Part shown: one piece after another, positions 1-64,000 of the stretch
How the letters are laid out: each line of letters opens with the position of its first letter
Position numbering within the stretch: position 1 is the stretch's first letter
NCBI GenBank assembly: GCA_050013255.1
Contig: JBEKFP010000001.1
Location: 384,001-448,000 of the forward strand
Direction of reading: 5' to 3'
Origin: Candidatus Bathyarchaeia archaeon
GTDB taxonomy: Archaea; Thermoproteota; Bathyarchaeia; 40CM-2-53-6
DNA length: 64,000 nucleotides
The notes under the pieces: generated by a model
The model's input: the letters and a program-made list of their open reading frames with translations, nothing else
Told to the model about the DNA's origin: nothing
Database searches by the model: none
Position numbers and translations under genes: made by a program

Positions 1-405
1 CTCGCCTTCGACGCGGTCGACCTTACACCGCCACTCGCAGAACACACACTTTCGAAGAATACGATTCAGAAGTTCAACTTTCACATCTAAGAAACTGAAC
101 TGCGGGTTCTGAGATCGCTCGGATGGAATTTCGCCCTCCCTGAACTCTCTCAACCTGTTCAGAAATTCCAGCCGCAGCCTGCCGTGCTCCCGCCATAATT
201 GCGCCTCTGTCATGAGGCCGGGGTCATCTTCGCAGGCGACCTCCTTGCAGATTAGGAACTTTGATGGCCTCAGATCCCGTAGTACGCTATAGTACCAAGA
301 CAGCCTTTCCCTCACCGCCTGGTCACGCCAAGCGTCGGTGATATAGTGTCTGAGCAACCTTCCCAAGAACTCCTCCTTCGGATCGGGTACTTTAGCGTGG
401 CCCAT
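1..405 (-). CDS. PflX-like radical SAM protein, N-terminal part (runs off the window start; not in the ORF track)
   Basis: Manual translation from ATG at 405: MGHAKVPDP...RERLSWYYSV...KVELLNRILRKCVFCEWRCKVDRVEGE. The CxxCxxxCxVxR motif is typical of the archaeal PflX (COG1313) N-terminus. Confidence 0.75.
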   Translation of the reverse strand, partial: MGHAKVPDPKEEFLGRLLRHYITDAWRDQAVRERLSWYYSVLRDLRPSKFLICKEVACEDDPGLMTEAQLWREHGRLRLEFLNRLREFREGEIPSERSQNPQFSFLDVKVELLNRILRKCVFCEWRCKVDRVEGE

Positions 406-564
406 CCTCGTTTCGAATGGTTACTATACGCCACTAACTGCGGAAACGAAATCCCCATCGTAGGCCAAAGATGCGAAGCCTCTCTCGACTAGGATGAGTT
501 CCATTGGAATCATGGTCATTCTGGTTTGTGACCTAACAGAACAGTCTAACAAAGCAGACTTGGA

Positions 565-861
565 ATGCCAACTGCAACCTTCCATATTCCAGAGGAAAAG
601 AGGAGTGTTTGGCAGCAGTTCCTCCAAATGATACACGGTGAAAGAGTGGGCGTCGGCAAGATCATTCTCCCCTGGATTGAACAGTTCGTTGAGAATCGCT
701 GGCCTGGCAACAGCCAATCACGTATGACACAATTCCTAGGCCTGGCGCACCCTCCCCGCGAGCGAGGCATAGGTCAACCAGTTTGCCCACGCTGCACGCG
801 ACTCATGATTCACTACCTCAACGACTCGAACCTGTTATCTTATGAGTGTCAGCCGCGATGA
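565..861 (+). CDS. Small RHH-like DNA-binding protein with PIP-like motif and CxxC, MGE-type
   Basis: N-terminal beta-strand TATFHIP followed by two helices; PGNSQSRMTQFL; CPRC. Confidence 0.5.
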   Translation: MPTATFHIPEEKRSVWQQFLQMIHGERVGVGKIILPWIEQFVENRWPGNSQSRMTQFLGLAHPPRERGIGQPVCPRCTRLMIHYLNDSNLLSYECQPR

Positions 862-1045
862 GATGTGGGGCATCCTCTTGGTTTACTCTTCGTAACGGGC
901 AATCTTAAGCAAGGCAATCAAGGGTAACGGTACCTTCCCGTCTGTTGGGAGACCCTATTACCTGTTGACTGCCGCGTCAGCCCACTCTTCGCTCCTTTGA
1001 CAGACTGAAACGTTACACCTCTTTGGAGGTAAAACATGATGTCTT

Positions 1046-2194
1046 TCATAGGGTCGTCTGCTTGACCACACTTGCTAGCTTGGAAAGCAGCTTTAGCATC
1101 GGTCTGACGTGGGTCTTAGTCGTGAGATAGTGTTCCAAGGTACGTTCACGCCCGATCCGATCACGTAGGATCTCTGTCTCGTAGACTTGGCGCTCTGCGT
1201 TGAACGCTTTCTCAAGCTTCCGCAGTGTCTCATAGTCGGCCGGTTTTCGGAAGTGACCGGTTGAGATGATAGCATCCTTCTCTATCGGCAGATTCCGCAG
1301 CGAACTACCGCTAGCTACGTAATAGCCGTAGTCCGATCGGTTGAACAGTCGGATTGGAGGTTTCTCAGCTCGTTCCAATTTTCCGTACAGGTCGGGGGTA
1401 AGCTTGGGAGGCACGTGAGCTCTCCCAAAGCTATCAAATCCCATTTCAAATGTCAACATGTCCTTCGCCGGCTTGACGGGCTGACTTGCTAGTGCTCGAC
1501 CTTGTCCCACATTCAATCCGTGTAGGTAGGACGGCTCCCCAAAGTCGGCATCTAGTTTTCTTAGATATCTTAGCACGCGAGTTATGTTGGGCTGCAGGCG
1601 CAACGGGTGTCGTCCATGAAAATCCATCGAGAACAGGCTCACGCCACGTTGTTCGTAGAACTTTAGGATGCCATCAAGCTCTCTATGAGACACGTAGGGT
1701 ATAAGGCCCATAATTGGGCGATGATTGATAGTTTCGTATACCGTAAAGAACTGGTCTAGAAACTGGAGATAGCTCACTCCAGTCGAACCTTGTAGGATCG
1801 GTGGTACCAGGATATCTGCTCCTGCGATATTCATCAAGTCGAAGAGGTATTCAGTTTCTCTCCGAGACGGTGTGATTCCCTGGGGAGAGACATATGAGAA
1901 AAACACTACATTCAATGCATCAGGATGGGGGTTTCTCTGAATAGCGTTCACCAAACTTGAAGTGAACTGTTGTTGCTTCTGAAGGTCACCATCTATCTGA
2001 TGAAGAATCTTTGGCGTCACCGACCTGAATAACTCGTTAATGGATGCGGTTCTGACATTACGCGATTCACATTCAGCGCTTTGGGTTAAGTGAACCGCTC
2101 GAACCGGCGTCTGGATGGTCTTACTTCGGACTCGAAGTGTGAGGACTCGCGAGAGAAAACCCTTATCGGTTCTCTCGAGTTTAGAGTACTTCAT
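1046..2194 (-). CDS. Divergent tRNA-guanine transglycosylase (TGT)-fold protein
   Basis: SRVLTL...IQTP start, ADILVPP, IMGLIP, YLHGLNVG, MGFDSFG and C-terminal FNAE...LRDRI helix follow the TGT barrel motif order. The catalytic Asp residues and Zn ligands are not evident. Confidence 0.6.
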   Translation of the reverse strand: MKYSKLERTDKGFLSRVLTLRVRSKTIQTPVRAVHLTQSAECESRNVRTASINELFRSVTPKILHQIDGDLQKQQQFTSSLVNAIQRNPHPDALNVVFFSYVSPQGITPSRRETEYLFDLMNIAGADILVPPILQGSTGVSYLQFLDQFFTVYETINHRPIMGLIPYVSHRELDGILKFYEQRGVSLFSMDFHGRHPLRLQPNITRVLRYLRKLDADFGEPSYLHGLNVGQGRALASQPVKPAKDMLTFEMGFDSFGRAHVPPKLTPDLYGKLERAEKPPIRLFNRSDYGYYVASGSSLRNLPIEKDAIISTGHFRKPADYETLRKLEKAFNAERQVYETEILRDRIGRERTLEHYLTTKTHVRPMLKLLSKLASVVKQTTL

Positions 2195-2247
2195 CCTTCA
2201 TTCCTTAAATGCAGAATACCATCATGTTAAGCACATGGGGAATCAGG

Positions 2248-2883
2248 TTGTCAGCCGATGACTTAGACCCGGTAGAACGTTATTTGTTTTTGCTATTGTA
2301 TTCTCCTGGCCCTCGCGGCTCTGCTGGCGAACCGATAAAAGGGGACCTTTGGCTCCAAAAAGAACTGTTCCTAGTCTCACAAAACGTCGAGCCATTGCGC
2401 GAGGAATTCGAGGCTTACAGGCTAGGCCCATTTAGCGAAGCCGTCGAAGAATATGAATCGCAACTACGTGTTTCCCAATTCATCGATGTCGCGGCATCCG
2501 GAATACGACTCACCGAGAAAGGCCAGAGCATTGCCAAAGAGATTTGGGAATCCGCAGATGAAAAGGAACGACGCTTGATTATCTACGTGAAGCAACTCCT
2601 CAACGATCTGTCGCGAGACGAGCTTCTCGTGCTAATCTATTCTAGTTTCGAAGAGTCAACCGTCAACTCCGATATCAAAGCTGAGGTCGAAAGAAAGAGG
2701 AGTGATGTAGCCATCAGTCTATTTCGAAAACAGAAAGTGAGCTTGGAACGCGCCGCTAGGATCGCCCGCATGCCTGTTATGCATTTCGTGAAGTTTCTGA
2801 AGGCACGTGGCATCTCTGCTTATGAGCCAAGCGACGCCGAGCTGAAGGAAGAATTGCTTGGTGCCGATCCTAATCGTTACTGA
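2248..2883 (+). CDS. Antitoxin fusion: Panacea/DUF4065-YwgA-like domain + UPF0175 domain
   Basis: IKGDLWLQKELFL...AYRLGPFS N-terminal motif; C-terminal KVSLERAARIARMPVMHFVKFLKARGI. The ORF opens at 2209; TTG 2248 is the more likely start. Confidence 0.7.
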   Translation: MSADDLDPVERYLFLLLYSPGPRGSAGEPIKGDLWLQKELFLVSQNVEPLREEFEAYRLGPFSEAVEEYESQLRVSQFIDVAASGIRLTEKGQSIAKEIWESADEKERRLIIYVKQLLNDLSRDELLVLIYSSFEESTVNSDIKAEVERKRSDVAISLFRKQKVSLERAARIARMPVMHFVKFLKARGISAYEPSDAELKEELLGADPNRY

Positions 2884-3355
2884 TTGTTCAGTGATCAGCG
2901 CGTTCGTAGACATAGGGTGCCTCTCGAAGCTCAATCAACTTTTGATTGTCAAAAAGTGGAAGCTAGCGATTCCAGATCTTGTCCTTGACGAAATGAGTGG
3001 CAAGATTTCGCGACGGCAGCTAAGGAAGCGTCTGAAGTTCACGGTTCAGAGAACGCACGCCGCGAACATCAAGCGATTGAGAGCCCGCTACTTGTCACTT
3101 GGGGACGGCGAGCTAGCTGTGGTTTCCTATCTTTTGAGAAGACAATCGGGAGCGGCTTTAGCGGGGTTGGATGATCATACGGCCCGTAATGTCGCCCAGA
3201 CTTTGGGCGTGAAATATATCGGGACGCTGGGATTGCTTCGGTTGATGTACATTTCGCATATCATAAATCATGACGAAATGAGCTACTATTGCAAGGCACT
3301 AAGTAAAGTAGGATTCCATATTACGGAAACTCTGATCAAGAAAATCCTTGAGTGA
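2858..3355 (+). CDS. DUF3368 PIN-domain toxin (COG2405)
   Basis: VTDCSVI, LGDGELAVV, LDDHTARNVAQTLGVKYIGTLGLL; overlaps the UPF0175 gene. Confidence 0.85.
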   Translation: MVPILIVTDCSVISAFVDIGCLSKLNQLLIVKKWKLAIPDLVLDEMSGKISRRQLRKRLKFTVQRTHAANIKRLRARYLSLGDGELAVVSYLLRRQSGAALAGLDDHTARNVAQTLGVKYIGTLGLLRLMYISHIINHDEMSYYCKALSKVGFHITETLIKKILE

Positions 3356-3519
3356 ACCGACGCGCCTAATATTGCCTGCAGTTGACCCGCGCCAGCTCCT
3401 TTGGAGGTTTTTTCCGCGACGACACCTATCGCTCTCTGTTTCCTAGAATATAGTCTCTGAGATTTAGCCGGTGATAATGTTTTATCGGCAGCCAGTCAAG
3501 ACTTAGTTGGGTACTAATC

Positions 3520-5496
3520 TTGGTGGAACTAGTCTGGGATCGGAAGTACGATAAATCAGGAACCAAGACTGCCCCGGTTTCTGTAGCTCTGCCCTTCCAG
3601 ACAATTGAAACCCTAAACGAATCTACACAGCAACGTCAGAAGTCAATCGAATCGTTTCTCACGGGAAGAGGCGAAACAGAATGGCGAAACCGGCTCATAT
3701 GGGGCGACAAGAAATACGTTCTTCCTAGCCTCCTACCTGAATTCGCAAATTCAGTAGACCTAATCTACATCGACCCGCCATTCGGCACCGGTGCGGACTT
3801 CTCGTTCATTGCCACTGTGCCGGATGACCCCGACGCGACGGAGGGCGACTCGTTGGTCTTCACCAAGGAACCGAGCATCATAGAACAGAAGGCTTACCGT
3901 GATACCTGGGGCCATGGGTTGGATACCTATCTCCATTGGTTCTACGAAACGGCGGCGCTTCTCCATGAACTGCTCAATGATAGGGGAAGCATTTACGTAC
4001 ATCTCGACTCTGGCGTGAGTCATTACGCCAAGTTGATTCTTGACGAGGTATTTGGTGCGGAGCAGTTTGTCAACGAAATCGTCTGGCGTAGAGCGTTCGC
4101 ACATAATGACCCAGCTCGTTGCGGAATGATTCATGACGTCCTCCTCTTCTATTCAAAGACCGAAAGCCGCACATGGAATGATGTCTTACAGAAACCGAGC
4201 CGGGAATATGTCGAACAATTCTTTGACCAGTATGATGAGACCCGGAAGGAACGATATGAGCGACTTCCTCTAGACGCTCCCCGACACGGCGCCGGGGGAA
4301 ATCTTCTTTACGAATGGAAAGGCGTGTGGCCAGCAAAGAACCGAACATGGGCCGTCCAGAGAGAAAAAATGGAGGAGTACGATAGGGCTGGTAGAATCCA
4401 TTATCCGAAGAAAGGGATTCCCAGACTCAAACGGTACGAGAGCGAATATGAAGGCACAGTCCTTCAAGACATCTGGACCGACATTAACAAAATCCATAAT
4501 CAGTCTCCAGAACTCTTGCACTACCCGACACAGAAACCCGAAGCCCTTCTTGAGCGCATACTCAAAACTTCCTCGAATGAGGGTGACCTGGTGCTGGATT
4601 GTTTCGTGGGCAGCGGTACCACGGCTGCTGTGGCGGAGAAGTTGGGGCGGCGCTGGATCGTGTGTGACCTTAGCCGATTTGCGATCCACACGACTCGCAA
4701 ACGTCTTCTCAGCGTGGAGAACCTCAAACCATTTGTTATACAAAATTTGGGTAAGTACGAGCGTCAAGCTTGGCAGACCGCTGAATTCGGAGATGAAGCT
4801 GGAACAAAAGTTCGATCATACACCAGCTTTATTCTCAAATTGTATAATGCTCAACCTTTGAACGGATACATTTGGCTTCATGGGAAGAAAGGAGCCCGTC
4901 TTGTTCACGTAGGCTCAGTGGATTCACCCATTTCGCCTTTAGACGTCGGACAAATCGTTGCCGAATTCAAGCGTTCAATCGGGACGGGCAAGGAAGCCCC
5001 TAGAACGAATGGCGTCGACGTGTTAGGATGGGATTTCGCCTTTGAGTTGAATGAGCTGGCAAAGCAGCAAGTTGCTCAGGCTAACGTTGACTTGCGATTC
5101 TTGCGCATTCCACGTGAAGTGCTTGACAAGAAGGCCGTTGAACAAGGAGACGTTCGTTTCTTCGAACTAGCCTCATTGGATGTCGGAGTAAAGACTTCCG
5201 GAAAGAAAGCTACAGTCACTATCAAAGACTTTGTGATTCCAGCAGATGACGTGCCTTCTGATATCCAGAAAGAAATCAATCATTGGTCACAATGGATCGA
5301 TTATTGGGCGGTCGACTGGAACAACAAGAATGACACTTTCCACAATGAATGGCAAGAGTATCGTACACGGGAGAAGCCTAAGCTCGTAACGGAAACCTCC
5401 AAAACGTATGACGAGCACGGAGAATATCGTGTTGTTGTGAAAGTCATCGATATTCTCGGAAACGACACTACGAAATTGCTTCGGGTGAAGGTCTAG
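3520..5496 (+). CDS. mod: Type III R-M N6-adenine methyltransferase (Mod)
   Basis: IYIDPPF (motif IV) before YPTQKPE and DCFVGSGTT (motif I), beta-class order; stop overlaps the res start. Confidence 0.92.
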   Translation: MVELVWDRKYDKSGTKTAPVSVALPFQTIETLNESTQQRQKSIESFLTGRGETEWRNRLIWGDKKYVLPSLLPEFANSVDLIYIDPPFGTGADFSFIATVPDDPDATEGDSLVFTKEPSIIEQKAYRDTWGHGLDTYLHWFYETAALLHELLNDRGSIYVHLDSGVSHYAKLILDEVFGAEQFVNEIVWRRAFAHNDPARCGMIHDVLLFYSKTESRTWNDVLQKPSREYVEQFFDQYDETRKERYERLPLDAPRHGAGGNLLYEWKGVWPAKNRTWAVQREKMEEYDRAGRIHYPKKGIPRLKRYESEYEGTVLQDIWTDINKIHNQSPELLHYPTQKPEALLERILKTSSNEGDLVLDCFVGSGTTAAVAEKLGRRWIVCDLSRFAIHTTRKRLLSVENLKPFVIQNLGKYERQAWQTAEFGDEAGTKVRSYTSFILKLYNAQPLNGYIWLHGKKGARLVHVGSVDSPISPLDVGQIVAEFKRSIGTGKEAPRTNGVDVLGWDFAFELNELAKQQVAQANVDLRFLRIPREVLDKKAVEQGDVRFFELASLDVGVKTSGKKATVTIKDFVIPADDVPSDIQKEINHWSQWIDYWAVDWNNKNDTFHNEWQEYRTREKPKLVTETSKTYDEHGEYRVVVKVIDILGNDTTKLLRVKV

Positions 5497-8102
5497 TGAG
5501 AGTGAAAAACCGCAGAAGTTCGCAGGCTAGACTCGTTGCCTCAGAAGGTGAGTTGAAGCTCCTAGCTCCCGCGATCGGAACTGCACCCTGTGTTCCTGCC
5601 ATCAAGACCTCAGTGAACTCATGGATCAAGAGCGGTTACACCACTCCCGAAGGATGCACTGAAACAAGCAAAGCTTTGCTGAATTACTGGTTTCATTCTG
5701 ATCATCGACTGGCGAATGGTCGAGTTTTCGCATACAATACAGCCCAACATGAGGCAATGGAAACTCTCGTCTACCTGTATGAGGTGGCTAAGATACGACG
5801 CCAACGAACTATGCTTGAACAATACGCCGTGGAATCAAAGCATCTGCAACTACTGCAACACGACGACTTCGCCAGGTACTGTTTCAAAATGGCGACAGGC
5901 AGTGGCAAAACAAAGGTAATGGCTCTTGCAGTTGCCTGGCAATACTTTAACGCCATCATGGGGAACATTCCAGGCTATTCAAAAACGTCGCTCCTGATTG
6001 CTCCAAACGTAATCGTATTCGAGAGACTGCGATTAGACTTCGCCGGCGGCAGAATATTCCGTGCAGACCCAGTCATTCCTCCGGAGTTTGTGAATACTTG
6101 GGATTTTGAATGTTATATGCGAGGAGAAGCCGACCGTGCGCGTTCTGAGGGGGCGCTCTACCTTACCAACGTTCAACAACTGTACGACAGGCCAACCGAA
6201 GATGATGAACCTAAGGAGATGTCAGATGTTCTAGGCCGTAAACCGCCTTACGAGGGAAGCGAAATCGAGGATTTCATGTCGCGTTTGATCAGGCGAGTTG
6301 GACCAATCCTTGTAGTGAACGATGAAGCCCATCACACATGGGATGAAGAACTGAAATGGAACGATATCATTCGTGACTTGAACAGCAAGGTCACGAGAGG
6401 AGTAGGAGCCCAGCTCGATTTTTCGGCAACGCCCCGATTCAGTCATGGTGCGTTGTTCTCATGGACGATTTACGATTATCCTCTAAAACGAGCCATTGAA
6501 GATGGAATCGTCAAACGACCACTCAAAGGAGTAGCCTCGGGGATACATGAAGCTCGATCCAATACTGCAAGTACAAAGTACAGAGCCTATTTGACTGCCG
6601 GAGTAGAAAGATGGAGGGAATATCGAGAACAGCTCAAACCACTCAAGAAGAAGCCGATACTTTTTGTAATGATGAACAATACGGACGACGCAGACGAGGT
6701 TGGAGACTATCTCAGAACACATTATCAGGAAGAATTCGGAGCTGATAAACTTCTGGTTATACATACTGATAAAAAGGGCGAAGTTTCGAAACGTGATTTG
6801 GAAGTAGCCAGGCGAGTCGCGCGAGAAGTTGACTCTGAGACCAGTTCTGTGAATGCAATAGTAAGCGTGCTGATGCTTCGTGAAGGGTGGGACGTTCAGA
6901 ACGTTACCGTCGTCATTGGTCTTAGACCGTACACATCGAAGGCGAACATTCTACCAGAACAAACGATCGGAAGAGGACTTCGGTTAATGTTTCGTGACCT
7001 AGCCGGTGAATACCGTGAAAGAGTTGACGTGATTGGCAACAAGGCATTCATCAATTTCGTGGAGGATCTGGAGAAGGACGAGGGAACCAAGTTCGACACC
7101 TTCCAACTGGGTAAGGAAAAACTTGAGATCGTCACAATCATGGTCGATCCCAAGAAAGCGGATAAGGATATTGAAATTCCAGTCCTCAGCCCAATACTAG
7201 TCCGGAAAAAGTCTCTCTCTGAGGAAATATCGTCCTTAAACATTCGCACACTGAAATGCCCAAAGTTGCCAAAAAAGGAAACTGATCCCGAGACAGAGAC
7301 ATTTCGATATGAAGGCTACGATTTTCTCACGCTCAAGAAAGAAATAGAACGCCGGTATAAGATCCCTCAAGCTCAAACCGCTCAGGAAGTAATTTCCTAT
7401 TACGCCAAGGAGATTGCACAAGACGTCAAACTGCCTTCCCAATTCGCATACCTCGTCCCCAAGATTCGACAGTTCCTCGAAGAACGAGCGTTCGGAGAGA
7501 AGGTCAACCTCAACGACCCCGTAATTCTCAAGGCAATGAGCAGCAACGTCAGTCAGTACGTCGTAGTTCAGACATTCGTCAAAGCGCTCAGAGCGATAAT
7601 CGTCGAGGAACGCATCCCAGAAATTGCTGCACCACCACGAAGACTCTCCCAGACAGAACCCTTCGCCTACTCGAGACCAACATATCAAGCATCAAAATGC
7701 ATCTTCAATCGGGTACCATGCGACAACGAGTTCGAGGTAGAGTTCTCGAAACTCCTCCAATCATCCGATGAGGTCATCAGCTTCTCCAAACTACCATCAC
7801 GATTCGAGTTTTCAATCGAATACACCGATTCCGTCGCCAACTTGCGATACTACGAACCCGATTTCGTTGCGGTGCTGGAAAATGGTGAGCATTATCTAAT
7901 TGAGACTAAAGGGCGTGAAGACCCTGATGTGCCGCATAAGGATAGGGCTGCCAAACTCTGGTGTGACTACGCAACTGGCTTGACCCAAGTTAAGTGGCAG
8001 TATCTGAAGGTGCCGCAGCAAGACTTCAAGCGATTGGAGCCGGACGAGTTCTCCGACCTTAATGTCTTCAAATATGAGCAACAGACGCTGACCGCTGACT
8101 AG
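5496..8102 (+). CDS. res: Type III R-M restriction subunit (SF2 helicase + PD-(D/E)xK)
   Basis: MATGSGKT, DEAH, SAT, LREGWDV, QTIGRGLR, YEPDFV...IETKG. Confidence 0.92.
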   Translation: MRVKNRRSSQARLVASEGELKLLAPAIGTAPCVPAIKTSVNSWIKSGYTTPEGCTETSKALLNYWFHSDHRLANGRVFAYNTAQHEAMETLVYLYEVAKIRRQRTMLEQYAVESKHLQLLQHDDFARYCFKMATGSGKTKVMALAVAWQYFNAIMGNIPGYSKTSLLIAPNVIVFERLRLDFAGGRIFRADPVIPPEFVNTWDFECYMRGEADRARSEGALYLTNVQQLYDRPTEDDEPKEMSDVLGRKPPYEGSEIEDFMSRLIRRVGPILVVNDEAHHTWDEELKWNDIIRDLNSKVTRGVGAQLDFSATPRFSHGALFSWTIYDYPLKRAIEDGIVKRPLKGVASGIHEARSNTASTKYRAYLTAGVERWREYREQLKPLKKKPILFVMMNNTDDADEVGDYLRTHYQEEFGADKLLVIHTDKKGEVSKRDLEVARRVAREVDSETSSVNAIVSVLMLREGWDVQNVTVVIGLRPYTSKANILPEQTIGRGLRLMFRDLAGEYRERVDVIGNKAFINFVEDLEKDEGTKFDTFQLGKEKLEIVTIMVDPKKADKDIEIPVLSPILVRKKSLSEEISSLNIRTLKCPKLPKKETDPETETFRYEGYDFLTLKKEIERRYKIPQAQTAQEVISYYAKEIAQDVKLPSQFAYLVPKIRQFLEERAFGEKVNLNDPVILKAMSSNVSQYVVVQTFVKALRAIIVEERIPEIAAPPRRLSQTEPFAYSRPTYQASKCIFNRVPCDNEFEVEFSKLLQSSDEVISFSKLPSRFEFSIEYTDSVANLRYYEPDFVAVLENGEHYLIETKGREDPDVPHKDRAAKLWCDYATGLTQVKWQYLKVPQQDFKRLEPDEFSDLNVFKYEQQTLTAD

Positions 8103-8113
8103 ACACGCCACAA

Positions 8114-8842
8114 ATGCTATCTACGCATATCGCGCGATTTGGTGGCTTCGAAACATTTTCTTCAACTTTTGGGCGGAAGCATTTGGGAGTCAATATTAAT
8201 TCTGAAACTGCGGACGAATTGATCCGAGGCGTGACCCTGAAGATACGACAGAATGTGGAATCGGGCATCTCGCCGCTGTCGAGCGAGAGCACGTTCAGGT
8301 TTCTCTTCGCATGGGAATTAGGTAGAGCAAATGAATTTTCTCCCGACTATCGTTTCGATTTTGAATGGAACGCATATTCCAGCCTTGATAGCGAGGACAC
8401 ATTCTTGGATTTGCTCGTCTACACAGATCCAACGTTCAAAGTTGCTTTAGAATTCAAGCTTCCCAAGTCATCGGACTTTCACATGACCAACTCCACACAA
8501 ACGCGAGCAAAGATTTGCAGAGACATTTCGAGACTCAACTATCTGGTAAGAAAGCAGTTGAATTCGATACGTTTAGGATACTTCCTCTGCGCTACTAACG
8601 AAGGTGCATATCTTACGGAAGGTCGGAAAACAAGCAACATTCAGTATAAGACCTACAATGGAACTGCATACCAACCGAACGAGATGATCCCCAAAGGTAG
8701 GCCTCCAAACGGCATCCAGCGAGATCTATTGTTCCCGAACCATATTGTGCGGTTTGAATGGGAAGGGACTGAGTCTACCCGAAATCGACTCCAAATGAAG
8801 GGCAGATTCGCGTGGCTAACTCCGATAAGAATCTCGGGCTAG
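8114..8842 (+). CDS. PD-(D/E)xK restriction-endonuclease-like protein
   Basis: FLDLLV...VALEFKLP...CRDISRL; starts 11 bp after res. Confidence 0.6.
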   Translation: MLSTHIARFGGFETFSSTFGRKHLGVNINSETADELIRGVTLKIRQNVESGISPLSSESTFRFLFAWELGRANEFSPDYRFDFEWNAYSSLDSEDTFLDLLVYTDPTFKVALEFKLPKSSDFHMTNSTQTRAKICRDISRLNYLVRKQLNSIRLGYFLCATNEGAYLTEGRKTSNIQYKTYNGTAYQPNEMIPKGRPPNGIQRDLLFPNHIVRFEWEGTESTRNRLQMKGRFAWLTPIRISG

Positions 8843-9105
8843 TTCTGGTTTTCGAACACTCCTGGACTGATTCAGCGAAGAGTATTATCGTCGATTTTCG
8901 TCTAGATTTGAGATGTCATGGGTACTAGCCAATAAGAAGTTGGTCACACAATACACGGGATTACACTTATCTTGACTAGGGCCTTTTTGCTCCCTATGTT
9001 CTTCAGCACGGTACTTTCCCAGTTATCTAACCTTAACGATTATGCTAATCGACATCTCGACAACGATATGGGAAGTTAGGCAGCGAGAAATCGGAGTGTT
9101 GAGAA

Positions 9106-10188
9106 ATGTCGGATAGTTTTCGAATTATTGCGACGACGGGACCGATGGAGAAAGTGTTGAAAGATGACCAAGGAAGACTTCTATCCTTTCCTGCGGTGAT
9201 GTATGAGTTCTATTCGTGGGACGCCCGCATATTCGCTGTAGAGCAAATCAAGCGGATCTTAGACAATCCTGCAACGTTCAATGGGTTGTCTAAAGAACTG
9301 CGCGACAAACTACGAGGCATTCTGGTCCTAGAGCTTGTGGCGAAATTCTGTGAAAGCTCCGAAGACCTCGCAGCGTTTGGCATTGCATTTGCGACGGAAC
9401 TGTACATGGACGCACTTGGCCCGGATGAGGTCTGGAAAAGAGTTGCGGAATACGAGACGGGAGACATTGTCAATTTCTATAGAGACATTACATTGAGAGG
9501 AGCAGATTACTTCGCGAACCTGCATGGATATCCACCTCTTCAACTTCAAGAAGATAACTCACGTATGATCCTATTTCGCTCCTGCAAGCAGTTAGCAGGG
9601 TACATGGGAACAGTTGCCCAGGCTTACATGAGTCTACGTGAACTTCATAACGCATACAAACATGGCATGAGGGTCTTCTTCGGAAGCTTGAGCGAAAAAG
9701 GCATAGAATCAATTGCAATTGCCTATGTCGACGCTGATGCAAACATCAAAGCCGTGAATTTTCCCCCCGAGTCGGTCGAAGAGGTTTACACGCTAGGGGT
9801 CCAATTAGGAAAGATCTTAGGAGCATTCTTGCAATGGCATAGTATTCGAATTCAGGTAACCAAAAAAGGCTCGATTTCGGTCTCCGCCCCGGTATTCGGT
9901 CACGGAAGCGACCTTGACAAAGGGTTGGGCATGCTCTTCTTCCCTACCTTATCAGAAACAAGAGCAACTCTTGTGAACGAAGCAGGGAAAGTTGCACTCG
10001 AACACGAAGCTGAGGTCGAAAAAATCGATCGCGGACATATTATAGCTGTTGATATCGACGCCCGAGAAATCCTTGCCTTCCACTCACCCAATCTCCGCGA
10101 CGTAATCTTTGAGTCATTCAAAGCGAGGCCCGGTGCAAGACTCGTCTTCCGCCGCATAACGAGTGATGGAAAGGTTGGGCCTTACTAG
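9106..10188 (+). CDS. HEPN-like protein with C-terminal DUF5678-like domain
   Basis: Helical protein with LRELHNAYKHG; C-terminal RGHIIAVDIDAREILA...RPGARLVFRRI. Confidence 0.45.
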   Translation: MSDSFRIIATTGPMEKVLKDDQGRLLSFPAVMYEFYSWDARIFAVEQIKRILDNPATFNGLSKELRDKLRGILVLELVAKFCESSEDLAAFGIAFATELYMDALGPDEVWKRVAEYETGDIVNFYRDITLRGADYFANLHGYPPLQLQEDNSRMILFRSCKQLAGYMGTVAQAYMSLRELHNAYKHGMRVFFGSLSEKGIESIAIAYVDADANIKAVNFPPESVEEVYTLGVQLGKILGAFLQWHSIRIQVTKKGSISVSAPVFGHGSDLDKGLGMLFFPTLSETRATLVNEAGKVALEHEAEVEKIDRGHIIAVDIDAREILAFHSPNLRDVIFESFKARPGARLVFRRITSDGKVGPY

Positions 10189-10392
10189 GAACCTACGAAT
10201 CATAATTGAAAGTGTGACACCCCTAGACACATAGCCACATGGAAGCGAGTCTAAATTATAGACGACTCATCAAAGCCTGCACATTCAGCCGACGAAGCTT
10301 CACCGACTCTTCAGGTGCAGGGTCATTTTCACTCAGCACTCGGTAAACGTTCGTAACCTCACAATCGAATAGGCTCCCGCTACCCTCTACCC

Positions 10393-10995
10393 TTGAAACC
10401 TGGAGGTGGGCGGAGAGCGTTGAAGGGTTCTTTCGGCGGTAAGGTCGAGAACGAAAATTCCGGTAATGTACGTAGTTTTTCGGTTCAGCTTCCAGCTAAC
10501 GTAACTGACTGGGTGGGGAAGGCTGCGGTTAGGAAGGAGAAAACGCCCGAGCAGTTTCTGCGGGAACTGATAATCACAAGCATAGAGGAAGAAGCCATGC
10601 CCCTAACGCTCCGGCTTCAGCGGCTCGACGAACTCGTCAAGAAAATGCAGGTAACAGTGAAGAAGACGCCCATGCAGGAAGAGAAGGACGCCAAGACGCA
10701 TGTCCACTCTTTAGAGGAACGAACTAAGAGACGGGAACACCTAATCGAACTAGGCCTAGAAGCCTACGACGAACTGAAGAAGATCGCAGCATCGGAGCAG
10801 GCTTCTAAAAGATCGAAGTCCCGCCTCCAAGCATTCGCCGTGATGGCCCGCATCGGCACATTCAACGCCGCCGTAATCCGCGACGCCGAAAACGACGAGT
10901 TAGGCACCCTCCTAGCCGAAGTAGAGGAGACAAATGAACAGTTCAAGGAGGAACTGGGAAAACTAGAGAAAAAGCGGCGTGAAGAGAAAGCATAG
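10393..10995 (+). CDS. RHH-domain + coiled-coil hypothetical protein (MGE-type)
   Basis: FSVQLPANVTDWV...PEQFLRELI RHH-like segment followed by long charged helices; start uncertain. Confidence 0.55.
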   Translation: MKPGGGRRALKGSFGGKVENENSGNVRSFSVQLPANVTDWVGKAAVRKEKTPEQFLRELIITSIEEEAMPLTLRLQRLDELVKKMQVTVKKTPMQEEKDAKTHVHSLEERTKRREHLIELGLEAYDELKKIAASEQASKRSKSRLQAFAVMARIGTFNAAVIRDAENDELGTLLAEVEETNEQFKEELGKLEKKRREEKA

Positions 10996-11335
10996 GAGAG
11001 GGAACGTTATCGCACAGGCACCTTCTGACATGCCCAGCGCCGAATCCCCAAGAAACCAACCGAAGCGCCTCAAACTAAAGCGCTATCGAAGCGTTCAAGT
11101 TAACTTCAGGGTTAGCAGAAAATGGCTGAACATAGTCATCATGTTAGCCAAGCTAGAAGGCCGCAGCAGCAGCGCCCTAATGCGTGAACTCCTCAACCTG
11201 GGCCTCGCACAATACGTGAACATACACTACCGCACACCCCAACTCATCAGGCAACAACAACTACAATCCATAATCAACAAACAACTACCCCAAGCCGCAT
11301 CTCAAGCCAAGGCAGCCCAGAAAAAAGACGCCTAA
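10979..11335 (+). CDS. CopG/RHH DNA-binding protein
   Basis: VQVNFRVSRKW...LAKLEGRSSSALMRELL. Confidence 0.6.
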   Translation: MKRKHRRGNVIAQAPSDMPSAESPRNQPKRLKLKRYRSVQVNFRVSRKWLNIVIMLAKLEGRSSSALMRELLNLGLAQYVNIHYRTPQLIRQQQLQSIINKQLPQAASQAKAAQKKDA

Positions 11336-11394
11336 CATTGAACTTGACGGTTCCTGTGTTCATATATATGTTCAAACATTTTTCTCGTCGGGTA

Positions 11395-11628
11395 ATGGTT
11401 TTGACAAAGACGCTAACCATACGCGATGAAACTTACGAGAAACTTGCAGCTGTCAAAGGGAAAAATGAGAGCTTTAGCGAACTGTTTGATCGGCTTGTTG
11501 ATGGGGCCGGTTCCTTGGAATCTTTGAAAAAGCTGAGGGGGAGCGTGGAGTTCGCGGAGAAGAAGAAGATGTTGAGGGAACTCGAGGCTTCTAGGCAGAG
11601 CGTAGGATATGATTCTCCTCGATACTGA
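11395..11628 (+). CDS. vapB: VapB antitoxin (COG1753 type), probable 3' frameshift extension
   Basis: TKTLTIRDETYEKLAAVKGKNESFSELFDRL. Confidence 0.8.
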   Translation: MVLTKTLTIRDETYEKLAAVKGKNESFSELFDRLVDGAGSLESLKKLRGSVEFAEKKKMLRELEASRQSVGYDSPRY

Positions 11629-11837
11629 TGTTCCAACTACCCATCCTGAATTACACTAAGGAAGACTCACGTCTCTCCGTCAAGCTTGAACTCGCTGCGG
11701 AGAAAGCGGGAACACCAGTACGCAGAACCGACGCAATGATAGCTGCCACAACCATCACCAACGAGGCGGATTTCTTCACGCTCGACTCGAAACATTTCGG
11801 GCCAATGAAGGCGTTTGGTTTGAAACTCTTTCGCTAA
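11609..11837 (+). pseudogene. vapC: VapC PIN toxin pseudogene (internal deletion + frameshift)
   Basis: ATG 11609 gives MILLDTDV then an early stop; the PIN C-half (TDAMIAAT...TLDSKHF) is in another frame; the middle of the domain is missing. Confidence 0.8.
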
Positions 11838-12396
11838 AGGATGATTACATTCAACTCTCGGGCTTTGTTCGTCATAGGCAGTTTCTTGGCAAATTCCTTC
11901 ATGTCCCGCAGACTGACAACGCCTCCTAAACTCACTGTCTGATCATTAGTGGAGAACTCTGGGCGTGCCTGTTCACCGCTCAACTTGCGAACTTTTCTTA
12001 CGAGCCATCACATCGTTCTCGTTATTGTCGTCTTCATCTTTGTCGGTCTTCTCATCTTTCTCCTTGTCCGTCATCTTCTCTTCTTTCTCACCCTCTTTCT
12101 CCATGTTTTTCTTATCATCAGCGTAATCATCGTCGTGATCATCGTAATCGTCGCCTTCGTCGCCGTCTCGGCCATCGCTTCCGTACCCGCTGCCGCTCCT
12201 GTAGCGGCGATCGTTCTTGGAGTCGCTGCAGCAGCATGTCTGGGAATCGGATCGGATATACAGTCAACTATCCAATGTCGTGAACTCGAAACATACTGAG
12301 ACTTGGATTCTCCGCGGAATGAATCGGCGTATTGTCCACTAGCACGCCTACTCGCGAAACAGCTCCGCCACATGATCTGACATGCTGTATCAAAAA

Positions 12397-12423
12397 TGTT
12401 AACTACTTAAATGCTAGTTAACA
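12397..12423. promoter_or_regulatory. Inverted repeat straddling a TATA-like box, probable autoregulatory operator
   Basis: TGTTAACTA-cttaaatgc-TAGTTAACA, perfect 9-bp arms about 30 bp upstream of the wHTH gene at 12455. Confidence 0.55.
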
Positions 12424-12454
12424 GAAATCATACACGAAAACATGGTGAGACGCA

Positions 12455-13390
12455 ATGAAACGAATTAAGCTAAGTCCGGATGAGCTGAAGTGCCTGCGCT
12501 TCATAGCAAGCCGCAGAACCTCGCGCGTCTCGGACATAGCCTCAGCCCTCAACATATCGAAAGTCCAACTGTCAAGGGTCATTTCCGGTCTCGTGGACAA
12601 AGGCTTCATCACCACAAAGAAGCAAGGCCTCTCAAAGAATGTTTCACTCTCCGAAACCAAACATGCAGCGCTCTGGAGAAGTCTGAGTTTGGAGTTCGGT
12701 CACATGCCTTTGCACAAGCTGCTATCAGGGGGAAGCCTTGAAGTGCTCTCGGCGATAGGCTCACAGCAGCTAACAAATAGGAGAACCATCGCAGAAAGCT
12801 CATTGATTTCGGAGGCAACCGCCGCACGGGTTCTCGAACGGCTGGGGCAGCTGGGCGTGGTTCAGAAGAAAGGCGCCTACCGCATTTCACCTAGGTTCCA
12901 GATTCTGGGCGAATTCACGGCCGAATTCAGGCGGTACATCAACCGAAAGGTGGCTCTCGAATTCGCCCCCGACGCCGCGATAGTCTGGGAGCGCAATGTG
13001 GAATTCATCGTAGAGAGCTCAAGATCTGAAGAATCCGATGGCTTCCTCCTGACGGGAGTCTCAGCGTTCGCGAGGTTCGGCGTATCACTGATGGCATCCA
13101 AGTCGCACTTCTTCCATTCACCCTTTGCAATGAGGCTGAGGCTGGAAGAAGTGCTTATCCATTCGCTCCTAATACCCAACTTCAGCCTGCTCCCAACACT
13201 TCTAACATGGAGAAAGAACGAGGCAAAACTGGATTCTCGATATTTGAGGGACTCCGCGGAGAAATACGATGTAGCCACGTCCGTAGCAGAGATAACTCGC
13301 TATTTCGAGAGCCACGGCGCAGAAAGACCAGACCGCTTCCCTCCGTGGAATGAGTTTCTCGCGAGAGCGAAGGAGTATGGAATTCAATGA
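12455..13390 (+). CDS. Tandem wHTH (MarR-like) regulator, AbiEi-like putative antitoxin
   Basis: VSDIASALNISKVQLSRVISGLVDKGFI plus a second HTH; ATGA overlap with the NTase gene. Confidence 0.7.
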   Translation: MKRIKLSPDELKCLRFIASRRTSRVSDIASALNISKVQLSRVISGLVDKGFITTKKQGLSKNVSLSETKHAALWRSLSLEFGHMPLHKLLSGGSLEVLSAIGSQQLTNRRTIAESSLISEATAARVLERLGQLGVVQKKGAYRISPRFQILGEFTAEFRRYINRKVALEFAPDAAIVWERNVEFIVESSRSEESDGFLLTGVSAFARFGVSLMASKSHFFHSPFAMRLRLEEVLIHSLLIPNFSLLPTLLTWRKNEAKLDSRYLRDSAEKYDVATSVAEITRYFESHGAERPDRFPPWNEFLARAKEYGIQ

Positions 13391-14211
13391 CCTCGCCGCG
13401 CATGTTTGGTGAGGCGGACCTAACTAAAGCCCTAGAGGGCAGTGGGAGACATGTCTCGCGGAAAGTAACAGCATATCTCATCGGCGGATGCGCGATGACT
13501 TTCATGGGAAGAAAGGTCGCGACAAAAGACATCGACATCGTGTTAGGATCATCCGGGGACGCGAAAGAATTCACAATAGCCTTGGGGCAGGTCGGGTTCG
13601 CCAGTGTTCGACATCTTACGAGTCCTTACACTAGGATGGGCGCGTTCGACATTGTGGAAGACAACGGGGGCATGAGGTTCGACATATTCGACCGCCAAGT
13701 CTGTAGGGCGCTGGTGCTAAGCAGCGGGATGAAGTCGAGAGCGCGCCTCTATCGAGCTTTTGGGAATCTCGAAGTGCATCTCATGGCACCCGAGGACATC
13801 TTTCTCTTCAAGGGCATTACTGAGCGCGAGGCCGACCTAGACGATATGCGTATACTTGCCGAGGTCGGATTGGAGTGGAAGACTATCGAGACGGAATGCC
13901 TATCCCAAACGCCTAGCGGACGCTGGGCCTACATGCTAGGGACAAAGTTGATGGAACTTCGCCAAAAGCACGGCATTGTTTCACCCATAATCAAGACCCT
14001 GATGGCTCATGCAAACATGGACTTACTAGTGTACGCCTTCCGCAATGTTCTTGGAAATCAGCAGATGAAGTTCAAGGAAATCGCACGCGGCATCGATGAG
14101 AAATACGGCTACAAGGACTCCTGGACGCGCAAGCAGCTCGCCTTGCTAACGACCAAGCGTCTCGTGCAGAGGAGCAAACGTGCTCGGGAATGCTTGTATT
14201 CCATGACATGA
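13387..14211 (+). CDS. DUF6036/AbiEii-like nucleotidyltransferase with C-terminal wHTH
   Basis: YLIGGCAM...ATKDIDIVL, EDIFLFKGITEREADLDD. Confidence 0.8.
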   Translation: MTSPRMFGEADLTKALEGSGRHVSRKVTAYLIGGCAMTFMGRKVATKDIDIVLGSSGDAKEFTIALGQVGFASVRHLTSPYTRMGAFDIVEDNGGMRFDIFDRQVCRALVLSSGMKSRARLYRAFGNLEVHLMAPEDIFLFKGITEREADLDDMRILAEVGLEWKTIETECLSQTPSGRWAYMLGTKLMELRQKHGIVSPIIKTLMAHANMDLLVYAFRNVLGNQQMKFKEIARGIDEKYGYKDSWTRKQLALLTTKRLVQRSKRARECLYSMT

Positions 14212-14463
14212 TGTCAGGATTGACAAAGTGGCAGGTCCTCTAGATGGAAGAGAGTAAGTGTTTAAGCTTCTGTTCAATCTCAGGGATTATTTTCCGGTCG
14301 TCTTGAATCCTTATCCTATTTCGTCGGTAGAGTTCTGTTAGGTTTCTCTCGACCCAGTTCACTATTCCCCATTCTGTTAGAATCAATCGTACCTGTCGGA
14401 TGTCGAGTCTTCGATGATTCTCCTTGATGAAGCCGTTTAGGCGCAAGGCGTTCTCGGTTGATG

Positions 14464-15816
14464 TCAGAAGTATCGAGTGATTGGCTTGAAGTTCGGTCGA
14501 GTCTGCTGTTGTGTTGATGCGTAGATGGCCAGTGCGAGGCTCCACAATTGATCGTCATGCGTGCCGGCTGGGTGGCTGAACTTTTGCGTCCCGGACTTTG
14601 TGGTTTCGCATTGTTGCTCGGTCATCTGGATTAGGAGTTTTGGGTTGTCTCTTGGGAGGGTGAGTTTGCCGTGTTCCAGGGCGAGTTTCAGTTTGCCCAT
14701 GATGTCTTCCTTCATTTGGGCGGTTAGGGTGACGCCTTCTATTCCTTGCATGAATTGTTTGATCTCTTCGTAGGGTCCTTCACCTACTCCCGTTTTGTCG
14801 AGGCATCCCGCCGCGAAGGCGTACGTCTCGTTCAGCCGCCTCACAGTGCCTATTACCGCGGTGTAGGGGGTCTCCAGCGGCAGTTCCTTGAGGTAGACGA
14901 GGCGAAGGTTGTCGTCAACCTTCTCTAGGATGGCGATTGCTGAATGGTCGGCGTGTTTCCCGAAATCTATCCCCACTACGAATTGGCCCTTGTACTTTTC
15001 GGCTTGGAGTGGATCCCTGTTCAGCGCATATTCGTCGTCCGTGCAGCTCAACACCAACTCGCTGGGCAGGAAGCTGAATTTGTCGTCCATGAATACGGCG
15101 TTGTATTCACGGTTAAAAGCAAAGTCACCGATGGTTCTCCTCTCCAGTTCCAACTTTTCTTTGGTAACCGTAGGGTTCATGGCACTCGGCCAAGTGTAGG
15201 TTTTGAATCCCAATTCAGGCTTGCTAAGGGCTTCATAGAATGGGTGGTCCCTCATCCACGGCGTGGAAGTCATTATCAGCCTGGCTCCTGGCCGCGTAAT
15301 CATCGTCGGCCTAACCACCGAGTCAATGACAATTCTCGGAATGAAATTCGCCTCGTCCAGAATGGCCATATCCGCCGTCTGCCCCCGTAGGGTCGACCCT
15401 TCCCTTCCACATGGCAACGCGACGATCTCTGAGCCATTTGTGAAACGGATGATAGTTCTCGATTGGTAGGTCATCAGGGCCTTGGCGGGGATGGAGGTTT
15501 CGGTTAGGCGGAGGATTTTGTTGAAGAGTATTATGCTCTGGCGTAGGCCTGCGCTGACGATTAGGATTCGCACTTGGTTCTTTGCGAGGGCGAAGTGTAG
15601 GGCTATAATCGCGGCTAGGGTTGTTTTTCCTACCTGTCGGCCGCAGCAGGCGGCAATAAGCGTGGAATTGTCCCGTAGGAATTTCTCCTGGTATGGGTAG
15701 GGTTGGAAGTGTAGGAATGTTCTCGCGAATTCGACTGGGTCGCGTAGGGCCTTGTGGTAGAGTTGCGCGTATCGTTTGAGGCGTTCACTGTCCTCCATGC
15801 TTCTGGGCCTCCTCAA
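14464..15816 (-). CDS. Terminase large subunit (ATPase + RNase H-like nuclease)
   Basis: CGRQVGKTT (Walker A), ILDEA (Walker B), TSTP, FNREYNAVF, GIDFG, HDDQLWSLALA; intact 450 aa. Confidence 0.9.
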   Translation of the reverse strand: MRRPRSMEDSERLKRYAQLYHKALRDPVEFARTFLHFQPYPYQEKFLRDNSTLIAACCGRQVGKTTLAAIIALHFALAKNQVRILIVSAGLRQSIILFNKILRLTETSIPAKALMTYQSRTIIRFTNGSEIVALPCGREGSTLRGQTADMAILDEANFIPRIVIDSVVRPTMITRPGARLIMTSTPWMRDHPFYEALSKPELGFKTYTWPSAMNPTVTKEKLELERRTIGDFAFNREYNAVFMDDKFSFLPSELVLSCTDDEYALNRDPLQAEKYKGQFVVGIDFGKHADHSAIAILEKVDDNLRLVYLKELPLETPYTAVIGTVRRLNETYAFAAGCLDKTGVGEGPYEEIKQFMQGIEGVTLTAQMKEDIMGKLKLALEHGKLTLPRDNPKLLIQMTEQQCETTKSGTQKFSHPAGTHDDQLWSLALAIYASTQQQTRPNFKPITRYF

Positions 15817-16234
15817 GGGCTTGCCTGATTTGCTCCATGATGTCGGATTGGGTTTGCTTGCCTAATCTGTCGCGGCGGCTGAGCGCTAGTTCTCGGGTTG
15901 CGTTCTCGATGATCTTCATCAGTTTCAGTTTGCTGTCGGCCACGACCGAGTACGTGTCAACGGTCGACTGCTTCGAGTCGAGGAATACTTCCAGGTTTTT
16001 CGCTTGTATTGCGGTTCGCGCAATCTGGTCGATGAGTATGTCATCTATGGCTGGTTCGTATCCTCCCGCCTTCTCCAGCACTTTCACTAACTTGTACCTA
16101 GTTCGTTCATACTCGGGGACGTCTTTCTTTGTGAGCAACTCCTGCTTCACTACTTTCGCCGGTGGGCCTCCAACGTGCTTTATTTTCATGGGGCCGCGGC
16201 CTCCTGTGTCTTCGGCTCGTGGTTGTCTCTCCAT
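15785..16234 (-). CDS. Putative terminase small subunit (P27-like)
   Basis: Directly upstream of and overlapping TerL; helical; DDILIDQIAR...RELALSRRDR resembles the P27 TerS ELGLTPxxR end. Start may be 16190 (MKIKH). Confidence 0.55.
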   Translation of the reverse strand: MERQPRAEDTGGRGPMKIKHVGGPPAKVVKQELLTKKDVPEYERTRYKLVKVLEKAGGYEPAIDDILIDQIARTAIQAKNLEVFLDSKQSTVDTYSVVADSKLKLMKIIENATRELALSRRDRLGKQTQSDIMEQIRQALEEAQKHGGQ

Positions 16235-16608
16235 GGGGCGTTTGCCAAGTATTGGAATAGGAAGTACCTCAGGAGACGTGTCCGTGTTAGGTTGTATTCG
16301 TGGGCGAGTTGCTTGAGGTCGACGGCAGTCCGGCGTGGGATCCAGACACCGATTTTCTTATGTCTCCTTTCCTGGCTAAGTTTCAGTTTGGGGGCTGAGA
16401 GGTTAGTCGTCACTGCTTCGGTGATCACTAAACCTCTTGAGCATGCTCCGCTCTCCCGCGCGGCTCGCTCTAACTCGTCTGCTTCCGAATCTGTTAGAAA
16501 TAGGAATAATCTGACGCGTCGTGTGGGCTTGCTCTGGTAGCTTTTCCTTGTCTTTCTGTTTTCCATGCGTGGTTCATATCGGCCGAAACCATGACGTTTC
16601 GGTGACAT
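16186..16608 (-). CDS. Tandem RHH DNA-binding protein
   Basis: Two repeats: RLFLFLTDSEADELERAARE and KIGVWIPRRTAVDLKQLAHEYNLTRTRLLR. Confidence 0.6.
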   Translation of the reverse strand: MSPKRHGFGRYEPRMENRKTRKSYQSKPTRRVRLFLFLTDSEADELERAARESGACSRGLVITEAVTTNLSAPKLKLSQERRHKKIGVWIPRRTAVDLKQLAHEYNLTRTRLLRYFLFQYLANAPWRDNHEPKTQEAAAP

Positions 16609-17014
16609 AGCCGAGACGCTGAGCCATCCGTATTAATCAGCTCGTCAACGCTCATCCAGCACGCCGCGAAAACAGCTTGTCTCCCGGACAAAGCTGCGAC
16701 ACACACCCGACGGCCCTTGCTCTAACGCAAAACAGCACTCAAAACCCGTACTGAACCGGAAAATCGAACCATTGACAACTCGAGGGTCCCAATGCTACCG
16801 AAGCTAAGTTTCCTGGCCACGTTGGACTTGAATTGAGTAGGCGTTATTCGTATTCTCTCCTTCTGTGGAAGAGATCGGTTATGCACACTACGTTGCCTTC
16901 GACCGCGTATATCGCCCGATAGTCGCCAATCCTTAGACGAAGGAGGCACCAGTTTCGCGGCACCATTGATTGCCGGAAGATTAGCTGGGATCGTAATGTC
17001 GAGCCTGTTTAACA

Positions 17015-17038
17015 TGAGTTGCATAAATATGCAACTCA
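17015..17038. promoter_or_regulatory. Perfect palindrome upstream of the CocE-dpp operon (operator candidate)
   Basis: TGAGTTGCATA-AA-TATGCAACTCA. Confidence 0.6.
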
Positions 17039-17072
17039 CAGATTACCGTGACTCTAAGAATGCAAGTAGATC

Positions 17073-18761
17073 TTGGTGGCGTTCTTTTTGAAATTAGATT
17101 ATGACAATAAAACCTACGAGTCGCGCGAAGTGGCGACTGAATTCAATTTGGCTACAAAGATGCGTGACGGAGTCAGACTTTCAACGGATGTGTACCATCC
17201 GCGGGAGAGAGGAAAATGGCCCACCATATTGGTTCGTACACCATATGACAATAATGATACGAGGTGGGTGGAATTTGGAAAGAAATTCGCAGCGCGGGGC
17301 TACGCTGTAGCAACTCAGGATGTTCGAGGTAGGTATGACTCTGAAGGAGAATGGTACCCGTCCAAGAATGAGGGAAGAGACGGATATGATACGCTGAAGT
17401 GGCTTAGTCATCAGAAATGGTGTAATGGAAAAGTCGGGATGACCGGAGGTTCCTACAACGCGATGGTGCAATGGGACGTTGCCGTGTTGAGACCGCCGAA
17501 CCTCAAAGCAATGGTTTCAATGGTATGCCCATCAGACCTCTTCGTTAATTGCTGGTACAGGGAGGGCACGTTGGGCTGGGGGGACACGCTCAGGTGGCTT
17601 GTCCACGTCGACGCCAGGGTAAACCAGAACCTGCTTGCTTACAATATGAGAGACGTGTACTGGCACGTTCCGTTCAAGACCGCTGACGAAGCATTAGGTA
17701 GGCATGTACAATTCTGGCGCGACTGGATACGGCACCAGTCTTACGATTCATACTGGAAAGCGACAAGCTACCACCACCGTTACCATTTGGTAGGTGTCCC
17801 AGTTCTGCACATCTCAGGTTGGTACGATGACTGTGCGGACGGAAACATCCGCAACTACCTATCAATGAAGAAAAGGGGCCGAACGGTGGAAGCTCGAAAT
17901 AACCAATATCTCGTCATGGGCCCATGGGCACACCGCATTAATGATTCGAGAAAATACGGTGAAATCGATTTCGGCCCATCCTCATTGGTCGACCTAGACG
18001 GGTTGCAGAAGCGCTGGTTTGACTACTGGCTGAAAGGAATACAGAATGGAATCACAAAGGAAAAGCACGCCTCAATTTTCGTAATGGGGCGCAACCAATG
18101 GCGCGAGGAGCAAGATTGGCCACCACGCAGCGCGAAAGTCAGGAAATTCTATTTTCACAGCAAAGGACATGCGAACAGCTTTCTGGGAGACGGCTGCCTC
18201 ACCACTAAAGCTCCCAACCGAGAGCCCGCAGACTCTTTCGATTACGATCCGGATAATCCGTGTCCGAGCCCAGTTAACGTGAACGAACCCGACGATCGAC
18301 GCCCTGCTGAACGCCGCGACGACGTATTAGTCTATGATTCGGAAATACTCATCGAGCCCGTTGAAGTGACTGGGAACGTGTTTGTGGAATTGTTCGCTAC
18401 CTCCTCGGCACCTGACACTGATTTTGCGGCACACCTCGTCGACGTATACGACAACGGATATGCACACCCTATCGCGGACGGAATCATAACCGCACGTTAC
18501 AACAAATCGATTGAAACCCCTGAGAACATAGTTCCCGGAAAAACCTACCGGTACCGAATCGATTTGTGGCACACGAGCAACGTATTCCTGAAAGGGCACC
18601 GAATGCGCGTCGAAGTCTCAAGTTCGGATTTCCCGCGGTATGCGAGGAACATGAACACAGGGAGGCCCTACGGAGCTGACTTGACAGGAAAGGTGGCTCA
18701 CCAAGAAGTTCTCCACAGCGCTAATTACGGGAGTAATGTGCAGCTACCGATTATAGACTAA
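17073..18761 (+). CDS. CocE/NonD family hydrolase (peptidase S15)
   Basis: RTPY, QDVRGRYDSEG, GGSYNA (Ser), GWYDD (Asp), GPWAH (His), C-terminal beta-sandwich. Confidence 0.92.
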   Translation: MVAFFLKLDYDNKTYESREVATEFNLATKMRDGVRLSTDVYHPRERGKWPTILVRTPYDNNDTRWVEFGKKFAARGYAVATQDVRGRYDSEGEWYPSKNEGRDGYDTLKWLSHQKWCNGKVGMTGGSYNAMVQWDVAVLRPPNLKAMVSMVCPSDLFVNCWYREGTLGWGDTLRWLVHVDARVNQNLLAYNMRDVYWHVPFKTADEALGRHVQFWRDWIRHQSYDSYWKATSYHHRYHLVGVPVLHISGWYDDCADGNIRNYLSMKKRGRTVEARNNQYLVMGPWAHRINDSRKYGEIDFGPSSLVDLDGLQKRWFDYWLKGIQNGITKEKHASIFVMGRNQWREEQDWPPRSAKVRKFYFHSKGHANSFLGDGCLTTKAPNREPADSFDYDPDNPCPSPVNVNEPDDRRPAERRDDVLVYDSEILIEPVEVTGNVFVELFATSSAPDTDFAAHLVDVYDNGYAHPIADGIITARYNKSIETPENIVPGKTYRYRIDLWHTSNVFLKGHRMRVEVSSSDFPRYARNMNTGRPYGADLTGKVAHQEVLHSANYGSNVQLPIID

Positions 18762-18813
18762 ATAGAAAAGCTATTAAATGCAACGGGGCCGTTACGGCTT
18801 TTTTGAGTTGTCA

Positions 18814-20631
18814 ATGAAACTTTCTAAGTTCCTAACTGTTTTCGTGATAGCGCTGTGTCTTCTTCAAGCGTCACAGCTCGCTTTCGCGCAACAACCTAAA
18901 GTGCTCGTTGTCGGAATAACCAGCGAACCGGAAATAACAGAGCTCAATCCTGTGAGGATGACTACCACCTACTACACAGCAGAAGCGTACCCCAATCTGG
19001 TTGGCTGGGACAGCGACGGAAAAGTCGTACCTGACCTGGCTCAGAGTTGGACGATATCACCGGACGGATTGACCTACACGTTCGTATTGAGAGACGGTTT
19101 GAAGTGGAGCGACGGCCAACCAATCACATCGGACGATGTTGCATTCACATTCAAGTATCTCAGTGAACAGTCTGAGTTTTGGTATTACCAATGGACCCCC
19201 ATCCAAGTTCCTGCAAGCGGAACGACCACAGGATACACGCTTAGACCCGGTGCAATCGAAACGCCGGACAGCAAAACCGTCATTTTCCACCTTTTGGTGC
19301 CGTCGGCGACATTCTTCATCTATGCTGCAGGGTGGAGTGTACTACCGAAACACTACTATCAGGGAATGGACTTAACGACTCAAAACCCTGACCTTTCAAC
19401 TTACGTCGCGTCAGGACCCTTCATACCTAACCAAGACCTGCCGGGCGACAAGATCATCTACGTTGCGAATCCGAATTACTACGGCGGGGCACCTCATCTA
19501 GATCAAGTGATCTTCAAAGTCTACAGAGACTCGACTGCGGCGGAAATAGGACTTGAAAGCGGCGAAGCCAGCTTCCTCATAAACGTTCCAGGATCTGACG
19601 TTGCTGCCCTTAGCAAGGATCCGGACATTCAGATTGGAACTGAACAAGACCAGATCAATGTCTACCTAACCTTCAACTTTCATCCCAAGCTTGCCGACGG
19701 ATCCGTGAACCCCGTTGCAGACCTCAGGGTTCGAAAGGCCATTGCCATGGCAATCGACATGCCCACCATACTGAACGCGTCCCTTGCAGGCTACTACAAA
19801 GAAGCAAACCAGATTCAAGTACCCAACATGTACTATCTCGGCAAGAGTGTAACCAACACCTCCATACCAAACCCCGAATACCCCTACGATCCTCAAGGAG
19901 CGATGACTCTTCTAGACCAAGCCGGTTACCACGCTGACTCTAGCGGAAACAGGATGACAATGACACTAGTCATGGCTTCAGGTGGCCGAACTGGCACCGC
20001 CGCGTCAATCAAGTTGATGCAGCTAATTCAAAGCAGCCTCAAAGCGGTCGGCATCACGATGGCGCTGATCATTCTTGATTCGGCAAGCGCAACTCAGCGA
20101 ATAAGAAGAGCAGCACCGCCCAAAGATTGGAACATGGCACTTTGGGGAATCTCATCATCCCCAGACCCCGACGTTAACGCATACTACATGGTGAGTACCC
20201 TTGGCGGCAACGGTGATGCAGGGGGCTGGAACGTTGGCGGATATTACAACCCGCTCGTAGATCAGCTGGCTATCCTTGGAGAGAATACGACAGATCTGGA
20301 CCAACGGGTTGCCATATACCAGCGAATGAGCGGAATCGCACACGATGAACTAGCGGTTCTGGAACTGTACTACCAGACCGAAGTTCTGGCGTGGAACAAA
20401 ATGTTCCAAGGCTTCATCCTAGGCCTCGGAAACCCCATGCACGACTACTGGGGCGCCCTGAAGCATCAATCTCTTGCACAAGTCACCATAGTCCAAGAAA
20501 CGACAACAATGGAAACAACCACTGCATCTACGACAACCGACTACACGAGCATTGGGGCCATTGTAGCCGTGATTGCAGTAGTCGTAGGACTATTAGCCTA
20601 CTTTGTTGGCCGCAGGTCAAAGAAGACCTGA
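18814..20631 (+). CDS. dppA: Peptide ABC transporter substrate-binding protein (family 5), C-terminally anchored
   Basis: Signal peptide, PDLAQSWTISPDGLTYTFVLRDGLKWSDG, Thr-rich linker + TM + basic tail; ORF opens at 18778. Confidence 0.9.
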   Translation: MKLSKFLTVFVIALCLLQASQLAFAQQPKVLVVGITSEPEITELNPVRMTTTYYTAEAYPNLVGWDSDGKVVPDLAQSWTISPDGLTYTFVLRDGLKWSDGQPITSDDVAFTFKYLSEQSEFWYYQWTPIQVPASGTTTGYTLRPGAIETPDSKTVIFHLLVPSATFFIYAAGWSVLPKHYYQGMDLTTQNPDLSTYVASGPFIPNQDLPGDKIIYVANPNYYGGAPHLDQVIFKVYRDSTAAEIGLESGEASFLINVPGSDVAALSKDPDIQIGTEQDQINVYLTFNFHPKLADGSVNPVADLRVRKAIAMAIDMPTILNASLAGYYKEANQIQVPNMYYLGKSVTNTSIPNPEYPYDPQGAMTLLDQAGYHADSSGNRMTMTLVMASGGRTGTAASIKLMQLIQSSLKAVGITMALIILDSASATQRIRRAAPPKDWNMALWGISSSPDPDVNAYYMVSTLGGNGDAGGWNVGGYYNPLVDQLAILGENTTDLDQRVAIYQRMSGIAHDELAVLELYYQTEVLAWNKMFQGFILGLGNPMHDYWGALKHQSLAQVTIVQETTTMETTTASTTTDYTSIGAIVAVIAVVVGLLAYFVGRRSKKT

Positions 20632-20682
20632 GGCCTCCCCTCTCTCTTTTCAAGCGTAATTAGGTGCGAAGACTAGGTCGAA

Positions 20683-21645
20683 TTGGGATTCGCCACATAC
20701 ATCGCAAAGCGGCTAGTCGTCGCCGTACTCCTAATTTTCGTTGCGGCAACGCTCAACTTCGCTATCGTGCACTTAGCGCCTGGCGGACCGGATGCCGTTC
20801 TTCTTAACAATCCGCGCATGAGTCCAGAAGCCAGAGCATCGATTCTGAAATCGTTCGGACTGGACAAGCCGCTCTATGAACAGTACGCCCTCTACGTTAT
20901 TGGCCTGATTACAGGAAATTGGGGAACGTCGTACTTTTTTCTGACGCCATCATACATGGTAATCGCTCAACGAATCCCTGCCACGCTCGCCCTCATGATT
21001 CCCAGCCTAACCCTTACGATAGTTATTGGCATAGGAATTGGGGTACTTGCATCACGAAAACCATTTTCATTCGCCGACAGATTTCTCTCGTCCTTTTCAT
21101 TTTTCTTCTACGCCATGCCCGCATTTTGGTTGGGATTTGTTCTCTTAACATTCTTCTCTTTATTCTTGGGCGTTCTACCTGCTTCAGGAATGGCTTCGGT
21201 CACGTCCACGAAATTCCAACTTGCCGATTACTTACACCATTTGATACTTCCGATGACCACGTTAACACTCGTTAACCTAGCAAATTTCTCACTCCTAATG
21301 CGGTCGAGTCTCATAGAAGTGTTGGAACAGAATTACATTACAACAGCACGCGGCAAAGGCTTGACCGAGCACCTCATCTTCTATAGACACGCCCTCCGAA
21401 ACGCTCTGCTCCCCACCGTGACCATGGTCGGTCTCTTCGTCGGTTTCATCCTAACCGGCGCCATACTAACCGAAACCGTATTCTCATGGCCTGGACTCGG
21501 GCTGCTGACGTTCGATTCGATATTTCGGCGAGATTACCCGATCATCCTTGGGCTATTCTTCATGTTTTCCGTTATGATCATTTTCTCGAACCTAATCACG
21601 GACATAATCTATGGCCTGTTGGACCCGCGAATCACCTATGGATGA
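20683..21645 (+). CDS. dppB: Peptide ABC permease
   Basis: YITTARGKGL EAA loop, TETVFSWPGLG, RRDYP. Confidence 0.92.
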   Translation: MGFATYIAKRLVVAVLLIFVAATLNFAIVHLAPGGPDAVLLNNPRMSPEARASILKSFGLDKPLYEQYALYVIGLITGNWGTSYFFLTPSYMVIAQRIPATLALMIPSLTLTIVIGIGIGVLASRKPFSFADRFLSSFSFFFYAMPAFWLGFVLLTFFSLFLGVLPASGMASVTSTKFQLADYLHHLILPMTTLTLVNLANFSLLMRSSLIEVLEQNYITTARGKGLTEHLIFYRHALRNALLPTVTMVGLFVGFILTGAILTETVFSWPGLGLLTFDSIFRRDYPIILGLFFMFSVMIIFSNLITDIIYGLLDPRITYG

Positions 21646-22546
21646 AAGAAAGGAAACCAAACAGACCGTCTTCTCGCGCGCGGCCAAGTTCCTCAAATTG
21701 TACTCACGCGATAGATCGGCGATCTTCGGCCTAATTTTTTTGGCGACTTTGATCTTGGCTGCGTCATTCGCGTTTGTCCTGTACCCTGTCGATCCAGAGA
21801 AGCCAGAGCTTGCCTCCACGCTGTTTCCGCCCAGCGTCGTACATCCGCTCGGCACGGATTACATTGGAAGAGATCAGCTTATGCTCATCATCTATGGCGC
21901 AAGGCCTTCACTGATAATCGCGTTCGCGGCAGGAGCCATCTTGTCCTTGTTGGGTACGTTGACAGGCCTAGCCGCCGGCTATTTCGGGGGAAAAGTTGAC
22001 GGCGCAATAATGAGAACCGCGGACATATTCCTAACAATACCAACTCTGCCCCTCGTTCTGCTTGTCGTCGCGGTTCTTGGACCCAACCTCATCAACGTCA
22101 TGTTGGTCATCGGCTTAACGGGTTGGCCAGTAATGACTAGAATCGTTCGTTCGGATACGCTCTCACTCATGAAACGAGATTTTATCGAAATCGAGAGAGT
22201 CATGGGTGCTGGAATTCGACGAATTCTTTTCAAGCATCTTCTGCCCAACCAACTCAACTCCATCCTTGTTTACACGTCCCTTAGCATCCCCGTAGTAATC
22301 CTCACGGAGGCTGGCTTGGAATTCCTGGGCCTTGCCCCCATTTCGGTCAGTTGGGGGTTTATGCTCAATACATCCATAAGTTACTGGATTATCGGCGCTT
22401 GGTGGCTTTCCTTTTTCCCAGGCCTAGCAATTTTCTCGACGGCACTGGCATTCTACTTTGTTAGTGAAGGACTCAAAGCCGCTCTCAATCCCAAACAGAG
22501 GCGGAGACAAGAATCGCTGGTTGTTCAACTTGCAGAAAGGAAATGA
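21638..22546 (+). CDS. dppC: Peptide ABC permease
   Basis: HPLGTDYIGRD, GARPSL, EAGLEFLG. Confidence 0.92.
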   Translation: MDERKETKQTVFSRAAKFLKLYSRDRSAIFGLIFLATLILAASFAFVLYPVDPEKPELASTLFPPSVVHPLGTDYIGRDQLMLIIYGARPSLIIAFAAGAILSLLGTLTGLAAGYFGGKVDGAIMRTADIFLTIPTLPLVLLVVAVLGPNLINVMLVIGLTGWPVMTRIVRSDTLSLMKRDFIEIERVMGAGIRRILFKHLLPNQLNSILVYTSLSIPVVILTEAGLEFLGLAPISVSWGFMLNTSISYWIIGAWWLSFFPGLAIFSTALAFYFVSEGLKAALNPKQRRRQESLVVQLAERK

Positions 22547-23525
22547 CATAGTACTCTCAGTCGGAAACCTTACCGTGAACTTCTACCTCGAATCCGGTAT
22601 CGTCAGCGCAGTAAATCATGTTTCCTTTGACGTCCGCAAAGGATCAAGCTTCGGAATAGTCGGCGAATCAGGATCCGGTAAGACCGTTACCGCGCTCACG
22701 ATAATGGGCCTCCTCCCCATCCCTCCTGGGAAAGTTGACTCTGGGACGGTCCTGTTTAACGGCGATGAAATTCTTTCGAAAACGCCTAACGAAATGCGGA
22801 AGATTCGGGGCAACAGAATTACTATGATCTACCAAGACCCTATGACCTCTCTAAATCCGGTTTTGCGAGTTGGCTTCCAAATTGCCGAATCACTCATGGT
22901 CCATAAGGGCTTGAGCTATTCTGAGGCGATGTCGAAGGCGGTCGAGCTAATGTCTTCGACGGGTATCCCGGACTCTGAGAAGCGCGCACAAGACTATCCT
23001 CATCAGTTTAGCGGTGGCATGCGGCAGAGAATCATGATAGCGATGGCACTTGCGACCAAACCAGATGTGCTGATTGCCGATGAACCAACAACGGCGCTTG
23101 ACGTGATCACTCAGGCCCAGATACTTGCACTCCTAAAGCGCCTACAATCCGAGTACGGCATGACAGTCATCCTCATAACGCATGATCTGGGGATAGTTGC
23201 GGAACTTTGCGATGATGTTCTGGTCATGTATGCGGGGCATGCAATGGAGCGCGCCAGCTCGAAGGAGTTATACTCAGATCCCCAGAACCCATACACTAGA
23301 GGTCTGCTTGAGTCAATCACGCGCGTCGACAGAGACATAAAGCGGCTAAACTCGATTCCAGGATCAATTCCAGACCTTATCAACCCACCCAAGGGTTGTC
23401 GTTTCCACACACGTTGTCCAATGGTTTTCGAAAAATGCATGAGCGAAGTGCCGCCAGATTTCGAATTAGGGCCTAACAGGTTCTCAAAGTGTTGGCTTGC
23501 AACACCTGGGGGGAAGACGAAGTGA
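22530..23525 (+). CDS. dppD: Peptide ABC ATPase
   Basis: GESGSGKT, FSGGMRQR, ADEPTT, GCRFHTRC; start approximate. Confidence 0.92.
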   Translation: MQKGNDIVLSVGNLTVNFYLESGIVSAVNHVSFDVRKGSSFGIVGESGSGKTVTALTIMGLLPIPPGKVDSGTVLFNGDEILSKTPNEMRKIRGNRITMIYQDPMTSLNPVLRVGFQIAESLMVHKGLSYSEAMSKAVELMSSTGIPDSEKRAQDYPHQFSGGMRQRIMIAMALATKPDVLIADEPTTALDVITQAQILALLKRLQSEYGMTVILITHDLGIVAELCDDVLVMYAGHAMERASSKELYSDPQNPYTRGLLESITRVDRDIKRLNSIPGSIPDLINPPKGCRFHTRCPMVFEKCMSEVPPDFELGPNRFSKCWLATPGGKTK

Positions 23526-24505
23526 CCGAGAACCTACTCACGGTTGAGCATCTAAGCAAACATTTCCCGGCGAGACGGTCTCTTTCAGAGATGTTTCGCC
23601 CAGCCCAGAAGATGGTGAAAGCGGTTGACGATGTTACATTCACTATCGAGAAAGGCATGACCTTCGGTTTGGTTGGAGAGAGCGGGTGTGGAAAGACAAC
23701 CATAAGCAAGGTCATCCTCGGTCTCTACAAACCCACTCGCGGGAAGGTTCTCTTCCGCGGAATCAACGTGTCCGGGCGCCCTTCGAAGGAGAACACAAGG
23801 CTCTACCACCGGGAAATCCAAGCTGTCTTTCAGGACCCAGCAGGATCACTCGACCCGCGGATGACCGTCGGCCAAATAGTCAGAGAACCGCTAGACATCA
23901 ACCGCGAGGGGGACGAGCAGACAAGAGACAATGTTGCGAGAAAGATGGTCGAGGCAGTTGGTTTGACTCAGGAGCAATTTCGGAGATACCCGCATGAATT
24001 GAGCGGAGGTCAACAACAGCGTGTTGCTATTGCCAGGGCTCTTGCGATTCACCCTAAACTCGTCATATTAGACGAACCAGTGTCAGCGTTGGACATGTCT
24101 GTCCGTGCGCAGATTCTCAATCTTCTGAAGGATTTGCAATCGGAATTTGAGTTAACCTACTTATTCGTGGCACATGATCTTAGCGTGGTCAGATATCTTT
24201 GCGATATTGTCTCTGTGATGTACTTGGGGCAGATTGTTGAGGTCTGCGGAACCAGCGAGCTATTCGAGAACCCGCTTCATCCGTACACCAAAGCCTTGCT
24301 CGCTGCCGTCCCAGTGCCGGACCCTAACAATCGCCGAATTCATGAACCGCTCTCGGGTACAATCCCGAGCCCACTGGCTTTGCCGTCAGGATGTCGTTTC
24401 CACACTCGATGTCCGTCCCGGATAGAGGTGTGCTCGAGTGTCGAGCCGAAGCTAATCGAGGTCAAGCCAAACCATTACGTGTCGTGCCATCTCTATTCTT
24501 CATAA
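23522..24505 (+). CDS. dppF: Peptide ABC ATPase
   Basis: GESGCGKT, LSGGQQQR, LDEPVS, GCRFHTRC. Confidence 0.92.
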   Translation: MTENLLTVEHLSKHFPARRSLSEMFRPAQKMVKAVDDVTFTIEKGMTFGLVGESGCGKTTISKVILGLYKPTRGKVLFRGINVSGRPSKENTRLYHREIQAVFQDPAGSLDPRMTVGQIVREPLDINREGDEQTRDNVARKMVEAVGLTQEQFRRYPHELSGGQQQRVAIARALAIHPKLVILDEPVSALDMSVRAQILNLLKDLQSEFELTYLFVAHDLSVVRYLCDIVSVMYLGQIVEVCGTSELFENPLHPYTKALLAAVPVPDPNNRRIHEPLSGTIPSPLALPSGCRFHTRCPSRIEVCSSVEPKLIEVKPNHYVSCHLYSS

Positions 24506-24512
24506 CTGCTAT

Positions 24513-25496
24513 TCAGATAGAAAATCCGCGGGCAAGAGGATCAGTCTCATCGTAACGTAGAGTGTTGAAGCCGGTAATGTGAGCTGAACCAGTAATTTCT
24601 GGAACGATGGCGTCATAATTGCCCACTCGTGTCTGGCTGATAATACGCCCCTTGAATGTAGTTCCTAAGATACCTTCATGAACGAAACTTTCTCCAATTT
24701 TGAGTTTACCTTGGGAATGTAGTAGAGCTAATTTTGCACAGGTTCCTGTGCCACATGGTGATCTGTCTATCTGCCCCTGGCCGAAAACGACCACGTTTCT
24801 GGCATCTGCGTGCGGGTTTAGTGCTGGGCCTGAGAACTCTACAAATTCAACTCTGTTAATGCTCGGCAAATTCGGATGGACAATCGGTACGGAATTGTTC
24901 ACGGCTTCTCTGATGCGCAGTCCGGTTTCGATGATTTTTGATTTCTCATAAGTATTGATGTCGAGTTCTGCTTCGCTGGCCTCGACAAGTGCGAAGAAAT
25001 TGCCTCCGAATACTACGTGTACTTGAATCGTTTTTCCACAGAGGTTGATGCTGGCGGTTGTTAGGACGAAAGCCGGAACGTTCTCGAAGCTTACTGAAGC
25101 TACGTGCCCCTTGGCGTAGTGTGGATGGGTGACCACTATTCCGGCTGGGGTTTCTATATTGATCGTTGTCTTCCTTGGCACGATTTTTGTTTCCACCGCG
25201 CAGGTTACGACACCGATGATTCCGTGGCCGCACATGGTCAGATACCCGCCGTTGTCCATGAAAATGACTCCCAAATCACATCGCTTCGACTTGGGTGGGA
25301 AAAGAACAGCGCCAAACATGTCGCTGTGACCGCGTGGCTCGTTCAGAAGGAATTTACGAAACCAGTCATGGCGCGATCGCATTTCCTCTAGGGCGGCAGT
25401 CATCGTTCTGCTTTTGACCTTTGAGAAGTGGGGCATTATTCTAGTGGGTTCACCACATGTGTGGGTATCAATAACGCGGTAGATTTGAGTTGTCAA
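24513..25496 (-). CDS. Proline racemase / hydroxyproline 2-epimerase family
   Basis: HTCGEPTR, EPRGH, IFMDNGGYLTMCGHG, DRSPCGTGT (both catalytic Cys present). Confidence 0.92.
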   Translation of the reverse strand: MTTQIYRVIDTHTCGEPTRIMPHFSKVKSRTMTAALEEMRSRHDWFRKFLLNEPRGHSDMFGAVLFPPKSKRCDLGVIFMDNGGYLTMCGHGIIGVVTCAVETKIVPRKTTINIETPAGIVVTHPHYAKGHVASVSFENVPAFVLTTASINLCGKTIQVHVVFGGNFFALVEASEAELDINTYEKSKIIETGLRIREAVNNSVPIVHPNLPSINRVEFVEFSGPALNPHADARNVVVFGQGQIDRSPCGTGTCAKLALLHSQGKLKIGESFVHEGILGTTFKGRIISQTRVGNYDAIVPEITGSAHITGFNTLRYDETDPLARGFSI

Positions 25497-25558
25497 CCTG
25501 CTTATCAGCCTACTTCCTGCCCAGCGCGAGGAGGTTCCGCAGTTTCATCCTCACGCTT

Positions 25559-26620
25559 TCAACCCAGTACCTTCTTGAAAACTCGGAGGAAGTTCCCTCC
25601 GAGGATCTTTGAGATTTCCCCATCGGAATAGCCTCTTTGAGCAAGGGATACGGTGAAGTTGGGGATCTTGGTTACGTTTTCCAGATTCTCGACAAACATT
25701 TCCTCGCCTAAAGGAACCAAGTCCCCCAGGTATGTCTGATCCTCTGGGCGTGAGTAGTCAACATAGTCTGCCCCGATTCCAACGTGGTCTATTCCGACCA
25801 GTTCGATAATGTGTTCAAGGTGCTTGACCACATCATCGATGGTTGACCGAGTTGCTGTGGTAACAAAGGGCCTCAGAAACGCGAGGCCAACGATGCCCCC
25901 TTTGTCAGCGAGTGCTTGGATTTGCTTGTCGGTCACATTTCGCCAAGGAACCTTCCCGGACTCAAACGGGCAGATGGAGCTGCATCCCGTGTGTGATATC
26001 ATTGGCACTGACGTAGTTGAATCGAGTGCGTCATAGAAACTCCTCTCAGAGAGATGTGCAAGGTCCAGGAGGATGTGCAATCGGTCAACTTCCTCAACGA
26101 CGATCTTTCCAAACTTAGTTAGGCCATAGTTCTCTTTCACACCCGCTCCATGCCCTAGTTGATTCGTAACGTTGTGGGTCAATGACATTGAACGTACGCC
26201 GAGTCTGTATAGGCAGCGAAGGGCTTCGATACTGCCTTCGATTGCTTTGCCCCCTTCGAGTCCCATGAGAATCGAGAATTTGCCATTCCTATGAGCGGCT
26301 TCCATATCGGTTCCAGATTTGGCTATGACAAAGCTCCCGTTCGATTCGGCTTCTTCGGCATAGACTGCGTCGATTACTTCAAGAGTCATTCTCAATGCCC
26401 CTGCATACTCTGTGGCGAGACGAAAGCAGTCGCACTGCACGGTCATAATCGCGCCGTGCACTACCCCGGCCGAAAACCGCGGAAGGTGAATTCGGGTCAT
26501 GACATTCTTCTCGCCTCGCATTCTCCTCGGGTACACGTCCATCAGAGGGATATCCGAGTGAGCATCGATCACAAAGTTACTCGACTGGGGTTTTCTGGCA
26601 CGTTCAAAATCTGAGTTCAA
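25559..26620 (-). CDS. Membrane/renal-type dipeptidase (M19)
   Basis: IDAHSD, GLEG, LTHN, DLAH, SHT, DHVGIGADY. Confidence 0.9.
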   Translation of the reverse strand: MNSDFERARKPQSSNFVIDAHSDIPLMDVYPRRMRGEKNVMTRIHLPRFSAGVVHGAIMTVQCDCFRLATEYAGALRMTLEVIDAVYAEEAESNGSFVIAKSGTDMEAAHRNGKFSILMGLEGGKAIEGSIEALRCLYRLGVRSMSLTHNVTNQLGHGAGVKENYGLTKFGKIVVEEVDRLHILLDLAHLSERSFYDALDSTTSVPMISHTGCSSICPFESGKVPWRNVTDKQIQALADKGGIVGLAFLRPFVTTATRSTIDDVVKHLEHIIELVGIDHVGIGADYVDYSRPEDQTYLGDLVPLGEEMFVENLENVTKIPNFTVSLAQRGYSDGEISKILGGNFLRVFKKVLG

Positions 26621-26730
26621 TCATGTCCCTGCTTCTCTAGTTCAACGTTCTCTCAAAGGCAGTTCCTCGTTGCTTGTTCAGTTCTTTAAGTGTCTTTTTC
26701 CGTTTGAGCAATTTGACAGATAGAATTTGA

Positions 26731-28506
26731 TTATTCTGGGGCGGAATTGGTTTGCCATCTCTTTTCTGTCCAAGCTTCAACGAATCTCGGGTTTGCGATT
26801 TCTGGGAGAACCAGGTGGGAGGGGTATCGTTTCGAGTGATATACGGTCTGGTTCGCAATAATTGGATTCTTCTCTTCCCAGAGGCCGGCTCCTGTGTTGT
26901 AGTTCGGTGCCACTGAAGGGAACGCGCTCGATGTCACTTCTAGGCGAATTCGATGCCCCTTTTGGAATTGTTGGCCAGTTCCCCACATGTCCACAGTGGT
27001 TCTGACTATTTCGCCGGGTTTCACGAGTTTGATTTGTTCGTATCCGTCGCGGAATCGTAATCTTGAGATTCCTTGACAGAGGCGTTGCGCATACCCATTA
27101 GGGTGTACGTCTGAAAGTCGCGTGATGAAGTCTGTGTCGACCGCTGAGGTGCTAACGAAGAGTTCGGCTTTGACTGTTCCAATGATGTTTAGTGGGATCT
27201 TCAATGGAGCGGATGTGAAGACGAGAATGTCGTCGCGGCGTTGGATGGGTCTCAAGTCTTCATTCATGCCGTTCTGGAAGTATTCCTTCGAATAGGGGCT
27301 GGGAGCGGGATTGGTTGGGTCGTAAGTAAACGTGGATTTGACAAATTTGGACGGAGCAGCTTTTCTGCTGATGAGTTTGCCATTTCCTGAGAGGCTGTTA
27401 GAGGGGCCATCAGCCGTGAGAAAGAGGCGTTGATGTCGTGTCGACGTGAGCGGAAATGCGTTTGAGTCGATCCATCGATTCTTGCCCATTAGGAATAGTC
27501 TGACTTTCGGTTCTTTCATGACGCCATTATCGATTCCTTTGAGCCAGAAGTCGAACCATCGTACGGCCTCTTTGTCTAATGGCACCACGGAATGCGGTCC
27601 ATAATCGAAGTCTCCGAGTTTCTCTGAGCTGTTGAATGGAGCTGATAGGGCGTGGGGCCAGGGGCCAATCAGCAATTTGTGATTGCCTCGGGTCCTCTTG
27701 TCCGGGTGTTCTTTCGTCAGCGCGGGGAAATGGTCCAAGGCGCCTTTGAGGCTGTCATCGTACCATCCTGAAACGAAGTAGCATGGTACCTTCATTCTAG
27801 CAATCATGTCATCATTCCAAACATTCTTGAGAAAGTCGTCGTATGTTTCATGCGAATAGAGAGGGGCGTAGAGATCGTTAGGCAGGCCCAGCCGGCTTGC
27901 GATATCCTTGAGGGGTCGGATTTTGAGGATTGGGTCCCAATCAATTTCTTTGTCGTAAATCTCTTGTTTCAGAGTCCGGCCCGTCAAGAGCATTGCCCAA
28001 GTTATCATAATGGGCGTGAATGTTCCAGAAGTGTACACGGTGCAATCATGAAATGGATGAATCGAAGGCGAACACATTACAAATGCTGCCTTATGATACC
28101 TTGAACCGTGACGCATGGGATATAATTGGACACACCCGCCGTACGAACGGCCAATCGTTCCGACCCTTCCAGTACACCACTCTTGATTGCCGACCCACTC
28201 GAGTGTATCGTGTCCATCGTTTATTTCTTGGAAGTACGGAGTGAACTCACCCTCCGAATTTCCTCTGCCTCTAACGTCCACGTGGATGACTGCGTACCCT
28301 GCTTTGGCGAAGTCTCGGAATATTGACCGTACTTCGGTTCTGCGACTGCTATCCTTTCCGTACGGAGTTACGTTCACGATGGCTGGGAAAGGCCCCTCTT
28401 CTCCCTTAGGGAAGTAGATGTTCGCGGCGAGACTGATTCCATCGCGCATCGGAATCCGAACGTCGTACGCGCAGTTGGTCACCAAGTCCCTATGATTGAT
28501 CATCAT
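26731..28506 (-). CDS. CocE/NonD family hydrolase (second paralogue)
   Basis: TPYGK, DVRGRGNSEG, GRSYGG, GWYDD, GPWPH. Confidence 0.92.
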   Translation of the reverse strand: MMINHRDLVTNCAYDVRIPMRDGISLAANIYFPKGEEGPFPAIVNVTPYGKDSSRRTEVRSIFRDFAKAGYAVIHVDVRGRGNSEGEFTPYFQEINDGHDTLEWVGNQEWCTGRVGTIGRSYGGCVQLYPMRHGSRYHKAAFVMCSPSIHPFHDCTVYTSGTFTPIMITWAMLLTGRTLKQEIYDKEIDWDPILKIRPLKDIASRLGLPNDLYAPLYSHETYDDFLKNVWNDDMIARMKVPCYFVSGWYDDSLKGALDHFPALTKEHPDKRTRGNHKLLIGPWPHALSAPFNSSEKLGDFDYGPHSVVPLDKEAVRWFDFWLKGIDNGVMKEPKVRLFLMGKNRWIDSNAFPLTSTRHQRLFLTADGPSNSLSGNGKLISRKAAPSKFVKSTFTYDPTNPAPSPYSKEYFQNGMNEDLRPIQRRDDILVFTSAPLKIPLNIIGTVKAELFVSTSAVDTDFITRLSDVHPNGYAQRLCQGISRLRFRDGYEQIKLVKPGEIVRTTVDMWGTGQQFQKGHRIRLEVTSSAFPSVAPNYNTGAGLWEEKNPIIANQTVYHSKRYPSHLVLPEIANPRFVEAWTEKRWQTNSAPE

Positions 28507-28554
28507 GGTGGTCAGTCGGTCTTCAACGCGGCGACTGAAAGCGCTTTGGTAAAG

Positions 28555-28857
28555 TTAGTAATTAGTTAGATGTTCTGTACTTACCGCGCTGAATAGTTTG
28601 TTAATCTTGTCCACAATCTTCGCTTCCTCGATGAGTTCGTCTACTTCTCTTCTCGAGAGGCCCATTTCTTTGACGGCTCGCCAGATCGGTCTCGCTACCT
28701 CTTCGAAGGTCACCGAGGCCAGTTTCTTCATGACTATGGCGTCACCTATGACGACCACAAGCAACTCATCTCCCTCACGCAGCTTCACAGTCATCCGAAC
28801 AGGCTCCGGAATCACAACCTGGCCCCGGGATGAAAGCCGCGTCGTACCCGTGATCAT
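28555..28857 (-). CDS. AbrB/MazE-family antitoxin-like protein (no adjacent toxin downstream)
   Basis: TRLSSRGQVVIPEPVRMTVKLREGDEL. Confidence 0.85.
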   Translation of the reverse strand: MITGTTRLSSRGQVVIPEPVRMTVKLREGDELLVVVIGDAIVMKKLASVTFEEVARPIWRAVKEMGLSRREVDELIEEAKIVDKINKLFSAVSTEHLTNY

Positions 28858-28864
28858 AAATCAT

Positions 28865-28909
28865 AAGTAAGATTATTCTTACCTTAATACTTTACACTCA
28901 AACCTTCCC
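28865..28909 (+). repeat. 45-bp direct repeat, copy 1 (contains GTAAGA-N4-TCTTAC palindrome)
   Basis: 39/45 identical to 29502-29546. Confidence 0.85.
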
Positions 28910-28948
28910 CCAATTTCAAGGTGAGGTTTTGCGCAACCTTATACGTAC

Positions 28949-28963
28949 GTAAGACAGTCTTAC
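28949..28963. promoter_or_regulatory. AbrB operator candidate GTAAGA-cag-TCTTAC
   Basis: Same half-sites as in the 45-bp repeat; lies 5 bp upstream of the abrB ATG. Confidence 0.6.
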
Positions 28964-28968
28964 CTACC

Positions 28969-29253
28969 ATGGCATCAGAAAGGGTTCCTGAGTTGACCCG
29001 TATCAGCTCAAAAGGCCAAGTCGTTATCCCAGCAAGGGTTAGGAGCAGGCTCGGGATCAAGCCTGGAAGCCTCTTCGCAATCTTGACCCGGCCCGAATCG
29101 AACATAGTGGTACTCAAGAAAGTCGATGATAAGTCCCTGCAAGTTGACCTGGAGCTCTTGCGGGAAGTGGAGAAGGCTTGGAAGGAGATCGCACAAGGAA
29201 AAGCCAGGAAAGCAAGCAGAAAACGCTTTCTTGAAGAGCTCCAAACTTGGTAG
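28969..29253 (+). CDS. AbrB/MazE-family antitoxin
   Basis: TRISSKGQVVIPARVRSRLGIKPG; overlaps relE. Confidence 0.85.
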   Translation: MASERVPELTRISSKGQVVIPARVRSRLGIKPGSLFAILTRPESNIVVLKKVDDKSLQVDLELLREVEKAWKEIAQGKARKASRKRFLEELQTW

Positions 29254-29507
29254 AGATAAAGAAAGTCGTCTGGACTGAGACATTCGAACGCCAAGTTAGG
29301 AAACTAAGGGACAAAGCAGTCAAGAATCGCATAAGGAAAAAAGCCCAAGAGATACTCGAGAATCCAGAAATTGGCAAACCACTGAGATTTGAGTTGAAAG
29401 GTGAACGTTCAATCAGAATCCCACCCTATCGCTTAATCTACGCTGCTGTGGGCGACACCCTATACTTTCTCAGAGTAGAACACAGAAAAACAGCTTACGG
29501 CAAGTAA
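29247..29507 (+). CDS. relE: RelE/ParE family toxin
   Basis: ENPEIGKPLRFELKGERSIRIPPYRLIY...HRKTAY. Confidence 0.88.
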   Translation: MVEIKKVVWTETFERQVRKLRDKAVKNRIRKKAQEILENPEIGKPLRFELKGERSIRIPPYRLIYAAVGDTLYFLRVEHRKTAYGK

Positions 29508-29546
29508 GATTATTCTTACTCTAATACTTCACCCTCAAACTATCCC
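29502..29546 (+). repeat. 45-bp direct repeat, copy 2
   Basis: Matches 28865-28909; overlaps the relE stop. Confidence 0.85.
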
Positions 29547-29554
29547 GGAAAAAA

Positions 29555-29640
29555 GATGTCTAGCATATGTTATACATCCCTAGCGGGTGAAAATAGTGGG
29601 ATATCTCCTTAAACGCCCTGCTCTAAGCGTTTTCCCACCG
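29555..29640 (+). repeat. 86-bp dispersed non-coding repeat, copy 1
   Basis: 78/86 identical to 37726-37811. Confidence 0.9.
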
Positions 29641-29651
29641 GGCGAACAGGA

Positions 29652-29882
29652 TTATTCTATGACAATTGTTGTAACGGTGGAACGAACGCCGGGAAGTCGC
29701 CGTATCTTCCATGTGATGATCTCTTTCAACCCATCCATCGAATCAGCTTCAACTTTTGCGATCATGTCGTAGATACCATAAGTTCGGTGGCAGTCCTTCA
29801 CATTCGGAAGCTTTCGAACTTCTTTGAGCACCTCCTCTTCCGAACCCGGCTCAACGTTGACCAAAACAAAGGAAACAGGCAT
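29652..29882 (-). CDS. Stand-alone Lrp/AsnC ligand-binding (RAM) domain
   Basis: SFVLVNVEPG...TYGIYDMIAKVEA...IRRLPGVRSTVT. Confidence 0.88.
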   Translation of the reverse strand: MPVSFVLVNVEPGSEEEVLKEVRKLPNVKDCHRTYGIYDMIAKVEADSMDGLKEIITWKIRRLPGVRSTVTTIVIE

Positions 29883-30124
29883 AACAGAACCTCATCAAAC
29901 ACCTACAAAGTACGGGTAAAAGCCTTCCCTATGAGTGAACGATGGTTGACAATGAAGGCGTCGCCTCTGCTGTTGCAAAATCACTCGACGTGGAATTCTC
30001 GTCGGACATTCGGGCTCGCACGCTCCCATGTGGGACCATTGGGATATGAACCCACCAATATCGTGGGTTCAATGGACGTAAGCCATGCAAATTACCGCTA
30101 GAGCGACGCCCTGGTTACAGGGGA

Positions 30125-30348
30125 TCACAGGAGCTTCAGAAATTCTTCGACCGTTAATCCTGCATCTCTAATTATGGCTCTCAGCGTACCTTTGGCCACT
30201 TCCTTGTGCTTGGGTACAGTGATTCTTCTGTGCGGAGCGTCTGTATGTCTTAATATCATGTGACTTCCAGTCGGTGGTCAAGTTTGTAACCAATCTTTGC
30301 CAGGGCTTTGACCACATCGATGCCGGAAACGACCGGTAGCTTAGGCAC
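30125..30348 (-). pseudogene. hicA: HicA toxin pseudogene (1-nt deletion)
   Basis: MPKLPVVSGIDVVKALAKIGYKLDH / TGSHMILRHTDAPHRRITVPKHKEVAKGTLRAIIRDAGLTVEEFLKLL*; 224 nt, frame break near 30273. Confidence 0.85.
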
Positions 30349-30553
30349 TCACTTCAACCGTTTCCTCTTCAATAGGCGGTGGAATCGGTTCATCGTGTTT
30401 CTTCAAGCTTGTGAGATAACCCTGAATCGCATCTTTGATATTCGTCAGCGCTTCTTCTCTGTTCTTTCCCTCAGAAATACATCCAGGCAGACTATCACAT
30501 TGGGCAACGAACATACCGTCCTCATCTACCTCAAGGGATACCCTGAACTTCAT
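30341..30553 (-). CDS. hicB: HicB antitoxin
   Basis: DEDGMFVAQCDSLPGCISEGKNREEALTNIKDAI. Confidence 0.9.
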   Translation of the reverse strand: MKFRVSLEVDEDGMFVAQCDSLPGCISEGKNREEALTNIKDAIQGYLTSLKKHDEPIPPPIEEETVEVSA

Positions 30554-30849
30554 CCAAACTCCACTTCTCGGGTTGAACCTCGCTCTCTCTGGAACTAGCG
30601 GCCCTTATACTTTTACATGGTAGGTCATCGGCCAACCAACGAAACATGCAACCCAAATTCCGAATATCGTTCCAAATAAAGGACAGGAATACTAATCCCT
30701 AATCGAGACCGCCTTTTGGCGGACCCCCAGTGAGATAATGGGGTGGATTAGCCCCACGATTCGACTTGTGTGCGGGGCTAGTGGTGCACTACGACACTGC
30801 AAGTTTCAATATTCAGAAGAGTAACTGAATTATAGACGACACATGATGG

Positions 30850-31791
30850 TCAGAAGTGTTTCGCAACTTCACTCCCGAAAAGTTTCAGTTCATCCAATTG
30901 TCGGTCGGGTTCGAAACTCATTATGAATAACTGAACTCCAGCGTCACGGAACAATTCTAACTGTCGTCGAACATCCTCGGGACCACCATAGATGACCATC
31001 TCTCGCAGCATATTCTCCGGAACCCCCTTGTACCTTGTGGCAATTCGCTTTTCCAACGCTGTCCGGTCCTTATCGACCATTACGACGCCAAGTTTCGTTT
31101 TGAGAATTGAATCGTAATCTCTCCCCACTGTTTTGCAGTGGGTTTGGAGGATGTTCATTTTCTTGCGAAATGTGTCGGGGGAACCGAAGACGTTGCAGGC
31201 GTCGGCGTACTTGGCGACTAGTTTGAGCGTTTCCTTCTCTCCACTGCCCCCAATCATTATGGGAGGGTGGGGTTTCTGGATTGGCTTTGGGTTGCAGTAC
31301 GCGCCCTTAATCTTGTAGAACTGGCCGTCAAAGTCAACGGTCTCTTCGGTCCACATCTTCCGAATAATCTGGGCGGCTTCCTCCAAGCGCCGAAAACGTT
31401 CCTTTGTTGTTGGGAATGGGATCCCATATGCCTTCGATTCTTCTTCATTCCAAGCGGCGCCGATTCCCATGAATAATCGTCCCTTGCTAAGAACGTCGAG
31501 CGTCGCCCCGATCTTGGCCAGAACTGAGGGGTGCCTGTACACATTCCCCGTGACTAGGGGTCCCAGCTTGATCTTCGAGGTCATTCCCGCAAGCGCGGAA
31601 AGGGTGGTCCAAGATTCTAGCATTGGTTCGTTAGGCTGGCCGACGTATTGAATTTGGTGAAAATGGTCCATAACCCAAAAAGAGTCGAATCCGATTCTCT
31701 CAGCTTCAGTTGCAAGTGCCCTGAGGGAATCAACGACCTGTGAGCCTTGGCCGTCGTAAGTGAAGTTTGGATGTTGAATTCCGAATTTCAT
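30850..31791 (-). CDS. LLM-class F420-dependent oxidoreductase
   Basis: GFDSFWVMDH, YRHPSVLAK, LDVLSKGR, PIMIGGSGEK; start at MKFGI. Confidence 0.9.
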   Translation of the reverse strand: MKFGIQHPNFTYDGQGSQVVDSLRALATEAERIGFDSFWVMDHFHQIQYVGQPNEPMLESWTTLSALAGMTSKIKLGPLVTGNVYRHPSVLAKIGATLDVLSKGRLFMGIGAAWNEEESKAYGIPFPTTKERFRRLEEAAQIIRKMWTEETVDFDGQFYKIKGAYCNPKPIQKPHPPIMIGGSGEKETLKLVAKYADACNVFGSPDTFRKKMNILQTHCKTVGRDYDSILKTKLGVVMVDKDRTALEKRIATRYKGVPENMLREMVIYGGPEDVRRQLELFRDAGVQLFIMSFEPDRQLDELKLFGSEVAKHF

Positions 31792-31960
31792 ATTCTGCCG
31801 CTGAAAGGCGAGGTGCTGTGGCTTGTATTTATTGACTACTCGAGCCATCGTCACACTTCACGCTCCGACAGCGATAGTACGCATGGTCAAACAGCGAAAA
31901 CAAGAAACCGTAAGCCATTTTTCCGTAAGAGTAGTGTTGCGAGTCCAGGTGAATCGCAAC

Positions 31961-34900
31961 TTGACTGAGAGGCCAGCTACGCCCAGTTCCGCTTTGAGGA
32001 GTAGGGTTTCTACTGGGTACGCTAGGCTTGATGAGGCGCTTCAAGGAGGCTTCCTAGCCGGTTCAGCCATCGTTCTGAGTGCACCCGTAAGCGACGAAGT
32101 CCCAGTACTTCTACGCAGATTCCTTGAAGCTGACCCTACGAGTTTACTGATCTCTCGAAGCTTGTCTTCTGCGGAGCCGATTCTCGGCAACAAACCAGAT
32201 GGCCTGAAGTGTTTGGTTTGCAGCGACAAACCCTTTCCCCCAGCCCAGAACACGCTGCCCGGCAAGGGCATCGAAAACCTAACGGAATTAAGCCTCACAA
32301 TCACGGAAACCATCAACTCTCTCCAGCCGAGTCGGCTTGTCGTTCAGTTTCTATCCGACGTTCTGTTGCGGCATAAGGCGCTTCAGACTAGGAAATGGCT
32401 CTCAGAGCTTCTCGACAAGTTCAGGGCCAAGAACATCACCGCGCTAGTCGTCCTCAACCCGTTCATGCATTCAAGTGAAGAGGTTCAAGCTATCGTTGAC
32501 TTATTCAACGGCAACATCGAACTCATCGAGAAACAAGTCGAAGGCCAGTTGAGGAAAGCCCTCATAATCAAATGGATGCATGGGATCGAAACTGCCGAGA
32601 AAGAGTTTCCACTAGAAGGGTTAACCTCCGAACCGCAAATCCGAACCGAACAGGTCCCGGTCGCGCCTCCTCCCCTTAAGGAGCCACGATGGCTAACCCC
32701 ACTAATCAGTAGAACAACAGAAATGGATAAGCTGAAAACCGCCTTCGAGGATGCCCTGCATAGTAAGTCGTCGGTTATTGCGCTTCAAGGCGAGGCTGGT
32801 ATCGGTAAGAGCCGCCTCATGCAGGAACTCGCAGCTTACGCAAACTCTCAGAACGCAGTCGCATTATCAGGACGCGCCTCGCAGGATGGACCACCCTATG
32901 GGCCTTGGATTGAGATTGCGAGGCAGTATGTTGCTCAGTCGCCGGGGGAACTCCTCCGAAGGATGCTTGGCGCCAATGCGTCTCAGGTTGTGAAGCTGGT
33001 TCCCGACGTTGCCGTAAAGCTAGGGACTGTTCCTCCACCCCGGACGGGCGGGCAGCAGGATAAAACTCAGTTTTACGAAGCAGTAACGCAATTCTTCATC
33101 GCGATCTCCCGAGAAGCCCCGTTACTTCTACTCTTCGACGACATGGAATACGTCGACCAACCATCAGCCGAACTGTGGGAATACCTCGTCAGACGCACCA
33201 GCAACCTCCAAATTCTCACCGTATGCTCTACTCCGCCGGAGGCCGAAATCGAATCAAAAAGTCAACTTGAACAGGTCTTGATGAAATTCAACAAGGAAAG
33301 GCTTCTCGAAACCATTCCACTCAGAGGCTTAGGTAAGGACGAGACGACCACACTCGTCAGACAGACTTTTAGTGAAGAAACGATTTCCCCTGAGTTTGCT
33401 GACCTGATCTATCAGCACACAGCCGGTAACCCATTCTTCGTTGAAGAAGTGCTCCGCTCACTCGTCGCCGACGGCACAATCTTCAGAACCGAGAAGGGAT
33501 GGGACCGTAAGCCCATCCAAGACATCACCATACCGAAAACCGTTAAGACGGCGCTTAGGGTCCGTCTAGAGAAACTTGACCCTGAAGCCATATCCATGCT
33601 CCAATGGGCCGCCCTCATAGGCTCCAAGTTCGACTTCGAAGTCTTGAAAGAAGCCTCAGAGATTAGCGAGGAGGTGCTCCTCCAGAAACTTGAGACCACA
33701 AACAACCAAGGCCTGATCCTCGAAATCCCAAATGAACATGGTAGGCTGGGGTTCGTTGATGAAAGAATCAGGGACCTGATTATTGAGGACACAATGCAAC
33801 TCAAACAGCGAAGGTACCATCTGAAGATCGCTGAAGCATTGGAGAAAGTCTACGCGCAGAACCTGGATAGCAATTCTGAGATGATCGCCACCCACTTTGA
33901 GCTTTGTGGAGACAAGGAAAGAACCATCAAATACTCAATCATGGCTGGGAAATATGCTCAGTCCATTCATGCCTACGGTCAGGCGGCGGACAGCTACAAG
34001 CGTGCGTTGGATAAGGTCGACGTAAGCGAAACCAAGCAAAGAGCATCACTGCTAGAGAAGCTGGGCGACTGCTTTATGTCGGCCGGACAATTTGCGAACA
34101 GTGTTCAACGCTACCAGGAAGCACTCAACCTACTCGAGAAATCGCAAGATAACACGGGCTGCGCGCGAGTATCAGCTCAACTGACGGGGGGGCTACACGC
34201 AGTTAGGGGCCCTGAAGAGACCGTTCGCTTCTTGAAGGATGCGATGAAGTATGTTCAGGAAAGCCCCGAAAGCTCAGAAGCAGCCAGCCTGTACGTAAGG
34301 CTATCTGATTACCTAGGAATATTGGACCGGTATGATGACGCTAATAGTTGGAATGAGCGTGCTCTTGAGGCGGGGGAGAAGAGCGGAAACTACGCAGCCG
34401 TCTCAGAAGCACTGGCCTGTACGGCTTACATCCTACTTGACGCTGGTAGGATAGATGAGGGACTGCCCAAACTAGAGAAGAGTTTGCAGGTTGCCAAGCA
34501 GCATGATATGTATTTTCAGACCGGAATTGCCTATCTAAACTTAGCAGGCTATACGTATCCAAGGGACCTATCGGCGGCACGTGACTTGGCTTCTCAATTG
34601 CTTGTGCTTGCCAAACAAGAAAACAGGTTGTCCCACCAAGCGACCGCTTTGGCTTACCTCGCTGTTTTCGATTGGTTGCAGGGAAACTGGGCCGAAGCCT
34701 CGGAAGAGTTTGGTGAAGCCTTCGAGATTAAGAATCGACTCGGATTCAAATTCACGGGCATTAACGCTGAGGCTCAGAGAGCCGAATTCTTTCTCAGTGT
34801 CGGAGAATTAGAGAGAACGGAAGAATATTGCCGCTTAGCTTTAGAGAGGCATGACGAGCAGATTTCCCACATAGTTGCAACAAATTTGGCTGTGGGTAAG

Positions 34901-35392
34901 CTTCGGTTCGAGCAGGGTCGTGTTGAGGAGGCGAAGGCTCACTTCGAGGCGTGCGTGAATGCCTTCAAGGGCCATGAATTCACCACAGAGCCCCTATGGC
35001 ATATCGAGGCTCTCCTTCATTTAACGGGCATTTACATTAAGGTGGCTGAACCCGAGAAAGCTCGTATGAATGCTGATTGGGCTAAACGATTAGCAGAGAC
35101 GTTGAAGAGCAACGCAGGGCTGGCTATGGCCCGACAGGCCCAAGCAAACCTTCTACAGGCGTCGGGAGAGTCGAAAGCCGCTCAGGAAGCCTATCAGGAA
35201 TCCCTATCCCTATGGGAGAAGGCCGGTTGGCCCAACTATCAAGCTAAAGCCCTAGTCGAATACGCGGAAGCGATCGCGAAGACAGCTGCTGAGGAATCTC
35301 GGAAACGCCTCGGAGAGGCTGTTGAAATCTTCAAGAAGCTTGGAGCAAAGCGCGACCTGGAGATGGGCGAAGCTAAACTTTCCGCTAAGTAA
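31961..35392 (+). CDS. KaiC/RAD55-like (degenerate) + STAND NTPase (AAA_16) + TPR protein
   Basis: VSTGYARLDEALQGG with no GKT; GEAGIGKS, LLLFDD, TAGNPFFVEE; TPR array. ORF opens at 31823; AGGTGA precedes TTG 31961. Confidence 0.8.
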   Translation: MTERPATPSSALRSRVSTGYARLDEALQGGFLAGSAIVLSAPVSDEVPVLLRRFLEADPTSLLISRSLSSAEPILGNKPDGLKCLVCSDKPFPPAQNTLPGKGIENLTELSLTITETINSLQPSRLVVQFLSDVLLRHKALQTRKWLSELLDKFRAKNITALVVLNPFMHSSEEVQAIVDLFNGNIELIEKQVEGQLRKALIIKWMHGIETAEKEFPLEGLTSEPQIRTEQVPVAPPPLKEPRWLTPLISRTTEMDKLKTAFEDALHSKSSVIALQGEAGIGKSRLMQELAAYANSQNAVALSGRASQDGPPYGPWIEIARQYVAQSPGELLRRMLGANASQVVKLVPDVAVKLGTVPPPRTGGQQDKTQFYEAVTQFFIAISREAPLLLLFDDMEYVDQPSAELWEYLVRRTSNLQILTVCSTPPEAEIESKSQLEQVLMKFNKERLLETIPLRGLGKDETTTLVRQTFSEETISPEFADLIYQHTAGNPFFVEEVLRSLVADGTIFRTEKGWDRKPIQDITIPKTVKTALRVRLEKLDPEAISMLQWAALIGSKFDFEVLKEASEISEEVLLQKLETTNNQGLILEIPNEHGRLGFVDERIRDLIIEDTMQLKQRRYHLKIAEALEKVYAQNLDSNSEMIATHFELCGDKERTIKYSIMAGKYAQSIHAYGQAADSYKRALDKVDVSETKQRASLLEKLGDCFMSAGQFANSVQRYQEALNLLEKSQDNTGCARVSAQLTGGLHAVRGPEETVRFLKDAMKYVQESPESSEAASLYVRLSDYLGILDRYDDANSWNERALEAGEKSGNYAAVSEALACTAYILLDAGRIDEGLPKLEKSLQVAKQHDMYFQTGIAYLNLAGYTYPRDLSAARDLASQLLVLAKQENRLSHQATALAYLAVFDWLQGNWAEASEEFGEAFEIKNRLGFKFTGINAEAQRAEFFLSVGELERTEEYCRLALERHDEQISHIVATNLAVGKLRFEQGRVEEAKAHFEACVNAFKGHEFTTEPLWHIEALLHLTGIYIKVAEPEKARMNADWAKRLAETLKSNAGLAMARQAQANLLQASGESKAAQEAYQESLSLWEKAGWPNYQAKALVEYAEAIAKTAAEESRKRLGEAVEIFKKLGAKRDLEMGEAKLSAK

Positions 35393-35547
35393 GAAACTGC
35401 ACAAGAACGCGATCGAACCACTGCTAGGTCTCTTCGAGGATCAACCGACGTCAAGACCGCTTGCGGTTATCCTTCATGCTTTTATATATCAGTCATACTA
35501 TAATATCATAGCATATATGCTACAATAGAAAACTACAGGCAGTAGCG

Positions 35548-36612
35548 ATGGATGAGACCGCATTCAGGATATTGGACACGCTTTGGAAAGAGACTGGTAG
35601 ACCTGTTTCTATACGTGAATTGACTTCCAAGATAAGGGAGTCCCACGGCACCGCCTACTATGCTAACATCTACCAGAAAGTGCGCGCGCTAACAAGGGAG
35701 GGAACGATAACTCTCACGAAGGCTGGAAGGTCTTCGATTGTCGACCTCAATTTCACCAACTATCTGCTGATCGATCTCCTCACAGAGCTGGAGCTGAAGA
35801 GAAAACACAACCTGCTGATGAAATCGAAAGAACTGCAGATGCTCTTCAAGGACGTCGAAGAACGTTATGAGGACATCCGTTCCATAGAATCGATATCAGC
35901 GATAAGCGCAGAGCGGAACCTGAAACTGAACAGAGCGGAGCTCCTGATCCTACTGCATGATTCAAGAGACAACAATCTCCACCGCGAGATAATCAAAATA
36001 CATGCGATTACGCGGGATTTACAGGCACATCATAACACCAAGATCGACACTATCATATTGACCACCGGCGCGTTTCTCGACTTCTTGACATCGGATGAGA
36101 TTAATCCACTAAGAGAGATGCTGTCCAACAAGATAACTTTCCATTCGCCGCAGGATTTCTGGACACATACCGCCGCTGCGTTGACCAGAGGATACAGGAT
36201 TAAACTACTGAAAACAGATACGAATCCTTCGAAGATATCTGAGAAGGATCTCATATTCAATCTCGCAAGGTACGGCTACAAGGAGATTGGGTTTGAGATA
36301 CGGGAAGGAGAGAAGATCTGCATCGAGTACATTATAGCATCAATGCTGATGACGGAAGAGGCAAGACGCATTAACGCTATACCGATACTTCTGGCTAAGA
36401 ACAAGGCGAACTATAGTCTGCTGATCTTCCTGTCGCAGAAGTATAGGTTTTCGGCGAGACTGTTGGGGTTACTCAAAGCTTTGAGCAGGATCAAGCCCCT
36501 GAGTGAAAATGCGACAGGGATTGATATTCTCGAAAAGTTGGGCACGAAAGAAATCAAGGCTGATGAGAAGAGCATTGAACAGAAGATGAGGCTATACAAT
36601 GCAATTAGATAG
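35548..36612 (+). CDS. wHTH protein with degenerate nucleotidyltransferase-like middle domain (AbiEi-like)
   Basis: SIRELTSKI...YANIYQKVRALTREG HTH; overlaps the downstream DUF6036 gene. Confidence 0.6.
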   Translation: MDETAFRILDTLWKETGRPVSIRELTSKIRESHGTAYYANIYQKVRALTREGTITLTKAGRSSIVDLNFTNYLLIDLLTELELKRKHNLLMKSKELQMLFKDVEERYEDIRSIESISAISAERNLKLNRAELLILLHDSRDNNLHREIIKIHAITRDLQAHHNTKIDTIILTTGAFLDFLTSDEINPLREMLSNKITFHSPQDFWTHTAAALTRGYRIKLLKTDTNPSKISEKDLIFNLARYGYKEIGFEIREGEKICIEYIIASMLMTEEARRINAIPILLAKNKANYSLLIFLSQKYRFSARLLGLLKALSRIKPLSENATGIDILEKLGTKEIKADEKSIEQKMRLYNAIR

Positions 36613-36844
36613 CAGTGCGCTAATCGAATTTCTTGAGGAAGTAGACAAGGAGCTCAATAGAACCATTACGCTCATAGCGGTCGGAGGGACAGCGATGACC
36701 CTCCTTCGCGTAAAGGCTTCTACGGTAGATGTCGACTTCACTCTGCCGGGCGAGGATTACGACGAATTTCAAAAAGCGCTCAAGAATACGCCGCACGGTT
36801 TCAAGGTAGATTACTGGAAGGACGGTATCGAGGTAGGGCTTTGA
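36599..36844 (+). pseudogene. Truncated DUF6036 nucleotidyltransferase
   Basis: IAVGGTAMTLL...STVDVDF, but only 81 aa versus 274 aa for the homologue at 13387. Confidence 0.75.
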
Positions 36845-37698
36845 AGGCCAGCCAATATCAAAGGGAGAAGGCGGAGGAGTTTCGTTCACTTCACTATGCG
36901 AAAAAGATACTCGTTCTTCCAAATGCCTGGGACGTACCAAGCGCGAGGGTCTTCGAGGATGCTGGTTTTCCTGCGATCGCCACGTCCAGCGCAGCCCTAG
37001 CGATATCGGTCGGTTATCCTGACGGTGAGAAGATCCGCAAAGAGGAACTTTTCTCGGTTGTGAAGAAAATCGCAGGCGTCCTCAGTGTCCCACTCAGCGT
37101 GGACATAGAATCGGGTTTCGGAGCCAGCATAGATTCGTTAACGGATACTATCCGCCGCGTCATTGAGGCCGGGGCTGTGGGAATAAACATTGAAGACATT
37201 TCAGACTTCGAAAAGAAAACGCTTCTCCCCGTCGAGAAACAGGTTGAGAGAATTCGGGCGGTAAGAACGGCTTCAGATTCCCTAGGCATCCCTCTCCTGA
37301 TGAACGCGCGCACCGACGCTTACCGTTTTGGGACGGGGGATGAGAGGGCTAGGCTTGATGCGGCTATTAGAAGGGAGAGGGCGTATGAAGCCGCAGGGGC
37401 AGATTGCCTCTACCCCATAGGCTTGACGGACAGGGAATCGATCCTGACATTCGTCAAGGCCGTGAACAAGCCCATGAATATAATGGCACGCAAAGGCACA
37501 CCCACAATCACTGAGCTGCAAGAGATGGGTGTCAAACGACTAAGCCTTGGCCCAGGGCCAATGTATGCAACAATGGGTCTCTTGAGAAAAATCGCGCAGG
37601 AGTTGAAGGAGAAAGGAACATACGAAACCCTCCTAACCGGCGCGATTACCTTTGACGAGTTAAATGCACTCTCCCTGCCGAGAAAATTCGCGAAGTAA
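36841..37698 (+). CDS. Isocitrate lyase/PEP mutase family protein
   Basis: LPNAWD, ATSSAA, VDIESGFG, INIED, NARTD, GADCLY. Confidence 0.9.
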   Translation: MKASQYQREKAEEFRSLHYAKKILVLPNAWDVPSARVFEDAGFPAIATSSAALAISVGYPDGEKIRKEELFSVVKKIAGVLSVPLSVDIESGFGASIDSLTDTIRRVIEAGAVGINIEDISDFEKKTLLPVEKQVERIRAVRTASDSLGIPLLMNARTDAYRFGTGDERARLDAAIRRERAYEAAGADCLYPIGLTDRESILTFVKAVNKPMNIMARKGTPTITELQEMGVKRLSLGPGPMYATMGLLRKIAQELKEKGTYETLLTGAITFDELNALSLPRKFAK

Positions 37699-37725
37699 GT
37701 TCAAGAAACACCACTGGGTCCGAAT

Positions 37726-37811
37726 GATGTCTAGCATATGTTATACACACCTAGCGGGTGAAAATACTGGGATATCTCCCTAAACGGCTTGCTCTAAGCG
37801 TTTTCTCGCCG
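37726..37811 (+). repeat. 86-bp dispersed non-coding repeat, copy 2
   Basis: Matches 29555-29640. Confidence 0.9.
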
Positions 37812-37870
37812 TTTCGTTCGTTAACAGAACCCACATTAGCAACGCCTGCAGGTAGATACTTCACTGATAG

Positions 37871-38344
37871 TTGTTGGCAGTTGATATTCGGCTTAAACGG
37901 GCTCCCGCATACAAAGTCGCCTCTATGATCCGAGTCGGATCGTACGATAGGAACATGCTCCGGTCTGAATTCAGCCAACTTCTAAAATGGGCAAACAAGA
38001 GAAAACTTCGAACAGGGAAATGGATGATGTACTTCATAGATGAGCCTGGTGGCCGTAGGCCAGCGAACAAGCTTCGGTCAGAAGCCTGCCTCCAAATCAA
38101 GGGTAAGGCGAAGAGTGAGGGGAAGATCAAGGTCAAGGAGCTCCCCGCACAAAAAGTTGCCAGTGTCACATTCAACCCAGAAAAAGTCTCACCCCGCCTA
38201 GTCTACTCGGGAATCTATGGATGGTTGAAATATGGAGGGTTCAAGGACACGGTCCTTGGCCGAGAATTATACATCGGAAACCCATGGCGCAACCCTCGTG
38301 CTTGGGCGAACGCGGAAGTTCAAGTTCCTCTGAAAAGAAGATAG
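37871..38344 (+). CDS. GyrI-like small-molecule-binding protein
   Basis: KELPAQKVAS...YSGIYGWL...RELYIGNP...EVQVPL. Confidence 0.8.
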   Translation: MLAVDIRLKRAPAYKVASMIRVGSYDRNMLRSEFSQLLKWANKRKLRTGKWMMYFIDEPGGRRPANKLRSEACLQIKGKAKSEGKIKVKELPAQKVASVTFNPEKVSPRLVYSGIYGWLKYGGFKDTVLGRELYIGNPWRNPRAWANAEVQVPLKRR

Positions 38345-38383
38345 AAACAATTTACCTGATTGACTGTAGATCGAATTCCAGGT

Positions 38384-38566
38384 TCACAATCTCATCTTAA
38401 TCTTTCTTACGAGTCTTCCTATTTTCACTCTGGCTTTTCCTTCAGCTTGCTCTACCTTACCTTTGAGCTGTGCAGTTTTGTTGTTCCTCAACTTACCTAT
38501 CTGTTCCCGAAGTTTACCTTTGATTTGTTTGCTTCTACCCCTGATTTCGGCAGCGCTAGTGGGCAT
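38384..38566 (-). CDS. CsbD-like stress protein
   Basis: IRGRSKQIKGKLREQIGKL...LKGKVEQAEGK. Confidence 0.75.
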   Translation of the reverse strand: MPTSAAEIRGRSKQIKGKLREQIGKLRNNKTAQLKGKVEQAEGKARVKIGRLVRKIKMRL

Positions 38567-38720
38567 TGGAACCTTAATCGTTTTCTTCGCATTTGCTAAC
38601 CTCTACTTCCTTGCTTGAGGACCGACACCAATTAGCTGTGTGTACACTTGGTGTAGATCAACATCGCCGCGTAGAAAAAGTGTAGATAAGACTATCTAGT
38701 AGCTCGTATGACAATCTCGA

Positions 38721-39047
38721 TTGAGAAACTTGGTTAAACAACACGGGTTGGCTAAGGCTGCCTATTACCTCGCCCTCATTGGCGGCATTCTATTGTTAGT
38801 CTTCGGCCTCCTGGCACTAGTCGGATATGCCATTTCACTGCCCTTCAACGTCCCATTGCGAGGAATGACATTTGGCTTCGCTTTCCTCCCCTTGATTCTG
38901 GGAGTTGTAGCAATTATCGGAGCCAAACGTGTCACTGAACTCCTGTGGGCCATTGTTCTGATCGTCGTTGGTTTTCTCGGCGGAGGCATTGGAGGTCTTT
39001 TGGTGCTGTTGGGCGGCTTGTTGGGGCTGATCCTTCACTTCATCTAG
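38721..39047 (+). CDS. Small Gly-rich membrane protein
   Basis: 3-4 hydrophobic helices. Confidence 0.7.
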   Translation: MRNLVKQHGLAKAAYYLALIGGILLLVFGLLALVGYAISLPFNVPLRGMTFGFAFLPLILGVVAIIGAKRVTELLWAIVLIVVGFLGGGIGGLLVLLGGLLGLILHFI

Positions 39048-39103
39048 AAGTTTAAGTTCCTCTGAAAAGAAGAAAGAGATAGTTTACTCAACTCGGCGAT
39101 GGT

Positions 39104-39526
39104 ATGGTATACATTCTCGACGAGGGCAGCTTCTTCGACGCACCGATCGATAAGGTTTGGAAGTATCTTCCGTCAGATGAGCATCGGCACAACAGCATGA
39201 AACTCATAAGCAGGGAAATGGCGAGCAGCAATGCTGTCGTTATCACAGCTGAAAGGAACTTTATGGGGAAAACGGTGAGGACTAAGATAAAGAACACTTT
39301 GTATCCTCCGTTCGGATTTGTGCAGGAACACCTTGAAGGGCCCACCGCAGGCTCAAGGGCTTTCGTGTACTACATACCAAAAGGAAACAAAACAGGAATA
39401 ACTGTAGTGGGAGAGTTTGTTATCAGCGGAGTAGATGAGAAGGGAACGAGAGACGCGGCTATGGCTCAATTACAAGTGTCGTTCGATGAAGACAATGCGA
39501 ACCTGAAGAACACGAAGCAAACTTAG
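39104..39526 (+). CDS. SRPBCC/START-like hypothetical protein
   Basis: FDAPIDKVWKYL start; EHLEGP. Confidence 0.6.
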   Translation: MVYILDEGSFFDAPIDKVWKYLPSDEHRHNSMKLISREMASSNAVVITAERNFMGKTVRTKIKNTLYPPFGFVQEHLEGPTAGSRAFVYYIPKGNKTGITVVGEFVISGVDEKGTRDAAMAQLQVSFDEDNANLKNTKQT

Positions 39527-39680
39527 TTCACTTGGCTTGAACTGACAGCCAACGTATGAGAGGCACTATTATGGCAGCCTGACCTCAAGTAGATGCATTC
39601 ATGGTGCGCGCACACACTCAAACGACAGCGATAGGGAAGAGAAGAATTCATATTAGGACAACCTTTCCAGATGAAAGGAT

Positions 39681-40217
39681 ATGAAAAGCTGTTCCGCCAT
39701 TATCCTAACGGCTGATCAGTTCGAGGACATGGAGGTATTCTTCCCGTATTTCCGATTGCTCGAGGAAGGCGTGAAAGTGCACGTGGCAGCGCCCAGTAAA
39801 GAAACAATTCACGGGGAACATGGTTACGCATTGAATCCTGACAAGACTCTGGACGAAGTAGATCCTGACGATTATGACCTTCTCATAATTCCCGGCGGGT
39901 CCCCTGACGGGGCTCCGACTTCCGTGCGCAACCATCCAAAAGCCCTTTCAATTACAAAATCGTTCTTCACCAAGAACAAAAGTGTGGCATCAATTTGCCA
40001 TGGCCCCTACACTCTTGTTTCTGCCCACGTCATAAAGGGAAGGCGTCTAACATCATACTGGCACGATGGAGTGCCAGAAGAGATCAAAGCGGCAGGAGGA
40101 GTTTACGAGGACAAAGAGGTTGTCGTTGATGGCAATCTGATCACCTCACGATGGCCACCAGATCTTCCGGCCTTCATGCACGAAGTCATGAATGCGGTCC
40201 AGAAGATCAGGAAATGA
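39681..40217 (+). CDS. pfpI: PfpI/DJ-1 family protease/deglycase
   Basis: FEDME, IIPGG, SICHGP, VDGNLITSRWPPDL. Confidence 0.9.
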   Translation: MKSCSAIILTADQFEDMEVFFPYFRLLEEGVKVHVAAPSKETIHGEHGYALNPDKTLDEVDPDDYDLLIIPGGSPDGAPTSVRNHPKALSITKSFFTKNKSVASICHGPYTLVSAHVIKGRRLTSYWHDGVPEEIKAAGGVYEDKEVVVDGNLITSRWPPDLPAFMHEVMNAVQKIRK

Positions 40218-40366
40218 TGGCGATTCCCAAACAGTCGACTTTAGTATCCACATTGACAATTGTTCCAGGTTCGGGAACCGGAGAGCTTAAAGGAATTGCG
40301 GGAGCAGGAACGTCCGTTGCGACGCCGAAAAGTTGTAACTGTGAACTAGATCATGAGCTCTCATAA
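40217..40366 (+). pseudogene. DUF3224 C-terminal fragment
   Basis: TIVPGSGTGELKGIAG motif; the N-terminal part is missing. Confidence 0.5.
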
Positions 40367-40931
40367 CTCCAAGATCGATTCACAGCCTGACGCGTTGACG
40401 GTCATCTCCGACAGCCTTGAGTCATTGGAGAAGCCGGTTGTATTGGCACTGATAGATCCGATCCGCTATCAAGAAGCGGTCATAGGGCTGCTGCGCTACT
40501 TTATGGGTAAGGTGCCCCGCGGAATCTATGTGAGTTTGAATAAACCCTACGCGGTTCTTGCAAAGACCTTTGAGAAGTCTGGAATATCAGTGGACTCTTT
40601 GTTCTTTGTAGACGCAATCACCAACGTTCCAGCCCTTCAAGAGGAAACAGATCACTCATGCCTCGGGTCGACTGTTGACTTGAGCAGCCTCTGCATAGCG
40701 ACCTCAAAAGCCGTTAATCGTTTTGCGGAGGACAAGTTCCTCGTTCTTGATAGCCTCTCTACACTTCTCATATACAACGAGTCGAAGGCCGTAGCAAAAT
40801 TCGCACATTTGCTAACCGAGAAAATGAGGCGTTGGAATACATCAGGATCCCTGCTCACAGTTGAAATGAACGCCGAAAAGGACGTGGTGTCGCAGCTTGC
40901 TCCGTTCTGCGATAAGGTTGTGAGGATTTGA
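40353..40931 (+). CDS. Inactive KaiC/RAD55-like RecA-fold protein
   Basis: GIYVSLNKP, FFVDAI, LVLDSLSTLLIYN; no Walker A. Confidence 0.75.
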   Translation: MSSHNSKIDSQPDALTVISDSLESLEKPVVLALIDPIRYQEAVIGLLRYFMGKVPRGIYVSLNKPYAVLAKTFEKSGISVDSLFFVDAITNVPALQEETDHSCLGSTVDLSSLCIATSKAVNRFAEDKFLVLDSLSTLLIYNESKAVAKFAHLLTEKMRRWNTSGSLLTVEMNAEKDVVSQLAPFCDKVVRI

Positions 40932-41962
40932 GTAGTATGTCAAAGGAGAGTGGGGTCCGGTTTGGGGTACTCGACCCTACATTGTACGGGGCCGCGAGGG
41001 TTTTTGATTATCTTGGGGTCCGCGGGCAGGATATGCTCGACAAGGTTGGTGAAGGAATCATCGAATACGGCCTCACCGAAGGCTACTTTGAACAATCAAG
41101 CAACCCACATGAATTTGTCGGCAACATTGTGAAGTTCTTTGCTCAAAACGGCTACGTGAATAACGTGAAGATTGACCAAACCGGCGAGACTATGAATATC
41201 ACGATGTGGAATTGGCGGTTTCTACCCATCATGAAGAAATTACGCAACCGCAACTCCTACCTGCTCACCTGTCCGATGTGCATAGCGAATAACGCGATCA
41301 CGAAATCAGCGGGAGTGATGGGAGAACGAATTTCGGAACAAGTTACCCCGGACGGAATGTACACGATGACGATTAAAATGGTCCCGGGCATTCGAAACAC
41401 AAGGCAAACTGTCATTCCACTCAAGCCCGCTGACCTTAGCAATACTCCACTGGCCAGCCAAATGAACGAGAGCCTAGGATTACCTGCCTTTGAAGCAGTT
41501 GCATACGGGTTAGCGCGCGCGTTCGACTACCTCGGGGCGCAAGCACAGCTCCTCCTCGATAAGGTTGGGGCCGGAGTAATTGAGTTCCTCCAGGAAGAGT
41601 TGCAAATCTCCCTACCCAATGAACCTTCGAAAGCAGTTGAGAATCTTGCTTTATTCTTCACAAAGAACCAATTGGCTGATGAGATCAGATCCCAGATCTC
41701 GCCATCTGAAGCAAAAATCTCCTTCACGAATTATAGGTATGCACGCGTACTCAGGAGACTCCTCAGCGAGGGCATCACCTTGGTCTCGTGTCCTTTCACG
41801 CTCACCGTTCGCACCTTGTTGCGTCAGAGGAATTTGGCGGCGGGCGATGTCAAATGGAAATTCGTCGGTGAGCGAGACGTCTCGCTCACCATGCCAATTG
41901 TTCGCATCGCAGACCAACAATTTGACGAAGAAAAGGTTGCCAGCTTAATGGAATCCCCGTAA
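40928..41962 (+). CDS. Internally duplicated V4R/H-NOX-like ligand-binding protein
   Basis: YGAARVFDYLG..LDKVG...TCPM repeated as YGLARAFDYLG..LDKVG...SCPF. Confidence 0.6.
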   Translation: MSSMSKESGVRFGVLDPTLYGAARVFDYLGVRGQDMLDKVGEGIIEYGLTEGYFEQSSNPHEFVGNIVKFFAQNGYVNNVKIDQTGETMNITMWNWRFLPIMKKLRNRNSYLLTCPMCIANNAITKSAGVMGERISEQVTPDGMYTMTIKMVPGIRNTRQTVIPLKPADLSNTPLASQMNESLGLPAFEAVAYGLARAFDYLGAQAQLLLDKVGAGVIEFLQEELQISLPNEPSKAVENLALFFTKNQLADEIRSQISPSEAKISFTNYRYARVLRRLLSEGITLVSCPFTLTVRTLLRQRNLAAGDVKWKFVGERDVSLTMPIVRIADQQFDEEKVASLMESP

Positions 41963-42214
41963 GGACCTGGACGCTCGATGGACCTGGCTGAACGATAATG
42001 TGCAAGATTTGGGCCCTCCATACCCCAACATGATTCCATAATTCCCCACCCCGATTAGGGATGAGTAACATAGTTTGCTCCTAATCGCAAACGCAGCAAA
42101 GTAACATGTTCTCCCCACAAAACTACACCACCCACCCCCCTCTCGCCAAAAGCGTGCGCGCACACAACAACGTAATAATCCCAACCCCAAACCGAACAAT
42201 CCAACCGCTGGGAT

Positions 42215-42715
42215 GTGCTTATGCAATCATTCAGGGTCAACCGAGACTTGCCTGAAGGAAGGTACCGGCTTCGGGAAGTGTTCTCCGGCTTGGAAGAAGT
42301 GGAAGCTCTCAGCGTATACATTGGTAGCAGAACGCGGCTCCGGCGGATCCTTGAGCAAACCGAGGTCACCATCACGCAGGATTCCGGTTACATGTATGTG
42401 AACGACGGTGACGGCAGCCTCGTCGTGAGCTTAGGGTACCTGCAAACAGCCGACGCCCACTACCTCTACCTAGACGTCATCCACGAACTAGCCCACGTAA
42501 AACAATACTTAGACGGCCGGGAATTGTTCGACGAAAACTACAGCTACGTAGACCGCCCAACAGAAATCGAAGCATACCAATGCACAGTCAAAGAAGCAAG
42601 AAAAATCGGCATGGCCGACGACGCCATCGCCGAATACCTCTACGTAGAATGGATCACACGAACGGAACATACAAGGCTCCTGAAAACGCTGGGGATACTC
42701 GCTACCCCGCCGTAG
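42215..42715 (+). CDS. Zincin-like (HExxH) hypothetical protein
   Basis: IHELAHVKQ...PTEIEAY. Confidence 0.7.
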   Translation: MLMQSFRVNRDLPEGRYRLREVFSGLEEVEALSVYIGSRTRLRRILEQTEVTITQDSGYMYVNDGDGSLVVSLGYLQTADAHYLYLDVIHELAHVKQYLDGRELFDENYSYVDRPTEIEAYQCTVKEARKIGMADDAIAEYLYVEWITRTEHTRLLKTLGILATPP

Positions 42716-42717
42716 AA

Positions 42718-43167
42718 CTACTTCTTCTCCAAGTACTTGAGAACGAAGTTCCTCGTATACCCCTCTAAATCCAACTTCAAAGCTTCTTCAGGTTTAACCC
42801 AGACATAATCCTGCAGCTCCCGCCCATCCAACTTCACCTTAGAACTCTTCGCCTTCAGAACATAGTCCATGAAGATGTAGTGTTCGTGTTTGTGAAAGTC
42901 CTTCGGGTAAATTGCCTGCTGAACAATCAGCAGCTCAACCGGTTCAGCCTCCAAGCCTGTCTCCTCCTTCACCTCTCGCCTAATCGCGTCCTCCGCCCGT
43001 TCTCCAAGCTCGATGTGGCCGCCTGGGACCGTGTACTTGCTGCCCCACTTGTGCGAGCGAACAATGAGAACCTCGCCCTTCTCGTTCACGACGAGGGCGC
43101 CGACTGTGGCTTCAGGGTAAGTTTGAGTCAAAGTAACACTTTCTCGGAAGGAAACGGCCTGGGTCAC
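42718..43167 (-). CDS. Nudix hydrolase
   Basis: PGGHIELGERAEDAIRREVKEETGL. Confidence 0.92.
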   Translation of the reverse strand: MTQAVSFRESVTLTQTYPEATVGALVVNEKGEVLIVRSHKWGSKYTVPGGHIELGERAEDAIRREVKEETGLEAEPVELLIVQQAIYPKDFHKHEHYIFMDYVLKAKSSKVKLDGRELQDYVWVKPEEALKLDLEGYTRNFVLKYLEKK

Positions 43168-43182
43168 TCGAGTTGCGGGGCT

Positions 43183-43323
43183 CTAGCTCCTGCCCATCAT
43201 CGTACCGATAACTCCAACGACCGAGATCAGGCCGCCAATGACCAGTATGAGGGGCTCCTGTGTTCTTAGGTAGACTAGGCCCGTGAAGACGACCAGTGCC
43301 GTTAGGCCTGTGACGTTGACCAT
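43183..43323 (-). CDS. Small two-TM membrane protein
   Basis: MVNVTGLTALVVFTGLVYL...LILVIGGLISVVGVIG. Confidence 0.5.
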   Translation of the reverse strand: MVNVTGLTALVVFTGLVYLRTQEPLILVIGGLISVVGVIGTMMGRS

Positions 43324-43451
43324 GGCTACTCTTGTTTGCGGCCTCAAACCCACGCACCAACCTGGCAATCAATCAAAAGCTCCCCATAGCCATCTATATT
43401 TCTATTCTTCCAAGGGAATCTAATAATCCCGCAAACCGCACTTAGCAAGCT

Positions 43452-44231
43452 TTGAGTGGCAAGGTCGTGGAAGAAGACTCTAAGAACCGGTTCTCAAATC
43501 GGGCAACCTACTACGCCAACTCTCGCCCCCGCTACCCCGAAGCCCTCCTCAACTTCATGGAAAACGAACTAAGCCTCACAAAGGCGTCGGTTGTTGCAGA
43601 TATTGGCTCGGGAACCGGTATTCTCTCGGGGCTCTTCCTCAAGCATGGCAATTCAGTCTTTGGTATTGAGCCGAACAGGGAGATGCGAAAGACCGCGGAA
43701 GAAATCCTCGCCGCATATCGAAATTTCAAAAGCAAAAATGGCACCGCCGAAGCCACGACTCTCCCAGCCGCCAGCGTAGACTTCATCACCGCCGCGCAAT
43801 CATTTCACTGGTTCGACCCCACCAAAGCCCGCGAAGAATTCTTGAGGATCATGAAACCCCAAGGCTGGGTTCTATTGATTTGGAATACCAGGAAGAATTC
43901 ACGCGGCTTCATGGAAGCGTATGAGCAACTAGTCAGCGAATATGCGGTCCGGCCGCGCTTTCGTCGGACTGCGAAAGACAAGGTTGGTGAGCAGGGCCTA
44001 ACCAATTTCCTCGGAAAGTACAAGACGAAAACATTCAGCAACAGTCAGGTCTTAGATTTTGAAGGCCTATCAGGCCGGTTGCTCTCATCCTCCTATGTAC
44101 CACTCCCCGGCGAATCTGGGTACAGTTCGATGCTGGATGGCTTGCGCAAACTTTTCGATTCCTACCAAGAAGGCGGCGCTGTTCACCTTGAGTACGACAT
44201 GGAAACATATTACGCTCAACTTACGCGCTGA
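43452..44231 (+). CDS. Class I SAM-dependent methyltransferase
   Basis: RPRYP, DIGSGTG, AAQSFHWFD. Confidence 0.9.
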   Translation: MSGKVVEEDSKNRFSNRATYYANSRPRYPEALLNFMENELSLTKASVVADIGSGTGILSGLFLKHGNSVFGIEPNREMRKTAEEILAAYRNFKSKNGTAEATTLPAASVDFITAAQSFHWFDPTKAREEFLRIMKPQGWVLLIWNTRKNSRGFMEAYEQLVSEYAVRPRFRRTAKDKVGEQGLTNFLGKYKTKTFSNSQVLDFEGLSGRLLSSSYVPLPGESGYSSMLDGLRKLFDSYQEGGAVHLEYDMETYYAQLTR

Positions 44232-44279
44232 CCAAAGAGGATGAAGATTGTTGGGGGCTAAGCTACGCCAACACCTCCT

Positions 44280-45440
44280 TTGAGCTCTATCCTGAGCAGG
44301 TTCTCCGCGGACGTAGTCAAACTCACGGCGGAAGTGTACGGCAGCGAAACCCCCGCCGTCCTAGAGTCACTAACGAAACCCGTCGGAACATATTACGTCC
44401 GCTGCAACACCTCCAAGCTCTCAGCAGAAGAACTTCTGAACAGGCTTCAAGGGCGGGGGCTCAAGGTCTCCCAACATCCACTAGTCCCCGAAGCCCTAGG
44501 CATACAAGTAGAAGGCCCCTTCGAGATTCCAACCGCCGATCGAAGGGTTGTTGTGGATAAGCATACTGCTGAATCGGTGCTACAGGGCGCGAACGTTTAC
44601 GCCCCCGGGATTCTAAACTGCGAGGGCCTTAGGGTCGGGGAGGATGTTGCCGTCGTCTCTGAGCGGGGGGATGAGCTTGCAACTGGGACGGCGAACATGG
44701 GCGCGAACGACATCCTAACCTTCAGGAAGGGACTGGCGGTGCAAGTAAAACACAGGCGCTTCAAGGCCCCCCAGGTGAGGGATTTACCGGAATTCTCGGA
44801 AGGCCTGCTCTACCCGCAGTCGCTCGCGGCCATGGTAACAGCCCACGCACTCGACCCTCAAGAGGGTGAGACCGTCGTTGACATGAACTGCTCGCCCGGC
44901 GGAAAACTGTCCCACATCAGTCAGTTGATGCACAATTCTGGAAAAATTTTCGGCTTCGATAGAAACGTGGAGAAGGTAGGGCAGGCTCGCCAGACGCTGA
45001 CCCGTTTGGGCTGCACAAATGTTACACTTACGATTCGTGATACCAGATATTTGCACCTAGACTTGGCTAATTTGCAGTCCGACCGCACCTTGATCGACCC
45101 GCCATGCAGCGCTCTCGGCCTCAGGCCGAAAATATACGACTTCTCGACCCTAGACCGCGTGAATAACTTAGCAGATTATCAGAAGCAATTCATCAAGGCT
45201 GGAAGCAAGGTAACAAAACCGGGGGGAATTATCGTCTACAGCGTCTGCACTTACACAACACAGGAATGCGAACGGGCAGTCGAATTCGCCGAGCACGAAT
45301 GCGGGCTCAGCGTAGTGGAACAGAAGCTGTTCCTCGGTTCAAAAGGCCTCGTGGCGCTCACGCCATCCGCCAGCCGTTGTCAAAGATTCAATCCAACCGT
45401 TGATGAAATCGGATACTTCATCGCAAAACTCCAACGCTAA
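44280..45440 (+). CDS. RsmB/NOP2 RNA m5C methyltransferase with PUA domain (NSUN6-like)
   Basis: GANVYAPG PUA, SPGGK, IDPPCS, YSVCT. Confidence 0.88.
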   Translation: MSSILSRFSADVVKLTAEVYGSETPAVLESLTKPVGTYYVRCNTSKLSAEELLNRLQGRGLKVSQHPLVPEALGIQVEGPFEIPTADRRVVVDKHTAESVLQGANVYAPGILNCEGLRVGEDVAVVSERGDELATGTANMGANDILTFRKGLAVQVKHRRFKAPQVRDLPEFSEGLLYPQSLAAMVTAHALDPQEGETVVDMNCSPGGKLSHISQLMHNSGKIFGFDRNVEKVGQARQTLTRLGCTNVTLTIRDTRYLHLDLANLQSDRTLIDPPCSALGLRPKIYDFSTLDRVNNLADYQKQFIKAGSKVTKPGGIIVYSVCTYTTQECERAVEFAEHECGLSVVEQKLFLGSKGLVALTPSASRCQRFNPTVDEIGYFIAKLQR

Positions 45441-45490
45441 GCACGAAGCTTTAACGCCCAACCTGCCCGAATAATGGGCAGGGAGAATGG

Positions 45491-45781
45491 TTGGATTTAC
45501 CCGAGAACGTTCTGACCAAAGGGAAGGCTGGAAAACTTGAGGTTAGGGCCCTCGACTCACGCGGAAGTTATGTGATGTGCAAGTATCTCGACGCGAAGAC
45601 GCTGAAACCTACCGATAAGAAGCGCAAGCTCATGCTCAAGGATCAGAATGGGAATGTGCTCGAATACCTCATCATCCCGATAAAGGACCCCAAGCGCGCG
45701 CTACTCCTAACCGCAGGGTCTGAGGAGAAAGAACGCCAAGTCTGGAACGAAAGCCAAGGAAAAGCCGAAGATATCTGGTAA
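45491..45781 (+). CDS. Hypothetical protein
   Basis: GGGAG upstream of TTG; fills the gap between genes. Confidence 0.6.
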   Translation: MDLPENVLTKGKAGKLEVRALDSRGSYVMCKYLDAKTLKPTDKKRKLMLKDQNGNVLEYLIIPIKDPKRALLLTAGSEEKERQVWNESQGKAEDIW

Positions 45782-45791
45782 CACAATCCGC

Positions 45792-46400
45792 CTAGGGCGC
45801 GACGGGCAAGATTTGAATCAACGACTTCAATGGGACGCCATCGATCTTCGTCTTCCCACTCTTATTGACCAAGACAAGAACGCCTACAGGCTTGGCCTTC
45901 GCCTTTCGCAACGTCTGAATCGCTGCCCTATGCGTCTCACCGGCACGTAGAACCGCGTCTACAATCAACACCTTCTTTCCGGCAACTTTGTGAAATGAGG
46001 GGTTGACCAAACCTGGCAGTTTCTTATATGCTACACGTGGGGGCCGAACAGCCGCGAATGGCTTGTCGAGTTCTTTGGCTATAGCCACGCTGAGAACCAT
46101 CCCGCTCCCTTCAACCGCAACAATCACGTCAGGTTCACCAAACTCCCTTGCACGAACCGATTCCCGAATCAAATCCGCTAACGCTGAAGCAACAGCAGTC
46201 ATTCGCTTTCCATGCGCGCCTATAGTGCTCCAGTCAACGAAAACGTCATGGGGCGGAGGTCTCGCAGCTCGCTCCTTACCTTTCAAAAGTAACCAAACGA
46301 CTGTGTCTGGCTGAACCTTCAACTCGTCGGCTATCTCATACGTTGACAGCCCTTTGGATTTTAGTTCCTGCGTCCGTTTGACCAATTCACGCGAGGCCAT
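45792..46400 (-). CDS. gfcR: HTH + orotate-PRTase-like regulator (GfcR family)
   Basis: GLSTYEIADELKV...WLL, DVFVDWSTIG, VLIVDAVLRAG. Confidence 0.8.
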   Translation of the reverse strand: MASRELVKRTQELKSKGLSTYEIADELKVQPDTVVWLLLKGKERAARPPPHDVFVDWSTIGAHGKRMTAVASALADLIRESVRAREFGEPDVIVAVEGSGMVLSVAIAKELDKPFAAVRPPRVAYKKLPGLVNPSFHKVAGKKVLIVDAVLRAGETHRAAIQTLRKAKAKPVGVLVLVNKSGKTKIDGVPLKSLIQILPVAP

Positions 46401-46587
46401 TCAGTCGAACCCGCAACACGCTATCATTGACCGAGGTCTTATAAGAGGTAATGAGCCTCTCAACTTCACTCCTCGAAACCCCGCGCAGTCACCGAAGGAA
46501 AAGATCTCGTTGGCCGAAACTTCCCCCACAGCTAACACAACTCAGAAGGATTCCTTCGAAATTTCACATCAAGAAGTCCGCGGGCCA

Positions 46588-47487
46588 ATGAATTTACAGG
46601 AAACGGTTCTGAGCGCCCAAACTTCAGAACCTGAATGGGTAAGGGAAGGCGCGTCCTTTGTTGACGTCGAAGAGTTGGATGGCACTCCTGTCAAGTACAC
46701 CCTAAGCCAGGTGGGAGGCGTAGATGATTTCAAACTCACAGTGAACGCAATTTCGCAAACGCACAATGAGCGAATAGGCGCTGGCCTCGGGTCGCATTTG
46801 AACCGTGTTCTCGGTTTGAGCGACGACTTGGAATCATTCTACGGTAAATTTACCCATGAAGCCGAGCCGCTGCAGTCAACTTTCGCGCACCTCAGGGGCC
46901 TTCGCCTCATGCGCGGAACCAACCTCTATGAAAGCCTGATCTGCTCCATCCTGTCACAGAATAACTCAGCACTACTCTGGAACAGAACCGCGAGGCTTCT
47001 CATGCGCCTCTATGGACCCAGAGTTAATTTCCCCGACGGGACCACATCGTTCCTATTTCCAAGGCCACAAGCTATGGCTGCCCTGAAACCAAGAGAACTT
47101 CGCTCGAAGACTTCCATGGGGTACAGGGCGAAGCCCGTCGTTCAAGTTTCCCGTTTGGTTGCCGCCGGAAAATTACAGCTCGATAACTTCCTTACGCGGC
47201 CTTACGACGAGGCTATGGAGGCACTCATTGACCTTCCCGGTGTAGGCCCTAAGGTTGCGGATTGCTTCCTACTATACGGCGCAGGTCGCCTCGAAACCGC
47301 CCCCGTCGACGTCTGGATTCACAGAGTTGTCAGAAAGCTGTACTTTAGGGGGAGAAGGGTCAGCAGGCTCAAGACCGCACGGTTTCTGCGCGACCGCTTC
47401 GGGGAATGGGCTGGGTACGCGCAATTGTACCTCTTCGACTTCGCACGCCGCGGCGGCATCGGTAAGGCAACTAAAGCCAGCAAGTAG
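46588..47487 (+). CDS. HhH-GPD DNA glycosylase (Ogg1/AlkA-like)
   Basis: ILSQNNS, MGYRAK, LPGVGPKVADC, PVDVWI, WAGYAQLYLF; start 46510 or 46588. Confidence 0.88.
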   Translation: MNLQETVLSAQTSEPEWVREGASFVDVEELDGTPVKYTLSQVGGVDDFKLTVNAISQTHNERIGAGLGSHLNRVLGLSDDLESFYGKFTHEAEPLQSTFAHLRGLRLMRGTNLYESLICSILSQNNSALLWNRTARLLMRLYGPRVNFPDGTTSFLFPRPQAMAALKPRELRSKTSMGYRAKPVVQVSRLVAAGKLQLDNFLTRPYDEAMEALIDLPGVGPKVADCFLLYGAGRLETAPVDVWIHRVVRKLYFRGRRVSRLKTARFLRDRFGEWAGYAQLYLFDFARRGGIGKATKASK

Positions 47488-47500
47488 GGGATGGCTGTCT

Positions 47501-48028
47501 CTAGGCGTGGCGCCCCTTTGCTGCCTGTTTCTTTACAGGTTTTCGTTTCAATTTTGTTCCGCAGACTATGCAGACCTGAGAGTCTGCTTGAGGGTACCGC
47601 CTATAGCAAGCGGGGCAGTAGTAAGTCCAACTGAACTTCTCTCGGATTCCTAACGTGGCCAAGGGCTGGTAGGCTATGCCAATCCCTTCCGCAACATTCT
47701 GCACAGCGTAATCGTCGCTTACAATGACAGGCGTCTTCCCCTCAGTGCGAAGTTCAAGTGCCAAGGCCAAGACGCCCGTATCCGCTTTCGAAAGCACCAC
47801 TCTATCCCCGAGTACCCTGGCCTTCTCAGCGACCGCTTCCAATGAAGCTGAAGTTGGACTCCGAATCCTAAGCTTCCCAGAAGACTTGGAAATCGCCAGC
47901 CTGTATGACGGGCCGGTTTGTTCTCGCAGTTCATCCGTAACCTCGGGCACCGAATAGCTCTCAATATCAAGCCCGAGAGGGTCGAGGCCCATGATTAGGG
48001 CTGAAGTGTCTAGAACTAGAACTTTCAG
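47501..48028 (-). CDS. nob1: Nob1 rRNA-processing endonuclease (PIN + Zn ribbon), probable CTG start
   Basis: In-frame extension (CTG)KVLVLDTSALIMG; LSKADTGVLALA, SDDYAVQN, CPAC...CIVCG. Confidence 0.88.
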   Translation of the reverse strand: MKVLVLDTSALIMGLDPLGLDIESYSVPEVTDELREQTGPSYRLAISKSSGKLRIRSPTSASLEAVAEKARVLGDRVVLSKADTGVLALALELRTEGKTPVIVSDDYAVQNVAEGIGIAYQPLATLGIREKFSWTYYCPACYRRYPQADSQVCIVCGTKLKRKPVKKQAAKGRHA

Positions 48029-48891
48029 AAACCTGCTCGCTCCATCTCGTGAAGGCGAGTTAGGCTTCCTAAGGGTGGGGCAGGGCGTAACCGCACGAAC
48101 ACGGAGTAATGCTTAGCCTTGCGAACCGCCAACTTGACATCCTGGGAAAGCTCCCTCTGAAACCGCCCATCAGCGACGACGAGAGCCCGTAATTTTGGAT
48201 TCGCCATTTGAATCGAAAGGGACCGTTCCATCGACAGAACCGTCGGCCTCAAGAATTCAAGAGGGCAGATGAAAGTGACCACGAACGCATCCACCGCTGA
48301 ATCAACCACAGGCCCACCCGCTGAAAGAGCGTAAGCTGTGGATCCCGTAGCGGTTGAGACGATGAGCCCGTCCCCCCTGAACTGCAGAAAAGGCACAGAA
48401 TCAACAGCAAGGCGCAGATCAAGCATCTTCGAGGGGCTTCCCGATGATACCACGAGCTCGTTGAGCGCGTCGACCACGTGTGTTCCGTTTAGGTCGACGG
48501 CGAGTTTCGCGCGCTTTTCCAGCCTGCATTTGCCCTTCGCGAAGAGTTCGATGGCTCGTTGAGCTTTAGCTGGTTCAACTTCAGTGAGGTAGCCGCGCCT
48601 TCCCATGTTCACCGCTAGAATTGGTGTTTCCGGTTCGGGGATGGACATTGTTGTTTTGAGGACTGTTCCGTCTCCTCCCACGGTTACTATGAGGTCTGCT
48701 TTGAGATCGGACAAGTCCTTACCGCCGCCTAGTCGGCCTCGTTTTGCCAATTCCAGTTCAGCTGTGACCGCTATACCCTTCTTCCTCAGCTGCTTAGCGA
48801 GGGTTGCCGCCACTTCAAGGGCCTGCGGTTCATCGAGCCTAGATACGAGGCCGACCTTCAAAGCCAATTTCGCTTCTCCGAGGGGAGACAC
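48025..48891 (-). CDS. nadK: NAD kinase
   Basis: GGDGTVL, NE, GDGLIVSTATGSTAYALSAGG. Confidence 0.93.
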   Translation of the reverse strand: MSPLGEAKLALKVGLVSRLDEPQALEVAATLAKQLRKKGIAVTAELELAKRGRLGGGKDLSDLKADLIVTVGGDGTVLKTTMSIPEPETPILAVNMGRRGYLTEVEPAKAQRAIELFAKGKCRLEKRAKLAVDLNGTHVVDALNELVVSSGSPSKMLDLRLAVDSVPFLQFRGDGLIVSTATGSTAYALSAGGPVVDSAVDAFVVTFICPLEFLRPTVLSMERSLSIQMANPKLRALVVADGRFQRELSQDVKLAVRKAKHYSVFVRLRPAPPLGSLTRLHEMERAGF

Positions 48892-49043
48892 TACCTGTCG
48901 TGAGGATAATTAAGTAATCCACTCAGGCCATGACTAGATTTGGTTTCGCGAAACCTTCCGCGAAAGGCTGAATGACCAGACAAGCTTTTTAGACGAAGAG
49001 GGGGCGTTAATTGCTTTCGAGCTTAGCTTAAGGGCGAAGAACA

Positions 49044-49439
49044 CTGAGTAAACCTGTAGACGTTGGGACTCTAAAGATCGGCCACTACGTAATTGTGGAT
49101 GGGGAGCCTTGCAAGATTGTTGAATACGAAAAATCAAAACCAGGCAAACACGGTGCCGCGAAGGCTAGAATTGTAGCCATCAGTGTTACAACTGGAACAA
49201 AAAAGAACGTAATCAGCCCTGTGGACGCACGCATTGAAGTTCCCATGATAGAGAAGAAAACGGGACAAGTACTCGCTTTCATGGGCAACAACGTTCAGAT
49301 CATGGACATGCAGTCCTACGAGACCTTCGAAACTCCTATGCCGGAAGAAGAGGAGATTAAAGCGAAAATGGCTCCAGGCGTCGAGGTCGAGTACTGGCAA
49401 ATGCTGGGACAGAATAAGATAATGCGAACGAAGGGCTAA
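49044..49439 (+). CDS. eif5a: Translation factor aIF5A, probable CTG start
   Basis: (CTG)[22 protein letters not shown]...[10 protein letters not shown]. Confidence 0.93.
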
Positions 49440-49478
49440 TTCTCCCGTTTCCCACACGCGCCTTGGAAGGCTCACCCG

Positions 49479-50408
49479 ATGCCCTTCGTCTCGCACATCA
49501 AACTGACGAAACGCATGTCACTTTCCGACATTGCAAGGCAGATGGAAGCGGTTAAAGTCCTTGGGCCAGGACGGTTCGGGAAGGCAGTAACTATCCTCGG
49601 AGGCCTGTTTAGAGACGGCGAGTGCGTCAAGCTGATTTCTCTTGCTGGCCCAATTGTCCCCGGAGGCCTTAGAACAATCATCGCAGACCTGATTGATGAT
49701 GGTTTGCTAAATGGGGTCGTCACAACTGGCGCAAACGTAACGCATGACATACTCGAAGGCCTAGGACATCGGCACATTGCGGGAACGGAACTGGCGGATG
49801 ATAGCAAACTGAAACGCCAAGGGCTATCCAGAATCTACGACCTCCTAGTCACCCAGAAAGCAATCGAACACCTAGAGAAAGCAACTCACCGCATGCTCAA
49901 CCGCATCCCAGAAACAAGACGCCGCAACATAGCCAGCTACGAGTTACTATGGGAATTCGGCAAGCAGATCAGGGACAGACGCTCGATTCTTCACATCGCA
50001 CAGAAACGCAAAGTCCCCATCTTCTGCCCCGGCATTTTTGACTCAATGCTCGGGTTGAACCTATGGACCTACAGCCGACTCAAACCGCTCTTCATTAACC
50101 CGTTCAAGGATTTCTCAAGGCTTGTTGACTTGACTTACGAGAGAAAGAGAGTTGGGGCGATAATCCTTGGTGGCGGGATGCCGAAACACCATGTCCTAAT
50201 CGCAAACTCATACAGGGGCGGCGTGGATGCGGCGATTCAAATAACACTCGACCGCCCCGAAGGTGGCGGTGCAAGCGGTGCACCTCTGGAAGAGGCGATT
50301 AGCTGGGGCAAAATCAAGACTCCCAACAGACTAGTCACGATTGTTGGAGACGCTACGGTGATATTCCCTTTGCTTACTCTAGCGGCCCTAGAGAGGGCAG
50401 GTAAGTAG
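49479..50408 (+). CDS. dys: Deoxyhypusine synthase
   Basis: TTGANVTHD, GGGMPKHH, SGAPLEEAISWGK; next to aIF5A. Confidence 0.93.
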   Translation: MPFVSHIKLTKRMSLSDIARQMEAVKVLGPGRFGKAVTILGGLFRDGECVKLISLAGPIVPGGLRTIIADLIDDGLLNGVVTTGANVTHDILEGLGHRHIAGTELADDSKLKRQGLSRIYDLLVTQKAIEHLEKATHRMLNRIPETRRRNIASYELLWEFGKQIRDRRSILHIAQKRKVPIFCPGIFDSMLGLNLWTYSRLKPLFINPFKDFSRLVDLTYERKRVGAIILGGGMPKHHVLIANSYRGGVDAAIQITLDRPEGGGASGAPLEEAISWGKIKTPNRLVTIVGDATVIFPLLTLAALERAGK

Positions 50409-50413
50409 GCTCA

Positions 50414-50773
50414 TCACAGCCGTGGAATGTGGACTTCAAGGACGCCCCGTTTGAACTTCGTGCTAATTCTTTTCTCGTCAACGGAGACGGGCATGCGGAT
50501 TCTGGCACGGTAACATGTGAATTCCCCATGCCTGTGCTTGGCGCCGAGGTCCCTGAACGTGATCTTCTTGTTGGTCTCTGCATAAACTTCCAAGGAATCA
50601 TCCGTCGGGCAGCGCAGCTTAACCTGTTTGTGGTCCACGTATGGTAAATCGACGGTTAGAACGACCTCGTTGGCCGCCACGTACAGATTGTATAGAGGTT
50701 GGATGCATGCAGCGGCAGCGTTCCATCCTGACCCATGGGTGGAGAATTCGCCTTTCGGTTCAGGACTCACCAT
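50414..50773 (-). CDS. Hsp20/alpha-crystallin family protein
   Basis: TVDLPYVD...TKFKRGVLEVHIPR. Confidence 0.8.
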   Translation of the reverse strand: MVSPEPKGEFSTHGSGWNAAAACIQPLYNLYVAANEVVLTVDLPYVDHKQVKLRCPTDDSLEVYAETNKKITFRDLGAKHRHGEFTCYRARIRMPVSVDEKRISTKFKRGVLEVHIPRL

Positions 50774-50776
50774 GGT

Positions 50777-51538
50777 TCACCCGTACATAGGCGGGAGATC
50801 GTATTCATGAGACTTGTCCATCTTGAGCATCTCTTCGTGGGTACGGTGCATCATATCCTTACTTTTCAAGCGTATTTCTTCCCCTCTCTTCAGAAGGTCG
50901 GAAACGTCAACATTCAGATCGAGTATCTTGTTGACCGCGCTTATCGCAACCGCGGCTGCTACAGGGTCGGGGTAGTTGTAGTAGGATTGGGTAAGCAACG
51001 TGATTGCGGGAACGGATGCTTCAGCACATTTCTGGAGGATTAGCCCGTAAACGCCAACTATGTAACCTTCCTCCAAGACTTCAGCCGCCCCGCGAAGCCT
51101 CGACTCCAATTCCTTACTTGAAAGCGCGGCAAACACTTTTGGGGCATCTATGTCCTGGCGGTTCGCAACAGCCATCCCACCCAAGGAGAGCATCAGCTTA
51201 GTATTCTTTGTTCGAGCCCAGTCAACGATATCCGCCGCAAGTGGCCTGATGAGTGGGACTGGGATCGTTGTCTCAGAGATTAGGACAACCAAAGAGTTGC
51301 CTGCGAATATGCGGATAGGTGCTTTCGGAAGGCCGCCGTGCAGAACGATCATTGGTGGAAGAAGGTCAGACTCGATAGCGCCCACCTCCTTCAATTTCAA
51401 TTCGCTAATGATATGAGAAGCCGCCAGCAACCCGACAAGCCCTACATCGGGAAGGCCGTTCACAATAACCGCCCCCTTAGGAATCGAAGCGGATTCCAAA
51501 ATGCGCAACCCATCTTTCCCAGACAGGCTATTGGACAT
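50777..51538 (-). CDS. Proteasome assembly chaperone (PAC2 family)
   Basis: GLPDVGLVG, YPDPVAA, C-terminal MYG HbYX motif. Confidence 0.9.
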   Translation of the reverse strand: MSNSLSGKDGLRILESASIPKGAVIVNGLPDVGLVGLLAASHIISELKLKEVGAIESDLLPPMIVLHGGLPKAPIRIFAGNSLVVLISETTIPVPLIRPLAADIVDWARTKNTKLMLSLGGMAVANRQDIDAPKVFAALSSKELESRLRGAAEVLEEGYIVGVYGLILQKCAEASVPAITLLTQSYYNYPDPVAAAVAISAVNKILDLNVDVSDLLKRGEEIRLKSKDMMHRTHEEMLKMDKSHEYDLPPMYG

Positions 51539-51667
51539 ATCAACACCCTTCTACGAAAACTGTGAGCTGAAGCCAGAGCAAGATTACCGAGTAATTAAAC
51601 GGTTCGCAGAAGTTACAAGAACTTTTAGGATGCCTCAACCAACGCATCAAGCGTATCGTGAAAATGC

Positions 51668-53008
51668 ATGAGTGCACTCGAAGGCCTAGGCAAGTCGCTT
51701 AGCGACGCAATGAAAAAGCTGCTGCGAATGGCGGTTGTTGATGAAAAAGCAGTCAAGGAACTTGTCCGCGACCTTCAACGGGCCCTCCTTCAATCCGACG
51801 TTAACGTTAACCTAGTTATGCAGATTTCTCAGGCAGTCGAGAAGCGGTCACTCGAAGAAAAGCTGCCGCCTGGAATCTCCCGCCGCGAACACGTCGTTAA
51901 AGTTCTCTATGAGGAACTGACCCGATTCCTCGGTGAGGAACCGAGCAAACTCACTGTCGAACCTGGCACAACACAAGTTATCATGCTCGTTGGAATTCAG
52001 GGCACGGGGAAAACAACAGCCGCAGTGAAACTTTCACGCTTCTATCAAAAGCGCGGTCTGCGGCCTGCGATAATCTGCGCCGACACCTACCGGCCAGGCG
52101 CCTTCGACCAGTTGAAGCAACTTGCTGACAAAATTAGCGTACCCGTTTACGGTGAACCGAATTCTAGGGATACATTGAAAATAGTGAAAAAGGGCATGGA
52201 GCAATTCTCAAACCAAAAGTACAACCTGATCATCGTGGACACGGCAGGGCGTCACAAGGATGAAACAGAACTGATGTCCGAGATGCGTGACCTAGCCAAG
52301 CAGGTTCAGCCCAACGAAATAATCCTCGCGATCGACGCCTCAATCGGCCAAGCAGCAATGTCCCAGGCGGCCGCGTTCAATGAGAGCACAAAGATCGGTT
52401 CAATTCTAGTAACAAAACTTGACGGAACGGCCAAGGGAGGAGGCGCACTCTCAGCCGTTGCCGCAACCCACGCCAAGATCAAATTTGTAGGGACGGGAGA
52501 GAAGATCGATGACATTGAGCAGTTCATCCCCTCGAGTTTTGTGGGACGCCTCCTCGGAATGGGCGACATCAAAGCATTGGTCGACAGGGTTCGTGACGCA
52601 GAAATCGTCGTACCGCAGAAGAAAGCAAGGGCCTTCCTGGAGGGTAAGTTCACGTTGAAGGACATGTACGAGCAAATGGTCGCCGTTCGAAAAATGGGCC
52701 CCCTGAAGAAACTGGTTGGTATGATGCCTGGCGGAATGAACATACCCGACGACGCTATGGAGAACGCTGAGAAGAAACTGGACGCTTGGCGGGTTATCAT
52801 CCAATCTATGACGCGGGATGAGATTGAGGACCCGAAACTCGTCGATTCCTCACGGGCGAGGAGAATCGCACATGGCTCAGGTACATCCGACAAGGACGTG
52901 AAAGAAATGGTGAATCAATACTTCATGATGAAGAAGATGATGAAGAGCATGAAACGGCGCGGCGCCGCTTTCGGAAGGGGAAAAATGCCCTTCCCAACAC
53001 GGCCTTGA
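51668..53008 (+). CDS. srp54: Signal recognition particle protein SRP54
   Basis: GIQGTGKTT, DTAGR, TKLDGTAKGGG, M domain. Confidence 0.97.
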   Translation: MSALEGLGKSLSDAMKKLLRMAVVDEKAVKELVRDLQRALLQSDVNVNLVMQISQAVEKRSLEEKLPPGISRREHVVKVLYEELTRFLGEEPSKLTVEPGTTQVIMLVGIQGTGKTTAAVKLSRFYQKRGLRPAIICADTYRPGAFDQLKQLADKISVPVYGEPNSRDTLKIVKKGMEQFSNQKYNLIIVDTAGRHKDETELMSEMRDLAKQVQPNEIILAIDASIGQAAMSQAAAFNESTKIGSILVTKLDGTAKGGGALSAVAATHAKIKFVGTGEKIDDIEQFIPSSFVGRLLGMGDIKALVDRVRDAEIVVPQKKARAFLEGKFTLKDMYEQMVAVRKMGPLKKLVGMMPGGMNIPDDAMENAEKKLDAWRVIIQSMTRDEIEDPKLVDSSRARRIAHGSGTSDKDVKEMVNQYFMMKKMMKSMKRRGAAFGRGKMPFPTRP

Positions 53009-53081
53009 AGGACGCGGAAAATATTCCAAGAAAGTTAATTAGCGTCCCTTTAGTCTGCTAGCAAATTTCAGGTCATGTCTC

Positions 53082-53375
53082 ATGGTAAGGCGCTCAAAGG
53101 GCTACCGCTCGAGGACGCGAAGCCTACTCCGGAAGAGACCTCGCGAGCGAGGAAAAATCGGCCTCAGCCGCATCCTCCGAACCTATCGCCCAGGCGAGAA
53201 AGTCACCATCATGATAGAACCCTCCGTACACAAGGGCATGCCCCACAGACGCTATCATGGAAGGGTTGGAGTAATTCATGCCAGACGCGGAAAGTCATAC
53301 GTGGTTCATATCACGATGGGTAGTCAGACGAAACAAATTATCGCCCGACCTGAACACATCACCCCCGTACGTTGA
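53082..53375 (+). CDS. rpl21e: 50S ribosomal protein L21e
   Basis: SKGYRSRTR, SVHKGMPHRRYHGR. Confidence 0.96.
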   Translation: MVRRSKGYRSRTRSLLRKRPRERGKIGLSRILRTYRPGEKVTIMIEPSVHKGMPHRRYHGRVGVIHARRGKSYVVHITMGSQTKQIIARPEHITPVR

Positions 53376-53720
53376 GTGAACCACTTGCCTAGGAAAATCA
53401 TCGATTCTAAGCCCGCCACTACCTCCGAAGCAAAAAGAACTTTGGAACGCGCGAAGGAAGATGAGCTAGGAGAATTTCAGAGGCGCACACTTGACTACGC
53501 ATCCAAGTTCGCCAGGATCTCACCCGCTAAAGCTGAGAAGCTTGTACGGGAATTGGGGGAGAAGCATCAACTCGAGCGGAAGGATGCAATTCAGATTGCC
53601 AACACAATGCCACGGTATATCGAAGAATTACGAACCATTCTTACGGTCAAAGGGCGAATAATCTCGGGTACTCAATTGGAAGATATTCTGAAACTTCTCA
53701 ACAACTATCGAGAAGATTAG
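53376..53720 (+). CDS. rpoF: RNA polymerase subunit Rpo4/F
   Basis: QRRTLDYASKF, IANTMP...ELRTIL; conserved position. Confidence 0.9.
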   Translation: MNHLPRKIIDSKPATTSEAKRTLERAKEDELGEFQRRTLDYASKFARISPAKAEKLVRELGEKHQLERKDAIQIANTMPRYIEELRTILTVKGRIISGTQLEDILKLLNNYRED

Positions 53721-53919
53721 CCCACAAGTAATTCTCTCTCTTGATTCCTGGGCATAAGGCAGGAAAACCTTTTTTCCCTCCGAACCCACACCTCCTACTG
53801 GATATGCTGAACTTTGCCTGATTCCGGCGATTCCACATTTACCGTGATTGAAAAGGCACAGAGGCCAAGCACCTACTTCCTTTAACGCGAAATCTGCACC
53901 TACTTCTGGTGGAACAAAG

Positions 53920-54576
53920 ATGAGTATGAATACAAAGAGTTCAGATGAGAATCGGGGCACCAGTTCAGCTTACTCAGGGTTTAGGCCAACTACTGGAGGC
54001 GGTGGGGAGGGTGGCGTTCCACCGCGACTTTACGAGGAGTACGCATACGTGCTGGATTTCTTGCAATTCGGCCGACCTGGAACGGACAAGCCTAGGCACC
54101 TTGCCCTTCCAACGGTGCAGGTTATCGGTGAAACATACTTCACACTCCTTGAGGCCGAAATACGCGTAGGAACACAGGCAAACCTTCACGAGCGCGTTTA
54201 CATTGGAAAAGAGCGGCGAGAGAAAATTAACCGTATCATCGGAAGAATCAGCTACAACGACCTCACTGCGAATGCGAAGGCAGAGTTGCTTCCGGTGCTA
54301 GAAGACCTGATCGCTAACCAAGAGCAGAGGTTTGTTTCCTTTTTCAATAATTCCCAAGCCATAACACCCCGTATGCATGCACTGGAGCTGCTTCCGGGAA
54401 TCGGGAAAAAATCGATGTGGCAAATAATAAACGCCAGGGAGAAAAAACCCTTCATCAGCTTCAAGGACGTTCACGAGCGAACGAATGTAGGGGACCCCGT
54501 CAAGGTCGTTGCTAAACGGATCTTGGACGAATTGGCCGGGGAAGAAAAGTACCGGGTTTTTTCGAGAGCGCTATAG
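53920..54576 (+). CDS. DUF655 RNA-binding protein
   Basis: EEYAYVLDF, FTLLE, RMHALELLPGIGKK. Confidence 0.92.
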   Translation: MSMNTKSSDENRGTSSAYSGFRPTTGGGGEGGVPPRLYEEYAYVLDFLQFGRPGTDKPRHLALPTVQVIGETYFTLLEAEIRVGTQANLHERVYIGKERREKINRIIGRISYNDLTANAKAELLPVLEDLIANQEQRFVSFFNNSQAITPRMHALELLPGIGKKSMWQIINAREKKPFISFKDVHERTNVGDPVKVVAKRILDELAGEEKYRVFSRAL

Positions 54577-54608
54577 ACACGACGTATGAATACTGCGAGA
54601 GAACTGGT

Positions 54609-55709
54609 TTGCCCAACAGGGTAATCATGCACGTAGACCTCGACTACTTCTACGCCCAGTGTGAAGAGAACAAGAACCCGCATGTGCGGGGAACCCCCGT
54701 GGTGGTTTGCGTTTACTCCGGCAGGACCGAGGATAGTGGAGTAGTCAGCACCTCCAATTACCTTGCCCGGAAATATGGGGTAAAGGCCGGCATACCCATC
54801 GCCCGAGCGAAGAAGCTTCTTGAATCCTCGGGCGCGATTTTCTTTCCAATGAACCGTCCTCTATACGAACAAGTATCCGAGGGGGTAATGAAAATCCTGC
54901 GGGAGCGCGGTGACGCATTTGAAAAAGTGGGAATTGATGAGGCTTATCTAGAAGTTTCAACTAGAACGAATGGCAAATTCGATCAGGCCGAAAACATAGC
55001 GAATGAAATTAAGCGACAGATAATCACTGAAGAACAGATAACTTGCTCAATTGGAATCGCACCCAACAAACTCGTGGCCAAGATTGCATCCGACGAGAGA
55101 AAACCCGATGGACTCACCATGGTGAAGCCGGAAGAAGTCCACAGTTTCTTGTCGGAATTGCCAGCCTCGAGGATACCTGGTGTCGGGAAGAAAGTAGAGG
55201 ACAAACTGGGCCAAATGCAGGTCAAGACGATAGCTCAACTTTCTACGATTAGTCCCCCGATCCTGGTTGAAACCTTCGGAAAAAACTTAGGAGGTTATCT
55301 TTTTCAGGCCGCCCGAGGAGAGGATGACGAACCGGTAAAGGAAAGGGAACAACCAACACAGCTAAGCCGGATCGCTACCTTGAAACGAAATACTCGAGAC
55401 CTACCAGAAATGCTGCCCCTGCTAAGCGAACTTGCAAATTCAACAACCGCCAAATTGAAAGAAAGAAGTATGACGTGCAAGTCGGTAGCAATCATAGCTA
55501 TACTGAACGACCTCTCTATTCACACCAAATCGAAAACATTGGAACAACCAACCGCAGATGAAAAAATCATTGTGAGCACTGCACAGGAACTGATGAAAGA
55601 ATTCTTGGAATCAATGCCCAGTGCTACGGTCCGAAGGACAGGAGTCAAAGTCTCCACATTGTCGAAGCCAACCGGGCAGACAGATATCTCCAATTTCCTG
55701 AAGGCGTAG
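54609..55709 (+). CDS. dbh: DNA polymerase IV (Y family)
   Basis: HVDLDYFYAQ, SNYLAR, GIDEAY, KIAS..KPDG, C-terminal PIP QTDISNFL. Confidence 0.95.
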   Translation: MPNRVIMHVDLDYFYAQCEENKNPHVRGTPVVVCVYSGRTEDSGVVSTSNYLARKYGVKAGIPIARAKKLLESSGAIFFPMNRPLYEQVSEGVMKILRERGDAFEKVGIDEAYLEVSTRTNGKFDQAENIANEIKRQIITEEQITCSIGIAPNKLVAKIASDERKPDGLTMVKPEEVHSFLSELPASRIPGVGKKVEDKLGQMQVKTIAQLSTISPPILVETFGKNLGGYLFQAARGEDDEPVKEREQPTQLSRIATLKRNTRDLPEMLPLLSELANSTTAKLKERSMTCKSVAIIAILNDLSIHTKSKTLEQPTADEKIIVSTAQELMKEFLESMPSATVRRTGVKVSTLSKPTGQTDISNFLKA

Positions 55710-55754
55710 CTCCAAGGAAAGTCCACCAGTCATCGCACCGTTGAGGAATCTGCC

Positions 55755-56579
55755 GTGGCCTGGGTTCGACGTGAACTTGACTCGATAGGCATACCTCCAC
55801 TCAAGAGGTTCGGACAACATTTTCTAATCGACAAGGGGGTACGCGAGCGCCTAGTCGAGCTGGCTGAACTAACAACCAATGATACAGTCCTCGAGGTGGG
55901 CCCTGGTCTCGGTTTCTTGACGGCAGCGTTGATAAGCAGAGCAGGACGGACAATAGCGATCGAGAAAGATCGGACACTCGCTGCATATCTGAAAGAAAAA
56001 TTCTCAAACCAACAGAACTTGACAGTTGTTCAAGCTGACGCGCTAACCATCCAGATCCCAGAAGGCTCGAAGGTCGTTTCCAGTCCCCCCTACAACATTT
56101 CGTCAAAGCTCATACTTCTAATCATGAACAGTCGATTTCGACTGGCGGCACTATTGATGCAAGAGGAATTTGTCCGAAGGTTAACAGCCTCCAGTGGGTC
56201 TCGCGACTACGGACGGCTCAGCGTGATGCTACAATCCAAGGCCACAGCCAAACTTGACATGAAAGTCCCGCGTGAGGCATTCTACCCGAAACCGAGAGTT
56301 GACTCCGCCCTCGTTACAATTAGGCCCAGCATCGAAAAGCTTCAGGTACAGAATGAGCAGTTATTCATCGACATGGTACGAGCGCTGTTCACCCAACGCC
56401 GCCGAAAGCTGAGAGGAGTCTTGGCGAGATACCTGAAAGCCCAATACCCAACGCTAAGTGACACGATAATTCAACAAATACCGCTAATTGAAAAACGAAT
56501 CTACGAACTCAACCCAAACGAGTTAGTCGTATTGTCAAACCAGATCGCTGAGGCAACCACGGAATCTGGGCGTGAATGA
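55755..56579 (+). CDS. rsmA: 16S rRNA dimethyladenosine transferase
   Basis: FGQHFL, EVGPGLG, SSPPYNISS, YGRLSV. Confidence 0.95.
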   Translation: MAWVRRELDSIGIPPLKRFGQHFLIDKGVRERLVELAELTTNDTVLEVGPGLGFLTAALISRAGRTIAIEKDRTLAAYLKEKFSNQQNLTVVQADALTIQIPEGSKVVSSPPYNISSKLILLIMNSRFRLAALLMQEEFVRRLTASSGSRDYGRLSVMLQSKATAKLDMKVPREAFYPKPRVDSALVTIRPSIEKLQVQNEQLFIDMVRALFTQRRRKLRGVLARYLKAQYPTLSDTIIQQIPLIEKRIYELNPNELVVLSNQIAEATTESGRE

Positions 56580-57276
56580 ATCGCCGATTAGAGTAATTCT
56601 CCTAGAACCAGAGACAGGGGGAAACATTGGCTCCGTAGCTCGATCGATGAAGAACTTCCAGCTCAACGATCTCTGGTTAGTCAACCCGCAGACACCCATC
56701 AATGACGAGGCAAGGGCATTTGCAATGGGCGGCCTCGATGTTCTCAAATTGGCTAAGGTCGTTAGCACCTTCAGAAAAGCGCTAAAGGGAGTGGACTTGG
56801 TTGTAGGAACCAGTTCTGTGGCCGCAACAAGCACATCCAACCTTTCCAGAATATCAATCAAACCAGTCGAACTCGCTAAGAAAGTTCAGGCAGTCAAAGG
56901 GACTACTGCAATCGTCTTCGGAAGAGAGAGCTCCGGATTAAGCAACCGAGAGGTAGAAGGATGCGACTTCATGGTTACAATACCTGCAAGCCGCGAATAC
57001 AACGTACTTAACATAGCCACCGCCGCCTCAATCATCTTCTACGAAATCTTCCACCAAAGAATAAGAAGACGAAACTTTGAGTTGGCCTCAAGACCTGCCA
57101 TGGGAAGGCTCCTCCGGCAATTTGACGGCCTACTGAAACGAAGTCACATGGCGCCACATAGGCGTAAACTCGCCCATCGAGCCTTTCGCAACCTGATCTC
57201 ACGCGCTTTTGTTTCAAAGCGCGAAGCGTCGCTCCTCCTTGGACTATTTAGGAAGCTACAAGCAGAGCTGACGTGA
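56572..57276 (+). CDS. trmJ: TrmJ-family SPOUT tRNA methyltransferase
   Basis: GNIGSVARSMKNF, FGRESSGL, YNVLNI. Confidence 0.88.
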   Translation: MNESPIRVILLEPETGGNIGSVARSMKNFQLNDLWLVNPQTPINDEARAFAMGGLDVLKLAKVVSTFRKALKGVDLVVGTSSVAATSTSNLSRISIKPVELAKKVQAVKGTTAIVFGRESSGLSNREVEGCDFMVTIPASREYNVLNIATAASIIFYEIFHQRIRRRNFELASRPAMGRLLRQFDGLLKRSHMAPHRRKLAHRAFRNLISRAFVSKREASLLLGLFRKLQAELT

Positions 57277-57306
57277 GCCATTGTGGAGAGCAGGCAGTGA
57301 TAGACC

Positions 57307-57891
57307 ATGAGAATTCTAGCTCTCGCTATTCTTTTGATAATTCTTGTCTGCGTGTCACCAACTGCAGCCACAGGATCTGGAACTGGGTCGGTAATAGTCC
57401 AAATTCAAGGATATGGAACAGTTCACGGCCAATTACAGAACGCACTCATACAGTCAAACAATAACGTCACGATGTCAATGGTGGTGAACGATCAACTCCA
57501 GACCCCTCAGGGCTCTTTCCCCCTCCAGGCGACCGGCGACTGGAACGGAGCTCTGAACAATTCAACGCTATCGGGTACAATCGATAACGTTCAAGGAAAA
57601 ATCCACGTCTGCGTAATTTCCTCATGCAACGACGTCGACTTTAGCGGCCACGGGACTTGGACGGGGCAACTTCAAACCGCCTCATCTGGAAGTGGAAACT
57701 ACACCGGAACAATAACTATCACGAACTCTCAGTATCCGCAGATTCCACTAGGTCAAACAATTCCCATTTATGGCTCATGGGCCTCGAACTTCGCATCTGT
57801 CGTCCCTGAGTTCAATTACCACATCATTCTACTGCTCCTTGCTACCCTAATGGCCGCAACTATCCTGACGCATAGAAGACGGAGAACGTAG
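57307..57891 (+). CDS. Secreted beta-rich protein with PEF-CTERM-like sorting signal
   Basis: N-terminal signal peptide; VVPEF + TM + RRRR tail. Confidence 0.75.
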   Translation: MRILALAILLIILVCVSPTAATGSGTGSVIVQIQGYGTVHGQLQNALIQSNNNVTMSMVVNDQLQTPQGSFPLQATGDWNGALNNSTLSGTIDNVQGKIHVCVISSCNDVDFSGHGTWTGQLQTASSGSGNYTGTITITNSQYPQIPLGQTIPIYGSWASNFASVVPEFNYHIILLLLATLMAATILTHRRRRT

Positions 57892-58040
57892 ACCTGCCTG
57901 CTCCGACAAGATTGTGTGCGAGAAAGCATCAATCATGGAGGGCGGGACATCAGGGACCGCAGTCAAGAGCTTCGAAACGAAGGCATGTAAGCTTAAGTAA
58001 CACTCGATGCAATCTCGCTAAAATCCCTGGTGGATTAGAC

Positions 58041-58565
58041 ATGAAGGGTAGAAACTACAGGCAAATCAAAGGCCAGCCCTACACTAGGGGAAAATATATT
58101 CACGGTACTCCGCCGCCGAAAATATCAAAGTTCATGATGGGAGACACGAAGGCACATTTCGAATATCGAATATCTTTGGTAGCACAAAGCCCAGAGCAGA
58201 TCAGACATAATGCACTCGAAGCAGCACGCGTTGCAGCAAACAAGGTGTTGTTCGACGCGTTGGGCGAAACAGGCTACAAGATTCATCTTCGAGTTTATCC
58301 CCACATTATCCTTCGAGAGAATCGAATGATCGCAACCGCAGGCGCCGACAGGCTACAAGAGGGAATGCGAAGGGCCTTCGGTAAACCGAGCGGAAGAGCC
58401 GCTAGGGTTAAGACAGGACAGTCAATCCTCGACATTTACGTTAACAGAAATGCGGTCGACGCTGCGAAGAAGGCAATGCGGGTCGGGTCTACAAAACTTG
58501 CGGTCGCTTGCATTGTGACCCAAGAAACCTTGGCACCGCCTGCCGTCTCTGTCTTGGCAAAATAA
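58041..58565 (+). CDS. rpl10e: 50S ribosomal protein uL16 (L10e)
   Basis: ALEAARVAAN, AGADRLQEGMRRAFGKP. Confidence 0.96.
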   Translation: MKGRNYRQIKGQPYTRGKYIHGTPPPKISKFMMGDTKAHFEYRISLVAQSPEQIRHNALEAARVAANKVLFDALGETGYKIHLRVYPHIILRENRMIATAGADRLQEGMRRAFGKPSGRAARVKTGQSILDIYVNRNAVDAAKKAMRVGSTKLAVACIVTQETLAPPAVSVLAK

Positions 58566-58581
58566 GGTTCCTTAGCGATCC

Positions 58582-59313
58582 TTACTTTTGACCACAAACT
58601 AACGCGACCACACCTAAGGTCATCTTTTCAGAAAGTGTACGCTGAAACCCAGCATCGAGAAGTGCATCCGAGGTTTCATTCGCCGTTGAGGATTTCAATA
58701 TCGTATTTGCAAGATAGACTAGGGTACGCTTCCAATAGCCAGAAACAAGTCCACCAATAGCTGGAAGGACGTGAAATATGTGGAAGTTGTAGAGCCGCCA
58801 CACGGTAACCTCTTCTGGCCTAACGAAGTCGACTGAGAGAAACCAACCAGAGCGAAGTAAAACCCTCAGCGAGTCCCGCAACATGGCCAATTTATCAGCA
58901 AAATTGCGCAACGCCAAACCAATCGTTACATACCTGAAAGTTGCGTCGCGAAATGGAAGATATTCTCCTACGGCCCTTACAAAATCGACCTTACATTCAC
59001 CCTGAAATATTTGCTTTTTTCGGTTGGCTATGCTCAGCATCGCAGGGCTCAGATCTAGACCAACAATCAAACCACCATCCCTAATCGCACGACTTAGCTC
59101 GAAAGTGACAAGCCCTGTCCCGCAGGCCAAATCCAACACCATAACCTCTCCAGAGAAATCCATTTTTGCGAACATGCGCCTCCTCCAAACCCAGTCGAAT
59201 GAAAGAGTCATCAGGTGCAGCAGGACGTCGTACTCTCTCTCAACATCTGTGAAGATGGTCCTAACGAATCTTGCTTTGTCAAGGAATCTTGTTGGGATTT
59301 CCATCTGAGTCAT
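58582..59313 (-). CDS. UbiE/MenG-family methyltransferase
   Basis: YDVLLHLMT...WRR, DLACGTG, LALRN. Confidence 0.85.
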   Translation of the reverse strand: MTQMEIPTRFLDKARFVRTIFTDVEREYDVLLHLMTLSFDWVWRRRMFAKMDFSGEVMVLDLACGTGLVTFELSRAIRDGGLIVGLDLSPAMLSIANRKKQIFQGECKVDFVRAVGEYLPFRDATFRYVTIGLALRNFADKLAMLRDSLRVLLRSGWFLSVDFVRPEEVTVWRLYNFHIFHVLPAIGGLVSGYWKRTLVYLANTILKSSTANETSDALLDAGFQRTLSEKMTLGVVALVCGQK

Positions 59314-59383
59314 ATGCTTGAGTGCCTCTCACGCAAAGGAACGGTTAAGTTCTGCAGTAAGCCTGCTACACCGATGTCTGACC

Positions 59384-60394
59384 ATGTACCAACTAGAAGA
59401 AGATAGCATAATAGATGAGATAAGAAGGCGCGGTTCGAAGAGAATTCTCCTCCAAATGCCTGAAGGCCTGAAACCAACCGGATTTCGACTGGCAAAACTA
59501 CTTGAGAAGGAAACGAAAGCCGAAGTATTCGTCTCAGGTGACCCTTGCTACGGTGCCTGCGACCTTGCGCTCTACCCGAAGAAGCACATCGACGCGGACT
59601 TACTCGTTCACCTTGGGCACGCGGAGATTCCGGGCGAATTCGCCGACGAGAACGTTTTGTATGTTGAAGCACGGGCGGATGTGCCAATACTAGAACCAAT
59701 GGTTCAGGCCTTGAAAATGTTAGAGAGGGAGCAAGTGATCGGACTCGCTTCAAACATCCAGCATATTCACCAGATCGATAAAGCCAAAGAAATTCTGGAA
59801 GGACACGGAAAGAAGGTACTCATTGGTCGGCCATCGGGCTGGCTAAAGTATCCGGGGCAGGTTCTCGGATGTGACTACGGTAGCGTAAGAGCAATTGCAG
59901 AAAAAGTTGACGCCGTCATCATCTTGAGCGGAGGAGATTTCCACGCCCTCGGAATTCCGCTGGCAACAGGCAAACGGACCATCGTCGTCGACCCATTTCA
60001 ACAAACAGCGAAAGACATGACCGAAGTCTGTCGAAAACTCCTCCGTAAGAGGTGGATGAATATTGAAAAATTCAAACAAGCCAAAAGGATCGGAATCATC
60101 GTTGGCCTGAAGAGTAGTCAAATGAATATTTCTCTTGCGCGTCGGCTCAAGGAGCTCTTGGAAGAGAGGGAGTATTCGAGTATCTTAATTTGCGCAACCG
60201 AGGTGATTCCTGAGACCCTAGGCTCCTTCACAGACTTAGACGCCTACGTCGAAATCTCATGCCCACGAATAAGCACCGACGACCAAGAACGTTATCGCAA
60301 ACCCATCCTTAATCCGGAAGAGGTCATGATAGCATTAGGTAAGAAGAGCTGGGAAGATTACACCAAAGGAATGACGTTGGAAGAATGGCATTAG
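59384..60394 (+). CDS. dph2: Diphthamide biosynthesis enzyme Dph2
   Basis: LQMPEGLK, CYGACD, GQVLGC, SCPRI. Confidence 0.95.
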   Translation: MYQLEEDSIIDEIRRRGSKRILLQMPEGLKPTGFRLAKLLEKETKAEVFVSGDPCYGACDLALYPKKHIDADLLVHLGHAEIPGEFADENVLYVEARADVPILEPMVQALKMLEREQVIGLASNIQHIHQIDKAKEILEGHGKKVLIGRPSGWLKYPGQVLGCDYGSVRAIAEKVDAVIILSGGDFHALGIPLATGKRTIVVDPFQQTAKDMTEVCRKLLRKRWMNIEKFKQAKRIGIIVGLKSSQMNISLARRLKELLEEREYSSILICATEVIPETLGSFTDLDAYVEISCPRISTDDQERYRKPILNPEEVMIALGKKSWEDYTKGMTLEEWH

Positions 60395-60407
60395 ACTCGA
60401 CCCAGAG

Positions 60408-61046
60408 TTGAAGGCTATTATCTTGCACTCCCGACCGGTCCTGATTCGCAAGCGCGATCTAACGATCAAACTGCAGCAAGTAATGTCTCACCCTGAACCC
60501 CAAGTTGCCCTCGAGCAGTACACTATCTCAGCCGACCTAGCGGCAGACATCCTCTTCGAAGCATGCTACGTATACGATGACATCGAAAATAAATCGGTGG
60601 CAGACCTCGGCACAGGAACGGGGAGACTCGCCCTAGGCGCTTCAATGCTCGGTGCGGGATACGTAGTCGGAATCGACCTAGACTCCACCAGCCTTTTTGT
60701 CGCCTCGAGGAACGCCAAACTGCTGGAGGTACATCCAGATTGGGTATGCGGTGTCGTAGAAGGCCTAAGGGGAAAGGTTGATACAGTTCTAATGAACCCG
60801 CCATTTGGCACCAGGCAACCACACGCCGATATTCACTTTCTTCAAATCGCCCTAGCCTTGGGGACAACAGTCTACAGTATCCACAAGTCTTCCACTCGCG
60901 AATTTCTCACTCGCTGGTTACAGGGACGAGCAAACAAGACCGAAAGAATTCTGAGTACAAGAATGGAAATTCCACATCAGTTCTCCTTCCACACAAAGCG
61001 AAGCCGCAAAGTCGAAGTCGACGTATTCAGAATTCAGTCGAGTTAG
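60408..61046 (+). CDS. METTL5-family methyltransferase
   Basis: LEQYT, DLGTGTG, MNPPFG, YSIHK. Confidence 0.9.
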   Translation: MKAIILHSRPVLIRKRDLTIKLQQVMSHPEPQVALEQYTISADLAADILFEACYVYDDIENKSVADLGTGTGRLALGASMLGAGYVVGIDLDSTSLFVASRNAKLLEVHPDWVCGVVEGLRGKVDTVLMNPPFGTRQPHADIHFLQIALALGTTVYSIHKSSTREFLTRWLQGRANKTERILSTRMEIPHQFSFHTKRSRKVEVDVFRIQSS

Positions 61047-61183
61047 TTCGATTTGTGCCTGCCCTTATATACAGGGCTGCAATCTAACGCCCACAAATCT
61101 GCGCAACTGTTGGAGAAATATCTTCGAGAGTCACCGAATCGGCGAAGAAATCCAAGGCTTGATTACAACTCTGGTGGTAAGAA

Positions 61184-61756
61184 TTGAGTAAGGCACCACG
61201 TGAAATGGTTCAATCCGTCCTTCCCGGAGACAAATTAGGAGTTGTGGAACAATTCCTTCCTGGCGTTGGCACCTACGAAAAGGAAGGGGCGATTTACGCA
61301 AATTTTACCGGGAACGCTAATATTGACCTGAAGAACAAGCGCGTGACCGTGGTTCCAACCACGAGGGTACCCAAACTTCCCAAGGAAGGAGCCACAGTTC
61401 TTGCATCGGTGATACATGCACAGGAGAAGATGGCGACTGTGAATATCTGGAAGATAGATGACAAGTTGCTGCACAACCCATTCACTGCAATCCTTCACAT
61501 CTCCTCATCGAGCCCCCGATATGAGAGAAATATGTCTGATGTATGCAAGTCAGGTGATATACTCCGCGCAAGAGTCATCGATATGACTAACAGAATTCCA
61601 CAACTGACAACAGCGGGTCGCGGTCTGGGAGTCGTTAAGGCCTTCTGTTCCAAGTGTGGAGCCGTATTGGAGTTTAAGGACAGAAGACTCCAGTGTCCGT
61701 CATGCGGAAACCTTGAGAATAGGAGGCTCGCAGAAGATTACGAGCAAGCTGCGTAA
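61184..61756 (+). CDS. csl4: Exosome RNA-binding subunit Csl4
   Basis: VLPGDKLG, S1 domain, LGVVKAFCSKCG...CPSCG. Confidence 0.94.
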   Translation: MSKAPREMVQSVLPGDKLGVVEQFLPGVGTYEKEGAIYANFTGNANIDLKNKRVTVVPTTRVPKLPKEGATVLASVIHAQEKMATVNIWKIDDKLLHNPFTAILHISSSSPRYERNMSDVCKSGDILRARVIDMTNRIPQLTTAGRGLGVVKAFCSKCGAVLEFKDRRLQCPSCGNLENRRLAEDYEQAA

Positions 61757-61758
61757 AG

Positions 61759-62052
61759 GTGCGAATGATGGAAGTCAAGGTTCTATCAAAGTCGAAGAAC
61801 GACCTTAGGCTCGAAATAGTTGGCGAGGACCATACCTTCTGCAACCTACTTCAGAGCCTCTTACTTGAGGACAAGAACGTAGAGATTGCGGGTTACGACC
61901 AACCCCACCCGCTAATCAGATCAAGCATCGTCTACCTGAGAACAAAACGTGAAGCTTCACCCGAAAAGGTGCTTCTGAACGCCCTGGCTGGCATTCAGGA
62001 ACTTAACAAGGAGTTTAACGAGAAATTCGCCAAGGCCGTCGGACCTTCCTAA
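61759..62052 (+). CDS. rpoL: RNA polymerase subunit Rpo11/L
   Basis: GEDHTFCNLL, GYDQPHPL. Confidence 0.95.
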   Translation: MRMMEVKVLSKSKNDLRLEIVGEDHTFCNLLQSLLLEDKNVEIAGYDQPHPLIRSSIVYLRTKREASPEKVLLNALAGIQELNKEFNEKFAKAVGPS

Positions 62053-62420
62053 TGAATAACGAAGAGACCCTTCGCCAAGTCATGCGGAGCAAGCAACTGG
62101 CCAGTTTGGGGGATGCGTTCGTAAATTTCGTCTATTCTTTGGCGCTAACTCAGGCTAACGGAAAACCTCAATCCGTGAAGGTTAGCGATAGAATTCTTGC
62201 AAATGCTTTCAAGCTTTCAGGCCTACGTAAGTATCTCGGAACTCGGATCTCAAAGAAAGACCTTGCAAATGCCTCAGAGTCTCTTTTGGTTGATGCATAC
62301 CAGAAAAAACTCATCACAATCGAAGAAAGCGTGAGAATCCTCAGTGAAGACCCTAATGGCCTACAAGTAGGGCTCTCACAACTGATGAAACTAACTGCAG
62401 AGCGAATAGCTCGCAGCTAG
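62052..62420 (+). CDS. Archaeal RNase III-like protein
   Basis: LASLGDAFVNFVYSLA...ANASE. Confidence 0.8.
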   Translation: MNNEETLRQVMRSKQLASLGDAFVNFVYSLALTQANGKPQSVKVSDRILANAFKLSGLRKYLGTRISKKDLANASESLLVDAYQKKLITIEESVRILSEDPNGLQVGLSQLMKLTAERIARS

Positions 62421-62434
62421 CTGGCGACTTTCTG

Positions 62435-62962
62435 TTGCTCAAGAAGGAAACTAGAATTTTAGGTCTAAGCGCAACACCACGTCTAAAAGGTGGGACTTTT
62501 TTCGTCGGCGTCATTTTCAGGGGTAGCTTTTGGCTGGACGGGATCCTGACATGCACCGTAAGGCCCAAGAGGGGTCTCGAAACGTTGAGGCTGTCAAGAG
62601 CGATAATGAAGTCTAGACAGTATTCGCAATTGCACGCCATCATCATTTCGAAAGATCAAAATGTCCTCCGACGAGATAATCACATCACAGAGTTAGCGCA
62701 CAGACTCAAATTGCCAGTTATATTACTACTCAAACGCGCGTCGGTAAAGAAACGTATACAACCGCCGGGAGTGAAGCAGTATGATCTCGACATTAACGGT
62801 GAACGACTTCATGTCTCCGCCAAAGGGATAAGCTTCACGAAGCTTCAAGAATTGTTCACCGTTGGCTGCGCTCCGGATTCTTACATTCCTGAAGCTGTGA
62901 GAGTTGCGGATCTGATGACAAAGCAAGTAACGCTTAAATGGAACTCTCTGAGATTGGCGTAG
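62435..62962 (+). CDS. DUF99 (endonuclease V-like) family protein
   Basis: RILG, GVIFRG...DG, IPEAVRVA. Confidence 0.75.
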   Translation: MLKKETRILGLSATPRLKGGTFFVGVIFRGSFWLDGILTCTVRPKRGLETLRLSRAIMKSRQYSQLHAIIISKDQNVLRRDNHITELAHRLKLPVILLLKRASVKKRIQPPGVKQYDLDINGERLHVSAKGISFTKLQELFTVGCAPDSYIPEAVRVADLMTKQVTLKWNSLRLA

Positions 62963-62978
62963 CCGGTCGTTACCAAAA

Positions 62979-63302
62979 GTGCAATTTTGTCCAAAGTGCG
63001 GTTTAGCTCTTCTGCCTACAAAGAAACAGAAATCCGTCGTCTTGAGTTGCCCGAAATGTGGCTACGAGACGAAGCGGTCAGACCGCACGGTGCAAAAGTT
63101 AGAGCAACAAAAAGAGAATGTGGTCGTCATCGGTAAAGAAGAACAGAAGATTCGTACACTGCCGAAGACGAAAGTTGATTGCCCCAAGTGTGGACACAAA
63201 GAGGCGTTCTATTGGCTTGTGCAAACGCGCGGAGCAGATGAGTCCTCAACACAGTTCTTCCGGTGCACAAGTTGTGGGGCAACTTGGCGTGAAAATTCCT
63301 AG
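62979..63302 (+). CDS. tfs: Transcription factor S
   Basis: FCPKCG...CPKCG, QTRGADE, CTSCG. Confidence 0.95.
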   Translation: MQFCPKCGLALLPTKKQKSVVLSCPKCGYETKRSDRTVQKLEQQKENVVVIGKEEQKIRTLPKTKVDCPKCGHKEAFYWLVQTRGADESSTQFFRCTSCGATWRENS

Positions 63303-63386
63303 GGTCCATGTCTCGACTCGCACCGCTCAATTAAAATGCGTAAGGTTCTCTCTCTAAGACACCATTCGATATCCGGTGACTGATGA

Positions 63387-64000
63387 ATGTTCAAAGCTAC
63401 GATCAGTGATGCGAGGCTTTGGAAGAACCTTCTCGCGGGGATATCTACACTCATTGAGGAAGCCGACTTCAACGCCGCCCCTGAAGGAATCAAACTAAGA
63501 TCGATGGATCCATCCCATGTGGCCATGGTTGACTTTGAATGGAACAAATCAGCATTTGAAGAATATACCTGCCTACAACCAACCAAGATTCGATTGAATG
63601 TAGCCGACATTGTCAAGAAACTACGCGGCGCTGGGCAAGAACCCCTCGAAATGTCATACGATGAAAATACTCGAAAGTTCAGCATGGTCATCAAAGGAAA
63701 ATGGAAGACCACGTTTACTCTCCCCACGCTGGACCCCGGAAATGAAGAAGTGCCGACGCCGAAAATTACTTTCAACACGAAAATTAAAATGATCAGCTCA
63801 AGCTTCAAAGACATAATTGATCAAATTCAAACAGTCAGCGATAACGTGAGGTTCGAGACTACCCCAGAGAAATTCACCGCGGAAGCAGTTACGGAACTCA
63901 GTGGAGCAAAGATTGAGTTAGAGAAGGGCAGCGACGTTTTGCTGGAGCTTGAGGTCAAGGAACCATGCAAAGCAACCTTCAACCTGAACTACTTAGCGGA
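63387..64000 (+). CDS. pcn: PCNA sliding clamp (partial, runs off the window end; not in the ORF track)
   Basis: MFKATISDARLWKNLL...EGIKLRSMDPSHVAMVDF. Confidence 0.95.
   Translation, partial: MFKATISDARLWKNLLAGISTLIEEADFNAAPEGIKLRSMDPSHVAMVDFEWNKSAFEEYTCLQPTKIRLNVADIVKKLRGAGQEPLEMSYDENTRKFSMVIKGKWKTTFTLPTLDPGNEEVPTPKITFNTKIKMISSSFKDIIDQIQTVSDNVRFETTPEKFTAEAVTELSGAKIELEKGSDVLLELEVKEPCKATFNLNYLA

What the first reader, a model, noticed from the sequence alone, without database searches (positions are those of the whole stretch)
1046..2194. Zn-less TGT-fold protein with a rewired active site at the head of a defence island
Seen: TGT barrel motifs occur in order, but there is no DSGG. GFDSFGR has Gly where TGT has the nucleophile Asp (DxFD), ADILVPP lacks the base-binding Asp, CxCxxC is absent, and HN is replaced by FN. 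Known: TGT paralogues (DpdA) insert 7-deazaguanines into DNA in R-M-like systems. No queC/D/E or dpdB/C genes are in the window. Inference: neither a tRNA TGT nor a canonical DpdA. It could be a reader or sensor of modified bases or nucleotides, or an enzyme with new chemistry. It is divergently transcribed from the TA + Type III R-M block, about 50 bp away.
Basis: partly seen in the sequence, partly recalled or inferred. Interest (0 to 1): 0.75.

Follow-up and report, generated by a model that had tools for sequence, protein, structure and literature searches.

The report
TGT-fold partner of archaeal toxin-antitoxin
This archaeal gene encodes a protein shaped like the tRNA base-swapping enzyme TGT but without its zinc site or catalytic aspartates, and it always travels with an antitoxin-like gene and an RNA-cutting toxin gene as an apparently undescribed mobile three-gene cassette.

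Summary
Window 1046-2194 (minus strand) is a real 382-aa gene with no Pfam, NCBIfam, PADLOC or PDB sequence match. A confident model (pLDDT 95) has the TGT-superfamily fold: ArcTGT Z 23.8, bacterial TGT 22.5, QTRT2 19.6, Cap10 16.5, DpdA 16.2, and other TIM barrels 12.9 or less. The family has no conserved cysteine, so no zinc site. None of the three canonical TGT aspartates is kept under either plausible strand register.

In all 28 loci with the flank present, and at 16 of 16 good places in 401 sampled genomes, it lies beside a Panacea-like/wHTH/UPF0175 antitoxin-like gene. A toxin gene follows, usually a DUF3368 PIN, sometimes a ParE-like protein or a PF01850 PIN. The Type III R-M was seen next to it only in this window.

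A complex prediction supports, but does not show, docking of the antitoxin's Panacea-like domain on the catalytic face of the barrel.

My favoured reading (about 0.4) is a second effector held in check by that domain. A sensor or trigger role is the main rival.

This scan has noted the same triad at least eight times on other genomes. I found no description in the papers searched.

The parts
1046..2194 (-). TGT-fold protein gene (382 aa, P0001). It is Zn-less and lacks the canonical TGT Asp residues. Family-conserved residues are T29-P30, E54, D127, P132, P166, D191, N228, D245, D254, G257, H260, R282, Y289, Y291, N332, E339 and K360.
   Evidence: ORF and translation. Family. Fold. Conservation.
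2195..2208 (.). A very short divergent intergenic spacer of 14 nt (29 nt if the antitoxin starts at ATG 2224). The promoters and any operator must overlap the gene starts.
   Evidence: Sequence read. The same divergent layout occurs in L001, L002 and L005-L010.
2209..2883 (+). Antitoxin-like gene (224 aa). It has an N-terminal Panacea (SocA/DUF4065)-like domain, a winged-helix region and a C-terminal UPF0175 HTH domain.
   Evidence: Pfam UPF0175 E 7e-13 at residues 158-216. hhalign to archaeal Panacea proteins gives probability 92.7%, E 4e-7, residues 43-147. PADLOC hits are PDC-M19A 1e-9, PDC-S70 7e-7 and DarG 3e-4. Alignment A3.
2858..3355 (+). PIN-like toxin gene (165 aa, COG2405/DUF3368 type), overlapping the antitoxin gene's end by 26 nt. 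E45, E85 and D105 are invariant in the cassette's PINs.
   Evidence: PADLOC PDC-S70 E 3e-17. Weak Pfam hits to PIN_12 and DUF3368. Conservation across 27 cassette PINs. Adjacency.

Best explanation
SHOWN: P0001 is a divergent, zinc-less member of the TGT structural superfamily. None of the three canonical TGT aspartates is conserved, but a new set of polar residues is nearly invariant: E54, D191, N228, D245, D254, H260, R282, Y289, Y291, N332, E339 and K360. It is one gene of a self-contained three-gene cassette that is patchily distributed and inherited as a unit, mostly in archaea. The other two genes are a Panacea-like/wHTH/UPF0175 antitoxin-like gene and a toxin gene. The toxin is usually a DUF3368 PIN and is occasionally swapped for a ParE-like protein or a PF01850 PIN.

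INFERRED: the antitoxin's Panacea-like N-terminal domain binds the C-terminal (catalytic) face of the TGT-like barrel.

PROPOSED MECHANISM: the TGT-like protein is a second effector of the cassette. It would keep the TGT scaffold for gripping an RNA or tRNA nucleobase but use different chemistry or simple sequestration. In resting cells its substrate face is occluded by the Panacea-like domain, while the UPF0175 part handles the PIN or ParE-like toxin and probably represses the divergent promoters. Loss of the labile antitoxin, through cassette loss, stress or virus infection, would release both effectors.
For: Fold: the model has pLDDT 95.2. Foldseek's top hits are all TGT or QTRT1, E 1e-9, TM about 0.6. 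VIA gives ArcTGT Z 23.8 (rmsd 3.7, 320 aa), TGT 22.5, QTRT2 19.6, Cap10 16.5 and DpdA 16.2, against 12.9 or less for other barrels. The ESM Atlas structure search also reaches TGT and TgtA.

Rewired site: no conserved Cys and no conserved Asp at any candidate D102, D156 or D280 position in either register, while other polar residues are 87-99% conserved.

Cassette: only three gene families recur across 32 loci. The antitoxin-like gene is adjacent in all 28 loci that include the flank, and a toxin gene is present in all of them. In 401 sampled genomes of the phylum, 16 of 16 good TGT-like places have the antitoxin-like gene within 0.9 kb. Distance matrices of the three proteins correlate at r 0.85-0.89, with 0 of 999 permutations reaching that value.

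Mobility: found in 21 of 401 genomes and 18 of 162 genera, with decayed copies. It occurs in several archaeal phyla and 2 bacterial MAGs, and one copy lies 2.5 kb from a phage portal gene on an IMG/VR contig.

Panacea homology: hhalign probability 92.7%, E 4e-7. Panacea neutralises diverse toxins by direct binding (PMC8832971).

Binding: the complex prediction supports binding but does not show it. The score was 0.77 and the best of 3 controls 0.20. That mark was reached by 58 of 80 solved complexes and 2 of 110 mismatched pairs, and these counts hold only roughly because my own alignments were used. The runs agree in at least 61% of contacts and the partner's pLDDT is at least 76. The interface residues on the barrel are 136-139, 167-172, 195-203 and 233, which are the loops after four consecutive barrel strands. 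On the antitoxin they are 20, 23, 77-91 and 108, in the Panacea-like domain.

Precedent: Cap10 is a zinc-less TGT-fold protein in a defence system that binds a protein partner through remodelled surfaces and its active site (bioRxiv 10.1101/2025.04.06.647259).
Against: There is no experimental evidence of toxicity, binding or any activity. The finding that the TGT-like gene always has the antitoxin-like gene, but not the reverse, fits an accessory or sensor gene as well as a toxin. Two-gene Panacea-UPF0175 plus PIN pairs exist without a TGT-like gene (L070, L073), so the Panacea-like domain has some role that does not need it. In about a third of loci, including this window, the TGT-like gene is divergently transcribed rather than co-transcribed with the antitoxin, which is unusual for a toxin. 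At 382 aa it is large for a type II toxin. The residue-level active-site mapping is unresolved because the topology and profile alignments give two registers. The complex score is the model's own confidence only.
Confidence: 0.4

Rival explanations
1. Sensor or trigger. The TGT-like barrel is a ligand- or nucleic-acid-binding sensor, for example of a modified base, a tRNA fragment or a viral molecule, that sits on the antitoxin. Ligand binding at the barrel face changes or breaks that contact. This destabilises the antitoxin or displaces the toxin from it, so the PIN or ParE-like toxin is the only effector.
For: The toxin module is interchangeable (DUF3368 PIN, PF01850 PIN, ParE-like) while the TGT-like and antitoxin pair stays constant. 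This resembles accessory components tied to the antitoxin, as in toxin-antitoxin-chaperone (TAC) systems. Panacea-UPF0175 plus PIN pairs work as two-gene units elsewhere. The canonical catalytic residues are lost. The predicted contact is at the ligand-binding face. Cap10 is a precedent for a TGT-fold regulator of a defence effector.
Against: About 20 polar residues are nearly invariant (E54, D191, D254, H260 and others), which looks more like an enzyme than a simple binder, though a pocket could conserve them too. No candidate ligand pathway is linked to the cassette. Panacea domains are known as direct toxin neutralisers, not as sensor docks (PMC8832971).
Confidence: 0.3
2. Non-catalytic scaffold or chaperone. 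Like QTRT2 in the eukaryotic TGT heterodimer, or SecB in TAC systems, the protein has lost catalysis and only stabilises or assembles the antitoxin-toxin complex.
For: QTRT2 is the third-best structural match (Z 19.6) and is a non-catalytic TGT paralogue. The catalytic Asp residues and zinc site are lost. The prediction supports binding to the antitoxin.
Against: Strong family-wide conservation of charged and polar residues at strand ends and in the 282-293 hairpin is not expected for a passive scaffold. QTRT2 keeps its zinc site and this family does not.
Confidence: 0.12
3. DpdA-like DNA-modifying enzyme that works with the adjacent Type III R-M system, roughly the reader's framing.
For: DpdA is a structural relative (Z 16.2). 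A Type III Mod and Res pair lies 1.3 kb away. An earlier scan note (e1-977227) also saw a Type III R-M next to a copy.
Against: No homologue of the window's Mod or Res was found in the other 31 loci. The catalytic Asp residues are not conserved. No dpdB/C-like or preQ0 genes are nearby, and queC and queD are about 90 kb beyond the window. The protein is closer to tRNA TGTs than to DpdA.
Confidence: 0.03
4. Housekeeping tRNA-modification paralogue of ArcTGT.
For: It has the TGT fold. The genome makes preQ0 (queC and queD are present).
Against: The genome has its own full ArcTGT (528-aa ORF, 278 bits). This family is present in only 21 of 401 sampled genomes, with decayed copies. It always sits beside TA-like genes. 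It gives no PF01702 hit even at E 10.
Confidence: 0.02

Closest known systems
tRNA-guanine transglycosylases (ArcTGT 1IQ8, bacterial TGT, QTRT1; Pfam PF01702)
   Same: The overall fold matches. There is an N-terminal three-stranded sheet, a TP motif before barrel strand 1, a (beta/alpha)8 barrel, a beta-hairpin and C-terminal helices. The structures are collinear over about 320 residues (Z 22-24). FN332 aligns with the HN of the zinc site.
   Different: There is no detectable sequence-family membership. It has no CxCxxC...H zinc site and no conserved DSG, base-binding or nucleophile aspartates. It has no PUA or C-terminal domains. It is accessory, patchily distributed and TA-linked rather than universal.
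Cap10 of type IV CBASS (PDB 9NTN; bioRxiv 10.1101/2025.04.06.647259)
   Same: It is a zinc-less TGT-fold protein encoded in a conflict system. Cap10 binds a partner protein using remodelled TGT surfaces and its active site. It is a structural match here (Z 16.5; paper read).
   Different: Cap10 keeps the nucleobase-reading residues D73, S74 and D122 and a catalytic Asp/His pair, and it works with a QueC-like Cap9 and a CD-NTase. None of these residues or partner genes is present here. The predicted partner here is a Panacea-like antitoxin domain.
UPF0175 (COG2886) - COG2405/DUF3368 PIN predicted type II TA pairs (PMC2701414, PMC5499597; PADLOC candidate PDC-S70)
   Same: Two of the three cassette genes belong to this pair type, with antitoxin-then-toxin order and overlapping ends.
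   Different: Classical UPF0175 antitoxins are small (Pfam model of 75 positions; 'small proteins' in PMC2701414). Here the antitoxin carries an extra Panacea-like plus winged-helix N-terminal part of about 150 aa, and a third 380-aa TGT-fold gene is always attached. Neither paper mentions such a third gene.
PanA-PanT (Panacea antitoxin) systems (PMC8832971, PMC10440598)
   Same: The antitoxin N-domain is Panacea-like. Partner toxins are swapped promiscuously. The prediction supports direct contact with an adjacent large protein.
   Different: The Panacea similarity is remote. Only 4 of 23 members give weak direct Pfam hits. The domain is fused to UPF0175. Two candidate effectors lie in one cassette. 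No TGT-like PanT is mentioned in the main text of those papers.
DpdA DNA preQ0 insertase (PDB 7UI4)
   Same: TGT-superfamily fold (Z 16.2), and it is linked to genome-conflict systems.
   Different: The canonical Asp residues that DpdA would need for base exchange are not conserved here. DpdA sits in dpd clusters with preQ0 synthesis genes, and here those are absent nearby. The present protein resembles tRNA TGTs more closely.

Membership tests
TGT family (Pfam PF01702; tRNA-guanine/archaeosine transglycosylase) | Sequence match to the family model | tested here: not met
   There was no Pfam hit at E up to 10 for P0001 and no PF01702 hit for any of 16 relatives. NCBIfam gave none. Profile-profile comparison with 30 ArcTGTs gave only 46% local probability.
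TGT family (Pfam PF01702; tRNA-guanine/archaeosine transglycosylase) | TGT-type (beta/alpha)8 barrel with N-terminal sheet and C-terminal helical part | tested here: met
   Z 23.8 (ArcTGT) and 22.5 (TGT) against 12.9 or less for other barrels. Foldseek E 1e-9.
TGT family (Pfam PF01702; tRNA-guanine/archaeosine transglycosylase) | Catalytic nucleophile Asp (D280 in Z. mobilis, from my knowledge of the family) and Asp102/Asp156 equivalents | tested here: not met
   The candidate positions are G257 (94% Gly in the family) or N285 (49% Asn, 22% Asp) for the nucleophile. For D102 they are V102/S103 or G136. For D156 they are I133/L134 or I165/P166. None is a conserved Asp. The register itself rests on topology and profile alignment, not on a residue-level superposition.
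TGT family (Pfam PF01702; tRNA-guanine/archaeosine transglycosylase) | Structural zinc site CxCxxC...H | tested here: not met
   P0001 has one Cys. No family column exceeds 23% Cys. F331 stands where the Zn-ligand His stands in ArcTGT.
DpdA (DNA 7-deazaguanine insertase) | Encoded with dpdB/dpdC and preQ0 synthesis genes | tested here: not met
   The neighbours are UPF0175, PIN, Type III Mod and Res, and unknowns. queC and queD are at C1:536-538 kb, outside the window. dpdB and dpdC were not searched for specifically.
DpdA (DNA 7-deazaguanine insertase) | TGT fold with retained catalytic aspartates | tested here: not met
   The fold is met (Z 16.2) but the Asp residues are not conserved.
Cap10 (type IV CBASS) | Encoded with a CD-NTase and a QueC-like Cap9 | tested here: not met
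   Only three gene families recur around the gene and none is a CD-NTase or QueC-like. PADLOC gave no hit for P0001.
Type II TA pair UPF0175 - COG2405/DUF3368 PIN (PDC-S70) | Adjacent UPF0175-domain gene and COG2405-type PIN gene | tested here: met
   UPF0175 E 7e-13. The PIN hits PDC-S70 models at E 3e-17. The two genes overlap by 26 nt.
Type II TA pair UPF0175 - COG2405/DUF3368 PIN (PDC-S70) | Toxicity of the PIN and its neutralisation by the antitoxin | not testable with these tools
   Only the conservation of three acidic residues (E45, E85, D105) in the cassette PINs could be checked.
PanA-PanT (Panacea) systems | Antitoxin carries a Panacea (PF13274) domain | tested here: inconclusive
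   Direct Pfam hits are weak and below cut-off (4 of 23 members, best E 0.002). Profile-profile comparison with 12 archaeal Panacea proteins gives probability 92.7%, E 4e-7 over 101 columns.
PanA-PanT (Panacea) systems | The Panacea domain directly binds and neutralises the adjacent toxin | tested here: inconclusive
   The complex prediction supports binding. The score was 0.77 against a best control of 0.20. The mark was reached by 58 of 80 solved and 2 of 110 mismatched pairs. Contact agreement is at least 61% and partner pLDDT at least 76. Neutralisation and toxicity are not testable here.

The most novel reading that the evidence does not exclude
A TGT-superfamily barrel has been repurposed as a new kind of toxin or effector acting on an RNA or tRNA nucleobase, for example by base excision or sequestration. 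It would be neutralised through its catalytic face by a Panacea domain that is fused to a UPF0175 antitoxin. A single bifunctional antitoxin would then hold two unrelated effectors, the TGT-fold protein and a PIN or ParE-like toxin, in one mobile archaeal cassette.
Probability: 0.35. Interest if true: 0.85.

Novelty: new variant of a known kind. Interest (0 to 1): 0.7.

Why it matters
TGT-fold enzymes are known for exchanging bases in tRNA (TGT, ArcTGT) and DNA (DpdA). Very recently one was shown to handle a nucleobase-protein conjugate in CBASS (Cap10). A fourth branch with no zinc site and none of the canonical catalytic aspartates, hard-wired to a toxin-antitoxin pair across archaeal phyla, would extend this scaffold into TA and abortive-infection biology. 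It would also give a first handle on a widespread archaeal three-component system.

The case is directly testable. Three small genes, a predicted interface and a short list of invariant residues are enough for toxicity and neutralisation assays, pull-downs and a structure. It also adds an archaeal example to the Panacea story of promiscuous antitoxin domains.

Tried and rejected
- Sequence-family searches of P0001 found nothing: Pfam, PADLOC and NCBIfam at E up to 10, and PDB by phmmer and by two profiles. The weak PDB hits (KDG aldolase, DARPins, MJ1311) were not significant. PHROGs found nothing for any of the three proteins.
- The first AF2 model, built from 16 close relatives, was poor (pLDDT 67.5, residues 230-310 unmodelled). 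It gave only marginal TGT hits and was replaced by the 134-sequence model.
- The search for related loci with the 134-sequence alignment failed because no stretch was conserved enough. It was rerun with the 16-sequence alignment.
- Region-limited hhalign (residues 215-300) against ArcTGT was uninformative, with probability about 1%.
- I could not settle the strand register. Full-length hhalign switches register part-way. The alignment through the zinc-retaining paralogue favours N285 as the nucleophile position. Topology favours G257: there are eight regular beta-alpha units within residues 31-275, followed by a hairpin, and the small barrels CutC and PA4872 align within residues 29-262. No tool returns a residue-level superposition.
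- A search for longer, fused forms found none, which is weak evidence.
- ORFs of about 320-390 aa beside antitoxin-like genes that lack a TGT-like neighbour were tested as hidden family members. None is one (hhalign probability 1.2% or less). Several are transposases, AbiEii or unrelated enzymes.
- The bacterial-type promoter and terminator scan gave no more sites than in shuffled sequence and is not suited to an archaeon.
- There are no tRNA genes in the window that could mark an integration site.
- The Panacea and NetFlax papers, the PIN classification and the 2009 TA survey do not mention a TGT-like partner in their main text. A search for 'TGT-like' plus 'toxin-antitoxin' found only an unrelated phage 9g paper.
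Full report
THE GENE. Window 1046-2194 holds a 382-aa ORF on the minus strand (P0001). GFDSFGR is at residues 252-258, ADILVPP at 126-132 and FN at 331-332. There is no DSGG and only one cysteine. Sequence libraries do not recognise the protein. Pfam, NCBIfam and PADLOC gave nothing at E up to 10, and PDB sequences gave nothing by phmmer or by profile. It is nevertheless a real, conserved gene. There were 18 relatives in the 90%-clustered collection. An exhaustive search found 302 clusters at 50% identity, 183 of them below E 1e-10. All are unnamed or annotated only as hypothetical proteins.

FOLD. A model from 16 close relatives was poor. One from 134 full-length relatives (alignment A2) reached pLDDT 95.2 and pTM 0.94. 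All of Foldseek's best PDB matches are TGT or QTRT1 (E 1e-9, TM about 0.6, whole length). An independent all-against-representatives alignment ranks five TGT-superfamily proteins first:
- ArcTGT 1IQ8: Z 23.8, rmsd 3.7, 320 residues
- bacterial TGT: Z 22.5
- QTRT2: Z 19.6
- Cap10: Z 16.5
- DpdA: Z 16.2

Generic TIM barrels score 12.9 or less. The ESM Atlas model of the same protein also reaches TGT and TgtA clusters (TM 0.68-0.69).

ACTIVE SITE AND ZINC. No column of the family alignment exceeds 23% Cys, so the CxCxxC...H zinc site is absent. F331-N332 aligns to the H-N of the ArcTGT zinc ligand in the one confidently aligned sequence stretch. Mapping the three canonical aspartates is harder because barrel repeats let profile alignments slip by one beta-alpha unit.

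I consider two registers.
- Register A rests on topology. There are eight regular beta-alpha units between residues 31 and 275, then a hairpin at 282-293. Element positions track those of ArcTGT. The small barrels CutC and PA4872 align entirely within model residues 29-262.
- Register B comes from hhalign and from an alignment through a zinc-retaining paralogue. It puts N285 there.

I favour A, at about 2:1. The conclusion does not depend on the choice. In both registers the D102, D156 and D280 equivalents are not conserved aspartates. G257 is 94% Gly. Position 285 is 49% Asn and 22% Asp. Other polar residues are nearly invariant instead: E54 (99%), D191 (92%), N228 (96%), D245 (91%), D254 (87%), H260 (90%), R282, Y289, Y291, N332, E339 and K360. 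The protein therefore looks like a functional barrel with a different site, not a decayed TGT.

THE CONSERVED CONTEXT. Contigs carrying relatives showed the same two neighbours as in the window: a UPF0175 protein of about 200 aa and a DUF3368 PIN-like protein of about 165 aa. I fetched 28 more genomic loci. Nearly all are archaeal: Bathyarchaeia, Nitrososphaeria, ANME-2/Methanoperedens and DPANN. Two are bacterial MAGs. I then clustered all ORFs, and only three gene families recur. The antitoxin-like gene is adjacent in all 28 loci whose flank is present. The four without it are cut at a contig end.

The commonest layout is antitoxin, then PIN, then TGT-like on one strand with overlapping ends. 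In this window, L001/L002 and L005-L010 the TGT-like gene is divergent. L003 and a viral contig have TGT-like first.

In a sample of 401 genomes of the window's phylum, the TGT-like gene occurs in 21 genomes and 18 of 162 genera, with some fragments and copies carrying stop codons. All 16 good places have an antitoxin-like hit within 0.9 kb. The reverse does not hold: antitoxin-like genes also occur without a TGT-like gene. These are partly two-gene pairs with a PIN and partly decayed copies next to transposases.

Pairwise distances of the three proteins correlate at r 0.85-0.89, with 0 of 999 permutations as high, so the cassette is inherited as a unit. One complete copy lies 2.5 kb from a phage portal gene on an IMG/VR contig. 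Homologues of the window's Type III Mod and Res occur in none of the other 31 loci. The R-M link is therefore incidental, although an earlier scan note saw one other such neighbour.

THE PARTNERS. The window's PIN-like protein matches PADLOC's candidate PDC-S70 models (E 3e-17). The cassette's PINs keep three invariant acidic residues. In L005 and L007 the PIN is replaced by a ParE-family toxin (Pfam E 2e-7 and 2.5e-11). In L013/L014 a second, paralogous triad uses a PF01850 PIN. The toxin is thus exchangeable, while the TGT-like and antitoxin pair is constant.

The antitoxin-like protein has a C-terminal UPF0175 domain (E 7e-13). Its N-terminal 150 residues carry an IKGxxWxQKExF...FE....GPxSE motif (alignment A3). 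This part gives weak Panacea hits and PADLOC hits to PDC-M19A (1e-9) and to the C-terminal part of DarG (3e-4). It aligns to 12 archaeal Panacea proteins with probability 92.7% and E 4e-7.

UPF0175-COG2405 pairs were predicted as TA systems in 2009 and 2017 (PMC2701414, PMC5499597). Panacea is an experimentally established, promiscuous toxin-neutralising domain (PMC8832971). None of these papers, nor the NetFlax paper, mentions a TGT-like partner in its main text.

PREDICTED CONTACT. A complex prediction for the TGT-like protein (A2) with the antitoxin-like protein (A3) supports binding but does not show it. The score was 0.77 and the best of 3 controls was 0.20. That mark was reached by 58 of 80 solved complexes and 2 of 110 mismatched pairs. 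These counts hold only roughly because my own alignments were used. The runs agree in at least 61% of contacts, and the partner's pLDDT is at least 76. I know of no solved complex of this kind, so recall of a known structure is unlikely but cannot be excluded.

The confident contacts on the barrel are residues 136-139, 167-172, 195-203 and 233. These are the loops after four consecutive barrel strands, which form the face where TIM-barrel enzymes, TGT included, bind substrate. On the antitoxin the contacts are residues 20, 23, 77-91 and 108, all in the Panacea-like domain.

MECHANISM. Three things are shown: the fold, the loss of the zinc site and canonical aspartates, and membership of a mobile three-gene cassette. 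Contact between the Panacea-like domain and the catalytic face is inferred.

My preferred reading (about 0.4) is that the TGT-like protein is a second effector kept inactive by occlusion of its substrate face. The UPF0175 part would deal with the PIN or ParE-like toxin and with autoregulation of the tightly packed divergent promoters. What the effector does is speculation. A base-flipping scaffold with a new acid/His set could excise or trap a tRNA or rRNA base.

The main rival (about 0.3) is a sensor or trigger that controls the antitoxin. This is suggested by three points: the toxin is exchangeable, Panacea-UPF0175/PIN pairs exist without the TGT-like gene, and Cap10 provides a precedent. 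Cap10 is a zinc-less TGT-fold protein that binds a defence effector through remodelled surfaces.

A passive QTRT2-like scaffold (0.12), a DpdA-like R-M partner (0.03) and a housekeeping paralogue (0.02) are less likely, for the reasons given under the rival explanations.

COMPARISON AND NOVELTY. Structurally the protein belongs to the TGT superfamily. It fails three defining features of the TGT family proper (sequence model, catalytic Asp residues, zinc site). It also fails the genomic and catalytic criteria for DpdA and Cap10. Two of the three genes are a known predicted TA type (PDC-S70). The Panacea fusion and the obligatory TGT-fold third gene are what is new. I rate it a new variant of a known kind.

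This scan has reported the same triad at least eight times on other genomes, with concordant readings. I treated those notes as leads and re-derived the fold, the triad and the literature gap here.
- the toxin swaps
- the one-way dependence in co-occurrence
- the Panacea profile match
- the predicted interface on the catalytic face
- the two-register analysis
- the virus-borne copy
- a zinc-retaining core-genome paralogue

Noticed in passing
L063:1456-2592 (+) = own genome G000:C2, about 321.1-322.3 kb: There is a distant paralogue of the TGT-like family (378 aa; hhalign 97.6% to A2). It keeps a CxCxxC motif plus His and has no Pfam hit. It sits beside prefoldin beta and DUF3194 genes rather than TA genes. 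Its own family is very conserved (many relatives at 70-90% identity, all 'hypothetical'). This looks like an uncharacterised core-genome TGT-superfamily protein and a possible evolutionary intermediate.
   Followed up: partly
L005:5395-5721 (-) and L007:6932-7243 (-): In two Bathyarchaeota/Gagatemarchaeum loci the PIN gene of the cassette is replaced by a ParE-family toxin gene (Pfam E 2e-7 and 2.5e-11). The antitoxin-like and TGT-like genes stay in place.
   Followed up: yes
L013:2484-4675 and L014:2267-4458: Methanoperedens contigs carry a second, paralogous triad about 3 kb upstream of the first. It consists of a 407-aa TGT-like gene, a 163-aa Panacea/wHTH-like gene without a clear UPF0175 part, and a PF01850 PIN gene.
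   Followed up: partly
L090:5995-8267 and 10811-12286 (IMGVR_UViG_3300025546_000003): A complete triad (TGT-like, antitoxin-like, PIN) lies on a 32-kb predicted viral contig, 2.5 kb from a phage portal protein gene (PF06381, E 2e-32).
   Followed up: partly
window 3520-8102 (+): There is a Type III restriction-modification pair: Mod of 658 aa (N6_N4_Mtase; PADLOC MTase_III E 2.5e-102) and Res of 868 aa (ResIII plus endonuclease domain). It lies directly downstream of the PIN gene. It is not conserved next to the cassette elsewhere.
   Followed up: partly
window 8114-8842, 9106-10188, 10393-10995 (+): Three ORFs of 242, 360 and 200 aa downstream of the R-M have no significant Pfam or PADLOC match. 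G+C in the first 10 kb (0.47-0.51) is slightly below much of the rest of the window, which is consistent with an accessory region.
   Followed up: no
L069:4105-7128 (G012:C1, about 8.1-11.1 kb): A close relative of the cassette's antitoxin-like gene (E 5e-60) has no PIN or TGT-like gene next to it. It is followed by two unknown ORFs of 386 and 374 aa. The first has no Pfam hit and neither is TGT-like by hhalign. They may be a different partner set for the same antitoxin type.
   Followed up: partly
L076 (G000:C1:536448-536768): The genome's only QueD/PTPS match carries one in-frame TGA, next to an intact queC. This could be a sequencing error, a pseudogene or recoding. It was not examined.
   Followed up: no

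Follow-up and report, generated by a model that had tools for sequence, protein, structure and literature searches.

A terminase gene is taken as a hallmark of a complete tailed virus, and the locus described here raises the question of what a terminase does in an archaeal chromosome where it stands alone. The window, by which we mean the whole 64-kb stretch of Candidatus Bathyarchaeia archaeon DNA that was analyzed, contains in its ORF list three overlapping minus-strand genes, which encode a tandem RHH protein, a TerS-like protein and TerL (Table 1), and these ORFs lie exactly where a first-pass annotation of the DNA had placed an RHH-TerS-TerL module. The TerS-like frame is open as far as 16234 (149 aa) and that of TerL as far as 15816 (450 aa); database homologues begin at M16 (position 16189) and M7 (position 15798), respectively, giving proteins of 134 and 444 aa. 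The stop codon of the RHH gene and the ATG of the TerS-like gene overlap in an ATGA, and the TerS-like gene in turn overlaps TerL by 14 nt. DNA comparison of the copies described below gives the cassette a length of 2,389 bp, with sharp ends at 14450 and 16838.

Table 1. Features of the terminase cassette and its surroundings in the window
Feature	Position	Strand	Basis or remark
Accessory segment, 5.5 kb	11328-16837		Absent from the syntenic site of G260
VapB antitoxin	11338-11628	+	Pfam VAPB_antitox, 3e-11
Truncated PIN toxin	11628-11837	+	69 aa; C-terminal half of PIN only (Pfam)
wHTH regulator (HVO_2833_C/MarR-like) and DUF6036-like nucleotidyltransferase	12455-14211	+	Pfam
NTase-like gene, 3' fragment (last ~65 codons)	14257-14452	-	96% identical to L173 12306-12501
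Cassette 3' boundary	14450-14463	-	Homology with 5 independent copies stops at 14448-14456
TerL, ATPase and RNase H-like nuclease, intact	14464-15798	-	444 aa
TerS-like all-helical protein	15785-16189	-	134 aa
RHH protein	16186-16608	-	140 aa; first gene of the operon
Conserved non-coding leader and cassette 5' boundary	16609-16838	-	DNA homology between copies ends at 16838
ParE/RelE-like toxin, C-terminal remnant	16844-16966	-	Pfam ParE_toxin, 2.6e-5; profile positions 57-89 of 89
S15 peptidase and Opp operon	17073-28506		Flank of the cassette

The ancestry of the cassette is viral, as is most plainly seen in TerL. This protein matches the Pfam families Terminase_6N (PF03237; 1.3e-12) and Terminase_6C (PF17289; 1e-8) and the PHROG family phrog_2 (1e-38), and a PDB profile search recovers T4 gp17 (1.8e-23) and 4zni (1.8e-21); its nuclease matches 5tge and 5m1f at ~1e-22, and G20c/P74-26-type TerL domains are matched by profile. 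All of 23 homologues, orphan as well as proviral, share without variation the Walker A motif RQxGK (R54, Q55, G57 and K58), D148 and E149 of Walker B, the coupling motif S178-T179-P180 and the nuclease residues D278, D334, H409, D415 and D416; this bears out the annotated Walker A/B, coupling motif and nuclease aspartates. By its sequence, then, the protein is a T4-gp17-type TerL with all catalytic motifs present. The RHH protein is related to the Arc-like repressors of phrog_2639 (3e-5). Its AF2 model (pLDDT 73) consists of two beta-alpha-alpha units, and its top PDB matches in Foldseek are the tandem-RHH chains of the F-plasmid relaxosome (E 9e-4, TM 0.58/0.70), followed by DndE and AvtR, in agreement with the tandem RHH of the first-pass annotation. 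Homologues of this protein occupy the equivalent position in eight other loci, and in L044 alone it forms a fusion with the TerS-like protein.

The weak point lies in the middle gene, whose TerS label is the sole part of the original observation without direct family support. Its product finds homologues in 72 database clusters, none of which bears a name, has no match in Pfam or PHROG, and drew nothing in a PDB profile search. The AF2 model (pLDDT 82) shows four long helices and no recognizable DNA-binding domain; a Foldseek search against PDB and BFVD returned nothing with E<0.3, and a VIA-align Z of 6.9 to the HK97 TerS (8pop_A) is within noise for helical proteins. What stands in favor of the label is position and company. 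The gene lies directly upstream of, and overlaps, terL in all clade loci except L084. In the provirus L057 (genome G064) a 199-aa protein directly upstream of TerL, portal and MCP genes matches the TerS-like protein of the window at 6e-10, in the provirus L055 (G005) the homologue is upstream of TerL with one ORF between, and the family is present in eight of the 14 f14 genomes, which are proviruses with portal and MCP genes. The one-protein TerS layout, with a DNA-binding domain and an oligomerisation core, is not seen in the 134-aa protein, and the 'TerS' of this cassette is more aptly viewed as a small subunit divided between a tandem-RHH DNA binder and a helical subunit. A small terminase split in this way, in which DNA recognition falls to a TraY-like tandem RHH, would be unusual. 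A tandem-RHH profile matched none of the genes upstream of the TerS-like gene in L055 and L057, and the small proteins of the nearest viral TerL group (F2 and F4) did not cluster with the RHH or TerS-like proteins in BLASTP comparisons and have consensus sequences that look different. Complex prediction for TerL with the TerS-like protein scored 0.00 and is uninformative either way. Between the two copies of the cassette in this genome the DNA-recognition subunits are 30% and 43% identical and TerL 78%; such far faster divergence of the recognition subunits is what a diversification of their specificity would be expected to produce.

Besides occurring twice in this genome, the cassette is found in at least 13 independent contexts (the window, L005, L007/L042, L011/L043, L041, L173, L044, L081, L082, L084 and L169-L172), and the TerL proteins concerned, 57-90% identical, form one monophyletic clade. 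In the TerL tree (FastTree, LG+gamma, midpoint root) these orphan cassettes make up a single clade on a long stem. A recent duplication is ruled out as the source of the two copies in this genome, which belong to different subclades of the tree. None of the 13 clade members is adjoined by a portal or MCP gene. Their flanks are housekeeping genes or TA, RM or Abi modules, usually the latter, with at least nine of the 13 contexts lying among PIN/MazE, ParE, AbiEii, NTase/wHTH or RM genes. DNA homology between copies (88% to those of G281 and G311, 74% to that of G260) reaches 16838 and then stops, and this position coincides with the edge of a 5.5-kb indel relative to G260. Despite a core identity of 94% with the present genome (G000), G260 has an empty site here: in its L175 the homologues of window positions 10314-11327 and 16837-16946 are 26 nt apart. 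Its own cassette lies at another site and is only 79% identical. The G311/G281 cassette is 88% identical against a core identity of 82-83% and has a different context. These comparisons, with the presence/absence polymorphism that they reveal, speak for mobility of the cassette. Insertion sites differ among copies, which rules out mobility of the homing-endonuclease type. Some copies are decaying, as seen in a TGA in the TerL gene of G281, a frameshift in the RHH gene of L081 and the absence of the TerS-like gene from L084, and G309 retains a cassette relic of 158 nt.

Broken copies such as these, together with the viral origin of TerL and the TerS-like protein, invite the explanation that each copy is the leftover of a decayed head-tailed provirus and owes its conservation to selection in the viral era. 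This genome indeed has a third, distant TerL (L006) that resembles a remnant of the provirus type of G260 and G281, and for the one published archaeal element with TerS and TerL only, the cryptic integrated NitKor-E1 in Ca. Nitrosopumilus koreensis AR1, the reading as a 'relic' was favored (Krupovic et al. 2019, PMC6563490). For the cassette we consider such an origin of each copy quite improbable. Thirteen independent loci keep the same genes and sharp ends, the TerS-like gene being missing in L084, with no trace of a portal or capsid gene. Between orphan TerL copies dN/dS is 0.10-0.19 at dS 0.4-1.3, with 0.17 for the pair in this genome, and the values for the TerS-like and RHH genes are 0.2-0.4 and about 0.3, so that selection on the cassette is, as estimated from codon substitutions, purifying. 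No member of the TerL clade was found in IMG/VR, in a provirus or in a viral contig: a single-protein search of IMG/VR gave no relative, and an alignment query reached matches of ~42%, the best viral TerL being about 42% identical. The nearest IMG/VR TerL genes are mostly followed by portal and MCP genes. Since the clade is wholly orphan and spans 57-90% identity, the orphan state is old. Recurrence without head genes and dN/dS below 1, both put forward in the first-pass annotation as points to be checked, are thus found, the latter well below 1, and the opposite picture it had sketched, with homologues always in complete proviruses and evolving neutrally, is not. Its own alternative of a recent provirus remnant is accordingly unlikely. 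There is thus good support for a cassette that consists of terminase genes only, is mobile and is under selection, and it is probably not a dead virus but a mobile module that borrows capsids or interferes with viruses.

By its described gene content, NitKor-E1 resembles the cassette in lying in an archaeal chromosome with TerS and TerL as its sole Caudoviricetes-type genes and no capsid or portal, and in having a VapBC pair and a restriction endonuclease alongside (PMC6563490), much as TA cargo lies beside the cassette here. NitKor-E1, however, is a solitary element that carries a tyrosine integrase (PMC6563490), whereas the present cassette has three genes in 2.4 kb, is integrase-free, and occurs in many genomes, twice in this one. 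It further differs in its sharp conserved ends, with borders defined only by copy comparison, in its purifying selection and in its split small subunit.

If the cassette packages DNA, the capsids have to be sought. No portal, MCP or tail gene was detected in the 2.46-Mb genome (3 contigs, estimated 100% complete) with Pfam, PHROG, phmmer searches using Bathyarchaeial provirus proteins, and the portal and MCP profiles A6 and A7. The same two profiles recover proviruses in the sister genomes G281 and G260, so that the search for portal and HK97 capsid genes proposed at the outset has a working positive control. This result bears directly on a further suggestion of the first-pass annotation, namely that the cassette serves a dispersed gene transfer agent, whose head and tail genes would then be found at other chromosomal loci. 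Stand-alone, selected chromosomal terminase genes do resemble the separated packaging loci of some GTAs, but since profiles that work in the sister genomes detected neither portal nor HK97-type capsid, tail-completion or any further structural gene in this one, we regard this as extremely improbable.

The surroundings of the cassette are equally part of the question. The 5.5-kb segment holds the TA pair, a 116-aa ORF, the wHTH/NTase pair, the NTase fragment and the terminase cassette. The wHTH/NTase pair is AbiE/MNT-like and convergent with TerL, and G311 has the gene to which the NTase fragment corresponds in full length (241 aa), downstream of its cassette. The ParE/RelE-like remnant, 93% identical to G260 C2, adjoins the cassette on its upstream side. 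The flanks and decayed toxins noticed in the first reading are therefore real, the former being the wHTH/NTase pair and the S15/Opp operon and the latter the ParE-like remnant, the truncated PIN and the NTase fragment. The segment has no integrase, and one adjoins the cassette in L007 only; neither do the cassette genes and their neighbors include a replication module (primase or Rep plus origin), and no att-like, TIR or target-duplication repeats were found at the cassette ends. ARAGORN detected no tRNA in the window. In L081 an intron-bearing tRNA lies upstream of the cassette, which is no general feature of cassette loci. The conserved leader is a candidate promoter, operator or packaging-recognition region. 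The first-pass annotation had proposed 16609-17000 as a possible pac site, but conservation between copies stops short of 17000, at 16838. An Rfam search of 14000-17200 gave no match; folded as RNA, the leader is less stable than shuffled sequence (z +1.5) and gives no structure signal, and a fold of the leader alignment, which has three sequences only, is uninformative. A 13-mer that is present three times simply codes for KLKL, once in each of the three proteins. Searches for pac-like repeats and for direct or inverted repeats flanking the cassette gave nothing, which counts against a packaging role.

Two kinds of function come into view, capsid piracy or lateral transduction with interference on the one hand, and the action of a defence or addiction nuclease on the other. 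The association with TA and defence islands suits a defence or addiction role as well as it suits packaging. In such a role the RHH protein would repress and aim, and TerL would be an ATP-driven nuclease effector, which might cut viral concatemers or host DNA once a virus supplies procapsids or disturbs regulation, leading to abortive infection or packaging interference; alternatively, the three genes might form a three-part toxin-antitoxin system whose horizontal spread is a side effect rather than its function. The RHH-first operon with its ATGA overlap is laid out as in type II TA operons, at least nine of the 13 contexts lie among TA, Abi-type or RM genes, the cassette is compact and patchy among close relatives in the manner of TA modules, integrase and replication genes are absent, and purifying selection would be expected here too. 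Nevertheless, PADLOC matches none of the three proteins, and a literature search yielded no terminase-based defence system. In type II TA systems an RHH antitoxin is paired with a small toxin of a known family; here the RHH protein is accompanied by a helical protein of 134 aa and a TerL of 444 aa, with no toxin match in Pfam or PADLOC. A nuclease toxin would also have no use for the conserved TerS-like partner, which is common to real proviruses, or for the whole motor with Walker A, Walker B and coupling motif. The intact motor motifs under purifying selection count for packaging, as a mere nuclease would not need a motor. A defence or addiction module is thus a serious contender that we nonetheless hold to be unlikely.

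Our preferred explanation, which we put forward tentatively and at somewhat less than even confidence, is that of a compact cassette of terminase genes only, horizontally mobile, kept by selection and descended from the head-tailed viruses of Bathyarchaeia, that packages itself and its island by means of foreign capsids. The holo-terminase would be complete in three pieces: the tandem-RHH protein would provide sequence-specific DNA binding, the helical TerS-like subunit would probably oligomerise and bridge to TerL, and TerL would act as motor-nuclease, with the three proteins possibly in one complex. Having no capsid, portal, tail, integrase or replication gene of its own, the cassette would respond to infection by, or induction of, a tailed virus whose portal is compatible. 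Its terminase would then recognise a putative pac site in or beside the cassette and cut there, and the cassette with the adjoining chromosomal island, including its TA, Abi and RM cargo, would be pumped into the procapsids of the virus. In this manner the island may spread as do satellites or the DNA moved by lateral transduction, while the virus loses capsids. Tailed proviruses are present in the genus, with portal genes at L180 8062-9630 and L181 11573-13231, and are possible helpers. Their TerL, however, belongs to another lineage (33-40% identity) and is split into two ORFs, which counts against the preferred explanation, as does the lack of an integrase or replication gene that would provide a route to new chromosomal sites.

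Several known systems offer points of comparison. PICI-type satellites rely on the particles of a helper virus, with which they interfere, and defence genes are frequently among their cargo. The cassette is like the PICIs and other satellites (SaPI-type PICIs with their own TerS, cf-PICIs and PICMIs) in being chromosomal and in having genes for packaging specificity but not a full set of virion genes. PICIs, however, have an integrase, regulation and replication modules and att sites, whereas the cassette has no integrase, replication module or flanking repeats. They usually encode TerS or a redirecting protein only, with capsid and portal added in cf-PICIs, whereas the cassette encodes TerS-like, TerL and RHH proteins; no PICI is known to have just TerS plus TerL. 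In lateral transduction by in-situ packaging prophages or PICIs (e.g. Sci Adv 2026, PMC12829572), a chromosome-fixed terminase and pac package adjacent host DNA, including defence islands. The terminase there belongs to a complete prophage or PICI, whereas the free-standing cassette would need the capsids of another virus. Related in sequence are the Bathyarchaeial head-tailed proviruses (L057, L055 and the IMG/VR contigs L093-L162), which share the TerL family at 30-42% identity with all motifs in common, and of which those in f14 also share the TerS-like family upstream of TerL. In these proviruses TerL is followed by portal and major capsid genes and there is no detectably related tandem-RHH gene, whereas the cassette has the RHH gene and no head genes.

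The sole published archaeal element with only TerS and TerL was set aside as a relic, whereas here a whole clade is old, mobile, multi-copy, selected and never linked to a capsid gene. Calls of 'proviruses' in archaeal genomes on the strength of TerL should therefore be read differently, and many 'viral' contigs of IMG/VR in this group may be such cassettes. In the account of Zhou et al. 2025, pSSVi and pSSVx were the only satellites of archaeal viruses described until then, and they go with spindle-shaped and not head-tailed viruses; the cassette is a concrete candidate for a satellite or lateral-transduction platform of the head-tailed viruses of archaea, a kind of which that account knew no example up to February 2025. 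A bolder proposal, possible but held with somewhat more doubt than the explanation preferred above, is that it represents a new minimal class of hitch-hiking element, in which a split TerS and TerL turn the procapsids of any compatible infecting virus into transducing particles for the cassette and its defence/TA island. If true, this would make the cassette a satellite-like parasite of the head-tailed viruses of archaea, the first of its kind, and it would account both for the spread of the cassette and for the mobility of defence/TA islands in Bathyarchaeia, offering a testable route for the movement of such islands in an abundant, uncultured lineage of sediment and peat.

The tandem-RHH, TerS-like and TerL genes of the window very probably constitute a real, compact and mobile cassette, comprising a terminase unit alone and kept by selection, rather than the remnant of a recent provirus. 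ORF analysis of the genome under study (G000; 2.46 Mb in three contigs, with the window at G000:C1:384001-448000) recovers the three overlapping genes at the same coordinates as the first-pass annotation. By the source organisms of its close homologues, the genome belongs to Bathyarchaeia. The RHH stop codon and the TerS-like start codon share the tetranucleotide ATGA, and the TerS-like gene extends 14 nt into TerL. TerL is recognized by the Pfam profiles Terminase_6N and Terminase_6C and by phrog_2; a profile built from 23 homologues in turn matched T4 gp17, along with the ATPase and nuclease domains of thermophilic-phage TerL. As had been claimed, its motifs are intact: Walker A (RQxGK), Walker B (DE), the coupling motif (STP) and the nuclease residues D278, D334, H409, D415 and D416 are invariant from orphan through proviral members. 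The RHH protein is modeled as a single chain with two beta-alpha-alpha units, its top structural matches being the F-plasmid relaxosome tandem-RHH chains, followed by DndE and the archaeal-virus regulator AvtR. The TerS-like protein is modeled as four long helices, and family and fold searches with it returned no significant match.

Features of the terminase cassette and its immediate flanks in the window
Feature	Coordinates	Strand	Remarks
NTase-like gene	14257-14452		last ~65 codons only; downstream of TerL
TerL gene	14464-15816	minus	450-aa ORF; homologues begin at M7, giving 444 aa from 15798
TerS-like gene	15785-16234	minus	149-aa ORF; all database homologues begin at M16, giving 134 aa from 16189
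Tandem-RHH gene	16186-16608	minus	140 aa
Non-coding leader	16609-16838		230 nt; conserved in four genomes
ParE-like remnant	16844-16966		upstream of cassette
Peptide-utilisation block	16947-28616		11.7 kb (operon 11.5 kb); upstream of cassette; two S15 peptidases, OppABCDF, proline racemase, M19 dipeptidase

The first-pass annotation saw no portal or capsid gene near the module, and this absence extends to the whole of G000: Pfam Phage_capsid and Phage_portal, phrog_9232 (portal) and phrog_5 (tail completion) have no match, phmmer searches with every protein of eleven Bathyarchaeial provirus-like loci against all G000 ORFs returned no structural gene, and our purpose-built portal (A6) and major capsid protein (A7) profiles found nothing. 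phrog_544 (head) likewise had no match in G000, nor in any control genome, and is therefore uninformative. The A6 and A7 profiles detect portal and capsid genes ~5 kb apart in the sister genomes G281 and G260, so the search is effective within this genus. The earlier suggestion of a dispersed GTA, with the cassette as packaging unit and the head and tail genes elsewhere in the chromosome, is thereby set aside, and we regard it as highly implausible.

The cassette recurs as an orphan, a point that the first-pass annotation had proposed to check. A second full copy in G000 (L005, 8538-10643), set between an Nramp/PIN region and unknown genes, shares 78% identity with the window copy in TerL, 43% in the TerS-like protein and 30% in RHH. 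The contexts of the close TerL clade examined in other genomes and metagenome contigs (L007/L042, L011/L043, L041, L173, L044, L081, L082, L084 and L169-L172) share a plan of an RHH gene of 115-140 aa, a helical gene of ~134 aa and a TerL of ~445 aa, and none contains portal or capsid genes. Two loci depart from this plan: L084 has no middle gene, and in L044 a fusion of the RHH and helical proteins suggests a functional link between the two. TA, Abi or RM modules neighbor the unit in at least nine contexts, and the other neighbors are housekeeping genes (glycine cleavage, NAD kinase, peroxiredoxin, hydrogenase). At L081, the Rfam tRNA model detects an intron-containing tRNA gene (L081:8939-9095; 42 bits) that ARAGORN missed; situated ~180 nt upstream of the cassette, it could be an integration target at that locus in this one metagenomic genome.

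Of 301 Bathyarchaeia genomes sampled, 118 contain TerL relatives, frequently as multiple copies. Among reference genomes, only this genus has members at 57% identity or more, which also make up over 100 metagenomic clusters. The nearest TerL in the viral contig database IMG/VR is ~42% identical. In a FastTree phylogeny the window clade forms one group on a long stem, all of whose members are orphan or uncharacterized; its sisters are the orphans L044 and L061/L071/L077, with proviral TerLs placed further out. The TerS-like family is found elsewhere in genomes of family f14, where two head-tailed proviruses encode it ahead of their TerL, portal and capsid genes (in L057 adjoining TerL, in L055 one ORF away), thereby supporting a viral origin and a small-subunit role. 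TerL is followed by portal and then capsid genes in 48 of 76 IMG/VR viral contigs; in the remaining contigs TerL occurs in other combinations with small genes, sometimes together with an ABC-type ATPase. Many IMG/VR contigs classed as viral (L089-L092, L096, L098, L105-L109, L119 and L120) have just two small genes and TerL, followed by oppositely oriented, non-viral-looking genes, and such contigs may owe their viral classification to TerL alone.

Two further TerL arrangements were observed. A third, distant G000 TerL (L006:9181-10654, i.e. G000:C1:243181-244654; 33-40% identity), beside SufBD, comprises ATPase and nuclease ORFs overlapping by 74 nt. Provirus TerLs of the sister genomes G260 (L181:13454-14903; 59-nt overlap) and G281 (L180:5994-7725; 101-aa ORF between) are also in two ORFs, both with portal and capsid genes nearby. 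Being shared with genuine proviruses, the split appears lineage-conserved rather than a random break, and looks like a programmed frameshift or a truly two-part TerL. In four genomes of genus g51 (L050, L049, L063 and L072, from G157, G175, G214 and G151), two small genes, TerL and a ~480-aa ABC-type ATPase occupy the same position beside one conserved host operon and include two different TerL lineages, suggesting a site-specific insertion hotspot for another type of portal-less terminase element.

The cassette has sharp boundaries. DNA similarity with five independent copies stops within 14448-14456, 8-16 nt beyond the TerL stop, and similarity to the closest copies extends as far as 16838, 230 nt ahead of the RHH start codon. 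The intervening leader is conserved even in the G260 copy, whose RHH gene has diverged past DNA-level recognition; neither an RNA-structure signal nor repeats were seen in it, nor were terminal repeats or target duplications at the cassette. G260 is 94% identical to G000 across an 8-kb core block, and at its syntenic site homologues of window positions 10314-11327 and 16837-16946 are just 26 nt apart; hence, segment 11328-16837, whose right edge coincides exactly with the cassette 5' end, was gained in G000 or lost in G260. G260's own cassette is on a different contig and only 79% identical, and that of G311/G281, in a different neighborhood, is 88% identical against 82-83% for the core genomes. 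Such differences indicate that the cassette was transferred or relocated, rather than inherited vertically at one fixed position. G311 carries both a RelBE pair and a wHTH/NTase pair between TerL and the flank; of this NTase gene the window has kept just the 3' end (96% identity), implying that the cassette travels with TA-type cargo that is later reshuffled. Beyond this fragment the window has a convergent wHTH/DUF6036-NTase pair, a VapB/truncated-PIN pair, unknown ORFs and a type III restriction-modification system; the TA-type pair, peptide operon and decayed toxins (ParE-like remnant, truncated PIN) reported earlier are thus all present. The peptide-utilisation block, which begins within the ParE-like remnant, is missing from the corresponding position in a genome whose core is 94% identical, and is a metabolic island sharing the cassette's hotspot.

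The dN/dS test that had been proposed gave values well below 1 in Nei-Gojobori estimates from codon alignments: 0.10-0.19 for TerL in pairs with dS of 0.4-1.3 (window versus L007, 0.16; the two G000 copies, 0.17; L014 versus L011, 0.17), 0.2-0.4 for the TerS-like gene in pairs with usable dS, and about 0.3 for RHH in the closest pair. Decayed copies also occur: the G281 TerL is split by an in-frame TGA, the L081 RHH is frameshifted, G309 keeps a 158-nt relic and G275 has rearranged fragments. One G275 locus (L016; G275:C48:343-4113) has two inverted, facing copies of the clade TerL 3' half, 81-83% identical to the window, and represents a dead, rearranged cassette or else an artefact of assembly. 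Turnover of this kind is to be expected if the module is accessory or selfish, but not if it is a relic in uniform decay. Orphan recurrence, mobility and selection all speak against the provirus relic that the first-pass annotation offered as its alternative, and we consider it improbable.

Among published elements NitKor-E1 comes nearest: TerS and TerL are its only Caudoviricetes-type genes, and VapBC, a restriction enzyme and an integrase accompany them. It was judged enigmatic and probably a relic, with terminases unseen in non-viral elements (Krupovic et al. 2019, PMC6563490). According to Zhou et al. 2025, satellites of archaeal viruses had until then been described only in the form of pSSVi and pSSVx, both dependent on spindle-shaped viruses. 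Functional analogues are the bacterial PICIs, cf-PICIs and PICMIs and lateral transduction of defence islands (PMC12829572); these analogues differ from the cassette in having their own integrase and replication modules or in being part of full prophages. A role as a defence or addiction module fits the genomic company and operon style and overlaps mechanistically with interference, but appears rather unlikely. We tentatively favor capsid piracy or lateral transduction, accompanied by interference with the virus, because the whole TerL motor is conserved, beyond the nuclease, evolution is fast in the DNA-recognition parts but not in TerL, the unit lies at the edge of movable islands, and tailed viruses infect this genus.
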